A stretch of DNA of 56,258 nucleotides from a virus (IMGVR_UViG_3300046170_000034:1-56258); one strand, 5' to 3'; positions 1 through 56,258 are shown, numbered from the stretch's first letter. Numbers and translations: made by a program. The notes: generated from the sequence alone by a model not told the origin.

Positions 1-35
1 TTGATAAATTCATTGGCATGTATTATTGTTTGGGT

Positions 36-1520
36 ATGAGCTTAGAACTAGACACGATCCCCGAAGACGACCTACGAGAAATGCTTCTGCTAGAAGAACA
101 GCTAAAGCGTTTGGAAACCCGCGACTTAGCGCGTGAAAGCTTTATGCACTACGTAAATCATGTCTACGATGGGTTCATAGTTGGTCGTCACCATAAAATC
201 ATTGCGGAAAAACTAGAAAGGATTGCTTCGGGTGACTTGAAGCGCCTGATAGTGAACATGCCGCCTCGACATTCCAAGTCAGAATTTGCGTCCTATTTGA
301 TGCCTTCGTGGTTCTTGGGTCGAAATCCTAAGTTAAAAATCATTCAGGCTACCATGAACACTGAACTTGCTGTAAGATTCGGTCGTAAAGTTCGTGACTT
401 GATCGCTGACCCTGTATATGCGGAAGTCTTTCCGAAAACGGACTTGAAACAGGATTCCCAAGCTGCTGGTCGGTGGGAGACTAGCGCGGGGGGTGAATAC
501 TTTGCCGCTGGGGTGGGCGCGGCAATGACTGGCCGTGGTGGCGATTTGATTATCATTGATGATCCGCACTCGGAGCAGGACGCATTATCGTCTACTGCCT
601 ACGATAGAACCTATGAGTGGTACACATCTGGTCCGCGACAGCGTCTTCAGCCGGGCGGCGCCATTATTATTGTTCAGACTAGGTGGTCAAAGAAGGATTT
701 GACTGGTCGGTTACTGCAAGCGCAGGGTAACGACATCATGTCTGACCAGTGGGAGGTCGTAGAATTTCCGGCCATCATGCCATCTGACCAGCCGTTATGG
801 CCAGAATTCTGGAAGAAGGAAGAATTATTAAAGGTCAAAGCTTCGTTGTCCCCGGGCAAATGGAATGCGCAGTGGCAACAGAATCCTGTGTCCGAAGAAA
901 CTGCGATGATAAAGCGCGAGTGGTGGCAGGAGTGGGAGCACGAAGATATTCCGAAGCTTGACTATATTATTCAGTCTTATGATACTGCGTTCAGCAAGAA
1001 AGAGACTGCTGACTACAGTGCGATAACTACATGGGGTGTGTTTGAGCCTCACAGCAACGGCGAGCAGCATTTGATTATGTTGGATGCTAAGAAGGGTCGT
1101 TGGAATTTTCCTGAACTCAAGACCATAGCACAGGAAGAATACGAGTATTGGGAACCGGATATGATGCTGATTGAGGCAAAAGCGTCTGGTACACCTTTGG
1201 CTGACGAGATGAGGTTACTGAACCTTCCTGTCCTGACATTTAGCCCCGGTCGTAAGAAGGGGGGCGGTGGAATGGATAAAACCACACGCATGCATATGGC
1301 TTCGCCTATATTTGAGGGTGGTAAGGTTTGGTATCCTGCTGGCAAGAGGTTTGCTGAAGACGTGATCGAGGAGGTTGCTTCTTTTCCTAATGGCGATCAT
1401 GATGACTTTTGTGATAGTATGACAATGGCTCTGATGCGTTTTCGCCAAGGGGGCTTTATTAGTTTGAACGGAGAAGAACTTGAGGACTGGGCACCGACGC
1501 GCAACAGGGAATATTACTAA
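36..1520 (+). CDS. terL: Terminase large subunit
   Basis: Walker A-like NMPPRHSKS, Walker B LIIIDDP, C-terminal RNase H-like nuclease motifs QSYDTAF and HDDFCDSMTMAL. ATG 36 chosen (ORF track starts in frame at 18). Confidence 0.96.
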   Translation: MSLELDTIPEDDLREMLLLEEQLKRLETRDLARESFMHYVNHVYDGFIVGRHHKIIAEKLERIASGDLKRLIVNMPPRHSKSEFASYLMPSWFLGRNPKLKIIQATMNTELAVRFGRKVRDLIADPVYAEVFPKTDLKQDSQAAGRWETSAGGEYFAAGVGAAMTGRGGDLIIIDDPHSEQDALSSTAYDRTYEWYTSGPRQRLQPGGAIIIVQTRWSKKDLTGRLLQAQGNDIMSDQWEVVEFPAIMPSDQPLWPEFWKKEELLKVKASLSPGKWNAQWQQNPVSEETAMIKREWWQEWEHEDIPKLDYIIQSYDTAFSKKETADYSAITTWGVFEPHSNGEQHLIMLDAKKGRWNFPELKTIAQEEYEYWEPDMMLIEAKASGTPLADEMRLLNLPVLTFSPGRKKGGGGMDKTTRMHMASPIFEGGKVWYPAGKRFAEDVIEEVASFPNGDHDDFCDSMTMALMRFRQGGFISLNGEELEDWAPTRNREYY

Positions 1521-1599
1521 GCCCAAGGTTCGGCTAGTTCCCAATCGGTTTTCAAAGATCTTGCTTCCTGAGAAGAAGAAACCCACGAGGATTGCGTAA
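1480..1599 (+). CDS. Putative small basic protein (39 aa) overlapping the terL 3' end
   Basis: GGAG followed by TTG at 1480. Reads LRTGHRRATGNITKPKVRLVPNRFSKILLPEKKKPTRIA*. Its TAA overlaps the next ATG (TAATG at 1597-1601). Below the ORF-track cutoff. Confidence 0.45.
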   Translation: MRTGHRRATGNITKPKVRLVPNRFSKILLPEKKKPTRIA

Positions 1600-3365
1600 T
1601 GGCACAACTCACACCTACTGAACAGCGTGCGTTATTTGCTCAAGGCTTTAAGAAGCGCATGGGTAACTTGGCTGGCGTGGGTGATCGGATTGCTACTGAC
1701 GTGCCGAAGATTGCTTCGGGGTTAGTAAAGGAAGAGATCTTTGGCTTGCCGGGTTTAGTTGGTGATTTAATCGTTCCGGCGATGAGTGCCACAGGACCGC
1801 TGGCTCTTGATCCTGCTGCCCAACAAGCTTCGGAAAAGTTTCAAGAAGAGTTTGGTGCTAGTGGTTTAGCCCAAAAGGCTGGCGTTGAGTTATCGGATGA
1901 GTTTCTGGATGCAGAGGGTAACGTGCGTCCGGAGATGATTGGTCGTCTTCTGGCACCCGGTGCCCTATACGCCAAGACCGCTGGCCTAGCTGGTCTTTTC
2001 AAACAAGCTGTTACAAAGACCAAGGCCCGAGGTTCGGGGATCGAGAAGAAGGGTACTGGAACCGCGCAGCTTGATTCTTCGCCCTCGGACCTTGAACCTT
2101 CAGACGAGATTATGGATTATGTTAGGCGTCAGCAAACTCCTGATGCTATTAAGGATCTTGTGAGTCCTGATGCTAGTGAGTCGGCTACTTACTTTTTGCA
2201 GGATGCCAGAAAGTCGGACGAACTTTTAGACACTGTATCGCCTGACACTCTTAGTGCTATTCAAGGTAAGTTAAAAGAAGATTCAAATATCTTTGTGGCA
2301 GATCATCTTGGTATAAAGGTAGAGGACCTGACTCCTGATACCCCTGTGACTGTGTATCGTGTTGGTGATATTAAAGAAGGCGAGGTTCAGTCTTTCAGTT
2401 TAGATTCAAATATTGGTCGTCAAACATTGCCGGGGCAGAGCCTGAGAGAGCGTCAGGGAAAAACTACTCAGGCTACGAACAAATACACCGTAAGAGCGGG
2501 GGATATTTTAGCGTCGCCTGAGTCAACGGTGCCGGGAATCTCAAGCTTAAATGAAAAAGAAATCTTAATAGATGGTTCTAGCGTTAAGTCTGTTGCACCA
2601 AAAAAAGACGTCCTCGAGGGCGAGGTTGTAGGTGGCAAGTCTGACAAGTACACAAAGCTACAGAAGCAGGCTGACGAAGCTCGAACCTCGGAACTTAGCG
2701 ACGCCAAGACTTTGCAGATGGAGATTCAGGGGGTAACTGATGCTTTTGACGTAGCGGCGGCGAAGAAGTTAGATGCTACGTTTGAGATGATAGGTCGTCA
2801 GATGGGCGAGGATGCGCCGTACACATCTAAAGATTTCACTGACAATGTGATTGACGAGTTCGAGGGTGCTATTGATCAGGGTATGAGCCGTGCTGATGCG
2901 TTGATAGATGCTGTTCGGGTAACTACGGACAATTACAACAGAACGTTTAACGCTGACTTGTTTAACACAGAAGACATTTTGTCTGATTTATCTAAGGGTA
3001 TAAACGAGGATTTTGGTTTTGATGCGGCGTTGGATGCTCGGCGTGCGGGGCAGGCCAACCGTGCGGCATTGGAACAGCAGTTGAAAAACGCTGAGTCTGT
3101 AACACGGCGTGCTGATGCGGCGGCTAGTCAGGCTGAGTTAGAGCGTTTGGCTGGAGTAACTGACGACATGACGCCTGACGAGGTGTTTCAGGCGATATCT
3201 AATTATGCAGGTAAGGATCAGGCTGGCATATCTGGTGCTGGCATACCGCAGCCGAAACGTCCACAGCTTCGGGTTATTAGTGACAACACCCCTGTAAAGA
3301 AGGCCGCTGGCGGCAAGGTTGACCTACGGTCTGGCATTGGTAACGTATTTAAGTTATATTCGTAA
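1599..3365 (+). CDS. Probable virion-associated protein with an ADP-ribosyltransferase-like domain
   Basis: 588 aa between terL and portal. VTVYRV...QSFSL...NEKEILID resembles the R-S-ExE ART signature. C-terminal KKAAGGKV motif. Confidence 0.6.
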   Translation: MAQLTPTEQRALFAQGFKKRMGNLAGVGDRIATDVPKIASGLVKEEIFGLPGLVGDLIVPAMSATGPLALDPAAQQASEKFQEEFGASGLAQKAGVELSDEFLDAEGNVRPEMIGRLLAPGALYAKTAGLAGLFKQAVTKTKARGSGIEKKGTGTAQLDSSPSDLEPSDEIMDYVRRQQTPDAIKDLVSPDASESATYFLQDARKSDELLDTVSPDTLSAIQGKLKEDSNIFVADHLGIKVEDLTPDTPVTVYRVGDIKEGEVQSFSLDSNIGRQTLPGQSLRERQGKTTQATNKYTVRAGDILASPESTVPGISSLNEKEILIDGSSVKSVAPKKDVLEGEVVGGKSDKYTKLQKQADEARTSELSDAKTLQMEIQGVTDAFDVAAAKKLDATFEMIGRQMGEDAPYTSKDFTDNVIDEFEGAIDQGMSRADALIDAVRVTTDNYNRTFNADLFNTEDILSDLSKGINEDFGFDAALDARRAGQANRAALEQQLKNAESVTRRADAAASQAELERLAGVTDDMTPDEVFQAISNYAGKDQAGISGAGIPQPKRPQLRVISDNTPVKKAAGGKVDLRSGIGNVFKLYS

Positions 3366-3387
3366 AAGATAAACAAGGAGCCTTTTA

Positions 3388-5772
3388 ATGGCACTACCAC
3401 CACAGATGGTTGACATGGCAATGGGCGCTGGCGGACCAGCGAACATGATGCCTGAAGAAATACAAGTAGAGTTACCTGCCGAGGATCAACTACCTGATGG
3501 CATAGAACTTGTGGGCGAAGAACAGGGGTTCGAGATCCAAACTGAGATGTACGATCACAGTGCTAATTTAGCCGAGGTTCTTGATGATTCCGAACTTGGT
3601 TCTTTGTCCTCGGACCTTCGTGACAAGGTTGACGATGATCGTGAGTCTCGGTCTGATTGGGAAGATGCCATATCGAGTGGTATGAAGCTACTGGGTGTTA
3701 ACTACGAGGAGCGTAGTGCTCCGTTCTTGGGTGCTAGTGGTGTTCACCATCCGTTACTTAGTGAGGCTGTTACGCAGTTTCAGGCGCAGGCATACAAAGA
3801 GATGATACCTGCTGGCGGACCTGTGAAGACGAACATAGCTGGCACACCTGACGCGGCTCGTGAAGATCAAGCCCAGCGTGTAAAAGATTTTATGAACTAT
3901 CAGGTTACGGAAGTGATGGAAGAGTTTGATCCTGACACGGATCAGATGTTGTTCTATCTACCGCTGACAGGTTCTACATTTAAGAAAGTATATCAGGACG
4001 CAGGCAAGGATCGTGCTGTATCCAAGTTCATTCCTGCTGATGATTTGATTGTACCTTATTCTGCATCTGACTTGGGCACTGCCGAGCGTGTGACACATGT
4101 TGTTCGCATGACTGAGAACGAGCTGCGCAAGATGCAGGTTGCGGGTGTTTATCGTGACATTGAACTACAGGCATCGGATGAGGAAGATGACAGACCTATT
4201 AAACAAACTGAAGATGAGCTTCAAGGCGTTCGTCCATCGTATTCGGATGACGTATATACCTTACTTGAAATCCACACTGACCTTGACCTTGATGGTTTTG
4301 AGGATATGGATCCGCAAGGCGAGCCAACTGGTATTAAGCTTCCCTACATCGTCACTCTGGACGATGCTTCGGGAAAGGTATTATCGATTGTGCGTAATTA
4401 TCGGGAAGTGGATCCCCTAAAGAAAAAGCGCCAATACTTCGTTCACTATAAGTTTTTGCCCGGCTTTGGCTTTTATGGCTTTGGTTTGTTGCATACAATA
4501 GGGGGTTTGTCTCGTGCCGCGACTTCGATTCTTAGACAACTCATCGATGCGGGGACGCTCTCTAATCTCCCTGCTGGTTTTAAAGCCCGTGGCGTTCGTA
4601 TTCGCAATGATGATGAACCGCTTAGTCCCGGCGAGTTTCGTGATATTGATGCTCCCGGTGGTGATCTTCGGAATGCTCTTATGCCCCTTCCATACAAGGA
4701 ACCTTCTGGGACACTTGCTCAATTACTGGGCGTTATCGTCGATTCAGGCCGGAGATTTGCACAGGTTGCAGACGCAAAAATTGCCGACGTCAACTCACAA
4801 GCCCCAGTCGGAACAACCGTTGCACTGATCGAGCAAGGCTCGAAGATCATATCAAGCATTCACAAGCGTTTGCACTATGCCCAGAAGCAAGAGTTCCGTT
4901 TGCTGGCGCAGGTATTCAGCGACAATCCAATGCCGTATCCATACTTTGTCGGGCAGAACATGCCTGCTGAGATTATGGCGCAGGACTTTGATGGTCGTGT
5001 TGATGTGTTGCCTGCCAGTGACCCGTCAATATTTTCTATGTCACAGCGTTTGTCGCTAGCACAGACACAGTTGCAGTTGGCTCAAGCCGCACCGCAGATG
5101 CATAACATGTACGAAGCCTATCGTCGTATGTACGATGCGTTGGATGTGAAGAACATCGACGGTATTCTGCCAGTGCCACAGCCGCCGCAACCTATTGATC
5201 CAGCTACAGAGAACGCAAACTCTGTAAAAGGTATGCCGCCACAGGCATTTCCACAACAGGATCATGAGTCACACATCATGGCGCACTCTATGTTCTTGTC
5301 GTCACCAGTTGCGTCTGCCAACCCGCAGGGTTTCTTGTTGTTGCAGGCTCACGTACAGGAGCACGTATCTATGCTGGCACGGGATCAGATCATGGCGTTC
5401 TTCGAGAATGCGGCGCAACAGGCGCAGGCACAAGGTGAGCCAGTTCCGCAGGTAGCTCCAGAAGTAATTGAGTCTGCTGTTGCCCAGCAGGTCACAGAGA
5501 TCATGAAGCAGATCATGCCTATGGTACAACCACCCCAGCAAGAGGATCCGTTGGTTGCGATCCGTCAGCAGGAGTTGCAGAACGATACGCAGGAAATACA
5601 GCGTAAGATGCAAAATGACTCTATGGACTTCCAGATTGATCAGGCCAAGCTACAGCAACAGTATGAACTGGCACAGCAACGCCAAGGATTGCAGGAGCAA
5701 ATAGCGGGTGATCGTAACGATGTTAATATCTATCGTATTAACACACAGGCGGCATTAAGTAAGGATCGGTAA
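3388..5772 (+). CDS. Portal protein (P22-like)
   Basis: 794 aa after terL, AAGGAG RBS. HPLLSEAVTQFQAQAY, FYGFGL and LRQLIDAGTLSN blocks; Q-rich coiled-coil C-terminal barrel. Confidence 0.9.
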   Translation: MALPPQMVDMAMGAGGPANMMPEEIQVELPAEDQLPDGIELVGEEQGFEIQTEMYDHSANLAEVLDDSELGSLSSDLRDKVDDDRESRSDWEDAISSGMKLLGVNYEERSAPFLGASGVHHPLLSEAVTQFQAQAYKEMIPAGGPVKTNIAGTPDAAREDQAQRVKDFMNYQVTEVMEEFDPDTDQMLFYLPLTGSTFKKVYQDAGKDRAVSKFIPADDLIVPYSASDLGTAERVTHVVRMTENELRKMQVAGVYRDIELQASDEEDDRPIKQTEDELQGVRPSYSDDVYTLLEIHTDLDLDGFEDMDPQGEPTGIKLPYIVTLDDASGKVLSIVRNYREVDPLKKKRQYFVHYKFLPGFGFYGFGLLHTIGGLSRAATSILRQLIDAGTLSNLPAGFKARGVRIRNDDEPLSPGEFRDIDAPGGDLRNALMPLPYKEPSGTLAQLLGVIVDSGRRFAQVADAKIADVNSQAPVGTTVALIEQGSKIISSIHKRLHYAQKQEFRLLAQVFSDNPMPYPYFVGQNMPAEIMAQDFDGRVDVLPASDPSIFSMSQRLSLAQTQLQLAQAAPQMHNMYEAYRRMYDALDVKNIDGILPVPQPPQPIDPATENANSVKGMPPQAFPQQDHESHIMAHSMFLSSPVASANPQGFLLLQAHVQEHVSMLARDQIMAFFENAAQQAQAQGEPVPQVAPEVIESAVAQQVTEIMKQIMPMVQPPQQEDPLVAIRQQELQNDTQEIQRKMQNDSMDFQIDQAKLQQQYELAQQRQGLQEQIAGDRNDVNIYRINTQAALSKDR

Positions 5773-5966
5773 TGTTTGAGGCTGTTGTATTAGCGTGTGC
5801 ACTTAACGTCGCTAATTCGTGCGTCAAATTTACGGATACATACGGTCCTTATACTACTAAAGAAGAGTGTGACATAAGAGTGGTTTACATGCTGGCTGAT
5901 ATAAGGCAGATGGCACCTGTTCCACATAGATATAAAGCTATGTGCGTGTATGGAGAGACAACATAA
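5772..5966 (+). CDS. Small hypothetical protein, hydrophobic N-terminus, 4 Cys
   Basis: TAATG coupling at both ends. Confidence 0.65.
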   Translation: MFEAVVLACALNVANSCVKFTDTYGPYTTKEECDIRVVYMLADIRQMAPVPHRYKAMCVYGETT

Positions 5967-6349
5967 TGATAGCGGCGTTGATAGGTCCTATATCTTCTTT
6001 AGCCAGTACATGGCTACAGGGTAAGGTCGAAGAGAAGAAGGCAGTGTCTGCAACCAAGGTTGCCAAGGCGCAGGCTGAAGCTGTTGTCATGCAGAAGAAA
6101 GCCACAGGCGAGATCGACTGGGATCTTGAGATGGCAAAAAGTAAAAGCAACTCGTGGGCTGACGAGTGGCTAGTAATTTTGTTTAGCATACCACTGATCT
6201 TGGCGTTTATTCCCGGTATGGAGGAGGTTGTCGCAAATGGCTTCGCCCAACTCAATTCAATGCCTGAATGGTATCAATATTCCTTGGGCGTTATCGTTGC
6301 CGCTTCTTTTGGTGTGCGTAGCGCAACTAAATTCTTCGGGAAGAAGTAG
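5966..6349 (+). CDS. Holin-like membrane protein (3TM/GTA-holin type)
   Basis: ATG 5966 overlaps the upstream stop. N-terminal amphipathic helix, SWADEW followed by TM segments, PEWYQY...ASFGVR, basic C-terminus. Confidence 0.7.
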   Translation: MIAALIGPISSLASTWLQGKVEEKKAVSATKVAKAQAEAVVMQKKATGEIDWDLEMAKSKSNSWADEWLVILFSIPLILAFIPGMEEVVANGFAQLNSMPEWYQYSLGVIVAASFGVRSATKFFGKK

Positions 6350-6406
6350 TGTATTACATGTGGGACATGAACAACAGAACAACGGAAGAGCAGGCGAGGA
6401 AGAATC

Positions 6407-6613
6407 GTGACAGAACTAACAATGGAAAGATTTCTACGGTGGAGGATACTACCTCGCTTTATGATGCTGATGATGTCGATATCAGCGTGGCGAGTAGTGG
6501 AGTGGTTCATGCTCCTGCCGGATCCGACGACACAGCAGTCGGCACTGGTAAGTGTAGTCACGGGGGCCATGACAGGTGCATTTGCGGTATGGTTGAACAC
6601 GGAAAAGAGTTAG
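6407..6613 (+). CDS. Small 2-TM membrane protein (holin-like)
   Basis: GAGG RBS and GTG start. ILPRFMMLMM...WFM.LPDPTTQQSALVSVVTGAMTGAFAVWL gives two hydrophobic helices. Confidence 0.7.
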   Translation: MTELTMERFLRWRILPRFMMLMMSISAWRVVEWFMLLPDPTTQQSALVSVVTGAMTGAFAVWLNTEKS

Positions 6614-6617
6614 TCTA

Positions 6618-6971
6618 ATGGCAAAACCTAGAGCAGCGCAGTTCGGAAAAGATATTGGTGTCTCGACTAGCGAGGCAAAACAGCTTATAAATAAAGGTAG
6701 AAGCCGCAGGGATGGTGGCTCCGTCATAATGGAGAATAACATGAACAAAATGAAATATGAAAAAGGCGGAGCAAGCAAGAAGCCGACCGTCCTACCAAAG
6801 TCAAAGCCAAGCAAAGGCGATATGAACGAAAGCAAAAGGGTAGCTCCTAGTCTTCGTGAGATCGAAGACGATGAAAAGGCTCCTAAAGTTAAGGCCAAGG
6901 ACGGTAAGTACATGTCTTGCCGTGGTATGGGTGCCGCTATTCAAGGTGGTAAGTTCGAAGGAACAAAGTAA
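6618..6971 (+). CDS. Small basic protein with repeated xxGG motifs
   Basis: K-rich; RRDGG, YEKGG and C-terminal CRGMGAAIQGGKF. Confidence 0.7.
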   Translation: MAKPRAAQFGKDIGVSTSEAKQLINKGRSRRDGGSVIMENNMNKMKYEKGGASKKPTVLPKSKPSKGDMNESKRVAPSLREIEDDEKAPKVKAKDGKYMSCRGMGAAIQGGKFEGTK

Positions 6972-8009
6972 ATGGATAGTCGCTTTGATGCCTATGGTGA
7001 TACTTCTGCTCCCGCTGACGCTAACGATGGTTTTTCAAACGCTAGTGTGCAAGGCGGTGATAATCGTAATGATCCAGCGACAGAGCAACAGCTAGGTATT
7101 GTTCGTAACGACCAAGGTCAAGTAACCAACCCCTATGGTAACGAGGGTTTCTTTTCTCGTGTTCTAGGCATCGACCCATCAAGTATCAGCTATAATAATC
7201 TTCTTGGACAGGGCACGCTGGAAGGAATAGCAAGCCTCAATGTCGATAGGTATAACAATCCTTATGCCAGCACTAATGTCCTGAACGCCCCAGTGGGTGG
7301 AAACCAAACCGCAGGTACTCTTCGCTCTGGTGTTTCGGCTGGTGACCCAACTCGTTTTGGTGAAGTACGCGCACAACGACAGCCTATGACTGGAACTGAG
7401 ATGACAGCCAGAGGTCTAGCTTCCTTATTTGGTGGCCCGATGATGGGGCCAGCGCTTATGAGTATGCGAGATGATCCCGTGGCCATTCAAGGTAGCCAGT
7501 TTTACGACCCAAAGCTTGACCCCGAAAGTGAACTGTACGAAGGCAGCGGAATGCTGGGGTCTTTGATGGCTCCGCTTACAGGTGGTGTAACAGCTAGTGA
7601 TGTGTCGAGCAATGTTTCACCTATGATGGAAAGAGTGAGGGATATGTTCAGCACAGGCTCAGACATATCTAAGCCTAACTTGAGCGTTGATATTGGCGCT
7701 GCGGGCTTGGGTGTAGATCCAATGAAAACTTTACCCGCGTTTGGATCTGAAAGAGAAGCTTATGGAGATCGCCTGTCTAAAGATCCAGCCATAGGTGATC
7801 AAGCGTTTTTAGACTACGAACTTATGTCTCCAGCACAGATGCTTGAAGCGAGTAAGGGCTTTATGAATCCTAAAGGCTCCGAAGAGTATGATCCCAACAG
7901 GCGCAGTATCACACCCACTTTTAAGAACCCAGACTTTGATCGGGGTGGTAGGACAATGGGTCTAGAATACAGTATTCCTCTTCAAGATTTATTCAATAGA
8001 GTAGTGTGA
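6972..8009 (+). CDS. Hypothetical protein (G/M-rich, possibly internal virion protein)
   Basis: 345-aa ORF directly abutting its neighbours in the late operon. Confidence 0.7.
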   Translation: MDSRFDAYGDTSAPADANDGFSNASVQGGDNRNDPATEQQLGIVRNDQGQVTNPYGNEGFFSRVLGIDPSSISYNNLLGQGTLEGIASLNVDRYNNPYASTNVLNAPVGGNQTAGTLRSGVSAGDPTRFGEVRAQRQPMTGTEMTARGLASLFGGPMMGPALMSMRDDPVAIQGSQFYDPKLDPESELYEGSGMLGSLMAPLTGGVTASDVSSNVSPMMERVRDMFSTGSDISKPNLSVDIGAAGLGVDPMKTLPAFGSEREAYGDRLSKDPAIGDQAFLDYELMSPAQMLEASKGFMNPKGSEEYDPNRRSITPTFKNPDFDRGGRTMGLEYSIPLQDLFNRVV

Positions 8010-8010
8010 C

Positions 8011-8538
8011 ATGAAAATAGAAATCAAACTAATCCCTGATGGATTGGACTTATCAAAAGAAATTCAAGATGGCACTCCTGTAGACAAGATGCAGGGGGAG
8101 TGCCCCGCCGCAACTCAAGACCTAGATTTAAATCTTGAGAACAGGCAGAACGCCATTGATGAGTATGGCTATGGCCCGTTAAATCCAAACCTTGATGACA
8201 CTGGCAAGAACGATAGTTTCTGGCAGAAGATAGCGGACACATTCAATGCATCCATAGAGGCCGCAAAAGATAGTCGTTGTGGTAACTGTGCTGCTTTTAA
8301 TCTAACGTCAAAGATAAAAGATTGCATTGCTGAAGGCATCGGCATGAATGATGGGACAGATCCATATGCATCTGTGGATGCGGGAGACATAGGCTACTGT
8401 CAATTCATAAAGTTCAAGTGCGCTTCCATGCGTGTTTGTAATGCTTGGGTTTCTGGTGGGCCAATAACTGATAGAAAGATAAATGGTAATGGTAATGATT
8501 ACGCGCCTGAAGAGGCTTTTGGCGGTTCTGTTAGCTAG
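8011..8538 (+). CDS. Cys-rich protein with HiPIP-like Cys pattern
   Basis: CGNCAAF...GYCQFIKFKCASMRVCNAW. Confidence 0.6.
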   Translation: MKIEIKLIPDGLDLSKEIQDGTPVDKMQGECPAATQDLDLNLENRQNAIDEYGYGPLNPNLDDTGKNDSFWQKIADTFNASIEAAKDSRCGNCAAFNLTSKIKDCIAEGIGMNDGTDPYASVDAGDIGYCQFIKFKCASMRVCNAWVSGGPITDRKINGNGNDYAPEEAFGGSVS

Positions 8539-8602
8539 AATAATTAACCCCGTCCTTAACAGATGCGACTGCCAGCCAACACATTGTGACTGTGAGTAGT
8601 TA

Positions 8603-8812
8603 ATGGATGCTATACAATTTATAACAAGGTATAAAAGAACCTTGCAGAATCGCGTGGATGACATTAGCATCTCCGTGACAAGCGGCGGAGTTTCCGATAT
8701 GGAGACTTACCGTTCTATGATAGGTGAGATTCAGGGACTTACCTATGCGTTAGATGAACTTCAAACCCTGCTAAAAAAGGATGATTATGACGAAGACCCT
8801 ATTCGTACCTGA
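8603..8812 (+). CDS. Hypothetical protein upstream of GroES
   Basis: 69-aa helical ORF (YRSMIGEIQGL) overlapping the groES start. Confidence 0.7.
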   Translation: MDAIQFITRYKRTLQNRVDDISISVTSGGVSDMETYRSMIGEIQGLTYALDELQTLLKKDDYDEDPIRT

Positions 8813-9221
8813 CCATATTATGCGGCAACAGCGAGCTAAGAAAAAAGCTGAAGAAGAAGCCAAACAAAAACCCCTTACAGAAAGAATCCCACAGCCAACA
8901 GGTTGGCGCATACTCGTCATGCCGTATAAAGGCAAAGACGTTTCTGAGGGCGGTGTTATCATACCAGATCAAGCAAAAGACCGAGAAGCACGGGGCACTG
9001 TTGTAGCCTATGTGGTTAAGGTTGGTCCGCTTGCGTATCAAGATCCCGACAAATTCGGTGCGGAATCCGAACCTTGGTGTAAAGAAGGTGATTGGATTTG
9101 TATTGGTCGGTATTCCGGGTCTCGCTTTAATATAGAAGGCGGTGAGGTTCGCATCATCAATGACGATGAGGTCATTGCAACCATTGTCGATCCAGACGAC
9201 ATAAAGACATACGGAGCGTAG
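8787..9221 (+). CDS. groES: Co-chaperonin GroES (Cpn10)
   Basis: PTGWRILV, mobile loop SEGGVIIPD, VVKVGP, KEGDWI..GRYSG, RIINDDEVIA. Confidence 0.9.
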   Translation: MTKTLFVPDHIMRQQRAKKKAEEEAKQKPLTERIPQPTGWRILVMPYKGKDVSEGGVIIPDQAKDREARGTVVAYVVKVGPLAYQDPDKFGAESEPWCKEGDWICIGRYSGSRFNIEGGEVRIINDDEVIATIVDPDDIKTYGA

Positions 9222-9222
9222 T

Positions 9223-10104
9223 ATGCAAAATCTAGCTGAACAAGAAGAGATCGAGGTCGTAGAGACCGAGGAAGTTCAAGAAGTCCCTGTTGAACAGGCG
9301 GCGGAAGAACCTGAAAAGGAAGAAGCCACTGATAAACCAGCCGAGGAGCTTGAGGAATACTCAGACTCTGTTAAGCGTCGTATCAGTAAGCTTACAAATC
9401 GTTTCCGTGAAGAAGAGCGCCAGCGTCAAGCGGCGGTTGAATATGCGGAATCTGTAAAAAAGCAGAACGATGAATTAAAGTCTCGCTTGAATAAGCTGGA
9501 CGAATCCTATGTGGGTGAGTTTGGTAATCGAGTAGAGTCTGATGTTGTTGCCGCTAAAGAAGCGTACAGGAAAGCGTATGAAGACGGTGATTCTGATGCT
9601 ATGTTTGATGCACAGCAAAAGATTAGCCAGCTTGCACTAGAGCAGGCAAGATACGCAGAAGCAAAACGTCGTAATGAAGAGCGTGTTGCCGCCCCACAGG
9701 AAGAACAGCAAGCTCCACAACAGCCTGTCCAACAGCAAGCTCCGGCAAAGCCGGATGTCAAAGCCGAGGACTGGGCGTCTAAGAATGAATGGTTTGGCCA
9801 AGATCAGACGATGACGTATGCCGCTTTTGGCGTACATCGTCAGCTTATTGAGGACGAAGGGTTTGACCCGACGTCAGATGAGTATTATACTGAGCTTGAC
9901 AAAAGAATTCGCACTGAGTTTCCGCACAAGTTTCAGGAAGCAAAGCGCGATTCAGGACCCAGAGTCGCTTCTGCTGAGTCCACGGCTTCAAAGTCGTCGT
10001 CACCAAAGGGGCGCAGAACAGTCAAATTGACTCCTTCGCAGATTGCTATTGCGAAACGGTTGAATGTTCCGCTCGAAGAATATGCAAAACACGTAAAGGA
10101 TTAA
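9223..10104 (+). CDS. Probable capsid scaffolding protein
   Basis: Acidic coiled coil, WASKNEWFG, C-terminal VKLTPSQIAIAKRLNVPLEEYAK; upstream of the capsid genes. Confidence 0.7.
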   Translation: MQNLAEQEEIEVVETEEVQEVPVEQAAEEPEKEEATDKPAEELEEYSDSVKRRISKLTNRFREEERQRQAAVEYAESVKKQNDELKSRLNKLDESYVGEFGNRVESDVVAAKEAYRKAYEDGDSDAMFDAQQKISQLALEQARYAEAKRRNEERVAAPQEEQQAPQQPVQQQAPAKPDVKAEDWASKNEWFGQDQTMTYAAFGVHRQLIEDEGFDPTSDEYYTELDKRIRTEFPHKFQEAKRDSGPRVASAESTASKSSSPKGRRTVKLTPSQIAIAKRLNVPLEEYAKHVKD

Positions 10105-10108
10105 AATT

Positions 10109-10567
10109 ATGGCTGAAAGAACTAAACGCGAAGCAGAGACACGCGCAACTACCCAACGGCGTAAGCCTTGGGCACCACCTTCTAACTTGGCGGCACCAGA
10201 TGCACCAGCAGGTTATAAGCATCGTTGGATCAGAACTTCCATTCGTGGAGAGGAAGATAAGACGAATGTACATTCCAAGCTGCGTGAGGGATGGGAACCA
10301 GTTCGAGCGGATGAGTATCCGGACGAAGTGAACCGCTATCCAGTGTTGGAAGAGGGTAAGAACGCAGGGGTGATTGGCGTAGGCGGACTAATGCTATGTC
10401 GCATCCCCGAAGAAACGGTAGAGGAAAGAACTGAATATTATCGGGATCAGACCCGCAACCAAATGAAGGCCGTTGACGAAAACCTGATGAGGGAACAACA
10501 TCCCTCGATGCCTATCCATAACGATAGGAAAAGTGATGTATCATTCGGTGGCCGACGAGATCGTTAG
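10109..10567 (+). CDS. Conserved head-module hypothetical protein
   Basis: WAPPSNL, YKHRWIR and LREGWEPV blocks; lies between scaffold and capsid genes. Confidence 0.75.
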   Translation: MAERTKREAETRATTQRRKPWAPPSNLAAPDAPAGYKHRWIRTSIRGEEDKTNVHSKLREGWEPVRADEYPDEVNRYPVLEEGKNAGVIGVGGLMLCRIPEETVEERTEYYRDQTRNQMKAVDENLMREQHPSMPIHNDRKSDVSFGGRRDR

Positions 10568-10596
10568 CCATCTAACATAGAGAGAAAGGTAGCATT

Positions 10597-11211
10597 ATGG
10601 CAAATGTCAATGTTGCGTTCGGCTTAAAGCCGATCAATAACGCAGGTAGCACACCAGCTACAGGCGGCACAAATGCATACCTCATCGCTAGCAATGCGTC
10701 AGCAATCTATCAGGGTTCTGCGGTAAAGGCAGTAAACGGTGGCTCAATTGCCATTGGTTCTGCATCCGGAGACACTGTAGCATTTCTAGGTGTATTCGCT
10801 GGTTGTGAGTATGTATCTTCGACTACAGGAAAGAAAGTCTTTTCAAACTTTTGGCCGGGTTCAGGTGCCGATACAGATTTCGATATTATCGGATTTGTGT
10901 ACGACAACCCGCTCCAGCGCTTTTTAGTTTGTACAGACGCCACTTTCACAAATCAGGCAACTGCTGAAGCAGCCATCTTTGAGAACTCACAGTTCAATAG
11001 TGGTGCTGGCGGTAGCACAACAACAGGTATCTCCAACGCTCAGTTGGATGTAGCTACTTTGGACTCATCAAACGCATCTCTTCCTTTGAAGATTGTGGGC
11101 ATCGGTACTGATGCTGATAATGAGGACTACGCAGCTGCTGGACTTCCTGTGATTGTGATGATCAATAACCATGCACTGCTTCAGGCTGATTCTGAAGCGG
11201 CAATTTCTTAG
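10597..11211 (+). CDS. Probable capsid decoration/minor capsid protein
   Basis: A/G/S-rich beta protein starting MANVNVAFGLKP, immediately upstream of the MCP. Confidence 0.65.
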   Translation: MANVNVAFGLKPINNAGSTPATGGTNAYLIASNASAIYQGSAVKAVNGGSIAIGSASGDTVAFLGVFAGCEYVSSTTGKKVFSNFWPGSGADTDFDIIGFVYDNPLQRFLVCTDATFTNQATAEAAIFENSQFNSGAGGSTTTGISNAQLDVATLDSSNASLPLKIVGIGTDADNEDYAAAGLPVIVMINNHALLQADSEAAIS

Positions 11212-11223
11212 GGAGGCTAACTA

Positions 11224-12135
11224 ATGGCTATTTCTCGCGCACAACTCGCCAAAGAACTAGAGCCGGGTCTTAACGCTCTCTTTGGTATGGAATATGGTCG
11301 CTACGAAGGCCAGCATGCAGAAATCTTCGACACAGAGTCATCTGACCGTGCGTTTGAAGAAGAAGTAATGCTGTCAGGTTTCGGTGCCGCTCCTGTTAAA
11401 CAGGAAGGTTCAGGAATCGCTTATGACGATGCGAACGAGGCTTATACCGCTCGGTATAACCACGAGACCGTTGCTATGGGCTTCTCGATCACAGAAGAAG
11501 CAGTAGAGGACAACCTCTATGACCGTCTTGGTGCTCGCTATACTCGTGCTCTTGCACGTTCTATGGCACACACTAAGCAGGTTAAAGCTGCATCTGTCCT
11601 TAACAACGGCTTTGCCGCTGGCGCATTTGCTGGTGGTGATGGTGTAGCTCTTATGGCTACTAACCATCCGCTCACAAACGGTGGCACATTCGCCAACGAG
11701 CCGGGCACTGCCGCTGACCTTAACGAAACTTCACTCGAAGACGCATTGATCAGCATCGCTGGTTTTGTTGATGAGCGTGGTTTGGTTATTGCTCTTAAAG
11801 GAATGAAGCTGATTGTTCCACGTCAACTGCAATTCGTTGCAGAGCGTCTGCTTGTATCTAACCTTCGCGTTGGTACTGCGGACAACGATGTAAACGCCAT
11901 CAAGTCATCTGGAATGCTTCCAGAAGGTTACGTAGTCAACGACTACCTGACAGACACTGATGCGTTCTTCATCAAGACTGACGCACCGAACGGCTTTAAG
12001 CACTTCGAGCGTATGCCTTTGGCGACTAACATGGATCCAGATTTCGATACTGGCAACATGCGCTTCAAGGCTCGTGAGCGTTACAGCTTCGGCTTTAGCG
12101 ATCCACGCGCTGTGTTCGGTTCACCGGGCGCCTAG
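11224..12135 (+). CDS. Major capsid protein (HK97 fold, Mu gpT-like family)
   Basis: GGAGG RBS. MAISRAQLAKELEPGLNALFG...FKARERYSFGFSDPR; followed by a terminator. Confidence 0.9.
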   Translation: MAISRAQLAKELEPGLNALFGMEYGRYEGQHAEIFDTESSDRAFEEEVMLSGFGAAPVKQEGSGIAYDDANEAYTARYNHETVAMGFSITEEAVEDNLYDRLGARYTRALARSMAHTKQVKAASVLNNGFAAGAFAGGDGVALMATNHPLTNGGTFANEPGTAADLNETSLEDALISIAGFVDERGLVIALKGMKLIVPRQLQFVAERLLVSNLRVGTADNDVNAIKSSGMLPEGYVVNDYLTDTDAFFIKTDAPNGFKHFERMPLATNMDPDFDTGNMRFKARERYSFGFSDPRAVFGSPGA

Positions 12136-12154
12136 TGAAGACACAAAGATAATT

Positions 12155-12184
12155 AAAGGGCGGCTTTGCAGTCGCCCTTTTTTT
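12155..12184 (+). terminator. Rho-independent terminator after MCP
   Basis: AAAGGGCGGCT-TTGC-AGTCGCCCTTT followed by a T run. Confidence 0.85.
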
Positions 12185-12193
12185 ATGTATAAT
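12166..12193 (+). promoter_or_regulatory. Sigma70-like promoter overlapping the terminator
   Basis: TTGCAG (12166) - 16 bp - TATAAT (12188). Confidence 0.5.
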
Positions 12194-12199
12194 AAAGCA

Positions 12200-12246
12200 T
12201 CCCTGACAGCCTCATGGTGAGGCTGACATTAGCCACGACAGGAGAA
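12200..12246 (+). promoter_or_regulatory. Candidate structured 5' leader RNA
   Basis: CAGCCTCA-TGG-TGAGGCTG hairpin enclosed by a CCTG/CAGG pairing that overlaps the SD AGGAGA. Confidence 0.45.
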
Positions 12247-12250
12247 TTAA

Positions 12251-12712
12251 ATGGCTACGACTACTTTCTCCGGACCTATTAAGGCCGGAACCATCAAGAA
12301 CACAACAGGTTCAACTCTTGGCTCAAACATTGCCAACGTTGGTCAGGTTGTTATGGCTCAGACATTTTCAGTAGATCTTTCAGGCGGCGCTGTTGCGGCC
12401 TCAGTCACTGACGTTGTTATTCCAGCAAACTCTCAGATCATTGACTGTGTAATCGACGTAATTACTGCGGCGAACACTGCAACTAACCTTAGTGTCGGTG
12501 ACACTGTTGGTGGTGCGGCTACAGTCGTGAACACATTTGCAATCGGGACAACTGCTGGTCGTAAGTATCCAACAACTCAGGCTGGCGCTGCATTGGCTTG
12601 GCAGGACACAGGTACAGCGGACATCCGCTTGACTGTTACTGGCTCTGCCGCAACAAACGCAGGTCTTGTTCGCGTTACTATCCTTTATCAGCAGAACAAC
12701 AACCTAGCTTAG
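12251..12712 (+). CDS. Probable virion structural protein
   Basis: AGGAG RBS; T/A/G-rich beta protein starting MATTTFSGPIK. Confidence 0.75.
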   Translation: MATTTFSGPIKAGTIKNTTGSTLGSNIANVGQVVMAQTFSVDLSGGAVAASVTDVVIPANSQIIDCVIDVITAANTATNLSVGDTVGGAATVVNTFAIGTTAGRKYPTTQAGAALAWQDTGTADIRLTVTGSAATNAGLVRVTILYQQNNNLA

Positions 12713-12724
12713 TAGGAGGGCGGA

Positions 12725-12997
12725 ATGGCTGCTTCTATTACAGCAAAGACTGCCACAGCTACAGGAACATTGCAGGGCGGTAGAACTCGTCTAAAGGCTT
12801 TCTATGTAAAGACAGCCTCTAGTGGTTCACCTGCGGCTGTGTTTAAAAACGGGAGCGGCGGTGCAACATTGTTGTCTATGGTGTTTCACACATCGGATGA
12901 CAATCAAATCACCATTCCTGACCACGGTATGATCTTCGAGGATGAGTGTCATGTAACGCTCACAAACGTAGATTCTATAACTGGGTTTTTTGGCTAA
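12725..12997 (+). CDS. Small hypothetical (probably structural) protein
   Basis: AGGAGG RBS; 90 aa. Confidence 0.75.
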   Translation: MAASITAKTATATGTLQGGRTRLKAFYVKTASSGSPAAVFKNGSGGATLLSMVFHTSDDNQITIPDHGMIFEDECHVTLTNVDSITGFFG

Positions 12998-13260
12998 TGG
13001 CTAAAAAGAAGACAGTTAGTCTTTCGGTGAAGCGGGGGGAAAAACTTCCCGCTTCCAAAGGCGCAGGTCTTACAGCCAAGGGTCGGGCTAAATACAATCG
13101 TGCCACGGGGTCAAAGTTAAAAGCTCCACAGCCGGGTGGCGGCAAGCGTAAAAAATCGTATTGTTCTCGCTCTGCTGGTCAGATGAAGATGCATGGAATT
13201 AGTTGCAAGAAGACGCCTAAAAAACGTATTTGCGCGGCGAGAAGAAGGTGGAAGTGCTAA
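12997..13260 (+). CDS. Small highly basic protein
   Basis: TAATG-coupled; GAGLTAKGRAKYNRATGSKLKAP...SYCSRS...RRRWKC. Confidence 0.75.
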   Translation: MAKKKTVSLSVKRGEKLPASKGAGLTAKGRAKYNRATGSKLKAPQPGGGKRKKSYCSRSAGQMKMHGISCKKTPKKRICAARRRWKC

Positions 13261-13460
13261 TGGACAAAATCATGCCTGTGGCTTTACTTGGGTTCCTTGG
13301 TTGGATCGGAATAGAAGTCACTCAGCTAAAGACAGATACGGCGGTTGTTGCTCAAAAGGTAACAGAAAACCACCGCATGTTGTCGGTGCTTTGGGATGAT
13401 TTTATAAAGGAGAAACGAAATGGCCATCTCGCGTGGTTCAATGGAGAAACAAGTGAGTAA
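13260..13460 (+). CDS. Small protein with N-terminal TM helix and coiled coil
   Basis: TAATG-coupled ATG 13260; VALLGFLGWIGI. Confidence 0.6.
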   Translation: MDKIMPVALLGFLGWIGIEVTQLKTDTAVVAQKVTENHRMLSVLWDDFIKEKRNGHLAWFNGETSE

Positions 13461-13638
13461 GAGTGGATCAAAAGATGCATGTTACAGCAAGGTTAAACGC
13501 CGTTATAAGGTCTTCCCGTCAGCGTATGCAAGCGGGGCAATCGCCAAGTGTCGTAAAGTCGGTGCAAAAAACTGGGGAAATAAAACCAAAAAAGCATCAG
13601 GCGGAACATACAAGTACAGAACAACCAAGGTATATTGA
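13420..13638 (+). CDS. Small basic protein with MCP-like N-terminus
   Basis: AAGGAG RBS; MAISRGSMEKQV...KDACYSKVKRRYKVFPSAYASGAIAKCRK...KKASGG. Confidence 0.75.
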   Translation: MAISRGSMEKQVSKSGSKDACYSKVKRRYKVFPSAYASGAIAKCRKVGAKNWGNKTKKASGGTYKYRTTKVY

Positions 13639-13668
13639 TAGCGGCATCTGTCGCATGAAACCTATGTG

Positions 13669-13896
13669 ATGGCTGATGTATTTTTACTTCTTGTGTATTT
13701 AGGTACGGGAGATCTTAGAAAATTAGAAAGCGCAGACATGTATTTTTACTCGGTTAAAGAGTGTAACTACTTTGCGTCTCAGGTCACTAAACGGTTTGGT
13801 AATTACAGTTACAAAGATTATTTAGATCCAAAGGACAGAGCTACTGCGTATTGTGTTCCAAGAAGAATAGATTCAAAGGAAGTAAAGGTTTACTAG
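13669..13896 (+). CDS. Small hypothetical protein
   Basis: Hydrophobic N-terminus, FYSVKECN, AYCVP. Confidence 0.6.
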   Translation: MADVFLLLVYLGTGDLRKLESADMYFYSVKECNYFASQVTKRFGNYSYKDYLDPKDRATAYCVPRRIDSKEVKVY

Positions 13897-13897
13897 C

Positions 13898-14590
13898 ATG
13901 GAACCAATTACCACAGCGTTAGCAGGCATAGCACTCGTCAAAGGAGCCACAGATGCAATTAAATCTGCTATCGGAACCTGTAATGATATTTCCGAAATTG
14001 CTGGCTACATAGACAATTTATTTGAGGGTCAGTCTCAAGTAAACAAAGAGCGCAATAAAAAAAGTGGTGTTAGCGCGATGGATGGCATTGGCGGCGTAGC
14101 ATCTGAAATGATTGATGCTAAGTTAGCCCAAGAAAAATTATACGAAGTTAGCATGCTTGTTGATCTTCGGTTTGGCAGTGGTACTTGGAAAGCTATCGTT
14201 GAAGAAAGAGCAAGACGTTTACAAGCCGTTAAGGAAAGACAGAAACAAATGGCGTTAGAAAAAGCGGCTCAACGTAAAGAAATTTTTGATGGGCTGACCA
14301 TGCTGTTTTATTTAATTATGGGCATCATTGCCTTTGGCTTAATAGCTGTCGTTGCCTTTAAGGCATCTGCGGCTAATCAAAGAATGGTAACTTGCAGACT
14401 TGCCGCCACAGAAAAAATCTCTAAGACACAAATAATGTGCTTTTATGAAGGTGCCAACAACACGCAGGAAAACCACACAACAGAACTTTATCTTGGTTGT
14501 CAACGGCAGTATGCTTGTAAATATAATCCAAATCCATCAGGGGCGTCTCTGAAGGAAACTATGGAAAGCATAAAAGGAGCACTTGATTAA
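13898..14590 (+). CDS. Hypothetical membrane protein
   Basis: MEPITTALAG, coiled coil, one TM helix, Cys-containing C-terminal domain. Confidence 0.7.
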   Translation: MEPITTALAGIALVKGATDAIKSAIGTCNDISEIAGYIDNLFEGQSQVNKERNKKSGVSAMDGIGGVASEMIDAKLAQEKLYEVSMLVDLRFGSGTWKAIVEERARRLQAVKERQKQMALEKAAQRKEIFDGLTMLFYLIMGIIAFGLIAVVAFKASAANQRMVTCRLAATEKISKTQIMCFYEGANNTQENHTTELYLGCQRQYACKYNPNPSGASLKETMESIKGALD

Positions 14591-14868
14591 TGGCTGTAAG
14601 AAAGACGAAAAAAGGTGCCGCACTTAAACGATGGTTCAAAGAAGACTGGAAAGACGTCAGTACGGGAAAAGCGTGTGGCCGTGGCAAGGGTGAAAAACGG
14701 GGTACTCCATATTGTCGCCCCAGTAAACGAGTTTCCTCGAAAACCCCGAAAACCTCAAGTGAAATGACAAGTGCAGAAAAGCGTAGTAGAATAGCGCAGA
14801 AGAAAAGACTTGGTCAGCCAGCGGGTAAGCCAAGACGTGTTAAATCATTAAAGAGAAGGAAAAAGTAA
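14590..14868 (+). CDS. Small highly basic protein
   Basis: LKRWFKEDWKDV..GKACGR...PYCRPSKRVSSKTPKT; coupled at both ends. Confidence 0.75.
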   Translation: MAVRKTKKGAALKRWFKEDWKDVSTGKACGRGKGEKRGTPYCRPSKRVSSKTPKTSSEMTSAEKRSRIAQKKRLGQPAGKPRRVKSLKRRKK

Positions 14869-15098
14869 TGTCACATTGTTCTCCCCGTAAAGCTATGGGC
14901 GGTGCTATGAATATGCCCACTCGCAACACCAAAGCTCCAAGTCGCACTCGTTTTAAGATGGGCGGCGGTAACTTCCCTGACGTTGATGGTAGCGGAGACG
15001 TTACTATGAAAGATGTTTTAATCAAACGTGGTGTAATAGACAAGCAGGGCAAGAAGGTCAAAAAAGGTCATGGCGGCACACATAGAAAGAAAAAGTAA
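14868..15098 (+). CDS. Small basic protein with EF-hand-like loop
   Basis: PDVDGSGDVTMKDVL; three xxGG motifs. Confidence 0.65.
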   Translation: MSHCSPRKAMGGAMNMPTRNTKAPSRTRFKMGGGNFPDVDGSGDVTMKDVLIKRGVIDKQGKKVKKGHGGTHRKKK

Positions 15099-15767
15099 AT
15101 GGCAACTTCAGGTTCACGAGACTTTGATCTCGACGTAGCAGAAATAATCGAAGAAGCATATGAGCGGTGCGGTTTAGAATTACGCACTGGTTATGATGCT
15201 CGTTCGGCACGTAGATCAATGAACTTGATGTTCGCTGACTGGGCTAACCGTGGTCTTAATTTATGGACAGTCAAGCAAGCCACACAAGCTTTGACTCAAG
15301 GCACAGCAACGTACACGTTCACCGCTGACTACACCGATCTTCTTGACGTTGTTGTTCGCCGTAGTGGCACCGACTTTGAACTAAGTCGCATGTCTCGAAG
15401 TGAGTACCTTAACACACCTAATAAAACTACACAGGGTCGTCCTAGTCAGTTTTACTATAACAGGCAGGTTTCCCCTGAAGTCACATTATGGCCCACTCCT
15501 GAAAACTCCACAGACACATTGGTATATTATTATGTTCAACGGATTGAAGATGTCGATGCTTTGGTTAACACAACAGATGCACCGTTTAGGTTTTTGCCCT
15601 GCATGGTTGCAGGTCTTGCGTACTATACTGCTCTTAAAAAAGCACCGGAACGGGTGCAGCTTCTAAAGAACCTGTACGAAGAAGAGTTCCAACGTGCGGC
15701 GGACGAGGACGAAGATCGTGTGGCACTGAAGCTACAGCCTAGTGTGCAGTATTTGAGGGTTAACTAA
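15099..15767 (+). CDS. Head-tail adaptor / tail tubular protein
   Basis: EIIEEAYERCG, WANRGLNLWT and PFRFLPCMVAGLAYY; position after head genes. Confidence 0.7.
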   Translation: MATSGSRDFDLDVAEIIEEAYERCGLELRTGYDARSARRSMNLMFADWANRGLNLWTVKQATQALTQGTATYTFTADYTDLLDVVVRRSGTDFELSRMSRSEYLNTPNKTTQGRPSQFYYNRQVSPEVTLWPTPENSTDTLVYYYVQRIEDVDALVNTTDAPFRFLPCMVAGLAYYTALKKAPERVQLLKNLYEEEFQRAADEDEDRVALKLQPSVQYLRVN

Positions 15768-16273
15768 TGGCTAGATACGCATCAGGCAAAGATGCTTGGG
15801 GGTTCTCAGATAGATCTGGGTTCCGCTACAGGCTTGCTGACATGCGTGTGGAATGGGATGGCTTGAAGGTAGGTCCGGATGAATACGATCCAAAGCATCC
15901 ACAACTAACACCCCCAAATGTAGGACCTGATCCACAGGCTTTGCATGACCCACGACCTGATCAAAGGGTCGAAGTTGCTGTCGAGGTTTTACTAGACTCA
16001 AACGCTTTTTCATCAGGGACAGCGGGCACAGCCACAATAACGGTGATACAGCGTTCTCATGGACGTAGCACGTCGGATACTGTAAGATTCCGCAAGGTTG
16101 AAGCCTTTGACGGGTTTACTGAGGCTGTGTTGGAAAACTCTAGCGGGTATTCAATAACTGTTGTTGATGTTAATACATACACATTCTCAGCTTCGTCAGG
16201 CACTGCAACCACAGGAAATGTACGTGGTGGCGGCGACAATGCAACTGCTGGGCCTGTCACTCTGGAGAATTAA
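15767..16273 (+). CDS. Virion-associated hypothetical protein
   Basis: SDRSGFRY...KHPQL...DPQAL N-terminus plus a beta-rich C-terminal domain. Confidence 0.7.
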   Translation: MARYASGKDAWGFSDRSGFRYRLADMRVEWDGLKVGPDEYDPKHPQLTPPNVGPDPQALHDPRPDQRVEVAVEVLLDSNAFSSGTAGTATITVIQRSHGRSTSDTVRFRKVEAFDGFTEAVLENSSGYSITVVDVNTYTFSASSGTATTGNVRGGGDNATAGPVTLEN

Positions 16274-16924
16274 ATGAGCTACACTTTTGCACAATTAAAG
16301 ACAGCGATTCAGGATTACACAGAGAACACCGAGTCTTCTTTTGTGACGAACCTTCCTACGTTTATTAAGAATGCTGAAACTCGTATATTCAAGCTTGTCG
16401 ATCTTGAGCTTTTTAGGAAGAACGCTACCAGTTCGATGTCCACTGGCGGTGATCCATTTCTGTCTGTTCCATCCGATTATTTAGCGTCTTTTTCATTGTC
16501 TATTACAGTTAGTAGTGAAAAGCAGTTCTTGTTGCAAAAGGACGTGAACTTCGTGCAGGAGTACAATCCCAACCCTGCTACAACGGGCGTTCCTAAATAC
16601 TACGCCTTTTTCGATATTGATAACTTTATTGTGGCACCAACACCCGATAGTGCCTATCCAGTAGAATTACATTATTATTATAAGCCTACATCATTAACAG
16701 CAGGCTCAGATTCTGGTACAACATGGTTGAGCGAAAACGCTCCTAATGCCATGCTTTACGGTTCGCTTGTAGAAGCATATACTTACATGAAGGGTGAACA
16801 GGATATGCTTACTATGTATGAGAAGCAGTTCACAGAAGCACTAACTCGGATCAAGGATCTGGCAGAGGCCAGAGAAAACAGCGATGCGTATCGCAGGGGC
16901 TTACCAGACAGACCCCGTTCATAA
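16274..16924 (+). CDS. Tail tubular/adaptor-like protein
   Basis: LKTAIQDYTEN, GVPKYYA, APTPD and LYGSLVEAYTYMKG. Confidence 0.7.
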   Translation: MSYTFAQLKTAIQDYTENTESSFVTNLPTFIKNAETRIFKLVDLELFRKNATSSMSTGGDPFLSVPSDYLASFSLSITVSSEKQFLLQKDVNFVQEYNPNPATTGVPKYYAFFDIDNFIVAPTPDSAYPVELHYYYKPTSLTAGSDSGTTWLSENAPNAMLYGSLVEAYTYMKGEQDMLTMYEKQFTEALTRIKDLAEARENSDAYRRGLPDRPRS

Positions 16925-16934
16925 GGAGTAAACG

Positions 16935-17363
16935 ATGGCAACATCAAACGCAGCAACCACCTATCTCGAACACGAAATATTGCAGTTCTTGTTTAAAAAT
17001 AACACGGAAAGCTTTGCTAGCCCGGGCGACAGCATTTATATTGGCCTTGCCACTGCTGTTAGCAGTGCAGAGGGTGGCAGTGTGACAGAGGCTACCTTTG
17101 GAAACTATGCCAGACAACAGGTAGCTGCATCAGCTTGGACAGTTCCAGCCGTTAGCACGGATACTCAGACAGCTACTAACTCAGCTAATGTTGAGTTTCC
17201 AGCGTCTAGCGGAACCAGCAACACGATCACACACGCCTTCGTAGCAGATGCCTCTTCAAGCGGTAATATACTGTTTGTAGGTGCTTTGGACGCTAACAAG
17301 ACAATCGCAACAGGTGATATATTCCGTATCAATGCAGGTAACTTTTCAATAGAATTGAAGTAA
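16935..17363 (+). CDS. Tail/fibre-attachment protein
   Basis: AAGGAG RBS; YIGLAT, YARQ, ITHAFVADASSSGNILF. Confidence 0.7.
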   Translation: MATSNAATTYLEHEILQFLFKNNTESFASPGDSIYIGLATAVSSAEGGSVTEATFGNYARQQVAASAWTVPAVSTDTQTATNSANVEFPASSGTSNTITHAFVADASSSGNILFVGALDANKTIATGDIFRINAGNFSIELK

Positions 17364-17364
17364 C

Positions 17365-18231
17365 ATGGCACTTGTTCTTAGAGATCGTGTAAAAGAAACG
17401 ACTACAACCACAGGAACTGGCACATATACATTAGCTGGGGCAATGACTGGGTTTGAGTCTTTTGGTAGCGTGGGTAACAGTAACACCACCTATTATGGAT
17501 GTAGTGATGGCACCAACTTTGAGGTTGGTATCGGCACATACACGGCTTCTGGAACTACGCTGGCAAGAACCGCGATTCTGCAATCCAGTAACAGCGACAA
17601 CGCTGTTAGCTGGGGATCTGGCACGAAGACTATTTTCTGCACACTCCCTGCGGAAAAGATGTCGTTCCTTGATGCGAGTGGTAACTTAGTAGCCGCTAAC
17701 GGTAGCGCGTTGACAGCACTCAACGCCAGTAACATAGCCTCTGGTACGGTTGCTAATGCGAGACTTGATCAACAACTACAGGATGTGGCGGGTCTGGCTG
17801 TCACAAACGGTAACTTTGTAGTTGGTGATGGCAGTAACTTTGTGGCGGAGTCTGGCGCAACAGCTAGAACAAGTTTGGGTTTAGGAACTGCGGCTGTTTT
17901 AGACACAGGTATATCAAACACCAATGTACCTAAGTTTACATCTGGCGTGGCGGATGATGACTTTTTACGTGTAAACGGCACAGATATAGAGGGTAGATCT
18001 GCGGCGGAAGTGCTGTCAGATATTGGTGGTCAGGCATCACTGACATTTGGCATATCTAACACCAACGCGGTGAAGATAGACAGTGCATCGGTTGCAGACG
18101 ATGAGTACGCAAGATTTACATCAAGTGGGCTAGAAAGTAGATCCACATCAGAAGTGCTGTCAGATATTGGTGGTACAACAGCTACTGATGCGGCTAACGA
18201 GGCGACAGCTTTAGCGATAGCCTTGGGCTAA
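17365..18231 (+). CDS. Tail fibre protein with internal repeats
   Basis: MALVLRDRVKETTTTTGTG. Two GISNTN...EVLSDIGG repeats (24-nt exact repeat at 18007 and 18151). Ends ALAIALG. Confidence 0.75.
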   Translation: MALVLRDRVKETTTTTGTGTYTLAGAMTGFESFGSVGNSNTTYYGCSDGTNFEVGIGTYTASGTTLARTAILQSSNSDNAVSWGSGTKTIFCTLPAEKMSFLDASGNLVAANGSALTALNASNIASGTVANARLDQQLQDVAGLAVTNGNFVVGDGSNFVAESGATARTSLGLGTAAVLDTGISNTNVPKFTSGVADDDFLRVNGTDIEGRSAAEVLSDIGGQASLTFGISNTNAVKIDSASVADDEYARFTSSGLESRSTSEVLSDIGGTTATDAANEATALAIALG

Positions 18232-18243
18232 AGGAGAAGAAGA

Positions 18244-18591
18244 ATGGCTAACACTTTTAAGGTGATCACGAAGGCTGGCGTAACATCTCTGGATGTTATC
18301 TATACTGCCGCTGGTAGCACCACGACGGTTGTACTTGGTTTGATATTGGGTAACACAACCACGAGTCAGATTACATCAACTGTAACATTAAACACGGACA
18401 CAGCTAATCGGTCAGGGGCAAACAACGAAGCCAACCAAGCTGTTGAACTTGTGACTAACGCACCTATCCCAGCGGCTTCTTCATTGGAAATGCTTGCAGG
18501 TAACAAGGTAGTGCTTGAAACAACCGATGAAATTAAAGTCTCAGCTACAGGTGCTGTTGACGTAGCCTTATCAGTGATGGAGATAACCTAA
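18244..18591 (+). CDS. Tail fibre connector protein
   Basis: AAGGAG RBS; MANTFK...SVMEIT. Confidence 0.7.
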   Translation: MANTFKVITKAGVTSLDVIYTAAGSTTTVVLGLILGNTTTSQITSTVTLNTDTANRSGANNEANQAVELVTNAPIPAASSLEMLAGNKVVLETTDEIKVSATGAVDVALSVMEIT

Positions 18592-19040
18592 TGCCGTATC
18601 TTGGTGAGAAAGTCCCCGCTAACTTTCAATCCGTCCCGGCAGTTCAGAGGTTCAACGGTGACGGTAGCGATACAACATTTACACTAAACACAACCGTTTC
18701 ATCCGTGCAGGATGTTTTGGTTTCTGTGGATGGTGTTATTCAGGATAGCGCGGCGTACACAATACCGGATGGCGTGACGCTGACATTTACTGCCGCCCCT
18801 TCCTCTGGCACGGGTAATATCTTTGTTAATTACAATGCACCGCAGGTAGGCACTGTTACACCAGCCGCCGAGAACAAAGGCAACTTTAAGGCAGGTGGTT
18901 TATTCCGTACCAACGCACAAACCCTTACAGCAAATACAACCATCCTTGCTACAGAAAACGCCAATGTAACTGGTCCGTTTACTGTGGCTAGTGGTGTTAC
19001 ATTAACCGTTGAAAGCGGTGGGACATTGGTGACGCTATGA
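18591..19040 (+). CDS. Tail fibre hub protein 1
   Basis: MPYLG; FNGDGSDTTFTL...VSVDGVIQ repeat; C-terminal TLTANTTI...GPFTVASGVTLTV. Paralog of 22491..22952. Confidence 0.7.
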   Translation: MPYLGEKVPANFQSVPAVQRFNGDGSDTTFTLNTTVSSVQDVLVSVDGVIQDSAAYTIPDGVTLTFTAAPSSGTGNIFVNYNAPQVGTVTPAAENKGNFKAGGLFRTNAQTLTANTTILATENANVTGPFTVASGVTLTVESGGTLVTL

Positions 19041-19483
19041 GTACGTTATTAGCAGATACAATTAGAAAAACTGGTGGCAGTTCTGGCGTGGATATCAGAA
19101 TTAAAAATAATTCTGTGTATGAGTCAGAAGGCGGCACAAGTGTTACTCAAAATATGGTGCAAAGTCTAAACAAGGGCTGGGCATCTGTACAAAAATATTC
19201 TTCTAATATTAGCGTTTTTGACTCACTCAATGTTTCGTCAGGAGTCGATGATGGCGTGGGTCACACTACCCTAAATTGGTCAAACAATATGTCAGCGGCT
19301 GGGCATTATGCGGCGGGTGGAATGTCATCTGACCAAAATTATATGTGTGCTAATCAAGGTAGAACTGCGGCGGCAGGAACTGCTCTTACTACTTCCAGTG
19401 GTGCATTTTCTACAGTTAGTGATGCTGGCGCAGACAAAGATTCAAATGTGAATCTTATGGTGATTATGGGAGACCTAGCATGA
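19037..19483 (+). CDS. Small tail-tip paralog 1 (ends GDLA)
   Basis: LLADTI N-terminus, KGWASV...SLNVSSGVDDGVG, GDLA*. Confidence 0.75.
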   Translation: MSTLLADTIRKTGGSSGVDIRIKNNSVYESEGGTSVTQNMVQSLNKGWASVQKYSSNISVFDSLNVSSGVDDGVGHTTLNWSNNMSAAGHYAAGGMSSDQNYMCANQGRTAAAGTALTTSSGAFSTVSDAGADKDSNVNLMVIMGDLA

Positions 19484-20391
19484 GTGAAGTAAAGACAAAT
19501 AAAATCAGCAGTCTTGCTAGTAACAACAACATCACGATTGACCCTGATGGCACTGGCAACACGATTGTTGCGTCGGGCAACGTGGGCATCGGGACTGCAA
19601 CACCATCCAGTTACAACAGTGGTGCAGATGATTTAGTTCTAGCCACCACAGGCGCAACTGGTATCACTATTGCTTCTGGCACAAGCAACAATGGTTCTTT
19701 GTTTTTTGCTGATGGTACTTCTGGTGCAGACCAATATCGCGGTTATATCCAGTATGAGCAAACCAATAATGCTATGGCTTTTGGAACTAACGGTGCTGAA
19801 CGGATGCGTATTGATTCGGGAGGCAATTTACTTATCGGACGCACAAATACAAATAACAACAATGGTGGTCATTATATTACAAGTGGTTATGCTTATCTTG
19901 AACGAAATAATGACTTACCACTTTACTTAAACAGGTTTGGTAGTGACGGAACGATTGCTCAATTCCGTAGGCAAGATTCAGTTGTTGGAAGCATTTCTGT
20001 AACTAGTTCAGGCACTGCCTTTAACACATCCTCAGACTACCGCCTCAAAGAAAATGTTACTTATGATTGGGACGCAACAACAAGACTAAAGCAACTAAAG
20101 CCAGCCCGTTTTAACTTCATTGTTAATGCAGATACCACAGTCGATGGCTTTCTTGCACATGAAGTCTCAAGCATAATTCCCGAAGCGATTAGTGGTACTA
20201 AAGATGAAGTTGAAGTGTGGAAGGACGGTGAAGAACTGCCCGATGGCGTTTCGGCTGGCGATAACAAGCTAGATGCTGATGGCAATACTATTCCTGTAAT
20301 GCAGGGGATAGACCAGTCCAAACTCGTCCCATTGTTGGTCAAGACCATCCAAGAATTAGAAGCGCGTATCACCGCACTGGAGGCTGAATAA
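19480..20391 (+). CDS. Tail fibre with C-terminal Peptidase S74 intramolecular chaperone
   Basis: GNVGIGT and ERMRIDS repeats; TSSDYRLKEN...LKPARF...GFLAHEV...LVKTIQEL. Confidence 0.85.
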   Translation: MSEVKTNKISSLASNNNITIDPDGTGNTIVASGNVGIGTATPSSYNSGADDLVLATTGATGITIASGTSNNGSLFFADGTSGADQYRGYIQYEQTNNAMAFGTNGAERMRIDSGGNLLIGRTNTNNNNGGHYITSGYAYLERNNDLPLYLNRFGSDGTIAQFRRQDSVVGSISVTSSGTAFNTSSDYRLKENVTYDWDATTRLKQLKPARFNFIVNADTTVDGFLAHEVSSIIPEAISGTKDEVEVWKDGEELPDGVSAGDNKLDADGNTIPVMQGIDQSKLVPLLVKTIQELEARITALEAE

Positions 20392-20792
20392 TGGCACTAG
20401 GTAAAATCAAAGCAGATACCCTAGAACACAGCACCGCAGGGTCGCTGGATACAAAGTTCGTTGTAGAAGGTAGTGCGAAGGCTTGGTTAAACCTGAATGG
20501 TACAGGAACAATAGCTATTCGTGACAGCTTCAATGTAAGTGGTGTTTCGGATGGCGGCACTGGAAACTATACGACCAGTTTCACCGCATCTTTTAGCAAC
20601 GCTAATTACTCACATAGTCATACAAACATAACAAACGATGGTCAGTACGGTTTTACAATAGACAGTTCTTTCGCACAGGCGACGGGGTCTGTTTTGCAAA
20701 GAAACGGCTACTGGTCTGGTGTTTCAGGTGAAAACGGGTCTAGCGGCGATTCTTTGTATTTCAATATTCAAGAGTTTGGAGACCTAGCATAA
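20391..20792 (+). CDS. Small tail-tip paralog 2 (ends GDLA)
   Basis: IKADTL, SAKAWLNLNGTGTIAIRDSFNVSGVSDGGTGNYT, GDLA*. Confidence 0.8.
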   Translation: MALGKIKADTLEHSTAGSLDTKFVVEGSAKAWLNLNGTGTIAIRDSFNVSGVSDGGTGNYTTSFTASFSNANYSHSHTNITNDGQYGFTIDSSFAQATGSVLQRNGYWSGVSGENGSSGDSLYFNIQEFGDLA

Positions 20793-21262
20793 TGCAGACA
20801 CCTGAGTTTCAAGGCACACACCTATTCGACCGACTATGTTGGGCAAAGGAAAACCTAGAAGGTCATCAGTCTGACTATCGCGTAGTGTATGAGGACAGTG
20901 TAGATGAATGTGCAAAGATACTGGTTCCTGACCCTAACTGGATGGCGTGTGCGCTACAGGGCGGTATCCTGCCTCCTGTCGAAGTGTATTGGGAGTTAGC
21001 AAAGGATGAGGCACAACCAGACTTCAAGAAGCATACTCGTGGCTACCTGTTACATGACACCAAGCCTATTGATGCTTTAACCGAAGAACAGGCGATTGAA
21101 TACTTAATTATGAAAGACTGCCCACAATCCGTATGGAAAGAGTGGGATAGCGGCAATAAGCCAAAACTGGTAATATGCCGTAAGGAACAGCTTCCAGCGA
21201 CTCGTGAGTGGCGCAATGCTTGGAAGATCACTGAAGAACTAGCCACAGAACAAGCTGCCTAA
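20792..21262 (+). CDS. Hypothetical protein in tail-fibre region (possible assembly chaperone)
   Basis: 156 aa, coupled start, ends LPATREWRNAW. Confidence 0.7.
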   Translation: MQTPEFQGTHLFDRLCWAKENLEGHQSDYRVVYEDSVDECAKILVPDPNWMACALQGGILPPVEVYWELAKDEAQPDFKKHTRGYLLHDTKPIDALTEEQAIEYLIMKDCPQSVWKEWDSGNKPKLVICRKEQLPATREWRNAWKITEELATEQAA

Positions 21263-21273
21263 AGGAGAAACCA

Positions 21274-21642
21274 ATGGCAACATATATCGTAGACAAGGAC
21301 GGGAACCAGATCGATGCTTCCACGGCTACCGTTCCAACAGACCGTCACTTTCGCGGTGCGTGGTCATTGAGCGGAACAGTTATATCCGAGGATATGGATG
21401 CCGCTAAAACTATCTTCCGTGACAAAATCCGTGAAGTGCGCACATCACTGCTTGCAGCAGAGGACGTAGTGTACATGAAGGCACTTGAAGCTGACGATAC
21501 TTCTGCAAAGTCAGCCTCTGTAGCCAAGAAGAATGCACTACGCAACGCACCAGCGGCATCGGCTATTACAAGTGCTGACACAATTGCTAAATTAAAAGCA
21601 GCTTGGGATACGGCTGTACTTGGCGATAGCCCATACGCATAA
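21274..21642 (+). CDS. Probable tail fibre assembly chaperone
   Basis: AAGGAG RBS; DRHFRGAW...KIREVR...KNALRNAP...LKAAW. Confidence 0.65.
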   Translation: MATYIVDKDGNQIDASTATVPTDRHFRGAWSLSGTVISEDMDAAKTIFRDKIREVRTSLLAAEDVVYMKALEADDTSAKSASVAKKNALRNAPAASAITSADTIAKLKAAWDTAVLGDSPYA

Positions 21643-21654
21643 GGGAGATAGACT

Positions 21655-22491
21655 GTGGCGTTAACTAAAGTAGGAAAAGAAGGTGTAACTGGAATTTCTA
21701 ATTCTAGTAATGCTACAGCTATTACCATTGATTCGTCAGAGAATGTGGGAATTGGAAAATCCACTAGCATTGCAGATAGAGTGCATATTGAAAAATCTGG
21801 TGCAAACTGTTTGCTATCAGTCGCAAGAACCAGCGATGGTGCGGCTGGTCGCTTGGTCATGCAACACACTGACACTGTTGGTGCTTTACAAACTACAGGC
21901 TCTGTGCCTTTACTATTTGGTACTGCTGATACTGAACGGATGCGTATTTTAGCCGATGGTAGAACTACTATAGGCCATAATGCGGCTATCAACATTTCTA
22001 TTCTTGGAATTTCAAATAGAAATGCCACCAGTGACAGAATGTTTGCTGTTCATAATGCAGGTGGAACAAGCGGTTACTTCAACCAGATAGCATTTCGGAA
22101 TAACGCTGACAGCGCAACTATCGGTGAAATTGTAAGAGTTAATGACGCATCTGTTTCTTACAACACAACATCAGACTACAGGCTTAAAACCGCAGTCAAC
22201 TACACTTGGGATGCAACCACACGACTAAAGCAACTAAAGCCAGCTAGGTTTGAGTGGATTGTTGATGGCGATGATGCTGTTCCTGTGGACGGGTTCTTAG
22301 CGCATGAAGCGCAGACCGTTGTACCAGAGGCCGTTACTGGCACACACAATGAAGTTGATGACGATGGTAACGCAGTCATGCAAGGGATAGACCAATCCAA
22401 AATCGTCCCACTGCTGGTCAAGAGCCTACAGGAAGCCATCACTAAGATTGAAACGCTTGAGACTAAAGTTCAAGCACTAGAGGACGCATAA
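21655..22491 (+). CDS. Second tail fibre with Peptidase S74 chaperone domain
   Basis: GTG start; ENVGIG, ERMRI; TTSDYRLK...LKPARF...GFLAHEAQ...LVKSLQE. Confidence 0.85.
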   Translation: MALTKVGKEGVTGISNSSNATAITIDSSENVGIGKSTSIADRVHIEKSGANCLLSVARTSDGAAGRLVMQHTDTVGALQTTGSVPLLFGTADTERMRILADGRTTIGHNAAINISILGISNRNATSDRMFAVHNAGGTSGYFNQIAFRNNADSATIGEIVRVNDASVSYNTTSDYRLKTAVNYTWDATTRLKQLKPARFEWIVDGDDAVPVDGFLAHEAQTVVPEAVTGTHNEVDDDGNAVMQGIDQSKIVPLLVKSLQEAITKIETLETKVQALEDA

Positions 22492-22952
22492 TGCCCTACA
22501 TAGGTAAATCCCCAGAGTTCGGTGTACGTAACCGTTTCGTATATCAGGCCACAGCAGGGCAGACTAGCTTCTCTGGTAGTGATGCTGACTCTAAGGTACT
22601 TACCTATCAAGATGGTCTGTACATGGACGTGTATCAGAACGGTGTACTACTCAAGCCGGGAACAGACTACACTGCCACTACAGGCACAACAGTCGTACTG
22701 GTCACAGGTGCATCATCAGGTGACGTAGTTGAGATGGTAGCCTACGATGTGTTCTCTGTAGCCAACAGCTACACAGTGACAGAGAGTGACACACGCTACC
22801 CATTCAAAGGTAACAACAGCATCATCCGCTTGAATGGTCAAAGCATAACGGCAGACATTACTATTGATGCAGATGAGAACGGCGTGAGTGCAGGTCCGAT
22901 TACGCAGGACAATGCCACCGTCACTGTTAACGGATATTGGAGTATCGTATGA
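22491..22952 (+). CDS. Tail fibre hub protein 2
   Basis: MPYIG; ATAGQTSF...VYQNGVLL..DYTAT; C-terminal SITADITI...AGPIT. Paralog of 18591..19040. Confidence 0.7.
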   Translation: MPYIGKSPEFGVRNRFVYQATAGQTSFSGSDADSKVLTYQDGLYMDVYQNGVLLKPGTDYTATTGTTVVLVTGASSGDVVEMVAYDVFSVANSYTVTESDTRYPFKGNNSIIRLNGQSITADITIDADENGVSAGPITQDNATVTVNGYWSIV

Positions 22953-23306
22953 CCAGCGTATTGAATGTAGATAGCATTGCGGCAAAGGACGGTACATCTG
23001 CTGTAACGCTAGACTAAGCAGACTGCGGCTAAAGCATTTGTAGAAGCAAACGATGCCGCCGCATTTTCAAAAAGTTTTAACATTTCTGCTGGTTCAGACG
23101 ATGGAACAGGAGACTATAGCTACAGTTTTATTAATAATTTAGACAGTGCAGATATGGTGGCAAATATTACTTGTGCGCAAAATGCTAACGCCATAGGTGT
23201 TAACAACGGCAGGGCAGCAGGTTCTTTTGATGTTAAGATGTTTACTGATGCTGGTTCGCTTGTAGACAGAGACCATAGCTGTGTAATTCACGGAGACCTT
23301 GCATAA
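22949..23306 (+). CDS. Small tail-tip paralog 3 (ends GDLA), one +1 frameshift near 23010
   Basis: MTSVLNVDSIAAKDGTSAVTL/TKQTAAKAFV...SFNISAGSDDGTGDYS...IHGDLA*. 358 nt (3n+1); missing from the ORF track. Confidence 0.75.
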
Positions 23307-23728
23307 TGGCTAGTCAACTCAAAGTAGATACAATCACAGGAGTAACCACGGCTGGTTCTATTAGCGTGACAGGTGAAGGCAACTCAACCACAACTAATCT
23401 GCAACAGGGATTAACGAAGGCGTGGAATCACTTTGATGGTACTGGCACTGTTGCTATAGATAATTCGTTTAACGTTAGTTCTTTGATAGATTCCACTACA
23501 GGTCAATATGCTAGTGCTTTCACTAATAATATGTCATCAACACAATACCCAAACACAGGTCATTCAAGGCATGATGGTGGTGTTAATGCTTTGTTTTCTA
23601 CCTCTAACAAAGACGATTACCCGCCAATTACAAGCAGTTGTGGGATAGATAGTTTTTCTTCAGATGGAAATCAAAACCAAGTAGATAGTGACCAGATGTC
23701 GCAAGTTATTCACGGAGACCTAGCATAA
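23306..23728 (+). CDS. Small tail-tip paralog 4 (ends GDLA)
   Basis: LKVDTI, TKAWNHFDGTGTVAIDNSFNVSSLID, IHGDLA*. Confidence 0.8.
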   Translation: MASQLKVDTITGVTTAGSISVTGEGNSTTTNLQQGLTKAWNHFDGTGTVAIDNSFNVSSLIDSTTGQYASAFTNNMSSTQYPNTGHSRHDGGVNALFSTSNKDDYPPITSSCGIDSFSSDGNQNQVDSDQMSQVIHGDLA

Positions 23729-24099
23729 TGGCAAGCGAACTTAGAGTAAACACATTAAAGGATGCCTCTGGTAACAACAGCATTGCTACTAGCTTTGTTG
23801 CAGGGGGCAGTGCGAAGGCTTGGGTGAACTTTGATGGTACTGCATCTGGTGCGGCGGCAAGAGATTCATTTAATGTTTCTGGGATGACAGATAATGGTAC
23901 AGGCGACTACACTGTCACATATTCATCTGCTTTATCAGACGCTAATTATTCCACACCATCATCCGCATACAACAGATTTGTAGGTGTTACTGGCGCGGCT
24001 AGACAGACTGCATCTGCTTGTAGACTAGACTGTATTACCACCAGCGCAAATTCAGATTACTCTGTAATCAATGTCGGTATGTTAGGAGACCTCGCATGA
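23728..24099 (+). CDS. Small tail-tip paralog 5 (ends GDLA)
   Basis: LRVNTL, SAKAWVNFDG...DSFNVSGMTDNGTGDYT, GDLA*. Confidence 0.8.
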   Translation: MASELRVNTLKDASGNNSIATSFVAGGSAKAWVNFDGTASGAAARDSFNVSGMTDNGTGDYTVTYSSALSDANYSTPSSAYNRFVGVTGAARQTASACRLDCITTSANSDYSVINVGMLGDLA

Positions 24100-25133
24100 G
24101 TAAAGCCGCAGAACTAGCCGCACTGATTGGTTCGCAGTCGGCGTTGTCGGACAGGAACCTGATTATCAACGGCGCTATGCAGGTGGCGCAACGTGGTACG
24201 TCAAGTACAGGATTTGTAGGTGCGTCTAGCTATTTAACTGTTGATAGATTTAAGTTAGAAAACGGAAGTAGCGGAACTTTCACAGTTACACAAGCTACTG
24301 ATGCCCCTACAGGATTTGCAAACAGCCTCAAGTTTGATTGCACAACAGCAGATGCAAGCCCTGATTATTTTTTAATTGTGCATCGTATGGAAGGGCAAAA
24401 CCTTCAACATCTACAAAAGGGGACATCTTCTGCCAAAAAGACTACATTATCTTTTCATGTGAAGTCTAACAAAACAGGGACGTATCAAGTCAATCTTAGG
24501 GATGTGGATAATAGCCGACTCATAGGTGCTACTTATTCTATATCTTCTGCTAATACTTGGGAGAAAAAGATTGTAACCTTTGCTGGGGATACGTCAGGAG
24601 TGTTAGGTAATGATAATGGTAATTCTCTGTCTCTTGAGTGGTGGCTTGCTTCTGGTTCAACCTACAATAGCGGCGCAGTTCCAACAGCTTGGGAAGCCAT
24701 AGCTAACGGCGACAGAGCCGCAGGGTTAAATGTAGCCATTGGTGCAAGCACAGATGATGAATTTCTTATCACTGGCGTCCAGCTTGAAATCGGCGAACAG
24801 GCCACGTTTTTTGAACATCGGTCGTTTGGCGATGAACTACAACTCTGTAAACGCTATTTTCAAGTACATGATGATATGCAACTTAGAGGAAATCCTGACG
24901 GGGGCTTTGAAAGGATTGAAATATACTGTCCGTTAGGTGTCTCAATGAGAGCAAATCCGTCAAGAGGAGTGATAACAGAAGGAAACAGCACTAACATTCG
25001 TAGTTCTACTACCACATATTCAGGTTTTGTTTTAGCAAATAGAACGGCTGGATGCACTCTTTCTTTAGAGTCAAACAGTGCTGGATTAGCGTCTTTTGAC
25101 AATAGGACTGAATCACTGGATGCGGAGTTATAA
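24096..25133 (+). CDS. Tail fibre/receptor-binding protein with carbohydrate-binding-like domain
   Basis: RNLIINGAMQVAQRG...DRF, ITGVQLEIG...FEHRSFGDELQLCKRYFQ. Confidence 0.75.
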   Translation: MSKAAELAALIGSQSALSDRNLIINGAMQVAQRGTSSTGFVGASSYLTVDRFKLENGSSGTFTVTQATDAPTGFANSLKFDCTTADASPDYFLIVHRMEGQNLQHLQKGTSSAKKTTLSFHVKSNKTGTYQVNLRDVDNSRLIGATYSISSANTWEKKIVTFAGDTSGVLGNDNGNSLSLEWWLASGSTYNSGAVPTAWEAIANGDRAAGLNVAIGASTDDEFLITGVQLEIGEQATFFEHRSFGDELQLCKRYFQVHDDMQLRGNPDGGFERIEIYCPLGVSMRANPSRGVITEGNSTNIRSSTTTYSGFVLANRTAGCTLSLESNSAGLASFDNRTESLDAEL

Positions 25134-25300
25134 TGATGAATATTACATCAGCAAAATATTTAAATAACGATAGTAAAGTAATTATTATTGTTGCAGAGGG
25201 GCAAAAATTGTTTGTCCCACTAGACCCAGCCAACCGCCACTACGCAGAAATCATGCGTCAGGTGGACGCTGGCGAGTTGACTATAGCCGATGCTGACTGA
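25133..25300 (+). CDS. Small fibre-associated protein (55 aa)
   Basis: MMNITSAKY...VPLDPANRHYAEIMRQVDAGELTIADAD*; coupled at both ends; below track cutoff. Confidence 0.7.
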   Translation: MMNITSAKYLNNDSKVIIIVAEGQKLFVPLDPANRHYAEIMRQVDAGELTIADAD

Positions 25301-26015
25301 TGTTTGGTGAACTGGCATTATCTGAAAGAGCATTAGCCGCGCAAGGAATTATAGAGTTCGGCGTAGCTGAGATGATCGGTACGTCTAGTAAGGCGTCCGT
25401 GGCATCTGGTATAATGTCCGGTGTTATAGATGCGTCGGCCAACTTTACGCAGTCTACCAACGCGATGTTTATAGCTAGTAATACCTCTACACAGATAGCT
25501 AGCTTTACCCAAAGCACTGATGCTTTGAGGGCAAGAACAGCAACCGCAGAACTTGAGTCTGTGTTTGTACAGTCTTCAACCGCTGCGCTAGTTCGCAAGC
25601 GGCGTATCAACACAGATCGCTAGCTTTACGCAATCGGCAGATGTCTCGTTGATTGCATCGGGCATAGCTGAGATGAGCTTTAACTTTACGCAGTCATCGG
25701 CGGCTATTAATATTCGCATCCGGTGTGGTTATACAGGACTTTAACTTTACTCAGTCCGTTACTCCATCTGTAGTATTTTCTACATCTGTAGATATAGAGT
25801 CATTATTTACTCAGTCTGTTCTTGGTGGGTTGCTTGAATTTGGTGTGGCAGAAATGAGCGCATCATTTATAATGACCGCAGATGGTCGCATATTATGGGA
25901 ACAGATTATACCTACTGGCACCGAAAACTGGACGACAATTTCGCATACAGGTGATACATGGACACCAATCAACGCTAGTGGTACAATCGAGCAATGGACG
26001 GAAAAGGTGGTCTAA
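25300..26015 (+). CDS. Repetitive virion protein (FTQS repeats), two +1 frameshifts
   Basis: ~22-aa repeats continue across breaks near 25594 and 25715. Total 716 nt (3n+2). Confidence 0.7.
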
Positions 26016-27146
26016 ATGGCTAGTACATTTACAGCAAATAGTGGCATAGAAAAACCCGGCTCCGGCGAACAGGCTGGAACGTGGGGATCCACAACAAACG
26101 CAAACTTTGATATTATTGATCGTGTGTCTAACGGCGTAGGTGCGATTACCCTATCTGGTACAACGCACACGCTAACCACAACTGATGGTGCGTTATCCGA
26201 CGGACATTACAAGGTGCTGGTTCTTGGCGGATCTCCCAGTGGCACAAACACTGTTACGATCAGTCCCAACGATCAGGACAAGTTGTACTTTGTACATAAC
26301 ACAACAAACCAATCTGTTACTTTTACGCAAGGCAGTGGTGGAAACGTAACTGTAGAAGCGGCAAAAACAAAAATTATATTTGCTGATGGCGCAGGAAGCG
26401 GTGCAAAAGTCACTGACTTTACCGCGATTATGCAGTTTACATTGGATGCCGCAAACCTAACAGGGACTATTGCTAACGCTCGTCTTGATCAGCAATTGCA
26501 AGATGTTGCTGGGCTAGCGGTTACAGACGGTAATATAATTGTAGGCAACGGAAGCAACTTTGTAGCTGAGAATGGATCTACAGCGAGAACATCATTAGGT
26601 GTGGCAATAGGCAGTGATGTTCAAGCGCATGACGCAGACTTAGATGCAATAGCTGGTCTTACATCCGCCGCTAACAAAGGTATTCAGTTTACAGGTTCCG
26701 GATCTGCTGGAACATATGATTTAACTGCCGCAGGTAAAGCTTTGCTAGACGATGCTGATGCCGCCGCACAAAGAACAACGCTAGGTCTTGGCTCTGCCGC
26801 CACTTTAACAGCGGGAACTTCCGCTAATAACGCAGTTCAACTTGACGGCTCTGCTAAATTACCTGCTCTTGACGGATCACAACTAACAGGTATATCGGAC
26901 TTAAAGTCGGCAGGAGCGGTGGGTGCATACGCTATTATATGGTCTAATAACGGGGGCAACGGCGTTGCAATAGGAAATACTTTTACTGCGCCCGGAAACC
27001 TCAATGTAATAATGGTTTCCGCAAGTGGAAATGTGCTCGTAGATACGCCGTACATTGCAAATGGAACTTGGCGGGTTATGAGCGGTGAGTTAAGTAATAA
27101 TAGTGGCACTACTGATAACCGTGCATTATGCCAACGAATCTCGTAG
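26016..27146 (+). CDS. Tail fibre / tail-base protein
   Basis: GEQAGTWGSTTN N-terminus; shares the ANARLDQQLQDVAGLAVT...ARTSLG block with 17365..18231. Confidence 0.75.
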   Translation: MASTFTANSGIEKPGSGEQAGTWGSTTNANFDIIDRVSNGVGAITLSGTTHTLTTTDGALSDGHYKVLVLGGSPSGTNTVTISPNDQDKLYFVHNTTNQSVTFTQGSGGNVTVEAAKTKIIFADGAGSGAKVTDFTAIMQFTLDAANLTGTIANARLDQQLQDVAGLAVTDGNIIVGNGSNFVAENGSTARTSLGVAIGSDVQAHDADLDAIAGLTSAANKGIQFTGSGSAGTYDLTAAGKALLDDADAAAQRTTLGLGSAATLTAGTSANNAVQLDGSAKLPALDGSQLTGISDLKSAGAVGAYAIIWSNNGGNGVAIGNTFTAPGNLNVIMVSASGNVLVDTPYIANGTWRVMSGELSNNSGTTDNRALCQRIS

Positions 27147-27155
27147 GAGATTAAC

Positions 27156-29294
27156 TTGCCTCTTACAAAGTTACAGTTTAAGCCGGGTATCAACAGAGAT
27201 GTTACTTCGTATAGCAACGAAGGTGGGTGGTATGACTGCGATAAGATACGCTTTCGCTTTGGCTACCCTGAGAAAATGGGCGGCTGGGAAAAGTATTTGT
27301 CCAGCACCTACCTCGGGTCTGCTCGTGCCTTGCACAACTGGATCGCGTTAGATGGCTCTAACTACTTAGGTATAGGCACACATCTTAAATACTACATTGA
27401 AGAAGGTCAGACCCTAAACGACATAACGCCTATCAGAGCTACCACAAGTGCAGGTGACGTTACCTTTTCAGCTACAAACGGCAGTAAAACAATTGCTGTA
27501 GCTGATGTAAACCACGGTGCTGATCAAGGTGCCTTTGTAACTTTTTCTGATGCGGCCTCTTTGGGCGGCACAGTTACCGCCGCAGTTCTAAACACAGAAC
27601 ACACAATCACCCGTGTTGTTAATGGAAGCAACTATGAAATAGAAGTTACCGCCGCCGCTAATGGTAGTGACACAGGTAACGGTGGGTCAAGCACCGTGGG
27701 CGTATATCAGATTAACGCTGGCTTGGATTCTGCTGTCGGTGGAACTGGGTGGGGTGCAGGCTCGTATGGTGGTACTACAACCTCGGGCCTTGTTACCACT
27801 CTTAATGAAGACCTAGACGACAGCGAGACCACTATTACTGTCACCAGTGGCACTGGCATCGCAGCTAATGATGTAATCTTAATCGAAGAAGAACTAATCA
27901 AGGTCGGCGGCGTGTCTACCAATGATCTAACGGGGTGTACTCGTGGTCACTTAGGTACAACTGCGGTAACGCATTCTAATGGTCTTACCGTTCAGCTAGC
28001 GGTAGGTAATGCAAACGCCAGCAGTGACTTTACTGGGTGGGGAGTAGCTTCTGCTGGTGGTCTTACGACTACTACTCAGATACGTTTGTGGTCACACGAC
28101 AACTTTGGCGAAGACCTACTTATAAATCCTCGTGACAGCCTTATATTTTATTGGGACAGAACCAACAGCACTAGCACCAGAGCCATTGAATTAAGCACTA
28201 TTACAGGAACAAAAACAAGTGTTCCCACCAAGGTCAAGCAGGTGCTTGTTTCTGATCAGGACAGGCACGTTATTGCATTTGGCTCTGACGGTTTGGGTGC
28301 AAACTCTGGTGCCACACAGGGCGATGGTGTGCAAGATCCATTGCTTATTCGTTTTTCTAGTCAAGAGAATCCTATCGACTGGTTCCCGTCTGCCACCAAT
28401 ACAGCAGGCGACCTTCGCCTTGGTGCAGGCTCTACCTTTGTACAAGCTGTAGAAACCAAGCGTGAGATCCTAGTTTGGACGGACACCGCCCTTACTTCTA
28501 TGCGTTTTATTGGCCCGCCATTTACCTTTGGCCTACAACAGCTAGCCTCGAACATTACTATTGCAGGTCCTAATGCAGCGGTAGGAACCGAGGACGTTGT
28601 ATTCTGGATGGGCATCGATACATTCTACATCTACGCTGGTCAGACACAGCAATTACCTTGTTCTGTAAAGGACTATGTGTTCACCGACTTTAACATTGAG
28701 CAACGCGAGAAAGTATTTGCGGGTGTTAACTCAGAGTTTTCAGAGGTGTTCTGGTTCTACCCATCAGCAGGAAGCGTGGATAACGACAAGTATGTTGTGT
28801 ACAACTACGCAGAAAAAGTGTGGTACTACGGTGATCTATCACGAACTGCTTGGATTGACCGAGGCACTAAGTTCTACCCCGTGGCCGCTGGTGGTCAGTA
28901 CCTATACAACCACGAGTTTGGATACGATGACGACGGGTCAGCAATGAATTCGTATATCGAGTCTGCGGCAATCGACATCGGTGATGGTGATAAGTTTGCA
29001 TATATAAGCAAGCTAATACCTGACCTGACATTTGTTGGATCTACAGCACTTAGCAGTCCACAGGCAACCTTTACCGTCAAAGCACGTAACTTCCCCGGTG
29101 CTTCGTTTGACGCAGACACAGTGTCCGGTGATGCAGTTCGCACAGCATCGTCTCCTGTTGAGACATACACTAACCAATTGTTCTTGAGGGCTAGAGGTAG
29201 ATCTTTTGCGCTCCGAGTGTCGGCTGATGCCGTGGGTGCAAAATGGAAGCTGGGTAGTCCACGTATTGACATTCGCCAAGACGGGAGACGCTAG
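27156..29294 (+). CDS. Tail nozzle / packaged-DNA stabilization protein (P22 gp10-like)
   Basis: AGGAG and TTG start; FKPGINR, KIRFRFGYPEKMGGW, beta-propeller-like WSHDNFGE and LLIRFSSQE; ends DGRR. Confidence 0.75.
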   Translation: MPLTKLQFKPGINRDVTSYSNEGGWYDCDKIRFRFGYPEKMGGWEKYLSSTYLGSARALHNWIALDGSNYLGIGTHLKYYIEEGQTLNDITPIRATTSAGDVTFSATNGSKTIAVADVNHGADQGAFVTFSDAASLGGTVTAAVLNTEHTITRVVNGSNYEIEVTAAANGSDTGNGGSSTVGVYQINAGLDSAVGGTGWGAGSYGGTTTSGLVTTLNEDLDDSETTITVTSGTGIAANDVILIEEELIKVGGVSTNDLTGCTRGHLGTTAVTHSNGLTVQLAVGNANASSDFTGWGVASAGGLTTTTQIRLWSHDNFGEDLLINPRDSLIFYWDRTNSTSTRAIELSTITGTKTSVPTKVKQVLVSDQDRHVIAFGSDGLGANSGATQGDGVQDPLLIRFSSQENPIDWFPSATNTAGDLRLGAGSTFVQAVETKREILVWTDTALTSMRFIGPPFTFGLQQLASNITIAGPNAAVGTEDVVFWMGIDTFYIYAGQTQQLPCSVKDYVFTDFNIEQREKVFAGVNSEFSEVFWFYPSAGSVDNDKYVVYNYAEKVWYYGDLSRTAWIDRGTKFYPVAAGGQYLYNHEFGYDDDGSAMNSYIESAAIDIGDGDKFAYISKLIPDLTFVGSTALSSPQATFTVKARNFPGASFDADTVSGDAVRTASSPVETYTNQLFLRARGRSFALRVSADAVGAKWKLGSPRIDIRQDGRR

Positions 29295-29524
29295 TGTCAA
29301 GCAACCAGATAGCACCGCCTAGACTACCGGAAGCACCCGCAGATTATTCTGTCCAGTATATGCAAGACTTAATCCGTACATTAGAACTGTTTATCGCACA
29401 GGAACGGAACCCCGGGGAGCTTCGCGGAACAAAAATAACATTAACGGCGTTGCCTACATCGGCAACTGGACTTGAGGCTGGAGCACTGTATAATGACAGT
29501 GGCACTGTAAAGGTAGTAACCTAA
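29294..29524 (+). CDS. Small protein downstream of nozzle
   Basis: GTG coupled start; PRLPEAP...LPTSATGLEAGALYNDSG. Confidence 0.7.
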   Translation: MSSNQIAPPRLPEAPADYSVQYMQDLIRTLELFIAQERNPGELRGTKITLTALPTSATGLEAGALYNDSGTVKVVT

Positions 29525-30318
29525 TGGGACTGTTTAGCAAAATCACTGATATGGTAAAAGAAGCGGCACCCGTTATTGGTGGTGTCGTTGGTTTTGGAAT
29601 GGGTGGTTCAATCGGTGCGGCTATCGGATCTGGGATCGGGGGTCTTGCTTCTGGTCAAGAGGTTAACGAAGCTTTGAGAACAGCCGCTATTGGCGGCGCA
29701 CTGGGTTTAGGAGCAGAAGGTTTAGGTTTTAGTAAGGCCGCAAAAGGCGGCTTCTTACCTCAGATGCCGGGTGCAGCGTTGCCGCAGGCCGCCACACAAA
29801 TAGCTAATTTACCGCCTGAATTAACAACGGGTCAATTTAACGGCTCTGTTCAACCGTCGATGTTCGACAAAGCTCTTGGTTTTGCCAAAGAAAACCCATT
29901 CATAACCGCTGGTGGAATCGGTGCGCTAGCCATGTTAGGATCAACGGCCAAGGAAGAAGAAGCGGCAGGAAACTTGCGTCCATTTGCTGAAGGTAAAGTT
30001 ATTTCTACGCCCGTTACTACGCGAGAAGGCAGACGCCTTGATCTATCTAACCCAGAAGATCTTGCCTTGTATAAAGAAGACAAAGCCCAGTTCCTAGATC
30101 CGGAGTTCGAGTATTCCGAAAATGAACTAAGGCGCTATTATCATGGTGGTGAGGTATCGGGTCCCGGTACTGGGACCTCGGACTCTGTAGAAGCTATGCT
30201 ATCTGACGGAGAATTTGTAATGACAGCCCAAGCTGTTCGTGGTGCAGGTGATGGAGATAGGGATATCGGAGCGGCACGAATGTATGATATGATGGCTGAA
30301 TTGGAGGCACAAGCGTAA
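29524..30318 (+). CDS. Internal virion / ejection protein
   Basis: Gly-zipper N-terminus; YHGGEVSGPGTGTSDSVEAMLSDGEFVMTA motif. Confidence 0.7.
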   Translation: MGLFSKITDMVKEAAPVIGGVVGFGMGGSIGAAIGSGIGGLASGQEVNEALRTAAIGGALGLGAEGLGFSKAAKGGFLPQMPGAALPQAATQIANLPPELTTGQFNGSVQPSMFDKALGFAKENPFITAGGIGALAMLGSTAKEEEAAGNLRPFAEGKVISTPVTTREGRRLDLSNPEDLALYKEDKAQFLDPEFEYSENELRRYYHGGEVSGPGTGTSDSVEAMLSDGEFVMTAQAVRGAGDGDRDIGAARMYDMMAELEAQA

Positions 30319-31217
30319 TGGCAGTTCAAACCGTAGAGCAGATAGCAAGACTTCCTGAGTTTCAGGAACAGTACCTTGCTGACTTATTGAAACAGGCAAC
30401 CACCGTATCTGAAACAGGTATGCCGTATGCCCCTGCCCAGCTAGCAGATTTAGACACCCTCCAGCAAAAGGCTATCACAGCGGGTGATAAAGGTGTTGGC
30501 TCATACGTTCCCTTCCTACAGCAAGGTCAGGCGGCTATTGAGGGCGGGATTGCCACAGCAGGCGGTGCTCCAGTTACGGGCACGTCGTACCAACAGTTTA
30601 TGGATCCGTATCTTGAGGACGTGGTTCAGCAACAATATGCCGACATTGCAGAGCAGGGTGCCGTTCAGCAGAATCAACTCGGTGCTAGTGCCGTTGGAGC
30701 GGGAGCCTTTGGTGGATCTCGTCAGGCCGTGGCACAGGGACAGATAGCTGGTGATGTGCTAGAGCAACAGGCTCGCACAGGTTCACAGCTTCGTACCGCA
30801 GGTTTTGCACAGGCACAGCAGTTAGCCCAGCAACAAGCACAACAGAAGCTACAGCAGGCACAGCTACAGGGTGCTCTGGGTCAAGGCATTGCAGGTCTGG
30901 GTCAGCTTGGTCAGCAGATGGCTGGTCAGGACATCAACACACTGCTAGGATTGGGCGGACTACAGCAACAGCAGACACAGCAGGGTCTGAATCTGGCACA
31001 GCAGAATGCACTAGCACAACAGCAGTTGCCGTTCCAGCAGGTTGGCTTCTTGTCAGATATCTTCCAAGGTGTTCCAGCATTGCAGTCAACATACAGCACC
31101 ACACAAACACCGGGACCTAGCGCAACATCACAGTTGCTAGGACTTGGGATCGCGGGTCTAGGTGCGGCAGGTCAAGCCAAAGGGTTTGGAAATCTGCTTA
31201 ATTTCGGGAGATCGTAA
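30318..31217 (+). CDS. Q/G-rich DNA ejection (pilot-like) protein
   Basis: FMDPY...GAFGGSR, Q-rich helices, C-terminal Gly-rich hydrophobic segment. Confidence 0.7.
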   Translation: MAVQTVEQIARLPEFQEQYLADLLKQATTVSETGMPYAPAQLADLDTLQQKAITAGDKGVGSYVPFLQQGQAAIEGGIATAGGAPVTGTSYQQFMDPYLEDVVQQQYADIAEQGAVQQNQLGASAVGAGAFGGSRQAVAQGQIAGDVLEQQARTGSQLRTAGFAQAQQLAQQQAQQKLQQAQLQGALGQGIAGLGQLGQQMAGQDINTLLGLGGLQQQQTQQGLNLAQQNALAQQQLPFQQVGFLSDIFQGVPALQSTYSTTQTPGPSATSQLLGLGIAGLGAAGQAKGFGNLLNFGRS

Positions 31218-33370
31218 TGAACCCTATGAACCGTAGAATGTTCCGAGATCCGATGGCCGCTCGTCAGGCGTCGGGTATTCTTGCGTCATCACCGCAGTTG
31301 GCTAATGTAGTTCAACAGCGCCAGCCTGTACGTATGCAGGCAGGTGGATCACAAGAGATTGCTGTCTTGGCACAAGCGGCGGGTCAGGGTGACATGAGTG
31401 CCGTTGCTAAACTACAAAGCATTGCTTCAAGCAACACAACTCCTGCCGCTCTACGTAGCGCGGCGGCAGAAGTTCTAAACCTTCCAAGCATTAGCAGAAT
31501 TGCAAACCAAAAGCAGTATGCCAAAGATTTCTTTTCTAGCATTCGCAAGGGGCCGGAGAGTCAGGTAAACGTAGGTGTTGCAGGAATAGATAACAGCGGT
31601 TCGTTCATAACGGCTGGCGTTAACCCTAATGCGTTATCAAATGTTTTGTCTGATGCTACAGGTCGTAAGCCGGGAACAAATGTTTTGGGTAAGTCTCCTG
31701 AGTCTCAGGTTGATATAGGCACTTCTGGTATTGCAAATATTGCAGATCAAAAGCAATACGCTAAAGATTTCTTTTCCAGCATTAGAAACACGCCAGCAAG
31801 CATACAAGACAGAACGGCTTCATTGCCTATGACTAGAAAAGACATGTTGGCTAAAACTGAAAAGTTTAGGCAAGACAAACAAAACATAGCGGCGGCAAAT
31901 CAAATGGAATTAGATCCATTTGTTAAAGCGGCCATCGCCCAAAGGTTAGAAAACCAAGCTAATGTAATGGGCACTGCTCAAGACAGCGAGTTCATGGGTG
32001 CCAACACATCAGTTAATCCCACAGATCGTTTGGTGGATAGTTCCGGAGCCGTAAGTGTTATTCCAGAAGAGCGCCTAAGACTGGATGCCGCACCAGCAAA
32101 AACAGTTGCAGAAAGAATCGCTGAAGCGAAAGCGGCTCAAGAAGCATTAGCACCAAAAACAAGTACGGGCACAAACACAGCAGAAGACACTGTTACAACT
32201 GTTACAGCGCCGACGGTGGGTAAGAAGAAAGACGCAACTGTTACAGCGCCGACGGTGGGTAAGAAGAAAGACGCAACTGTTAAAAAAACCGGAGACGCAG
32301 TTGTTATTCCAGAAGAGCGTCTAAGACTGGATGCGGCAACGGCAGAGGATCCACCTAAAAAGAAAGCTGGTGAACGAACACTGAAGGAAGTGTTGGATAG
32401 CTTTTCTAATCTTCCAACGAAAGAACAGAAAAAAGGTGTTGCTGAACCTTCAAAGAAACAACGAGTCGAAGAAGAATACAATATTCTGAAAGATTTGATT
32501 GGTTCTGAAAAAGCAGAGGATATACGCACGAGCGCAAACTACAATCTGATTATGACAGGTCTTATGATTGCCGCTGGCGAGGATCCAAACGCGCTTGTGA
32601 ATATAGCTAAAGGTTCAGCCGCTGGATTAGCAGGGTATGGCGAAGCTATAGGAGAAGCCGCCAAAGAAGAAAACGCAGAAGACAGAGCATTGAAAATTCA
32701 GGCTGCATCGACTGTTACTCGTCGGATGGAAACAGAGGCGGCTAACAAATTTACCACTTCTGAGCGAGAGGCTAATCAAATTTTCCGCGCTAATGAAACC
32801 GATAGACTAGCTATAATTAATGATTTTGCGGCAACAAAGGACCGCGATTGGCGTGGACTTGAGAACCAAAAAGGCATCGATGCCACCGCCGCGCAAAACA
32901 AAGCCAACAGGCAATTACAGGCTGATATTGCTAACGCGACAAATGCTAGGCAAATTAAACTTGCAAAGGATAACTATGCCTTTTCAGCCGAGCAGGCTAG
33001 GCAGGGAAGATTGTTTGATCTAAACAAGCTTTCAATAACCACAGAAATTGCGGCACAGGCACGTATCGACGAACAAGAATTCCGTAGGGAACTTGCTGAG
33101 ATACCAACGGGTACTCAAGCTATATACGAGAAATACTTAACTCCCGAGCAGGTTGTTACTGCACTAACACGAAAAGGTAATTTAGGTGAAATGCTTTCAC
33201 CTCCGAGCAGAGGTCGATTCCAAAGCGAATTTTTGAAAGACGAAAACAGAGTGATTAAAGCAACCGATCAAATATCGCAAGGACTAGGTATAGAGCCAGA
33301 TGCCGTTACTGACGTCATGATCATGAAATTTGCTGGTAACATATATGATCAGTCAGGAATCAGCGGTTAA
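31217..33370 (+). CDS. Internal virion / ejection protein with internal repeats
   Basis: 717 aa; MQAGG motif; duplicated QKQYAKDFFSSIR and VIPEERLRLDAA segments. Confidence 0.7.
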   Translation: MNPMNRRMFRDPMAARQASGILASSPQLANVVQQRQPVRMQAGGSQEIAVLAQAAGQGDMSAVAKLQSIASSNTTPAALRSAAAEVLNLPSISRIANQKQYAKDFFSSIRKGPESQVNVGVAGIDNSGSFITAGVNPNALSNVLSDATGRKPGTNVLGKSPESQVDIGTSGIANIADQKQYAKDFFSSIRNTPASIQDRTASLPMTRKDMLAKTEKFRQDKQNIAAANQMELDPFVKAAIAQRLENQANVMGTAQDSEFMGANTSVNPTDRLVDSSGAVSVIPEERLRLDAAPAKTVAERIAEAKAAQEALAPKTSTGTNTAEDTVTTVTAPTVGKKKDATVTAPTVGKKKDATVKKTGDAVVIPEERLRLDAATAEDPPKKKAGERTLKEVLDSFSNLPTKEQKKGVAEPSKKQRVEEEYNILKDLIGSEKAEDIRTSANYNLIMTGLMIAAGEDPNALVNIAKGSAAGLAGYGEAIGEAAKEENAEDRALKIQAASTVTRRMETEAANKFTTSEREANQIFRANETDRLAIINDFAATKDRDWRGLENQKGIDATAAQNKANRQLQADIANATNARQIKLAKDNYAFSAEQARQGRLFDLNKLSITTEIAAQARIDEQEFRRELAEIPTGTQAIYEKYLTPEQVVTALTRKGNLGEMLSPPSRGRFQSEFLKDENRVIKATDQISQGLGIEPDAVTDVMIMKFAGNIYDQSGISG
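32196..32282 (+). repeat. 39-bp in-frame tandem repeat (2.2 copies)
   Basis: CAACTGTTACAGCGCCGACGGTGGGTAAGAAGAAAGACG twice, then CAACTGTTA. Confidence 0.95.
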
Positions 33371-33390
33371 AACTTAGTTGGAGGCGGCCT

Positions 33391-36300
33391 GTGGAAGAAG
33401 ATGATCTTTTCAAGGGATTGATTGATGACCCCGTAGCAGACGAGGGTCTTACAGAAGATTCTCTTTTTGAGGGTCTTGTGGATGGAGCCGTCATGGCTCC
33501 TGCACAACCGGAAGTGGCCGACGAGCAAGACGAGGGCGTAGTTCAAGAGGCTATAGAAGGCGCAATTTCTGGACTTATAGCTATACCTCAAGGGATTCTA
33601 GAACTTGGTGCTATTGGTGTAGATCTTGCGGCGGGAACCAGTCTTTCATCTGCTGTGACAGAAAAAGCAGAAGGTCTAAGAGAATACTTAGGTCTCGATC
33701 CTACTGGTCTTGTTGGTAAAGGCACGGAAGCTATCTTTCAATATGCCATTCCCGGTCTTGGAGCCGCAGGCGTTGTAAGTAAACTTAGTAAGGTAGGAAG
33801 ACTATCCAAAGCTTTAGGAAAAGGTAAGGCGTCACCATTAAAAAACAAAGACGGTACACTAGGGTTAACACGCGGAGAAAAGCTTGGCCTTGGTGCACAG
33901 CAAGTTGCCGCCGCAGGTCTAGCTGATGCTGTTGTGGCTACTGACGGTACAACTACTATTGCAGACTTCTTTGAGGGCGGTCCCACACAAACTGATCAAG
34001 AAATAGGGTTGGCAGGTCGTGAAGAGGCGCTTCGCAGGTTAACCAATAAATTATCCGTGGGTGCAGAGGGCGCTGCGGCAACTATAGTTGCACCAGCAAT
34101 TCTTGCCGGAACCGCAAATGTAGCAGGTCGTGCACTTACTCAAGACACTATAGCTGGTGTTACCAACCCACTTGCAAAAGGTGTTCAGCTAGCGGCAAAG
34201 ACTACTATCAAAGGCGGTCAAAAAGTAAAAAAAGTTTTTGATGACGCAGAAGCGGATCGTATATTCCGCCCTGAACAACAGGGTGCTCTGGGTCAGGGAC
34301 TAGCTGGGTTGTCATCTATATTTAGATACAGAAGTTTTCTTCCTGAAAGAATTGCGGAACAGCGTTCTTTAATTTCTGGTGATGTAGAAGCTCAGATCAA
34401 AGGTGCTAAGTCTGTGCTTGCTGGTCTAGATAAAGAGATAGATGTTGTTTTAAAAGAAGCCGCAAAAGTTACATCAAAAAAAGACTCGCCACTTATCCGT
34501 CAAAAGATTTTTACTAACCTCGAAGAGTTTATGACAGGGCCTACCAAGGAAGCCAGACTTCGTGCCTTTGACGAACTGCCTGAAAACGTACAGCTTAAAG
34601 CAACTGAAATGCGTAAGCTTGTCGATAGGTTAAGTAACGACGTATTAAATAGTAACTACGTAAAGTCTTTAGATGGGGTTTCCGGGAAAAAAGGTTCGGG
34701 GATCACGGACATGGGAGCTGCGCTCAGATCCGAAATCGAGGAAAACTTAAATAAGTATCTTCGTCGTCGCTACCGCATCTTTGAAGACGCTAAATATGTG
34801 CCAACGGAAGAATCTATTGAGGCTGGTATAAAAGGATTTATGGGCAGTAAGCGTCAGACAATTAAAGAACTGTCGCGCCTTGTTAATAATAAAGCAGTTC
34901 CTGCTGAAAACAGAGCGGGACTGATGGAAAAGTACGGCCTAATTGGCGACCTTGATGACCCCACTAGCTTTAGGCTTGTGGGTGACGAGGTAACTCCAGA
35001 GCAAGCAAAGCAAGCTGTAGATGAATTCATAAAAAGACACCGCCCAAGAACAAGCAAAGGTCAAACTACTTTTACCTCTAGAGTAGAAGAGTTTGGGATC
35101 CAGCCCGGCATGTTTAAACAGCGCATGCAAAGGTCAGACTTTAAACGCGCACTACTGGGTGAGGTGTCAGACACTAGAGAAGCATTTCTTGGAACTGTGT
35201 CTGATCTAGCTGAGTTTCGTGCTGTTGATGACTACTTTGGCAGTATCGCAAATGCTTCTAGATCAAGTGAAAACATGAGTAAGTTTTTTGTGTCACCAGA
35301 AAAACTTCGACTTATGAATCCCGATGAATTAGACAACTACGTAGTTTTAGGCAAGGGCGATGACGTAGGAGACTCTGCGTGGGGGTCTTTGCAAGGCTTC
35401 GCTGTTCCTAACGCTTTGTATAACGACATGACCCGCTTGGTTATAAATGACATGGGCACGTCCGGTAACCTTGCAAGAAAAGCATACTCCGGATTCCTGC
35501 GATTAAAGTCGGGAGCGCAATACGCAAAGACTGTTTTATCTTTTACCACGCAAATACGTAACGTAACCTCTGCCGGACTTATGGCTTTGGCTCAAGGTAA
35601 TGTTGGTAAAGGCGCCAACCTCGGTGAATCCGTTCGTCTTGTGATGGATGACATCTTCGACATGAAACCAGAAGATGCGTTACGAGAACTACAGGAAGTG
35701 CAGGCTCTTGGTGTTACAGGAACGCAAGCAGAGTTACGAGAACTACAGGATCTTATCAAAAAAGGTCTAGGCTTTACCGAAGACGCGACTGTCGATGGGG
35801 TAAAGGTGGGTCGTAAGTTTGGCTCCTCGCTAACAGATAGCACGCTTGGTTCGTTTATATCCAAAACAGGAAAGGTTGCTCAGAACTTATATCAGGGCGG
35901 TGACGACGTTTGGAAAATATACAACTACAAGTTTGAGCAAAATAAGTTACGTAATGCTTTACGTTCGGAGACTTTGGAAAACCAGTACAAGGCACTCAAC
36001 GGGGCACCCGTTCAGCAGGGTACGGAAATAACCTCTGACATGGTAAACCGAGCATATAAAGAAGAAGCTGCACGGATCGTAAGAAATACAGTTCCTAACT
36101 ATAACCTAGCTCCAGAGGCCATACGCGGTCTTCGTAAACTACCTGTCGGTAACTTTATCACTTTTCCATACGAGATTCTTCGGACAGGTGTTAACACCAT
36201 TTCTCGTGCGGTTGATGAACTTGCTAGTGACAATGCCGCTATCAGGCAAATAGGATTGCGTCGCATAACCGGAGCCATGTCAACCTACGCTATTGCTCCT

Positions 36301-37641
36301 ATGACGTTGAAGAACTATGCGCATGAAGTTAGTGGTGTTTCAGAAGATGAGCTAGATGCATACCAAAGATCTATCGCCATGCCTTGGGAACGTAACGCAC
36401 GTTTGATTCCTACTGGGCGAGATGAAAATGGTTTACCTACATACATTAATTACAGCTACACAAACCCATATGACCTACTTGAAAAAATAGCTGTTGCTGC
36501 GTTTAACAAAACAGAAGAAGGTAGACTACAAGGTAAACCCAGTGCTCAGATAGTCTTTGAGGCAGCGCAGGCTCCTTTTGCCGAGTTGTTTGCCCCGTTT
36601 ACAGAAGAGTCTATTATAACAGGTAAGATACGTGACGTTTTGGATCCTGAGTCGGAAACTTTAGGTGTCCGTCAGTTGGCTCAGTTAGCAGGTGGTAGAG
36701 CAGGTAATACAATAACTGGTGCTCGAGTTTATAACCCCGAAGATTCCGCTGGAGATAAATTAGCAAAAAGTTTTGCTCATGTAATCGATGGAGTAATGCC
36801 GGGCAGTTCGCCAATTGATGTGCGGTCAGGTGAAGTTGAACTCAGTAGATTTGCTCGCGCCTTCTTAAATGACACAGGACTGTCGGAAGAGTTTAATATC
36901 TCGCCCAAAGACAGAGCCGGGCTAGAGCTAGACTTGTCGGAAGAGTTAGCACGAGTTATTAGTGGTGTAGGCGAACGAAAGATTGACGCCCCTGTAGGTC
37001 TTAGATTTAAGGGGTTTGAGTTTGGGCGTGCAAGACAAAATGCAAAGAACATTGTAAACACAGTAGCTAATCGTAGAAACGTAGTTAGCTCTGATCTAGT
37101 TGATGCGTACCGCGCATCAGAGGAAGCAACCTTCCGTGTTCAGAATCAAATGTTTAGTCTAATAGAAGACATGAAGAAGATCGGTATGTCTCGAGGACAA
37201 ATCAGAAAAACGTTGAAGAACGCTAATGTATCCGGAATAACCGAGATACTACAAGGTCGGTATGTACCTCCTAAAATTACTAGTGTTATAACAGGGAACA
37301 TGCGTCGCAACGAAACGATAGATCAATACAGAAAGGCTAGACCCGAGATCGAAAAAATTAGAAGAGAGGCGCGGTCTCGTAAGTTTGGTGTTGCTGAAGA
37401 AGAAACTTCAGTATCCGTTAGTGCTCCTGTAGCTCAGACAGAGGACGCGCTGTTTGAAGGACTGCTAGATAATGTAGCACCTGTATCACAGGCTCCAGCA
37501 AGTACGACCTCGAACCTCGGAACTTTACCTGCGGCATCAGGCCAGTCAAGTGCAGCCGCAAGAACAAACCCTGCACTTCTTGGTGGTGGCAACCCGCTTG
37601 ATATATTAAAGAATCTAGTGATTGCTCAGAGGAATCCATAA
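33391..37641 (+). CDS. Large internal virion / ejection protein
   Basis: GGAGG and GTG start; 1416 aa, helical; last structural gene, the usual position of the largest podovirus ejection protein. Confidence 0.75.
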   Translation: MEEDDLFKGLIDDPVADEGLTEDSLFEGLVDGAVMAPAQPEVADEQDEGVVQEAIEGAISGLIAIPQGILELGAIGVDLAAGTSLSSAVTEKAEGLREYLGLDPTGLVGKGTEAIFQYAIPGLGAAGVVSKLSKVGRLSKALGKGKASPLKNKDGTLGLTRGEKLGLGAQQVAAAGLADAVVATDGTTTIADFFEGGPTQTDQEIGLAGREEALRRLTNKLSVGAEGAAATIVAPAILAGTANVAGRALTQDTIAGVTNPLAKGVQLAAKTTIKGGQKVKKVFDDAEADRIFRPEQQGALGQGLAGLSSIFRYRSFLPERIAEQRSLISGDVEAQIKGAKSVLAGLDKEIDVVLKEAAKVTSKKDSPLIRQKIFTNLEEFMTGPTKEARLRAFDELPENVQLKATEMRKLVDRLSNDVLNSNYVKSLDGVSGKKGSGITDMGAALRSEIEENLNKYLRRRYRIFEDAKYVPTEESIEAGIKGFMGSKRQTIKELSRLVNNKAVPAENRAGLMEKYGLIGDLDDPTSFRLVGDEVTPEQAKQAVDEFIKRHRPRTSKGQTTFTSRVEEFGIQPGMFKQRMQRSDFKRALLGEVSDTREAFLGTVSDLAEFRAVDDYFGSIANASRSSENMSKFFVSPEKLRLMNPDELDNYVVLGKGDDVGDSAWGSLQGFAVPNALYNDMTRLVINDMGTSGNLARKAYSGFLRLKSGAQYAKTVLSFTTQIRNVTSAGLMALAQGNVGKGANLGESVRLVMDDIFDMKPEDALRELQEVQALGVTGTQAELRELQDLIKKGLGFTEDATVDGVKVGRKFGSSLTDSTLGSFISKTGKVAQNLYQGGDDVWKIYNYKFEQNKLRNALRSETLENQYKALNGAPVQQGTEITSDMVNRAYKEEAARIVRNTVPNYNLAPEAIRGLRKLPVGNFITFPYEILRTGVNTISRAVDELASDNAAIRQIGLRRITGAMSTYAIAPMTLKNYAHEVSGVSEDELDAYQRSIAMPWERNARLIPTGRDENGLPTYINYSYTNPYDLLEKIAVAAFNKTEEGRLQGKPSAQIVFEAAQAPFAELFAPFTEESIITGKIRDVLDPESETLGVRQLAQLAGGRAGNTITGARVYNPEDSAGDKLAKSFAHVIDGVMPGSSPIDVRSGEVELSRFARAFLNDTGLSEEFNISPKDRAGLELDLSEELARVISGVGERKIDAPVGLRFKGFEFGRARQNAKNIVNTVANRRNVVSSDLVDAYRASEEATFRVQNQMFSLIEDMKKIGMSRGQIRKTLKNANVSGITEILQGRYVPPKITSVITGNMRRNETIDQYRKARPEIEKIRREARSRKFGVAEEETSVSVSAPVAQTEDALFEGLLDNVAPVSQAPASTTSNLGTLPAASGQSSAAARTNPALLGGGNPLDILKNLVIAQRNP

Positions 37642-38090
37642 TGAACATAGATGTATTACGTAAAGAGATAGCCGAAGACGAAGGCTGTAAGTACGAAATT
37701 TATTTAGACCATCTAGGTCTGGAAACAACGGGCATTGGCCATCTGATCCTCGAAGGCGAGCCAGAGTATGGCAAACCCGTGGGTACAGTGGTCGAGCAAG
37801 ATCGTGTCAACCAGCTATTCAAGCTTGACATGGCGATCACGATTGACGAGTGCAAAGTTTTGTACGACGACTTCGATGATCTGTCAGAAGAGTGCCAGCA
37901 TATCATTGCGAACATGATGTTCAATATGGGTAGACCCCGCCTGTCTAAGTTCAAAGGCATGAAAGCGGCAGTCGATGCCCGCGACTTCAAACGCGCAAGC
38001 GAGGAAATGGTCGATTCGAGGTGGTACACGCAGGTAACTAACCGCGCAAGGCGTTTGGTCAACCGTATGCGGGCACTTGCAACCGACTGA
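37641..38090 (+). CDS. Endolysin, T4-like lysozyme (GH24)
   Basis: EDEG...YLDHLG..TTGIGHL (E/D/T triad), NMMFNMG, DSRWYTQV..RA. Confidence 0.9.
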   Translation: MNIDVLRKEIAEDEGCKYEIYLDHLGLETTGIGHLILEGEPEYGKPVGTVVEQDRVNQLFKLDMAITIDECKVLYDDFDDLSEECQHIIANMMFNMGRPRLSKFKGMKAAVDARDFKRASEEMVDSRWYTQVTNRARRLVNRMRALATD

Positions 38091-38114
38091 AATCATTAAA
38101 TAATAATACGGCCT

Positions 38115-38142
38115 CACGTCGAGTTCGTTTAGACTCGACGTG
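38115..38142. terminator. Hairpin between convergent late and replication operons
   Basis: CACGTCGAGT-N8-ACTCGACGTG, 10-bp stem; no clear U-tract. Confidence 0.5.
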
Positions 38143-38176
38143 TGGTAGTACCTTCACCTCGACGAGAGACGAAGTT

Positions 38177-40141
38177 TTATCCGACCTCACCCCAGTTGTC
38201 GCCCATTTCTGCATCGACCTTGAACGGAACCTTCAGATCAGGGACACATGTCTCCATGATCTCGACAATCCGTTCGGCTTGCCCCGGATCTTCGACATTG
38301 AAACACAGTTCATCATGCACTGTTAGCATCGGTAGCAGTCCCTCGGCGTAGCAATCGACCATCGCCTTCTTTGTCTGGTCAGCACTCGAACCTTGGATCA
38401 GCTTGTTCAACGCCTTGTATGTAAAGGCCGGGCGAATCCTGCCTACACCACCGTATTCCTTTGCCGCCGCTTCTAGTGGCAGTGGCTTGGTGTATCCATA
38501 TGACTTAGGTTCCCATAGATCAAAGCGGCACTTGCGACCAAGCATAGTGCGGATGTGACCGAACTTCTCTGCTTGTTTCGCAGCCATGTCAGCAATGCCC
38601 TTAACGAACGGAACCTTCTCATGGTAGTTGGCAAGTAGTACCTTTGCTTCTTCCTCGGTTATGTCCATGACACCAGCAAGTTTCTTCCTGCCCATGCCGT
38701 ACATGATACCAAGGTTAACAGTCTTGGCTTCCTTACGAGTAATGCCTGCAAGATCTGCTACCATCTGGTGAAAGTCTGCATCATCGTTCTTGTACAGTTC
38801 AACAACCTCGTTGATTGCCGGATGCGGATTCTTTATACTGGCGCAGTAATGTGCCAGCCAGCGAGGCTCCTGTGAGGCGTAGTCAAACGACCCCCACTTG
38901 CAACCTTCCTCTGGTATAAACAACCCACGGATCATAGCCTTTAATTCTGGATCACGGGCAGGGATCTGTTGCAGGTTTGGGTTGCTCGATGAAAAACGAC
39001 CCGTCACAGTACCGCCATCATCTGAACGAAGAGGATTAAATTCACAATGGATACGACCCTTATGCGAATGCTCAAGAATGGTTTCAATAAATGTTGTGTT
39101 GGCTTTGTTAAATTCACGAAGCTTTACTATCTTTGCCGCCAGTGGGTGATGGTGGTTAGAAAGAAACTGTTTTGTAAAGGAAGGCGCATTCGTGCCCTCT
39201 GTCCTATTGTACGGCAACCCAACGGAATCGAACGCCTTTGCTATAGATGTGGCGACCCACGGCTCAATGTAGTGCCCTGTTTCCCCTTTAATTTCCTCAA
39301 GTAGCTGAGTCTCGCGTTTCTTTAATTCCTTACGGGCGACTTGCGCTTTGTCCACATCAACACGCACACCGTTGGTACGCATGTCTAACAAGGGACGAAG
39401 TAACCCAGATTCAAGGTCGAAGATTCCAGTGACCTTATCAGCTACCATGTCTTGACGTAGCCTGTCCCAAAGCTTCAAGGTTACCGCTGCATCCTGCTCG
39501 GCATACGGACCGACAAAGTTACAAGGCATCTTCCACATCTCTGACTTAGGATTGACGCCGAAGTAGTCCGCTGCCTGTTTCAACAGCCGCTCGTTTTTGT
39601 ACTCGCCAAGATATTCGCCAGCCAATGAGTTCAGGTTGTAGTACCTACGATTCTCGTTCAAAAGTGGGGCGGCTATCATAGTGTCGATAATCGGTCCTTG
39701 AACCTCGATTCCTGCCCACCGCATCCAGCCAAGATCATACATTGCATTGTGCATAACCTTTTCGATCTTGGGTGTAGCCATCTGCTTCTTCAGCCAGTTG
39801 ACAACCTTAGACTCAGGGAAGTTTCCACCACCCTCATGTCTAACAGGGTAGTAGCCTATGAAGTCACCAGCCGCCACGGCGTAGCCAATGACGTATCCGT
39901 CATCTCGGCACCAGCCGGGACCTAACCGCATTAGATTCGGGTCTCGCGTTTCCAAGTCAATTGCTATGCGAGAGTACGCCGTTAAATCAGGGAATGACTG
40001 AGGCGGAGACCAGTCTTCTCGAACACCAGCGATAGAGTATTCTTTCATCTCTTCCGCATCTGCTACGTCGTTCTTATCCTTCATCTTCGGATACTCCTCT
40101 CGATGATCGGGATGATCTATAAAATTGTACTGATGACTCAT
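38177..40141 (-). CDS. polA: DNA polymerase family A with 3'-5' exonuclease
   Basis: Exo motifs IDLET, HNAMYDL, YAEQDA; motif A DYASQEPR, motif B RKEAKTVNLGIMYG, motif C TVHDEL. Confidence 0.96.
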   Translation of the reverse strand: MSHQYNFIDHPDHREEYPKMKDKNDVADAEEMKEYSIAGVREDWSPPQSFPDLTAYSRIAIDLETRDPNLMRLGPGWCRDDGYVIGYAVAAGDFIGYYPVRHEGGGNFPESKVVNWLKKQMATPKIEKVMHNAMYDLGWMRWAGIEVQGPIIDTMIAAPLLNENRRYYNLNSLAGEYLGEYKNERLLKQAADYFGVNPKSEMWKMPCNFVGPYAEQDAAVTLKLWDRLRQDMVADKVTGIFDLESGLLRPLLDMRTNGVRVDVDKAQVARKELKKRETQLLEEIKGETGHYIEPWVATSIAKAFDSVGLPYNRTEGTNAPSFTKQFLSNHHHPLAAKIVKLREFNKANTTFIETILEHSHKGRIHCEFNPLRSDDGGTVTGRFSSSNPNLQQIPARDPELKAMIRGLFIPEEGCKWGSFDYASQEPRWLAHYCASIKNPHPAINEVVELYKNDDADFHQMVADLAGITRKEAKTVNLGIMYGMGRKKLAGVMDITEEEAKVLLANYHEKVPFVKGIADMAAKQAEKFGHIRTMLGRKCRFDLWEPKSYGYTKPLPLEAAAKEYGGVGRIRPAFTYKALNKLIQGSSADQTKKAMVDCYAEGLLPMLTVHDELCFNVEDPGQAERIVEIMETCVPDLKVPFKVDAEMGDNWGEVG

Positions 40142-40419
40142 TATACATTGCTTTCGGGCTTCGATACAATTTCACCAGCGCAAGCCAAGTAGCCGCTACC
40201 ATCTACATAATTGTCTAGGTGACCTGCATTGCTTTTGATACGAGCAACTTTTAACAGGTTCATCATCACACCTACATCAGCGGCGGTTACAGGGTGCCCC
40301 AAATGAATAGTCCAGTACGCAGCGATAGTAGCAAAGTTGTCTTCCATATCCCCGTGATCCGCCGCCCTGTCTTGCGTGACGTAACCAATAGCTGTCTCTA
40401 GTATCTCTGCTCGTTTCAT
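40141..40419 (-). CDS. DUF6378-like phage protein
   Basis: DRAADHGD..DNF..IA..W...LLKVAR...DNYVDGSGY; ATG overlaps the helicase stop. Confidence 0.7.
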   Translation of the reverse strand: MKRAEILETAIGYVTQDRAADHGDMEDNFATIAAYWTIHLGHPVTAADVGVMMNLLKVARIKSNAGHLDNYVDGSGYLACAGEIVSKPESNV

Positions 40420-41939
40420 ATCCTGAATCTTTCCCATCCGCTTTCAATAATGTGTAGGTTGTGTCGTGCCCTCGTCGCACCTACATAGAAGGTACGTACT
40501 TCGGAGTCCTGATCTGGACTTTCGGCACATGCTCTGCTGGTTTCCGGTTAGTAGCGCGACGTTATCCGCCTCGCCACCTTTGGCTTTGTGAATCGTCGAT
40601 AGACGGATCCTCGGCTTCGCATCCCCGAGTATCCTCTCCCCACCCCGACGAACTGAGGATATGTAAAGAACTTCCTTCTCCGACACCTTGATTACGTCCG
40701 ACCAGTGTGTCTCTTTGGTAACGAGTAAATTGCACTTCTCGATAATGTCGTCGAGAGTATAAACTTCTTCGGGGTCTAACTTGTTCAAAAGTTTTTTCCC
40801 AGCCCGGGTTATATTCTCCGTTCTCAAAAACTTGCCAAACTCTTTTACTTCCTCGGATGTAAATGTCTCTCCTCTGCATAGCCGTAACCATACCTCCAAC
40901 GCCTTTAATGTGTTCGGGGAAATGGACCATCCGGTGCCCTCACGCCAGAACAGGTAGCCCTGCTCTTTGAGGTCTTGTGCAAGCTTGTTAACGATAAAGT
41001 TTGTTCGTCCAAGTATCAACCACTCACCAGTACGTAGATCCAAGTCCATGATATCATAATGGTACTCAACACTTCCATCATGATCGTTGGGTGCCCAGAC
41101 TTTTTGTTGGCGAATTCCTATACGTTTTACAAGATGTTGCGCGACGTTATACACTTCTCTTGGGAGTCTGTATGATTTATTTAAAACCACCACATCATCA
41201 CATGCGTTCATAAATTCTTCGACGCTAACACCCATCCAAGAATAGATGCATTGATCATCATCGCCAGCGTAATACACGCGCTTGGCTCTCGGTACTAGGA
41301 TCTCTTTTACCATACGCCACTGCAATGGGAACTAAGTCCTGTGCTTCGTCAACAATCAAAAGATCAAGATCAGGTCCCTTCGCTTCCAGCTATGAACTGC
41401 TCGATCATGTCAACAAAGTCCATCTTGTCATGGACGTCCTTGTACCTAGCTAGCGCATTGTTGATAACCTTTAACTGGCTAAGATTTAACCGCCAGTCAT
41501 TGGACTCATGAAACTGTTTTTCAACGCTGATTAACCTTGCCCGAGCAAGGTTAATAACATTTAGGTAAGCATCGCCCTGCTTCCCGCCCGTGAAGATAGG
41601 GTCCATCGTCAACGCGAAGAGAAGCGTGGGAAGGAAAACGGCAGTCCTATCAAACGCTCTAGTTCGTTGTAGTCTGAACCTTTCAACACATCCTTGGTGC
41701 TATTAAGACCAAGGTACTGAAACGCCAGCGAGTGCAGTGTTCTGAAATGTGTTAGATGCTTGGGGTCAATACCAAACTTCTCCACCGCCCTGTCCTTGGC
41801 CTCTGTCGCTGCCTTTTTTACTGAACGACACAAAGCCTATCCGGCTGGGGTTAACGCCATTGCTCAGTGCCTCATCAACTATACCAAGTAACTTGGTCGT
41901 CTTGCCTGTGCCCGGTGGTCCAAAGATAAGTGTTTCCAT
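40416..41939 (-). CDS. UvrD/Rep-like SF1 helicase (several frameshifts)
   Basis: GPPGTGKT, FRTLHSLA, IVDEAQD, AGDDDQCIY, SYRLP, STIHKAKGGEAD and FYVGATRA occur in order across ~5 frame breaks. Confidence 0.88.
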
Positions 41940-41940
41940 A

Positions 41941-42120
41941 CTAGTCTACCCTCTCGTAGAAATATGGCTCAACAACGTAGCCCAAAAAGTTTTTCTGGTT
42001 TGTTGGACGATCCATACAATTTTCGCAAACGTCGCCATGCTCTAGCATCTTGACTCGGCTGTAGTATGTTTTCCATTTGTGGCCGCAAGTGTCACATAAA
42101 AAGTATGCCGCATAATCCAT
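41941..42120 (-). CDS. Small zinc-ribbon protein (paralog of 42120..42326)
   Basis: MDYAAYFLCDTCGHKWKTYY...GDVCENC...VVEPYFYERVD*; 59 aa, below track cutoff. Confidence 0.75.
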   Translation of the reverse strand: MDYAAYFLCDTCGHKWKTYYSRVKMLEHGDVCENCMDRPTNQKNFLGYVVEPYFYERVD

Positions 42121-42326
42121 TACGACTTGCCCTCAAGGTCATATCCATCATAGTCCACTTCTGTGTAGAAGTGAGGTTCAACGACAACCATTTTGTCCGT
42201 GCCCCATTGGTTATCGTCAGTGCATACCTGACAGGCATCACCTTTATCCATCGATTTGTGCTTGTTATAAAACACCTTCCATTTGGATTTACATATGTCG
42301 CAGTAAAAGTTAGCTATGTATCCCAT
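42120..42326 (-). CDS. Small zinc-ribbon protein
   Basis: CDICKSKW...GDACQVC...VVEPHFY. Confidence 0.75.
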   Translation of the reverse strand: MGYIANFYCDICKSKWKVFYNKHKSMDKGDACQVCTDDNQWGTDKMVVVEPHFYTEVDYDGYDLEGKS

Positions 42327-43867
42327 TAGAACGGCACCTCGTTATCTTCTATGTGAACGTCAGGTACATCAACCTGACCCTTAAATTCAGGGACGTGCCA
42401 CACACGTATGGTCTTCCACTGACCTTTTGAATCTTTAAAGTTTTTAACGCCGTTTGCCTCTCCGTCAGGGTTCATTTCTTTCAGACGTTCCTGTATCTGC
42501 CCTCTGCTGTATGTGTCAAACTTTGCATTACGTAGGAATTTAATCAAAGACTCGATGCGGAAGAAGGTTAGACCATCCTCTGTCCACGGCTTACCCAATG
42601 ACAGTTCTTCTATGCTAGCCGCTTGCACCCTGCCACCACAGTAGTCTTCAACCAGATCCAAGAACTGACCTTTATACGTAAGTTCTTCCGGAACCTCGAT
42701 CTCACTCATATCAGCCATCATCATTGAAACAAGATCCTGCCAGTCGGCCATCTTCATCATAGGTGGCATGACGCGGATCTGTTCCATACAAGCTTTCTGA
42801 AACTTCTGCGGTGTCTGTAGTTCCTCTGTAATCAGTTCGACACGCTTGCCATCAACGTCACAGAACCAGACTGGTGGCTCTGACTTCACAACGCACAGGC
42901 CAGTAACGTCTACGCTTGCGCTTGCCCCGCCAATGCCATACTTGCGGGTCTTACACAGTGTTCTGTTGCAACGAGACTTGAACGGCTCCTGCTGGCAGGG
43001 AAAGCCGTATTCTTTTTTGTCATGCTGTTGCTGAACTGTCACAACTTCCGCAGCAGGAAGCGGTGGGTCAACGTGTTTAGTGTTGATTTCTTCGAGACGA
43101 GCCTTCCAGTTTTCCGGTTGCTCTTTCTTACAGGCCACGCAAGCACCGAACATTACGGTGTTACGTGTGCCCTCTGGCACACCGTCAGAGAATAGACTCT
43201 GCATGCAGGGTGGCCACTCGTTAAACTCATCGATCTTCTTGCCAAGCGTCAGGTTTACAAAGTCGTCTGGTGTACAGGTTCGATCCTTCACCATCTGAAG
43301 GAACTCGTCGAACGTAGCTTCCTCGCCATCTTCTTTTATGGCGTAGCGCATTGTCTGATCTTGGTCAAAATAAGGCAGGTTGATGAAGTTACCTACATCA
43401 CCACGCTCAACTAGGATCTGCTCTTGCTTGGGGAATATCTCACAGCCGCCATGCCCAAGGAACGCGGATATTTCTCCGGCCTTATCCCTAAACTCACCAG
43501 CGCTGATCTCTTCTGAGAAGAAAAAGAATATGTGTGCCCCGCCAGACTTTGACCGACACACAACAGCAGGAACCTTATTGTCTTGAAGTCTACGATCAAG
43601 AGCAGGTAAATCCAGTGGGTATAAATCAATGTCCAATGCGCCGAAGCTACACTTGTTGTTTGCTTTAATAGGTATAGAACCAACACCCTTCTTTCCCGAA
43701 AGGTGGCCTTGAACTAACTCAATCGTAAGAGGTTGCCTTACAATGAATGACTTAGCTTTTTGTTTCCCGGCTCTGCGTTCTTCTGATATTTGTGTCTGTC
43801 CATGTGCGCCATCGAAGCCGTTAAACGCCGCCATGAACCTTGTGGCTTGATCCATTGATATCTCCAT
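42326..43867 (-). CDS. DNA primase (AEP/PrimPol type)
   Basis: LDID, SKSGGAH, GNFINLPY, PPCM...EGTRN (PriCT-like) motifs. Confidence 0.85.
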   Translation of the reverse strand: MEISMDQATRFMAAFNGFDGAHGQTQISEERRAGKQKAKSFIVRQPLTIELVQGHLSGKKGVGSIPIKANNKCSFGALDIDLYPLDLPALDRRLQDNKVPAVVCRSKSGGAHIFFFFSEEISAGEFRDKAGEISAFLGHGGCEIFPKQEQILVERGDVGNFINLPYFDQDQTMRYAIKEDGEEATFDEFLQMVKDRTCTPDDFVNLTLGKKIDEFNEWPPCMQSLFSDGVPEGTRNTVMFGACVACKKEQPENWKARLEEINTKHVDPPLPAAEVVTVQQQHDKKEYGFPCQQEPFKSRCNRTLCKTRKYGIGGASASVDVTGLCVVKSEPPVWFCDVDGKRVELITEELQTPQKFQKACMEQIRVMPPMMKMADWQDLVSMMMADMSEIEVPEELTYKGQFLDLVEDYCGGRVQAASIEELSLGKPWTEDGLTFFRIESLIKFLRNAKFDTYSRGQIQERLKEMNPDGEANGVKNFKDSKGQWKTIRVWHVPEFKGQVDVPDVHIEDNEVPF

Positions 43868-43883
43868 CTAGCCTAAAGGTGTA

Positions 43884-43919
43884 TTGAGGGACGCGACAAC
43901 CAAAAAACGCGTCCCTCAA
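43884..43919. other. 12-bp stem hairpin between SSB and primase
   Basis: TTGAGGGACGCG-N12-CGCGTCCCTCAA. Confidence 0.7.
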
Positions 43920-43924
43920 ACTGG

Positions 43925-44733
43925 CTAGAACGGGATGTCGTCGGTATCCTGCTGGCTAGATGTTGTGTTCTGCATCTCATCAGACGTACCAGCTTGGGTC
44001 TTTACCTCGCCGGACTTGAATGACTGGAAGAAAGAACGTGCGGCCTCGAACGCCGAACCGGGGATCTCCGTTGGCTCAACACGAGTTACCCCGAAGTTAT
44101 ACCACGTACCACGATCATTGCTCTCAGTGACCGCAGTCAAACGCCATGCTGTACCCCACATAGGCGGGTTAAACAAACCGTTAGGACCTTGATACTGAAC
44201 CATGCGCATCTGTGTGTTCCAACGCTTGGACACTTTCAACTGCGTCTTCTTCATGTCACAGATTGCTTGCTGGGTAGCACCAGACTTTGGATCTACAATC
44301 ATGACAAGATGTTGTGCTGAACGCACCAACTCATTACCACTGGGTAACATCTCCGCATTACCCTCGCGTGTAGTGTTGGCAATGTCAGGATGGTTGGCTG
44401 GTATCTCACCTTGGAACCCACCACCAGAGTCACGCAGTGCAAACTCAAGGTACTTCACGGCATAGCCACACGGGATGACAATCACACCGTCGTCACCGTC
44501 CCATGTCTGACCCGTCACTGTGTTGACCAAGTCACCAGCCGACGCGCCCTTAATAAACTTAGGGGTCGTTCTTCTGGATCTCTGGCGACAGTGCTTGCAA
44601 TACCCGTAAGGAACGGGATCTGCATATCCTCTGTACCAATGCTATCCATACCTTCACCAGCAAAAGCGGCCATATCGGCCATGATTGTTGTTGGAAGGGT
44701 TTCTTTCTTTTCTGCTACTGCTGTATCAGCCAT
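43925..44733 (-). CDS. Single-stranded DNA-binding protein (two frameshifts near 44565-44610)
   Basis: MADTAVAEKK...IPFLRVLQALSP...; acidic C-terminal tail DTDDIPF; 809 nt (3n+2). Confidence 0.7.
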
Positions 44734-44735
44734 GT

Positions 44736-45305
44736 CTAACTCCTTGTGATCTTGGCTTCGTTGCCTACAAATACTCCGAACGTATCGAAGTCTAGTTCCT
44801 TGCCGCTTTCGACGCGACCCTTTACCCATGCCTTCAAAGTAGAAGGATGGACGTGTGTCTTTTGCGAAGGCTCAAGGCCATACTGACCTCGAAGATCTTC
44901 CACGACAGCACCTGCCATGTTGTCCTCACCTGCTTTGAATGACACGATGACATCGTTTTTGATGATGTCCGCCTCACCGATTGAACGCAGAAAGGCGAAC
45001 GCCTCGTCGCGCTTGTCCTCGGATATACGCGCATGAACGAACTGACGGACGCTGACCTTGTGGTCATCGACAGTCACGCTATCCATACCCATCTCATTCA
45101 TGAGCATAGGTATGTCTTCCTCGTTCACTTTTCTTTTTTTGAACTTGAGATCTTTCAAATACTGTTCAGTATTCTTGATCTCCTCATCGATCTGAATAGA
45201 TCTGCGGATCAGGTTAGAAAGATCACTAGCACCTTCCTTACCTACCTCGTCAAACTTATCGGCGTTGACAGCCTCTTCTTCAAATAGCGAAAACACATCG
45301 CTCAT
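44736..45305 (-). CDS. Conserved replication-module hypothetical protein
   Basis: AGGAG RBS; EEDIPMLM, DIIKN, VHPSTLKAWVK. Confidence 0.75.
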   Translation of the reverse strand: MSDVFSLFEEEAVNADKFDEVGKEGASDLSNLIRRSIQIDEEIKNTEQYLKDLKFKKRKVNEEDIPMLMNEMGMDSVTVDDHKVSVRQFVHARISEDKRDEAFAFLRSIGEADIIKNDVIVSFKAGEDNMAGAVVEDLRGQYGLEPSQKTHVHPSTLKAWVKGRVESGKELDFDTFGVFVGNEAKITRS

Positions 45306-45415
45306 CGTACATCTCCTTTCGTACAAAGTTTTTGCCCTTCGGCAGTGAACGGGGTTTGTATCATATTTTTACTAGGGAAATAAACCCATTAAATTCCCTA
45401 GTGGGGACGCAGCCC

Positions 45416-45560
45416 CTATGCAGCTTCTTTTCCTGCAATCTGTTTAACCATGTGCGCCACCTGCTTGCTGACACTTCTGTCATTCTTCTCAGCCTAACTG
45501 ACGCAGTATTGTGTAAATATCTATAGACACAGCTATAGATTTCCATTTCGCGCTATCCAT
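45416..45560 (-). CDS. Ribbon-helix-helix (Arc/CopG-like) regulator, one frameshift
   Basis: AAGGAG RBS; MDSAKWKSIAVSIDIYTILRQL/AEKNDRSVSKQVAHMVKQIAGKEAA*; 145 nt (3n+1). Confidence 0.65.
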
Positions 45561-45595
45561 GATTTCTCCTTGTGTAAAAACTGTTTGCTCCGTAG

Positions 45596-45624
45596 AATCT
45601 ATTGGGATTAACCCAGAGGGTCAA
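45596..45624 (-). promoter_or_regulatory. Sigma70-like promoter with palindromic spacer
   Basis: TTGACC-17-TAGATT; spacer contains TGGGTTAATCCCA. Confidence 0.55.
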
Positions 45625-45631
45625 GTACCAA

Positions 45632-45989
45632 ATGAGACCAGATCGTAGAATTAGGGACGGTAAAAGATCTGAACTGATTGCCGCCGACTGGTTGCTGTCC
45701 CAAAACTGCTATGTGTACCAACCATTCGTCGAGCAAGGTCCTATAGATTTGATTGCACTTTCTCCGACCGGGGAACTTCTGTGCTTCGATGTTAAAACTG
45801 TTGGCCGTAGAAAAAATGGCTCAATCATTTCTCGTCTCCTTAAAGAACCGCAGCAAAAGCTGGGCGTTCGGTTATTGTATGTTGACCTCGAGACAGGCCA
45901 GTGTGCCCTTGTATCCTCATCAGCTAGAGGCACCGCAGTCAAACTTTCAGAAGAGTGCCCAAAGGGTAGCAGGAAAAAAACGCATCTAA
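45632..45989 (+). CDS. PD-(D/E)xK endonuclease, opposite strand to neighbours
   Basis: GKRSELIAADWL...GPIDLI...FDVKT. Probable frameshift near 45910; the unshifted frame runs to 46075. Confidence 0.65.
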
Positions 45990-47445
45990 TCGTCACTTCG
46001 GCGGGGGGAAAGTTCCAACCATTTCTTCACTTCTTCGCCAAGGGTCTGAGCAGACAACTCGATCTTCCCCTGTAGCGTCTTCACAATGTGCTCGTCCACC
46101 GTATTCTTCGTCATTAGATCTACATACAGAACCGAATGCTTCTGACCAATCCGGTGTGCTCCGATCCTCAGACTGAACCCGAGTCTCAAGATTAAAGTCA
46201 TTGGCATAATAGATCACATTCGTTGCCGCCGTTAACGTAAGTCCATACCCTGCGGTCTGCGGGTTAGCCACAAAGAACCTAGCCTCGCCATGCTGGAATG
46301 ATTGCACCGCATCGATACGATCCTGCTCACTCGTGTCCCCGAAATAACTGACCGTGGAACTCGAACCGTGGATCTTACGTAATGTCTCTGTGATCTTCTT
46401 GATGTCGTAACGAAAGCGCGACCAGATAATAACCTTGCCTGTCATCTCATCTATGCAATCAACCATCGACTGTAGCCGCTTGGTAGGCACCTCAACCATC
46501 TCGCCATCATCGGTCATTACATGGCCACACAGTACCTGCTGAAGCCTGAGTAGCTGTGTCATAGCCGCCGGAGCAGTAACCAAGCCACCGTCCTCTAGGA
46601 TCGCCACTGCGGCAGACTTGATGGACGCATAATAGTCTAGCTGTTGCTCAGTTAGTCCGACATTTCTGGTGGTGTATATCTTGTCCGGCAGATCCAGTGC
46701 TTCCTCTTTGGTCACACGATAAGAGAATGTCCGTAGCTTGTCAGACAGTTCCTCTAAGTTCTTGTACCCGACTATCTGCTGAAATGAATGAGCGCCCATG
46801 CGCTGGGTTCTAGTGATTGCAAACCTGCCCTGAAAAGAATAGTAAGAGTCGTGACCCAGCAGTTTCTTATCCATGAACCCGCATTGTGCATACAGATCTA
46901 GCGGTGACTTTGTAACAGGTGACCCCGTAAGTATGCGCTTATATGTGGCGTCCTGAGAAAGCTTGACCAGAGCCTTCGTTCTCTTGGCCTTGGGGTTCTT
47001 GATTGTAGTTGACTCATCGACAGCAAGAAGGAATGTGCTGTTCTTTGTGAATGCGCCCATGAATTTCGGTAGCTTCGCTGTTGCGAAACCTTCCACGTTC
47101 GCCAGAAAGATGCGCAAGACACCACGCTTCTGCATGCCATCTTTAAGTCTTTCGGCTTGCTTCTTGTTTGGACTCGCACTCCATACATATATCTCACACT
47201 GAATGTTGTCTGGGAAATGAGCCGGTATTTCGCTAATCTCCCAGTTACGGTACACCCCCTTCGGAGCGACGATAACGGCAGTGTCGATCTTACCCTTGTT
47301 CGTATAGCCAGACGATGTTGTCGAGAAGTACCTTGGATTTTCCACAACCCATCTCCATAAAGTACGCATAACTTGTGCGCTCGTGACCTTTTACCAATGC
47401 CTCATGCTGATGCGCATACGGCTCAGTTTTATAATTAAATTTCAT
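45986..47445 (-). CDS. SNF2-like SF2 helicase (two frameshifts)
   Basis: PYAHQ, MEMGCGKS, VDEST, LTGSP, GYGLTL, QSEDR/AHRIGQ; breaks near 47297 and 46160. Confidence 0.9.
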
Positions 47446-47463
47446 TGTATAGCTCCACCTATA

Positions 47464-47694
47464 TTATTCTTCGTCTTCTTCTCCACCCAACATGATGCCG
47501 AACCTTGCGGCTTCCATGTACCAAAATATCTCGGCCGGGTCGTGAATGGTTGTAACCATCTGCACTGCGCCTTCCTTGTTCTGACCCAATATAATTAAGT
47601 CCTTGAAGTTGTCTGCCGCCAGTTCACATACCTTCGATACTGGCTCCAGCGTTTTCTCTACCTTGTTAGCAGGAAAGCTTATTACATTACTCAT
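47464..47694 (-). CDS. Small hypothetical protein
   Basis: AAGGAG RBS; MSNVISFP. Confidence 0.65.
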   Translation of the reverse strand: MSNVISFPANKVEKTLEPVSKVCELAADNFKDLIILGQNKEGAVQMVTTIHDPAEIFWYMEAARFGIMLGGEEDEE

Positions 47695-47936
47695 GTTGCG
47701 CATTCTCCTTGACAGCAATCATCTATTACACTTTTACAGCGTGTGCACTGAATATGTCCATGCACTTCCACCCGACCAGAATTCCCGCACCTCGGACATA
47801 CGTCCTTTAGTGACATCTCTAAGCTTAACTCAGACCGACACAACTTTAATTCTATCTCGTTGTTTGTTTTGTACCGTTTGTCAGGCACAACATGATGCTG
47901 GCGAATGCTTCGCCAGTTTGGATCTCGTTGTTTCAT
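47691..47936 (-). CDS. Small Zn-finger protein
   Basis: CPRC...HGHIQCTRC...DCCQG. Confidence 0.6.
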   Translation of the reverse strand: MKQRDPNWRSIRQHHVVPDKRYKTNNEIELKLCRSELSLEMSLKDVCPRCGNSGRVEVHGHIQCTRCKSVIDDCCQGECAT

Positions 47937-47937
47937 T

Positions 47938-48138
47938 TTATCCCCGCAGCATTCTAGACCATGCGATCATCAACCGACCCTGCTCATCATCATCGGGTGA
48001 ATTTGCAATGACATCATGAACACAGCTATCGATAATTGCCACTGCCTCTGCCCAGTCTATAGGCTCAGAACTAGGTGACGCCGCATTAACGAATGAGGGT
48101 GACACCGTATCTTTCCAGTCTTTCTTTTCCGGACTCAT
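47938..48138 (-). CDS. Small hypothetical protein
   Basis: GAGGAG RBS, ATG 48138. Confidence 0.55.
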   Translation of the reverse strand: MSPEKKDWKDTVSPSFVNAASPSSEPIDWAEAVAIIDSCVHDVIANSPDDDEQGRLMIAWSRMLRG

Positions 48139-48289
48139 TTTTAATCTCCTCAAAGTAACAAGGTGTGCATAACAACTCAGCACCATGATAAACGTCCGCT
48201 CGCGTATCGCATCGCTGACATTTTTTGTTATGATAGATTATGGTGTGGGATCTTGCAAGATCATCCTGCATCCTGCGTCTCCTCATCAC
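48086..48289 (-). CDS. Small Cys-containing hypothetical protein
   Basis: CQRC...LCTPC. Confidence 0.45.
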   Translation of the reverse strand: MMRRRRMQDDLARSHTIIYHNKKCQRCDTRADVYHGAELLCTPCYFEEIKNESGKERLERYGVTLIR

Positions 48290-48340
48290 GTTTCAAGCTA
48301 CCATTAATCCTGCGCCCCAATAGATTTACCGGGAATTTAG

Positions 48341-48556
48341 TCATTGTTTTTTCCTTGGCGGAATGGCCGAGACTTTTCTCCAACTATCCGTGTAATAACT
48401 GTAACCAACAAGGTCTTCCTTGACGTGGGGACTTTGATACGGCTCTTCAACCAACACCTGACCCATGCCTCTGACGAACTCGATTGTCGCTTCTACTTCC
48501 TCGATCCTCGGATCTGGTTCATATCGTATGGATCTATAGAGTCTACTCACACCCAT
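48341..48556 (-). CDS. Small hypothetical protein
   Basis: GAGG RBS, ATG 48556. Confidence 0.45.
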   Translation of the reverse strand: MGVSRLYRSIRYEPDPRIEEVEATIEFVRGMGQVLVEEPYQSPHVKEDLVGYSYYTDSWRKVSAIPPRKKQ

Positions 48557-48564
48557 GTTGCACC

Positions 48565-48735
48565 TCACTTATCTACCGTCATACAAATGATACCTTGATT
48601 AACGGGCATTGTCTCACCCCAAGTTAATTCAGTTATGGCGACGTGGCACTGGGCGACGGTGTCGTAGCCGCCCAGTATTTTTGTTTCAAAATCTCCGCTG
48701 CCTAAAGATACAACCAAGACTAGCACCCACTTCAT
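48565..48735 (-). CDS. Small protein with hydrophobic N-terminus (56 aa)
   Basis: MKWVLVLVVSLG...YDTVAQCH...IICMTVDK*; TAATG-coupled. Confidence 0.6.
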   Translation of the reverse strand: MKWVLVLVVSLGSGDFETKILGGYDTVAQCHVAITELTWGETMPVNQGIICMTVDK

Positions 48736-49004
48736 TAGTCGTCACCCAACGGAAACCGATTCTTCAAGGCGAAGTAAGCTGACTCCATCTTATTAACATC
48801 GGACATCCACACATCACCGATTTCATTACAGCACTGAACGACACTTTGAAGCACGTCACGAGCCTCTTTGATCGCCTCGCGTTGATCGTCATCCAGATGC
48901 ATAGCCGACACACGCAGTTGCTCATCCCTGTCATCACGTATCTTTTGATAGTGCTCTGCACGTTCTTGATCGGTCATGTTTTCAACCAGTTTATTTCTAC
49001 CCAT
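48735..49004 (-). CDS. Hypothetical protein
   Basis: AAGGAG RBS, 89 aa. Confidence 0.7.
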   Translation of the reverse strand: MGRNKLVENMTDQERAEHYQKIRDDRDEQLRVSAMHLDDDQREAIKEARDVLQSVVQCCNEIGDVWMSDVNKMESAYFALKNRFPLGDD

Positions 49005-49018
49005 AATCTTGCTCCTTA

Positions 49019-49321
49019 TTAGCTGTTGTTCATAAATTTAGTTATGCTAAAATTTTTACCCGTCCGTCGCTTGTACTGGATATTTTTTCTAGGGTTTTCT
49101 GCGTCCTCAACCAGTTCAGGAACATCGGCAAAGGCCACATACAGTGAGCCAAGTGCTTCGCCGAAACCTTCATCGACCTCGGGATAAATAGATATCGAAA
49201 CACCTAAGTCTTCACGAGTAAACTTGACACAAAGATTTTTGACATCAATCCATGTTTCTCTGCCACGCAACCTGTAGTTGAGTATTCCGCAACAAAACAT
49301 CTTCGGTGTATCTTTGTACAC
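49019..49321 (-). CDS. Hypothetical protein
   Basis: 100-aa ORF in the early operon. Confidence 0.55.
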   Translation of the reverse strand: MYKDTPKMFCCGILNYRLRGRETWIDVKNLCVKFTREDLGVSISIYPEVDEGFGEALGSLYVAFADVPELVEDAENPRKNIQYKRRTGKNFSITKFMNNS

Positions 49322-49324
49322 TAC

Positions 49325-49603
49325 TCATGCTCGCCCCCTTTGCCCTCTGCCAAGACCACCAAAATACTGTGGCTTGCGTCGGGCTGTTGCAAATACACCC
49401 GCCGTAATAAACACACCTGATATCAACAAGGCGTGTGCTATTACACTGATACCGAACACAGTGATAGAACCGACAGACATTCCGAAAATTATGCACCACA
49501 TCCATGCCAGTATTTGCATGACTAGGTGCCGAGTATTGTTATCCGGAATGTAGGACAATGGGTTACGCTTACTGTCCATGATTAGTTTATATAATTTAAT
49601 CAT
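49325..49603 (-). CDS. Small 2-TM membrane protein
   Basis: NPLSYIPD...MQILAWMWCIIF...AHALLISGVFIT. Confidence 0.7.
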   Translation of the reverse strand: MIKLYKLIMDSKRNPLSYIPDNNTRHLVMQILAWMWCIIFGMSVGSITVFGISVIAHALLISGVFITAGVFATARRKPQYFGGLGRGQRGRA

Positions 49604-49746
49604 CGTCCTTGCCCTCTATCAAATCCGCATATTTCCTACGAGCCTCGTGATAGACTTCGATCAGGCTTTCGCCGTGCTTGTCCGTCCATTCTTCAACGGT
49701 CATGTCGATGGCATCTTCTTCCATGTCCATGACCCACGCTTTTACC

Positions 49747-49977
49747 TTACCCATTTCTACCCCACATTATGTCCATGATTTCTTCCATAGGCTCTGCCAC
49801 AAACCAGCCATACTGATTAGTCACATCAGTTATATGCGTGACCTTGCGGTGCTTATCACCGCGTGTAAGAGTGCGCTCGTACATCGAGAAGCTAGAACCG
49901 ACCAGATAAAGAAGTTCATCGTGATCAGGGTGTAGCGTGGTCTCATCAACCTTCATTAGAACTAAACGTTTTATCAT
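49747..49977 (-). CDS. Hypothetical protein
   Basis: GAGG RBS, ATG 49977. Confidence 0.55.
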   Translation of the reverse strand: MIKRLVLMKVDETTLHPDHDELLYLVGSSFSMYERTLTRGDKHRKVTHITDVTNQYGWFVAEPMEEIMDIMWGRNG

Positions 49978-50088
49978 TTTACTTTCCTCATTGGTTTGGA
50001 TAGGGCATCCTTCAACCATGCCCTGTGGTTAATCCGGAGATGAAGAACCCGACTTATTATCGGCTTCTTCAAGGTTATGGTGTGAAGC

Positions 50089-51223
50089 TTAATCCTCATT
50101 ACGCATCCCCTTAAACAAGTGAGCCACCGCATCGATAGTCCAGCCATTGCCAAGCATTTTGTAACGCTGGGTGTTCGACACATGATCAGTGTAACCATCA
50201 GGTATAGTCTGCAACCGCTCACATTCTGTCGGCGTTAGCTTGCGCCATGCAAGCCTCATGTCAGGACTGTAAGCCTCGGGATAACGACCCTCGGGCAGAT
50301 CAGACAACAAGGTATCCTTCTCCACAGTCGATAGGCATCGAGCCTTATCAACCTCATGCACCTCGAGGCATTGTGTGATCGGAACATCCTTGTCGTAATC
50401 CTTACGCACACCATCCTCGTTGATCCGGCGTCCGACAATGGACGCTGGCCATAGAACCTTCGGCTCTAGGTTGCCACCTGATGCCGCCGCCAGAGACGGT
50501 GCCTTGCCATCGGGATGATAGACTCTGCGATTGTAGCCATGACCCTTCAGATCAGCATCAGCGATGTGGCATAAGCCATCCTTGCTGAACACCAACTGTC
50601 GGCGGTTCTTCTGGAAGTAGGTTCTCAGGTTACCACCCTTGAAGTAGTTCGCATCAATGCAATGCGACTTCTCTCTGTCAGTGCACCCATGCTCGAGGAT
50701 GTCACGCAACTTGATACCCCGATCTTCGGGCAAGCCATCAAAGGGAATGTTCGTCCAGTATAGGCGGTGACGGTTCTGCGCCGAAACCAAATTACTATTC
50801 ATGACGATAGGCTCGACACCCATGATCCGCGATATGATGTCCTGACTTTCCTTTTTCATACGCACGTTCTCAAGCAGGAAATACTTTGGCTTGAGTCTTT
50901 TAAATACTTTGGCGAACTCAAAGAATAGTTTGCTTCGAGGGTCATCGAAATTTAACCCTGCCCCTGCAAACGAAAATCCCTGACAAGGTGAGCCACCAAT
51001 CAACAGATCGATCTTGCCTGTAAAGGCAACAGCATTCACCCAGTTGTTGAACCCTGATCCGGTGACGTCGCCAAGTTGCACGATGTCAGGGGTAGTTGGC
51101 CTGACTGACCTTCTTTGCATACTTGTCAATCTCACACGCATAATACTTGGTGACAGGGATGCCAGCACGTTCAAGTGCTAGCCGCCCACATGACATACCG
51201 TCAAACATACTTAGAACTTTCAT
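50089..51223 (-). CDS. C5-cytosine DNA methyltransferase (frameshifts near the 5' end)
   Basis: MKVLSMFDG, CEIDKYA, GGSPCQGFS, LLENV, QNRHRLYW, LTPTECERLQ, MLGNGW. Confidence 0.92.
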
Positions 51224-51417
51224 TGTCCTGCTCCCCCTTTTATCAACTCGTGCTCTAACAAAGCCTTCACGATGCCAGCCTTCCTAGCGTAAAAAAGGGC
51301 ATCATCGCTACCGTCATCAATCTGCTCATCGATGTACCTATCAAGGGCAACCTCGAGCACGTTCCACTGTGGTGCGGTCAATGGCACCGATAATAATTTC
51401 AAAGTATTATCCTTCAT
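51220..51417 (-). CDS. Small hypothetical protein
   Basis: GAGG RBS; ATGA-coupled. Confidence 0.6.
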   Translation of the reverse strand: MKDNTLKLLSVPLTAPQWNVLEVALDRYIDEQIDDGSDDALFYARKAGIVKALLEHELIKGGAGQ

Positions 51418-51587
51418 GATGGCACCTCTGTAATATCCAATGTCTCCTGATCATACTTCTCAGGATCACCTGTATGCAGAACTGTGAACTCATTGTTCGC
51501 AACCTCAATGGCATCAGCCTTGTTGGTGGCAAACACGCGAACTGTCTTGGTGACAGTCGCCCTGATTTCAACCTCGTACTCGTTCAT
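51414..51587 (-). CDS. Small hypothetical protein (57 aa)
   Basis: MNEYEVEIRATVTKTVRVFATNKADAIEVA...; coupled at both ends. Confidence 0.6.
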   Translation of the reverse strand: MNEYEVEIRATVTKTVRVFATNKADAIEVANNEFTVLHTGDPEKYDQETLDITEVPS

Positions 51588-51784
51588 GACTCGCTCCCAT
51601 CAGCAATAAACAGAAAACCCTCGTTGTTGCCTTCGGGATCACAACTGACCTCGATGACCATCGCACCATGCTTGGGGTGAACCAAACCAAATGTCGGAAA
51701 GCCATCGTCACTCGTCCAAAACTTGGCGATCTTAGAGCCTACAAGTTGCTCGTAATACTCATCCTGTACGTTGTGCCTAGACAT
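51584..51784 (-). CDS. Small hypothetical protein
   Basis: AAGGAG RBS; DPEGNNEGFLFI. Confidence 0.65.
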   Translation of the reverse strand: MSRHNVQDEYYEQLVGSKIAKFWTSDDGFPTFGLVHPKHGAMVIEVSCDPEGNNEGFLFIADGSES

Positions 51785-52151
51785 TAGCAGACTCCTTACC
51801 AAACCAACGAACAGCCACGTCATGCGTAATGACATAGTTCTTCTCAGTCTTTGAACATTTTACAATGAATGGATTCTTACGTGCACGTTTGCGATAACCG
51901 CCCAACGTGTAGGTGTCGTGCACCTTATCAAGATCAAGCTGATACAGATCAGCACAAGCACGTAAGTCCTGCATCTCAGTTGACTCAGAACCAGCAATCT
52001 TAACCTCAAGCTTGAAGGTAATACGATCATCACGATAAGATGCATTGCCTACATGAAACTCAAGATCAGGTAACCCTGCTCTGAAGAATGTAGATAGATG
52101 CTCATTCAAATCATCACGAACTTTATTCACTACTTGTTTATCGAACGCCAT
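51777..52151 (-). CDS. Hypothetical protein
   Basis: AAGGAG RBS, ATG 52151; GYRKRARKNPF. Confidence 0.7.
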   Translation of the reverse strand: MAFDKQVVNKVRDDLNEHLSTFFRAGLPDLEFHVGNASYRDDRITFKLEVKIAGSESTEMQDLRACADLYQLDLDKVHDTYTLGGYRKRARKNPFIVKCSKTEKNYVITHDVAVRWFGKESANV

Positions 52152-52190
52152 GTCATTACTCCTTTTGACTCGGTTCATGTTTAGTGTTGC

Positions 52191-52228
52191 TTGGTACTCG
52201 ATTCCCGAACCTCGAACCTTGGTACTTG
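52191..52228 (-). repeat. 7-bp periodic array
   Basis: Minus strand CAAGTAC CAAGGTT CGAGGTT CGGGAAT CGAGTAC CAA. Confidence 0.7.
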
Positions 52229-52373
52229 TTACGGTGAATCCCATGCGGTACACTGTGATATAAGATACCTTATCCTAGCTTATCCCATACATGCAAGGAT
52301 TATTTTTACGAAAGTGACGTGTATATAGTGTTTTCTACAGGAAAAAGTTTTTATAAAAAATTTTTCAAATCTG

Positions 52374-52449
52374 GTGTATAAGTGTAACGAGTGTAACGAG
52401 TGTTGTTTTCATTACATTATTCTCGTTACACTTCGTTACGTTTATACAC
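52374..52449. repeat. Direct and inverted GTAACGA repeats beside an AT-rich tract (candidate origin)
   Basis: GTGTATAA-GTGTAACGA x2 ... CTCGTTACAC-TTCGTTAC-TTATACAC. Confidence 0.7.
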
Positions 52450-52533
52450 TTCATAGGGTCACGAGTGAGACCGCGAACACTTTTTTGTTTTTGAAAATAA
52501 AAACCCACAGAAAAACCTATAGGAGATTTTGTT

Positions 52534-53079
52534 TTGCCTAATCCTGCTGGACGCCCCTCTGGGCTGACAAACAGACAAAGAGAATTTGCTAGATACTATG
52601 TCGATGGCAGACATAGTAATGCAGAGTGTGCAAGGTTGGCTGGGTATGCCGAAGACTCTGCCGCACAACACGCATCAAAGCTGTTAAACGGAAAGTCATA
52701 CCCGCTTGTTGTCGAGTTGATAAAAGAACTACGACAGGATCGAGAGCGCAAGTATGGTGTCACCCTGCTTGGACAGTTAAAGCGATTGGATGAACTGTCA
52801 CGCAACGCTGAGACCGAAGGGCAATTCTCTGCCGCTATCAACGCTGAGAAGATACGATCCGCTTTAGGTGGTTTAACTATCGACAGGCGAGAGCAACAGC
52901 ATGTCCACCAGCTTGATAAGCTGTCGCGTGAAGAGATTGTCGCACGACTAGCAGACATAAGAAAACAGCACCCAAGCCTAGATGATATGAAGGTTGTTAA
53001 AGATGCCAAAGACAGAGAAAGCACTATCGACCTCATTGAAGCAGAAGTTACCGAAAAAGAGTCATTACCAACGGATTGA
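52534..53079 (+). CDS. terS: Terminase small subunit
   Basis: AGGAG and TTG start; LTNRQREFARYYV...AECARLAGY...ASKLL HTH; SAAINAE. Confidence 0.85.
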   Translation: MPNPAGRPSGLTNRQREFARYYVDGRHSNAECARLAGYAEDSAAQHASKLLNGKSYPLVVELIKELRQDRERKYGVTLLGQLKRLDELSRNAETEGQFSAAINAEKIRSALGGLTIDRREQQHVHQLDKLSREEIVARLADIRKQHPSLDDMKVVKDAKDRESTIDLIEAEVTEKESLPTD

Positions 53080-53428
53080 AAACCGCGCTGGCGAAGGGAT
53101 GCCGGACGTTTATATGTGCCTCGATGGTGTCCCGATCTGGCTTGAGTTAAAAATAATTAAAAGTAACCGAGTTACGGTTAACAAGTCACAGATTGCGTGG
53201 CATCTTGGGCATTCTCGCTGTAATGGCGTGAGTTTTTTCTTGTTACACGACCCCTCGAAGGGTGATGTACTTTTGTTTGACGGAGGTTTTGCGTTCAAGT
53301 TCCAAGGTTCGGGGATCGATGTCCTGCGTCCTGCGGCTTTATATGATGGTGACTTGAAGGGATTGCCCTGCGTCCTGCGCGCCAAGGCTATAGATGCGTG
53401 GCTCTGCGTCCTGCGTCCTGCGACTTAA
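53003..53428 (+). CDS. Holliday-junction resolvase / VRR-NUC-like nuclease
   Basis: E...RIEN..GEGMPDV...WLELK...QIAWH PD-(D/E)xK pattern. Confidence 0.8.
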   Translation: MPKTEKALSTSLKQKLPKKSHYQRIENRAGEGMPDVYMCLDGVPIWLELKIIKSNRVTVNKSQIAWHLGHSRCNGVSFFLLHDPSKGDVLLFDGGFAFKFQGSGIDVLRPAALYDGDLKGLPCVLRAKAIDAWLCVLRPAT

Positions 53429-53487
53429 TATAAAAAGAGCGCAGGCGCTGGGAAAAAAACAAACAAAAAACCCTGCGTCCTGCGCCC
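53296..53487 (+). repeat. CTGCGTC heptamer cluster A
   Basis: Tandem CTGCGTC/CTGCGCC units at ~53324, 53368, 53404 and 53473, in phase with upstream CAAGGTT CGGGGAT units. Confidence 0.85.
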
Positions 53488-53548
53488 TAGTTGTCATGGA
53501 GCTAGACAATGATTGAAGTTACCACAGCCTGTGAGGCTGTGGCAATGG

Positions 53549-53788
53549 CTAGAATGTGAAATCAGTGTAGACAATGGTGTCTTCTTTTAAGAAAATTTCG
53601 CGGTTCATGTCGTGCCAGTCGGATAGGCTATATTCTGCGACTCGATCTTTGGTTGCGCGGTTCCTGTGATTGATGACATAGACCGCTTTGGCATCAGGCT
53701 TGCGCTTGACAAGGTCGCCTTGGTTCATGTGACGTAATGCGATTGCTCGCATTACGTCCCCGTCTTTGGCTGTTATATATTTTGGCAT
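53549..53788 (-). CDS. Small hypothetical early protein
   Basis: 79 aa; GGGG RBS; followed by hairpin CCACAGCCT-GTG-AGGCTGTGG. Confidence 0.65.
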   Translation of the reverse strand: MPKYITAKDGDVMRAIALRHMNQGDLVKRKPDAKAVYVINHRNRATKDRVAEYSLSDWHDMNREIFLKEDTIVYTDFTF

Positions 53789-53798
53789 GATGTTTCCC

Positions 53799-54414
53799 CT
53801 AGTGTTGATGATAGGTTACATTGGCAACCGAGCGATCCCAGCATGCGCGACAATCAGCACATTTTCCCGCCCTGCAATGGCGCCGGACATGACCAGCCCT
53901 GCACATTGTCGTCATTGCTTGCGACTGTGCTGGTATTTTGCCAGCCCTGCGACGGTGCACCGTCGATCATATGGGCGGACATTCGCAACGTGACGTTGTC
54001 CGGCAGGTCGCGGGTTTTCAAAACGTCGCCCCATATCTTATATTCACGCGACGGAATCCAATGTATTTTGCTCGGCGTTGCCTCGCATACGTCTAGAATG
54101 TCATTGCACATTTTAACATCGCGCACGTCGCCCGAGTCAAACCAACGGAATTCAACCGGACGCAATCGCATGATTAACCGTGCCATGCGCGGCACGAAAT
54201 CGATAGCGTCGAAGAATTCTTCGCGCCGTTCCATAGCGTTTTTAACATTGGGCATATTGTACATGCCTTTGCATGCGTAACAATTATGGCATGTGCTACC
54301 TTTAATTTTTCTAAGCTTCATACCTACGTTGCATAAATACGCGCTTCGACTAATTGATTTGCAGGGCATTTTGCTGGTGCCCGAAAGCATCTTCATATCA
54401 TCGATCTTGTTCAT
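53799..54414 (-). CDS. GP88-like Cys-rich (radical-SAM-related) phage protein, one frameshift near 53860
   Basis: SKMPC, C...STCHNCYA, FRWFDSGD, HWIPSRE, C-terminal CPA...KC.DCRACW in the shifted frame. Confidence 0.75.
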
Positions 54415-54443
54415 TTTGTTTTCCTCTCGTTGTTATGCATAGG

Positions 54444-54471
54444 ATTATATAGGATTATCCAGGCTATGCAA
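54444..54471 (-). promoter_or_regulatory. Sigma70-like promoter
   Basis: TTGCAT-16-TATAAT; spacer contains GGATAATCC. Confidence 0.6.
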
Positions 54472-54519
54472 ACCCAAAAACATGCATGCAGCTTGGTTAA
54501 CCGAATTTTGGTTAACCCG

Positions 54520-54605
54520 GCCTGCGCGTATCGTCCCGCGTTGCGCCTTTGTATATATCGCGCCTGCGTCCTGCGCCCTGCGTCCTGCGCCTGCGTCCTG
54601 CGCCC
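54520..54605 (+). repeat. CTGCGTC heptamer cluster B
   Basis: GCCTGCGTCCTGCGCCCTGCGTCCTGCGCCTGCGTCCTGCGCCC at ~54562-54605. Confidence 0.9.
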
Positions 54606-54615
54606 CTCTATATAT

Positions 54616-54648
54616 AAAAAGACCCGACAAGCTATAAGCTTGTCGGGT
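54616..54648 (-). terminator. Rho-independent terminator
   Basis: Minus strand ACCCGACAAGCT-TAT-AGCTTGTCGGGT-CTTTTT. Confidence 0.8.
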
Positions 54649-54699
54649 GAGTCTCAAGGGAGGAATGCACGGTATTACCACCCCGTGCGGTGGATTCTA

Positions 54700-54978
54700 T
54701 TATCCGTTTGGATAGTGCTCGCGCCATTCATCCGTGGCGGCAGACAGTCTGCCGAATTGCCGAATCTCTCCGGCATAGGCGTCTCCGAATTCACCCTCCG
54801 GACAATAGTCGGACGTCGTAAAGGTGAACCACCTTGCATGCTTGTCGGACGCTTCTTTGTCCGGACGCTTGTATGTTTTGAGAATGCACCAAGTGAACCC
54901 CTGATTGCCGCGATAGACGGCGTATGGTTCATACTTGGTGGTCGATTTACCGAATGGGTTTGTTTTACGTTGCGTCAT
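54700..54978 (-). CDS. Small hypothetical early protein
   Basis: AAGGAG RBS; NPFGKS...ILKTYK...ARWF...GEFGDAY. Confidence 0.75.
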   Translation of the reverse strand: MTQRKTNPFGKSTTKYEPYAVYRGNQGFTWCILKTYKRPDKEASDKHARWFTFTTSDYCPEGEFGDAYAGEIRQFGRLSAATDEWREHYPNG

Positions 54979-55006
54979 GTTTTGCTCCTTTATGACTATG
55001 GGGAAA

Positions 55007-55032
55007 GCCTATACCGGATATCCGGTATAGGC
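55007..55032. promoter_or_regulatory. Perfect 26-bp palindrome overlapping a candidate minus-strand promoter
   Basis: GCCTATACCGGATATCCGGTATAGGC; on the minus strand TTGCCT-17-TAGGCT. Confidence 0.6.
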
Positions 55033-55042
55033 AATAGGTTAT

Positions 55043-55447
55043 TTACTTAACTGAATACTGGCGTTCGGCACGTTGGCCGTGCACGACTGGGCGTTCCGAT
55101 ACGACTGTCACCTCACCCACGCGCTTGATATCGACAAGCAGGGTGGCAACACTCTTTTCAGTTAAACCCAAGAACGTGCTCAATTGCTTCTTGGTAAAGC
55201 TACCTTTACTCATTAGCTCGACGCCTCGCTTGATAGTCGATACACCCATACGAAGCTTTACAGGCTTCTTTACAGGCACCACGTCCGGCACCTTGATCTC
55301 GATATTGTCACCCTCGAGCCAGCACGCGCCGGAAACAATATCATCATGATAGATCCAGACCGTATAGTTTCCGCCGGACGTTGCTTGGATCTCGACCTTA
55401 TTCACGTTCTCATACGTGTTATGTGCATACTTAATCATTTTATTCAC
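55043..55447 (-). CDS. Hypothetical protein with C-terminal HTH-like segment
   Basis: FTKKQLSTFLGLTEKSVATLLVDIK. Confidence 0.65.
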   Translation of the reverse strand: MNKMIKYAHNTYENVNKVEIQATSGGNYTVWIYHDDIVSGACWLEGDNIEIKVPDVVPVKKPVKLRMGVSTIKRGVELMSKGSFTKKQLSTFLGLTEKSVATLLVDIKRVGEVTVVSERPVVHGQRAERQYSVK

Positions 55448-55536
55448 TCCATTGTTTGTTTGACTGTTTCGACCTTCATGGTCTCATCAGCGACGGAACA
55501 ACCGCCGGACAGTCGGGGGGCATTGCCCCCCTTCCC

Positions 55537-55770
55537 TTATTTCAAGACAATGTTTTGATCGTCCATCACTTCGATCCAGACCTTGGCGCCACATGATAAC
55601 GGCTTGTCAGGGCTATAGACTAGGCGCATACGACCCTCAATCTCGACCGAATTAGCATATGTATTCGTGTTCCGGTTCTTGACGGTGAACACGGGATCGC
55701 GTTCACCTGTCTTTGCATTGGCACGGATAACGTGCTGATTTACATGAATGCGAGTAATAGCTTTGCGCAT
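55537..55770 (-). CDS. Small conserved phage protein
   Basis: IHVNQHVIRAN...YSPDKPLSCGAKVWIE. Confidence 0.75.
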   Translation of the reverse strand: MRKAITRIHVNQHVIRANAKTGERDPVFTVKNRNTNTYANSVEIEGRMRLVYSPDKPLSCGAKVWIEVMDDQNIVLK

Positions 55771-55773
55771 GAT

Positions 55774-56019
55774 TTAACCCCTTCTCATTACTGTGTTGCC
55801 AGACTTGATGATCCAGTCACCGTTCGATAGGTCGGCGGATCGAACACCACCCACGCTGAAATCAACGAACGTGATCAGGTTTGGATAGTCATCACTTGGA
55901 CGCTGATCATTCTCGACGACCTGTCCATATGCTTTGCGAATGTCGCCGTTCTTCTTAGTGAATACCATTGTCATGATCCGACCTTTAAGTGCCTTCTTGA
56001 TTGTATCTCTCGTGTTCAT
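55774..56019 (-). CDS. Small SH3/WYL-like beta-barrel protein
   Basis: VFTKKNGDIRK...FVDF...VRS. Confidence 0.6.
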   Translation of the reverse strand: MNTRDTIKKALKGRIMTMVFTKKNGDIRKAYGQVVENDQRPSDDYPNLITFVDFSVGGVRSADLSNGDWIIKSGNTVMRRG

Positions 56020-56052
56020 TTGATTAATCCCTTGTTTGTTTCGTTACATATT

Positions 56053-56080
56053 ATAATAAGCATATAATCCCATAATTCAA
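56053..56080 (-). promoter_or_regulatory. Sigma70-like early promoter
   Basis: TTGAAT-16-TATTAT; spacer begins TATGGGATTA. Confidence 0.5.
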
Positions 56081-56258
56081 GAGATAAAAAGAGATTATCT
56101 CAAATAAAATGCAATTAAATATTCCCAGTTCTGTTAATTAGACGCATTCTAAACTGGCGCGTTGGGGTTACTGGGCGTGATCGCGTATCAGGTTTGCGCT
56201 TGTTCGAGGGGGCACCCCCTTATTTCGGGGGACGGGGTTGACAGAATGGCATGGCATG

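Follow-up and report, generated by a model that had tools for sequence, protein, structure and literature searches.

Podophages of the K1-5/SP6 and Klebsiella KP32 types carry a T7 gp17-like N-terminal anchor that bears secondary spikes via conserved N-terminal peptides. In the long-tail-fibre adhesins gp37/gp38 of T-even phages, specificity is swapped via recombination between conserved motifs, as summarized by Trojet et al. (2011; PMC3157838), citing Tetart et al. (1996, 1998). The podophages GP4, VP1 and A1002 are described as having chain-like fibres, with many small (140-170 aa) proteins on one tail that sit as dimers on a rope protein (PMC13730344). Marine podophages contain metaviromic islands in which, in the account given by Mizuno et al. 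(2014; PMC3909814), recruitment of virome reads is high over the N-terminal part and low over the C-terminal/C1q head. HMO-2011-type phages are placed among the most abundant marine viral groups (PMC9038755; PMC6918029). Their host-recognition locus is not described in the comparative papers on the group consulted here; “tail fiber,” “hypervariable” and “mosaic” have 0 occurrences in one of these (PMC9038755).

We analysed a near-complete genome resembling Puniceispirillum phage HMO-2011 (NC_021864), here called the window: the whole stretch of 56,258 nucleotides under IMGVR_UViG_3300046170_000034. We think it probable that five of its ORFs are mini tail fibres, belonging to a marine podophage of HMO-2011 type, that share a dual-coded junction and have heads exchanged on a fixed scaffold. 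The tail-fibre locus reads as follows.

18591..19040, + strand: anchor A1, 149 aa, T7 tail-fibre N-terminal domain only (PF03906); heads the first sub-array.
19037..19483, + strand: GDLA mini-fibre 1, 148 aa, scaffold position 'a', slot-specific N-terminus MSTLLADTI (phrog_11355, E 4.3e-9).
19469..19483, + strand: junction 1, GGAGACCTAGCATGA, encoding G-D-L-A-stop and a GGAG Shine-Dalgarno; overlaps the ATG of the 19480 gene.
19480..20391, + strand: slot 1, a 303-aa fibre whose C-terminus is a Peptidase_S74 intramolecular chaperone (PF13884, E 3.2e-5).
20391..20792, + strand: GDLA mini-fibre 2, 133 aa, position 'b' (phrog_11355, E 7.4e-18).
20778..20792, + strand: junction 2, with a TAATG overlap.
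20792..21642, + strand: conserved scaffold genes P (20792-21262) and Q (21274-21642), no role assigned.
21655..22491, + strand: slot 2, a 278-aa S74-chaperone fibre (PF13884, E 1.2e-6).
22491..22952, + strand: anchor A2, 153 aa, starting MPYIG as does A1; heads the second sub-array (PHROG tail-fibre matches).
22949..23306, + strand: GDLA mini-fibre 3, position 'c', frame broken by an extra base, 23012 (phrog_11355, E 4.7e-7 for the C-terminal piece).
23292..23306, + strand: junction 3.
23306..23728, + strand: GDLA mini-fibre 4, 140 aa, in slot 3 (phrog_11355, E 3e-15).
23714..23728, + strand: junction 4.
23728..24099, + strand: GDLA mini-fibre 5, 123 aa, position 'd', the copy modelled (predicted β-sandwich, homotrimer; phrog_11355, E 1e-15).
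24085..24099, + strand: junction 5.
24096..25133, + strand: slot 4, a 345-aa fibre (MSKAAEL…) whose start is supplied by junction 5 (phrog_4492, E 1.1e-62).

A1 matches PF03906 with 25.7 bits (cut-off 25.2, E 1e-5) and positions 1-159 of 373 of phrog_18673 (E 9e-39); A2 has no Pfam match, only the PHROG tail-fibre matches. Nucleotide identity to HMO-2011 is 75% for A1 (gp41), 89% for A2 (gp33) and 82% for P and Q (gp36 and gp35), and a block of similarity with HMO-2011 begins at 20777.

The 15-nt junction GGAGACCTNGCATRA occurs five times in the window, on the + strand only (19469, 20778, 23292, 23714 and 24085), with 0 mismatches at all five sites in a search that permitted 2 (chance expectation 0.64; 0 of 100 shuffles reached five copies). 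As the original prediction stated, each copy ends a GDLA ORF of 118-148 aa: 19037-19483 (148 aa), 20391-20792 (133 aa), 23306-23728 (140 aa), 23728-24099 (123 aa) and the split copy considered below. A stop overlaps the next ATG at all five junctions (ATGA at 19480 and 24096; TAATG at 20792, 23306 and 23728), and that ATG lies 7 or 10 nt downstream of GGAG, which bears out the proposed Shine-Dalgarno (SD) and overlap. This is the layout of translational coupling, an overlapping stop/start with the SD lying, at a workable spacing, within the preceding gene, and downstream translation may be coupled to upstream translation in vivo. Because the junction holds both SD and start overlap, every module would carry the translation start signals for its follower. 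All five copies match phrog_11355, a 131-position profile annotated “tail fiber protein,” and a Pfam scan returned no family at E <= 0.01 for any GDLA protein. The expected conserved core with divergent interiors is evident in a 10-sequence alignment: K, S.N.S, D and G are invariant, whereas the paralogs are merely 22-35% identical to the first copy.

The third copy had been described as frameshifted, and two frames are indeed present: the frame of ATG 22949 stops at TAA 23015-23017, and a second open frame, 23013-23306, ends in GDLA. Removing base 23012 would yield a single 357-nt frame. In each of two near-identical public runs, X1 and X2, the sole contig across 23012 lacks this base and is otherwise identical to the window (in X1, record 6, 0 other letters differ and there is 1 gap), and run X4 keeps it (covering depth 12.6); the comparison rests on X1, X2 and X4, X3 being without coverage at that place. 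With X1 and X2 lacking base 23012 and X4 retaining it, the break is a polymorphism or an assembly error, not a family property.

To judge from their sequences, the array is common to HMO-2011 and hundreds of uncultured relatives and is not peculiar to the window. HMO-2011 has the same scaffold, the same junctions and five GDLA genes (gp40, 37, 34, 32 and 29); within its gp29-gp41 region, slots 1, 2 and 3 carry other modules than the window, slot 3 holding a C1q-head gene plus a small gene where the window has mini-fibre 4. The NC_021864 annotation calls the GDLA genes “tail fiber protein,” nothing more. Gene order follows a fixed scaffold, A1 - G - slot - G - P - Q - slot - A2 - G - slot - G - slot, where G is a GDLA gene, and P and Q are found in all spanning loci. 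Number and content vary among relatives, as had been anticipated: there are 4-6 GDLA copies in the 21 loci spanning the region, and a slot may be filled by a GDLA gene, by an S74-chaperone fibre, by a C1q head plus chaperone or by other modules. In slot 1 relatives have a GDLA gene or, accompanied by a chaperone, either a D39-type gene or a C1q head; slot 2 always begins MALT(K/Q)(V/I), whatever its head, with 23 different contents counted; and other contents also occur in slot 4. The GDLA terminus is present in 305 of 321 family ORFs from 82 related loci (83 sources) and, in a search of 1.84 billion proteins, in 126 of the 129 single-domain proteins among the best 150. The head family comprises 29,829 representative proteins at E <= 1e-3.

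By these comparisons, what is usually exchanged is an intragenic head that runs from the KAW motif up to GDLA, the N-terminal 30-45 residues remaining slot-specific. The original prediction of swappable tip modules therefore stands in that heads and whole slot genes are exchanged, and is refined in that the head within the gene is the usual unit. The same head recurs behind different slot-specific N-termini; among the cross-position pairs listed with at least 65% identity, 17 of 21 share a head behind an unrelated N-terminus. Breakpoints had been expected at the junction, and joints there are visible at nucleotide resolution: in cross-position pairs nucleotide identity collapses directly past it, from 45-58 of the 60 nt before the stop to 14-31 of the 60 nt after it in the 7 pairs examined. 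For blocks of at least 90% identity, 48 of the 99 left ends lie between -50 and +5 relative to a G stop. Contig joints in X4 run 19502->20388 across slot 1 and, within mini-fibre 5, from 23798, 23824, 23825 or 23840 to 24084/24085.

Head diversity is large, 201 unique heads from 82 loci forming 156 clusters at 50% identity. Most head pairs, even within one scaffold position, are only 30-35% identical, as might result from point mutation under diversifying selection with ends under purifying selection and no cassette movement; we regard such divergence in place as highly unlikely, since it is contradicted by heads 86-97% identical that follow unrelated N-termini and are themselves followed by unrelated genes (L014/L065, L046/L048 in two pairs, L023/L073 and L039/L056), and by slots in which one slot-specific N-terminus precedes folds as unrelated as C1q and S74 fibres. 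The swaps are also very improbable as chimeric contigs joined at conserved flanks, even though the relatives are almost all metagenome assemblies, and such assemblies can be chimeric at conserved stretches. Assemblers do struggle at this locus, as the fragmentation of the Logan contigs of four runs shows: none among those listed spans the whole stretch, and many pieces are only partly aligned, from 33 of 103 for X1 to as many as 159 of 622 for X4. However, a cultured isolate, HMO-2011, has the same architecture with different slot contents, contigs from separate metagenomes (L010 and L013) repeat one uncommon gene order, 'G C1q c30 G P Q', and the k-mers usual for such assemblers exceed the identity stretch shared at the 3' joint.

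A Pfam scan of 51 ORFs, covering the locus and the larger ORFs elsewhere, turned up no invertase or other recombinase and no reverse transcriptase, in agreement with the original prediction. A diversity-generating retroelement was accordingly rejected, there being no reverse transcriptase in that set. Gin/Cin/Min-type invertase switching was rejected too, with no recombinase match in the same 51 ORFs and with 0 reverse-orientation copies of the junction in the window, where they were sought, against 5 forward.

Mini-fibre 5 was modelled, its head as a β-sandwich (pLDDT 82.9). The best VIA-align matches, at the Z of about 8 typical of best scores, are the C-terminal domains of the Pam1 tailspike (7eea_A; Z 8.6, rmsd 1.8, 69 aligned) and the phiAB6 tailspike (5js4_A; Z 8.1, rmsd 2.9, 90 aligned); domains of R-pyocin fibres (Z 5.6) and H-type lectins come next. 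Foldseek against the PDB gave no match for the model at E <= 1e-3, and no solved structure for the head family was detectable by sequence; BFVD gave 56 matches at E <= 1e-3, the named ones mostly tail fibres. The predicted head resembles the β-sandwich distal domains of tailspikes and fibres, the fold matches being modest. As a predicted homotrimer it scores an ipSAE of 0.97 against 0.00 for the best control, in a prediction with three copies and a custom alignment, a set-up that differs from the calibration, in which 20 of 30 proteins solved as one-chain pairs and 1 of 23 solved as single chains reached the mark; between runs, 96% or more of the contacts recur, with a partner pLDDT of 95 or higher. 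The predicted interface includes residues 119-122 (LGDL), contacting, in the neighbouring chain, W32 (KAW motif) and F48 (SFN motif), with 32-119, 32-120 and 48-119 among the lowest-error contacts. The model is thus consistent with the suggestion that GDLA lies in a trimer interface.

The domain ends its chain in longer proteins also. Among the 120 best longer homologs (217-821 aa), single-copy members carry it at the extreme C-terminus, the chain stopping just past its last strand; multi-copy chains also exist, and in fused multi-head proteins GDL closes the domain without a gene boundary (hGDLV or hGDLS, linker, KAW). Part of the conservation of GDL is therefore structural. About 62 of the 120 end in other fixed motifs, of IFR/VFR type, and because of these other ends and the fused proteins the protein motif needs no recombination role.

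Codon use at the junction is fixed far above background. Among 257 unique proteins the terminal Gly is GGA in 253, Asp is GAC in 215 and Ala is GCA in 238, whereas other invariant residues of the same proteins use their codons freely: conserved internal Asp is GAT 170 / GAC 85 at one site and GAT 139 / GAC 86 at another, and conserved internal Gly is GGA 98 / GGT 95 / GGC 36 / GGG 25. Synonymous-site conservation above background, as predicted, thus holds for the G, D and A codons; the Leu codon varies, and KAW at the 5' joint is without codon constraint (K = AAG 148 / AAA 108). None of the outcomes that the original prediction named as refuting it was observed. GGAG precedes 181 of 184 unique starts after G genes, at a spacing of 7 or 10 nt. 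It is the usual SD in these phages, found in 199 of 457 unique upstream regions not following a G gene, and AC follows it at merely 9 of those 199.

It is possible, though we would not favour it, that the 15 nt are kept only as the end of a trimeric head and as SD and start, recombination occurring anywhere, selection retaining joints at borders, and the junction having no crossover-site role. The closure of domains by GDL in fused proteins, the LGDL in the predicted trimer interface and the free codons at the KAW joint all fit, as do the embedded SDs and overlapping stops found throughout this operon. Gene ends of the locus that are not G stops are enriched for block ends as well, 75 of 222 lying within -15..+50 of them. 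A joint at a gene border is thus nothing peculiar to the junction, and such joints could reflect selection among random recombinants. Against this stand the GAC preference (215/257), for which neither protein needs nor SD needs nor any other cause tried accounts, and the fact that the junction alone is the 3'-joint sequence common to cross-position pairs. Tentatively, the junction might be a selected, portable 12-15-nt crossover site that also carries the next gene's start; with the KAW frame, heads would plug into 4-7 docking positions per virion, crossover being guided by the shared 12-15 nt as microhomology. HMO-2011-type phage would then be a multivalent, recombination-driven host-range system without a dedicated enzyme, and fused three- to nine-head relatives and split arrays would be two states of one multi-head fibre.

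Comparison across loci establishes, at the level of sequence, the dual-coded junction and head exchange, along with the variable slots, dual constraint and breakpoints. For mini-fibres on a fixed scaffold, we suggest the following mechanism. The N-terminal ~30-45 slot-specific residues would form a trimeric stalk or docking peptide, followed by a lectin-like β-sandwich head running from the KAW…SFN motif to GDLA. As protein, the junction would end the head, packed on the neighbour's W32/F48 in the predicted trimer; as RNA, GGAG would serve as SD and the last bases would overlap the next start codon. Co-occurring relatives would exchange heads and whole slot genes, with joints at KAW (5') and the junction (3'), giving a very large population-level head library on a conserved backbone with no invertase or reverse transcriptase. 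The GDLA proteins would be displayed on virions, bind receptors and affect host range.

The anatomy of the locus is now concrete: two anchors, slot-specific putative docking peptides and a very large library of small lectin-like heads, with a single dual-coded junction that would keep every recombinant translatable. It is a clean case of codon-level constraint from overlapping protein and translation-start functions, and offers natural rules for fibre-head exchange in a cultivable pair, HMO-2011 and SAR116 strain IMCC1322.

The GDLA array is a variation on known tail-fibre modular shuffling. Like the anchor-based podophages with several receptor-binding proteins, it has anchor-only proteins with the T7 tail-fibre N-terminal domain, slot-specific N-termini and interchangeable heads; unlike them, it combines a pair of anchors with as many as ten small fibre genes, whose products' attachment is putative, and heads that are ~90-residue β-sandwiches rather than large depolymerase β-helices. 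With GP4, VP1 and A1002 as described (PMC13730344) it would share the decoration of one tail by many small fibre proteins; the GDLA proteins are of another family and are predicted trimers, in contrast to the dimers of those phages. The window also encodes a GP4 gp80-like protein (16935-17363; PF23140, E 8.3e-30), a family to which the GDLA proteins have no match. Like the phages with metaviromic islands, these are marine and infect Alphaproteobacteria; the portion of that account drawn on here (PMC3909814) treats coverage patterns of single fibre/C1q genes and describes no multi-gene array, shared junction or codon-level constraint, and junction and head exchange would offer a mechanism for such islands. 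Membership of the gp37/gp38 family was rejected for want of a sequence relationship, no G protein, as noted, matching a Pfam family. The system nevertheless works like T-even gp37/gp38, as summarized in the source cited above: short conserved motifs flank hypervariable segments that bind receptors, putatively so in the GDLA case, chimera joints fall in or near those motifs, and it is the phage population at large that holds the library. Unlike the gp37/gp38 motifs, the GDLA 3' motif is common to 4-6 paralogous genes per genome, with swaps between slots seen by comparison of genomes, and it is at once the end of one protein and the SD and start of the next gene.

The junction sequence GGAGACCTNGCATRA occurs five times in the window, every copy exact and on the + strand; chance would yield about 0.64 occurrences even with two mismatches allowed, and five copies arose in none of 100 shuffles. 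At every copy the junction consists of the final four codons of an ORF, G-D-L-A, plus the stop, which overlaps the start of the following gene.

Junctions in the window
19469, + strand: end of GDLA copy 1; ATGA overlap before 19480
20778, + strand: end of copy 2; TAATG overlap before 20792
23292, + strand: end of copy 3 (split); TAATG overlap before 23306
23714, + strand: end of copy 4; TAATG overlap before 23728
24085, + strand: end of copy 5; ATGA overlap before 24096

The intact GDLA genes encode mini tail-fibre proteins of 148, 133, 140 and 123 aa, and the split copy spans 22949-23306. All copies match phrog_11355 ('tail fiber protein') by PHROG profile comparison. Pairwise identity is just 22-37%, the positions in common being K.W, S(F/L)N.S, D and G. 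The original prediction of five paralogs with a common core, divergent interiors and one junction doubling as the next start is thus borne out.

The third GDLA gene had been read as frameshifted, and indeed one extra base at 23012 disrupts its frame. In two public sequencing runs (X1 and X2) the sole contig spanning this position lacks the base and is identical elsewhere; in X4 the base is retained in the covering depth, and in X3 the place is uncovered. The orthologue of the split copy in the cultured Puniceispirillum phage HMO-2011, gp32, has an intact frame. We conclude from the X1 and X2 contigs and gp32 that the break is a polymorphism or an assembly error. A programmed frameshift was set aside, given the plain absence of the base from those contigs and the undamaged frames of orthologues.

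The IMG/VR record (56,258 bases, an estimated 97% complete) encodes a terminase, SU10-type portal and adaptors, capsid protein, lysozyme and a GP4 gp80-like fibre protein, together with a family-A DNA polymerase, AEP primase, SNF2 helicase and C5 methylase. An Rfam scan gave no match inside the fibre locus, a stretch of about 7 kb. Several further features were observed along the window.

Further features of the window
8781-9221: Cpn10 (GroES-like) gene within the head module
12201-12253: Mu-gpT-DE RNA (RF03012; 71.6 bits, E 9.6e-15), just 3' of the major capsid gene (11224-12135)
16935-17363: 142-aa protein matching PF23140, fibre I protein gp80 of podophage GP4 (E 8.3e-30)
17365-18231: 288-aa protein next to the gp80-like gene, with two 44-nt repeats coding ...EVLSDIGG
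25437-25756: 18-nt motif, four times, coding (N/S)FTQS, in two small genes without a family match (25300-25623, 25725-26015)
33391-37641: 1416-aa ORF without a Pfam match
50089-51174, - strand: C5 cytosine methylase

The available text on phages GP4 and A1002 describes gp80-type proteins as dimers strung on a rope protein, and the 288-aa protein might be a candidate rope protein. It has a 55-residue segment (...NARLDQQLQDVAGLAVT...) 76% identical to one in the product of 26016-27146; the remainder of the two proteins, both fibre-like, is unrelated. This segment could be another conserved frame for module exchange.

Among cultured phages, HMO-2011 (locus L001), whose cultured host is 'Ca. Puniceispirillum marinum' IMCC1322, alone has full-length relatives of the GDLA proteins; its gp40, gp37, gp34, gp32 and gp29 terminate in GDLA, encoded by the same 15 nt save one TTA Leu codon. 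An IMG/VR scan with one GDLA copy found 525 relatives, the best 80 of which were retained as loci. By family profile, the window, L001, L002 and these 80 loci contain 321 family ORFs, 305 of which have GDLA as their last residues (82 loci plus the window); the 16 other ends are GELA (five), GDLT (two), single variants and a few that are seemingly broken. Against 1.84 billion representative proteins the profile gave 29,829 matches at E <= 1e-3. The 150 top-ranking matches include 129 that are single-domain proteins (<=170 aa), 126 of them ending in GDLA, and 20 carry 2 to 9 matched domain stretches per chain. Longer fibres outside the GDLA subfamily have the same domain at their C-terminus, the chain again halting just past the last strand, but the fixed endings differ: in the top 120 longer homologs they are AIFR 36, SIFR 10, AVFR 8, SVFR 6 and TIFR 2 (about 62), then VFGN 11, with GDLA in just four.

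In three-head chains the internal domains end in hGDLV or hGDLS, with some ten residues separating this end from the next KAW, indicating that GDL is a domain end at the protein level even without a gene boundary. Fused relatives carry 3, 5, 7 or 9 head domains per chain, in 294-1328 aa (P0121-P0131, P0004, P0127, P0130, P0142), and P0002 resembles two neighbouring mini-fibre genes read as one. Their existence points to interconversion between multi-head fibres and split arrays. A DNA search from the fused P0127 found two loci, both single-head fibres with a GDQ end. Among 185,579 species genomes searched for prophage copies, seven loci were found, all distant core-only matches, and none held a GDLA array.

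The codons of the GDLA end were counted over 257 unique GDLA proteins.

Codon use at the terminal and at conserved internal residues
Terminal Gly: GGA 253, GGG 4
Terminal Asp: GAC 215, GAT 42
Terminal Leu: CTC 103, TTA 82, CTA 53, CTT 12, TTG 7
Terminal Ala: GCA 238, GCG 18, GCT 1
Internal Asp, two positions: GAT 170, GAC 85; GAT 139, GAC 86
Internal Gly: GGA 98, GGT 95, GGC 36, GGG 25
Internal Lys: AAG 148, AAA 108

Codons at conserved internal residues are near the gene background; those of the terminal Gly, Asp and Ala are far from it. Synonymous-site conservation above background had been named as support for the junction's role and is found at Gly, Asp and Ala, but Leu uses five codons. 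The GGA codon and the next G form GGAG, which is the usual Shine-Dalgarno sequence (SD) in HMO-2011-like phages: ahead of starts that do not come after a GDLA gene, it occurs in 199 of 457 unique regions. After GDLA genes it is present at 181 of 184 unique starts, the spacing to the start being 7 or 10 nt in 180 cases, in agreement with its predicted role as SD for the next gene. The A of ATGA comes from the GCA codon; in two GCGTGA cases, GTG would replace ATG as start. An extended SD was rejected as the cause of the GAC preference, AC following GGAG at just 9 of 199 other sites, and SD and start signals leave this preference unaccounted for. We conclude from the compared genes that the junction is constrained as a protein end and as an RNA signal at once, and adjoining genes are probably translationally coupled there in vivo.

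Longer loci have a common gene order, M - A1 - G - [slot 1] - G - P - Q - [slot 2] - A2 - G - [slot 3] - G - [slot 4], where G is a GDLA gene, P and Q are scaffold genes, and A1 and A2 are T7-gp17-like anchors of about 150 aa each. A1 is the T7 tail-fibre N-terminal domain alone (PF03906); a PDB search by sequence with A1 gave just weak antibody and protease rows, and phrog_18673 joins an A1-type anchor and a fibre with a Peptidase_S74 (S74) chaperone in one 373-position profile.

Contents of the variable positions
Slot 1: GDLA gene, 11 loci; S74-chaperone fibre, 3; D39-type plus small gene, 2; C1q head plus small gene, 1; others, 2
Slot 2: 23 different contents
3' of A2: order G G G F commonest (27 loci); C1q, four-G and P-Q-ending orders also found

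Of 21 spanning loci, one has four GDLA genes, eight have five and twelve have six, so both copy number and slot content vary among relatives, as the plug-and-play proposal anticipated. N-terminal residues track the slot and not the head, the KAW...GDLA part: slot 2 proteins always begin MALT(K/Q)(V/I), slot 1 proteins MS(T/E/L)(I/V)K, and those at scaffold position d MASELRVNTLKDAS. Comparison of these loci shows a fixed scaffold carrying variable slots, and the N-termini probably attach to the anchors.

In four loci, including L058, L010 and L013, G G G P Q replaces G G G F after A2, an order implying that the two sub-arrays are permutable, with the junction again the joint. The slot-2 S74 fibre of the window ends ...LEDA* on GAGGACGCATAATG (22478-22491), which is GDLA-junction-like and overlaps the next start; similarity to HMO-2011, where slot 2 holds a GDLA gene, starts at 22468. 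In HMO-2011, small genes beside non-G heads of D39 and C1q type (gp38 and gp30; L001 3448-3768 and 6756-7001) have a common ...ATDW... motif and are putative chaperones of fibre assembly; no companion gene of this type accompanies GDLA heads.

Comparing heads between scaffold positions gave 21 pairs with an identity of 65% or more across 70% or more of the head. One pair, L034/L038, is a labelling artefact; in three the entire gene lies in new surroundings, with P next instead of F; and in 17 one head stands behind unrelated N-termini, the switch falling at the KAW motif. Examples of head identity are L014/L065 (97%), L046/L048 (94% and 86%), and L023/L073 and L039/L056 (87%). Seven pairs compared base by base are identical at 45-58 of the 60 nt ahead of the stop and at 14-20 of the 60 past it (31 when related genes follow), identity dropping off directly past GCAT. 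Blocks of similarity linking the window to HMO-2011 begin at 20777 and 23287, each at a junction. Blocks of at least 90% identity across 82 sources have 224 unique internal end points inside the fibre region. The 99 left ends include 48 situated -50..+5 from a GDLA-gene stop, and the 125 right ends include 57 that are 200-400 nt ahead of such a stop, about 100 nt into a GDLA gene. Against a special role for the junction, when distances are taken to the closest non-G stop, 75 of 222 are in the range -15..+50. Breakpoints at the junction, as predicted, are thus evident both in the seven pairs and in the left block ends.

Contigs from X4 match the window to 23798-23840 and resume at 24084/24085, and others jump 19502-20388 and 21671-22480. 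Matches on either side are short here (27-36 nt; 20-39 nt over the X4 joints as a whole, at 90% likeness), and other organisms are a frequent source of joints of this kind; they only hint that relatives have flanks, not interiors, in common. The 201 unique position-assigned heads fall into 156 clusters at 50% identity. Consistent with diversification by neither enzyme, no invertase or reverse transcriptase was found among 51 ORFs scanned, a set whose small ORFs are those of the locus. We conclude from the compared loci that different slots have heads in common, the joints being the KAW motif and the junction, and suggest that the 12-15 common bases may act as a crossover site rather than being mere survivors of selection.

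A structural model of copy 5 (mean pLDDT 82.9) places an eight-strand β-sandwich at residues 29-119, the first 28 residues being of low confidence. The highest-scoring structural neighbours of the model are C-terminal domains from tailspikes and fibres of phages, with modest scores (Z 5.5-8.6).

Structural matches of the copy 5 model
Pam1: Z 8.6
phiAB6: Z 8.1
LKA1 gp49: Z 6.5
AP22 gp53: Z 6.3
R-pyocin fibres: Z 5.6
H-type lectins: Z 5.5-6.1

Foldseek with the head model found nothing in the PDB at E <= 1e-3, and BFVD yielded 56 matches at that threshold, the named ones mainly tail fibres; by sequence, the family profile found noise alone in the PDB (E 0.72), with no solved relative detectable. 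Three-copy prediction gave an ipSAE of 0.97 in all three runs, versus 0.00 for the best of three controls, with at least 96% of contacts common to the runs and partner pLDDT of at least 95. The ipSAE mark was met in calibration by 20 of 30 proteins solved as one-chain pairs and 1 of 23 solved single chains, from which the trimer job differs in having three copies and our own alignment. The predicted interface takes in residues 1-30 and 119-122, so in the model most of the GDLA end lies at a homotrimer interface, which bears on the proposed test of its burial in a trimer. The lowest-error contacts include W32 (KAW motif) with 119 and 120, and F48 (SFN motif) with 119; the two conserved frames of the swappable head therefore pack against each other across subunits in the model. 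These predictions support, short of showing, subunit binding in a head trimer; the heads may bind receptors and affect host range.

A literature search for GDLA with 'phage' returned nothing relevant, and the searched portions of HMO-2011-group papers, a set outside which the original genome paper falls, hold no description of the array. For marine podophages, a coverage signature of host-recognition genes is described (PMC3909814). In T-even phages, conserved motifs frame hypervariable adhesin segments and exchange occurs at those motifs (PMC3157838); the GDLA array appears to follow the same principle. What appears to be new is that one junction serves as protein end and translation start, common to 4-6 paralogous mini-fibre genes per genome, and that this junction is also the 3' joint of head exchange, exchange between slots included.
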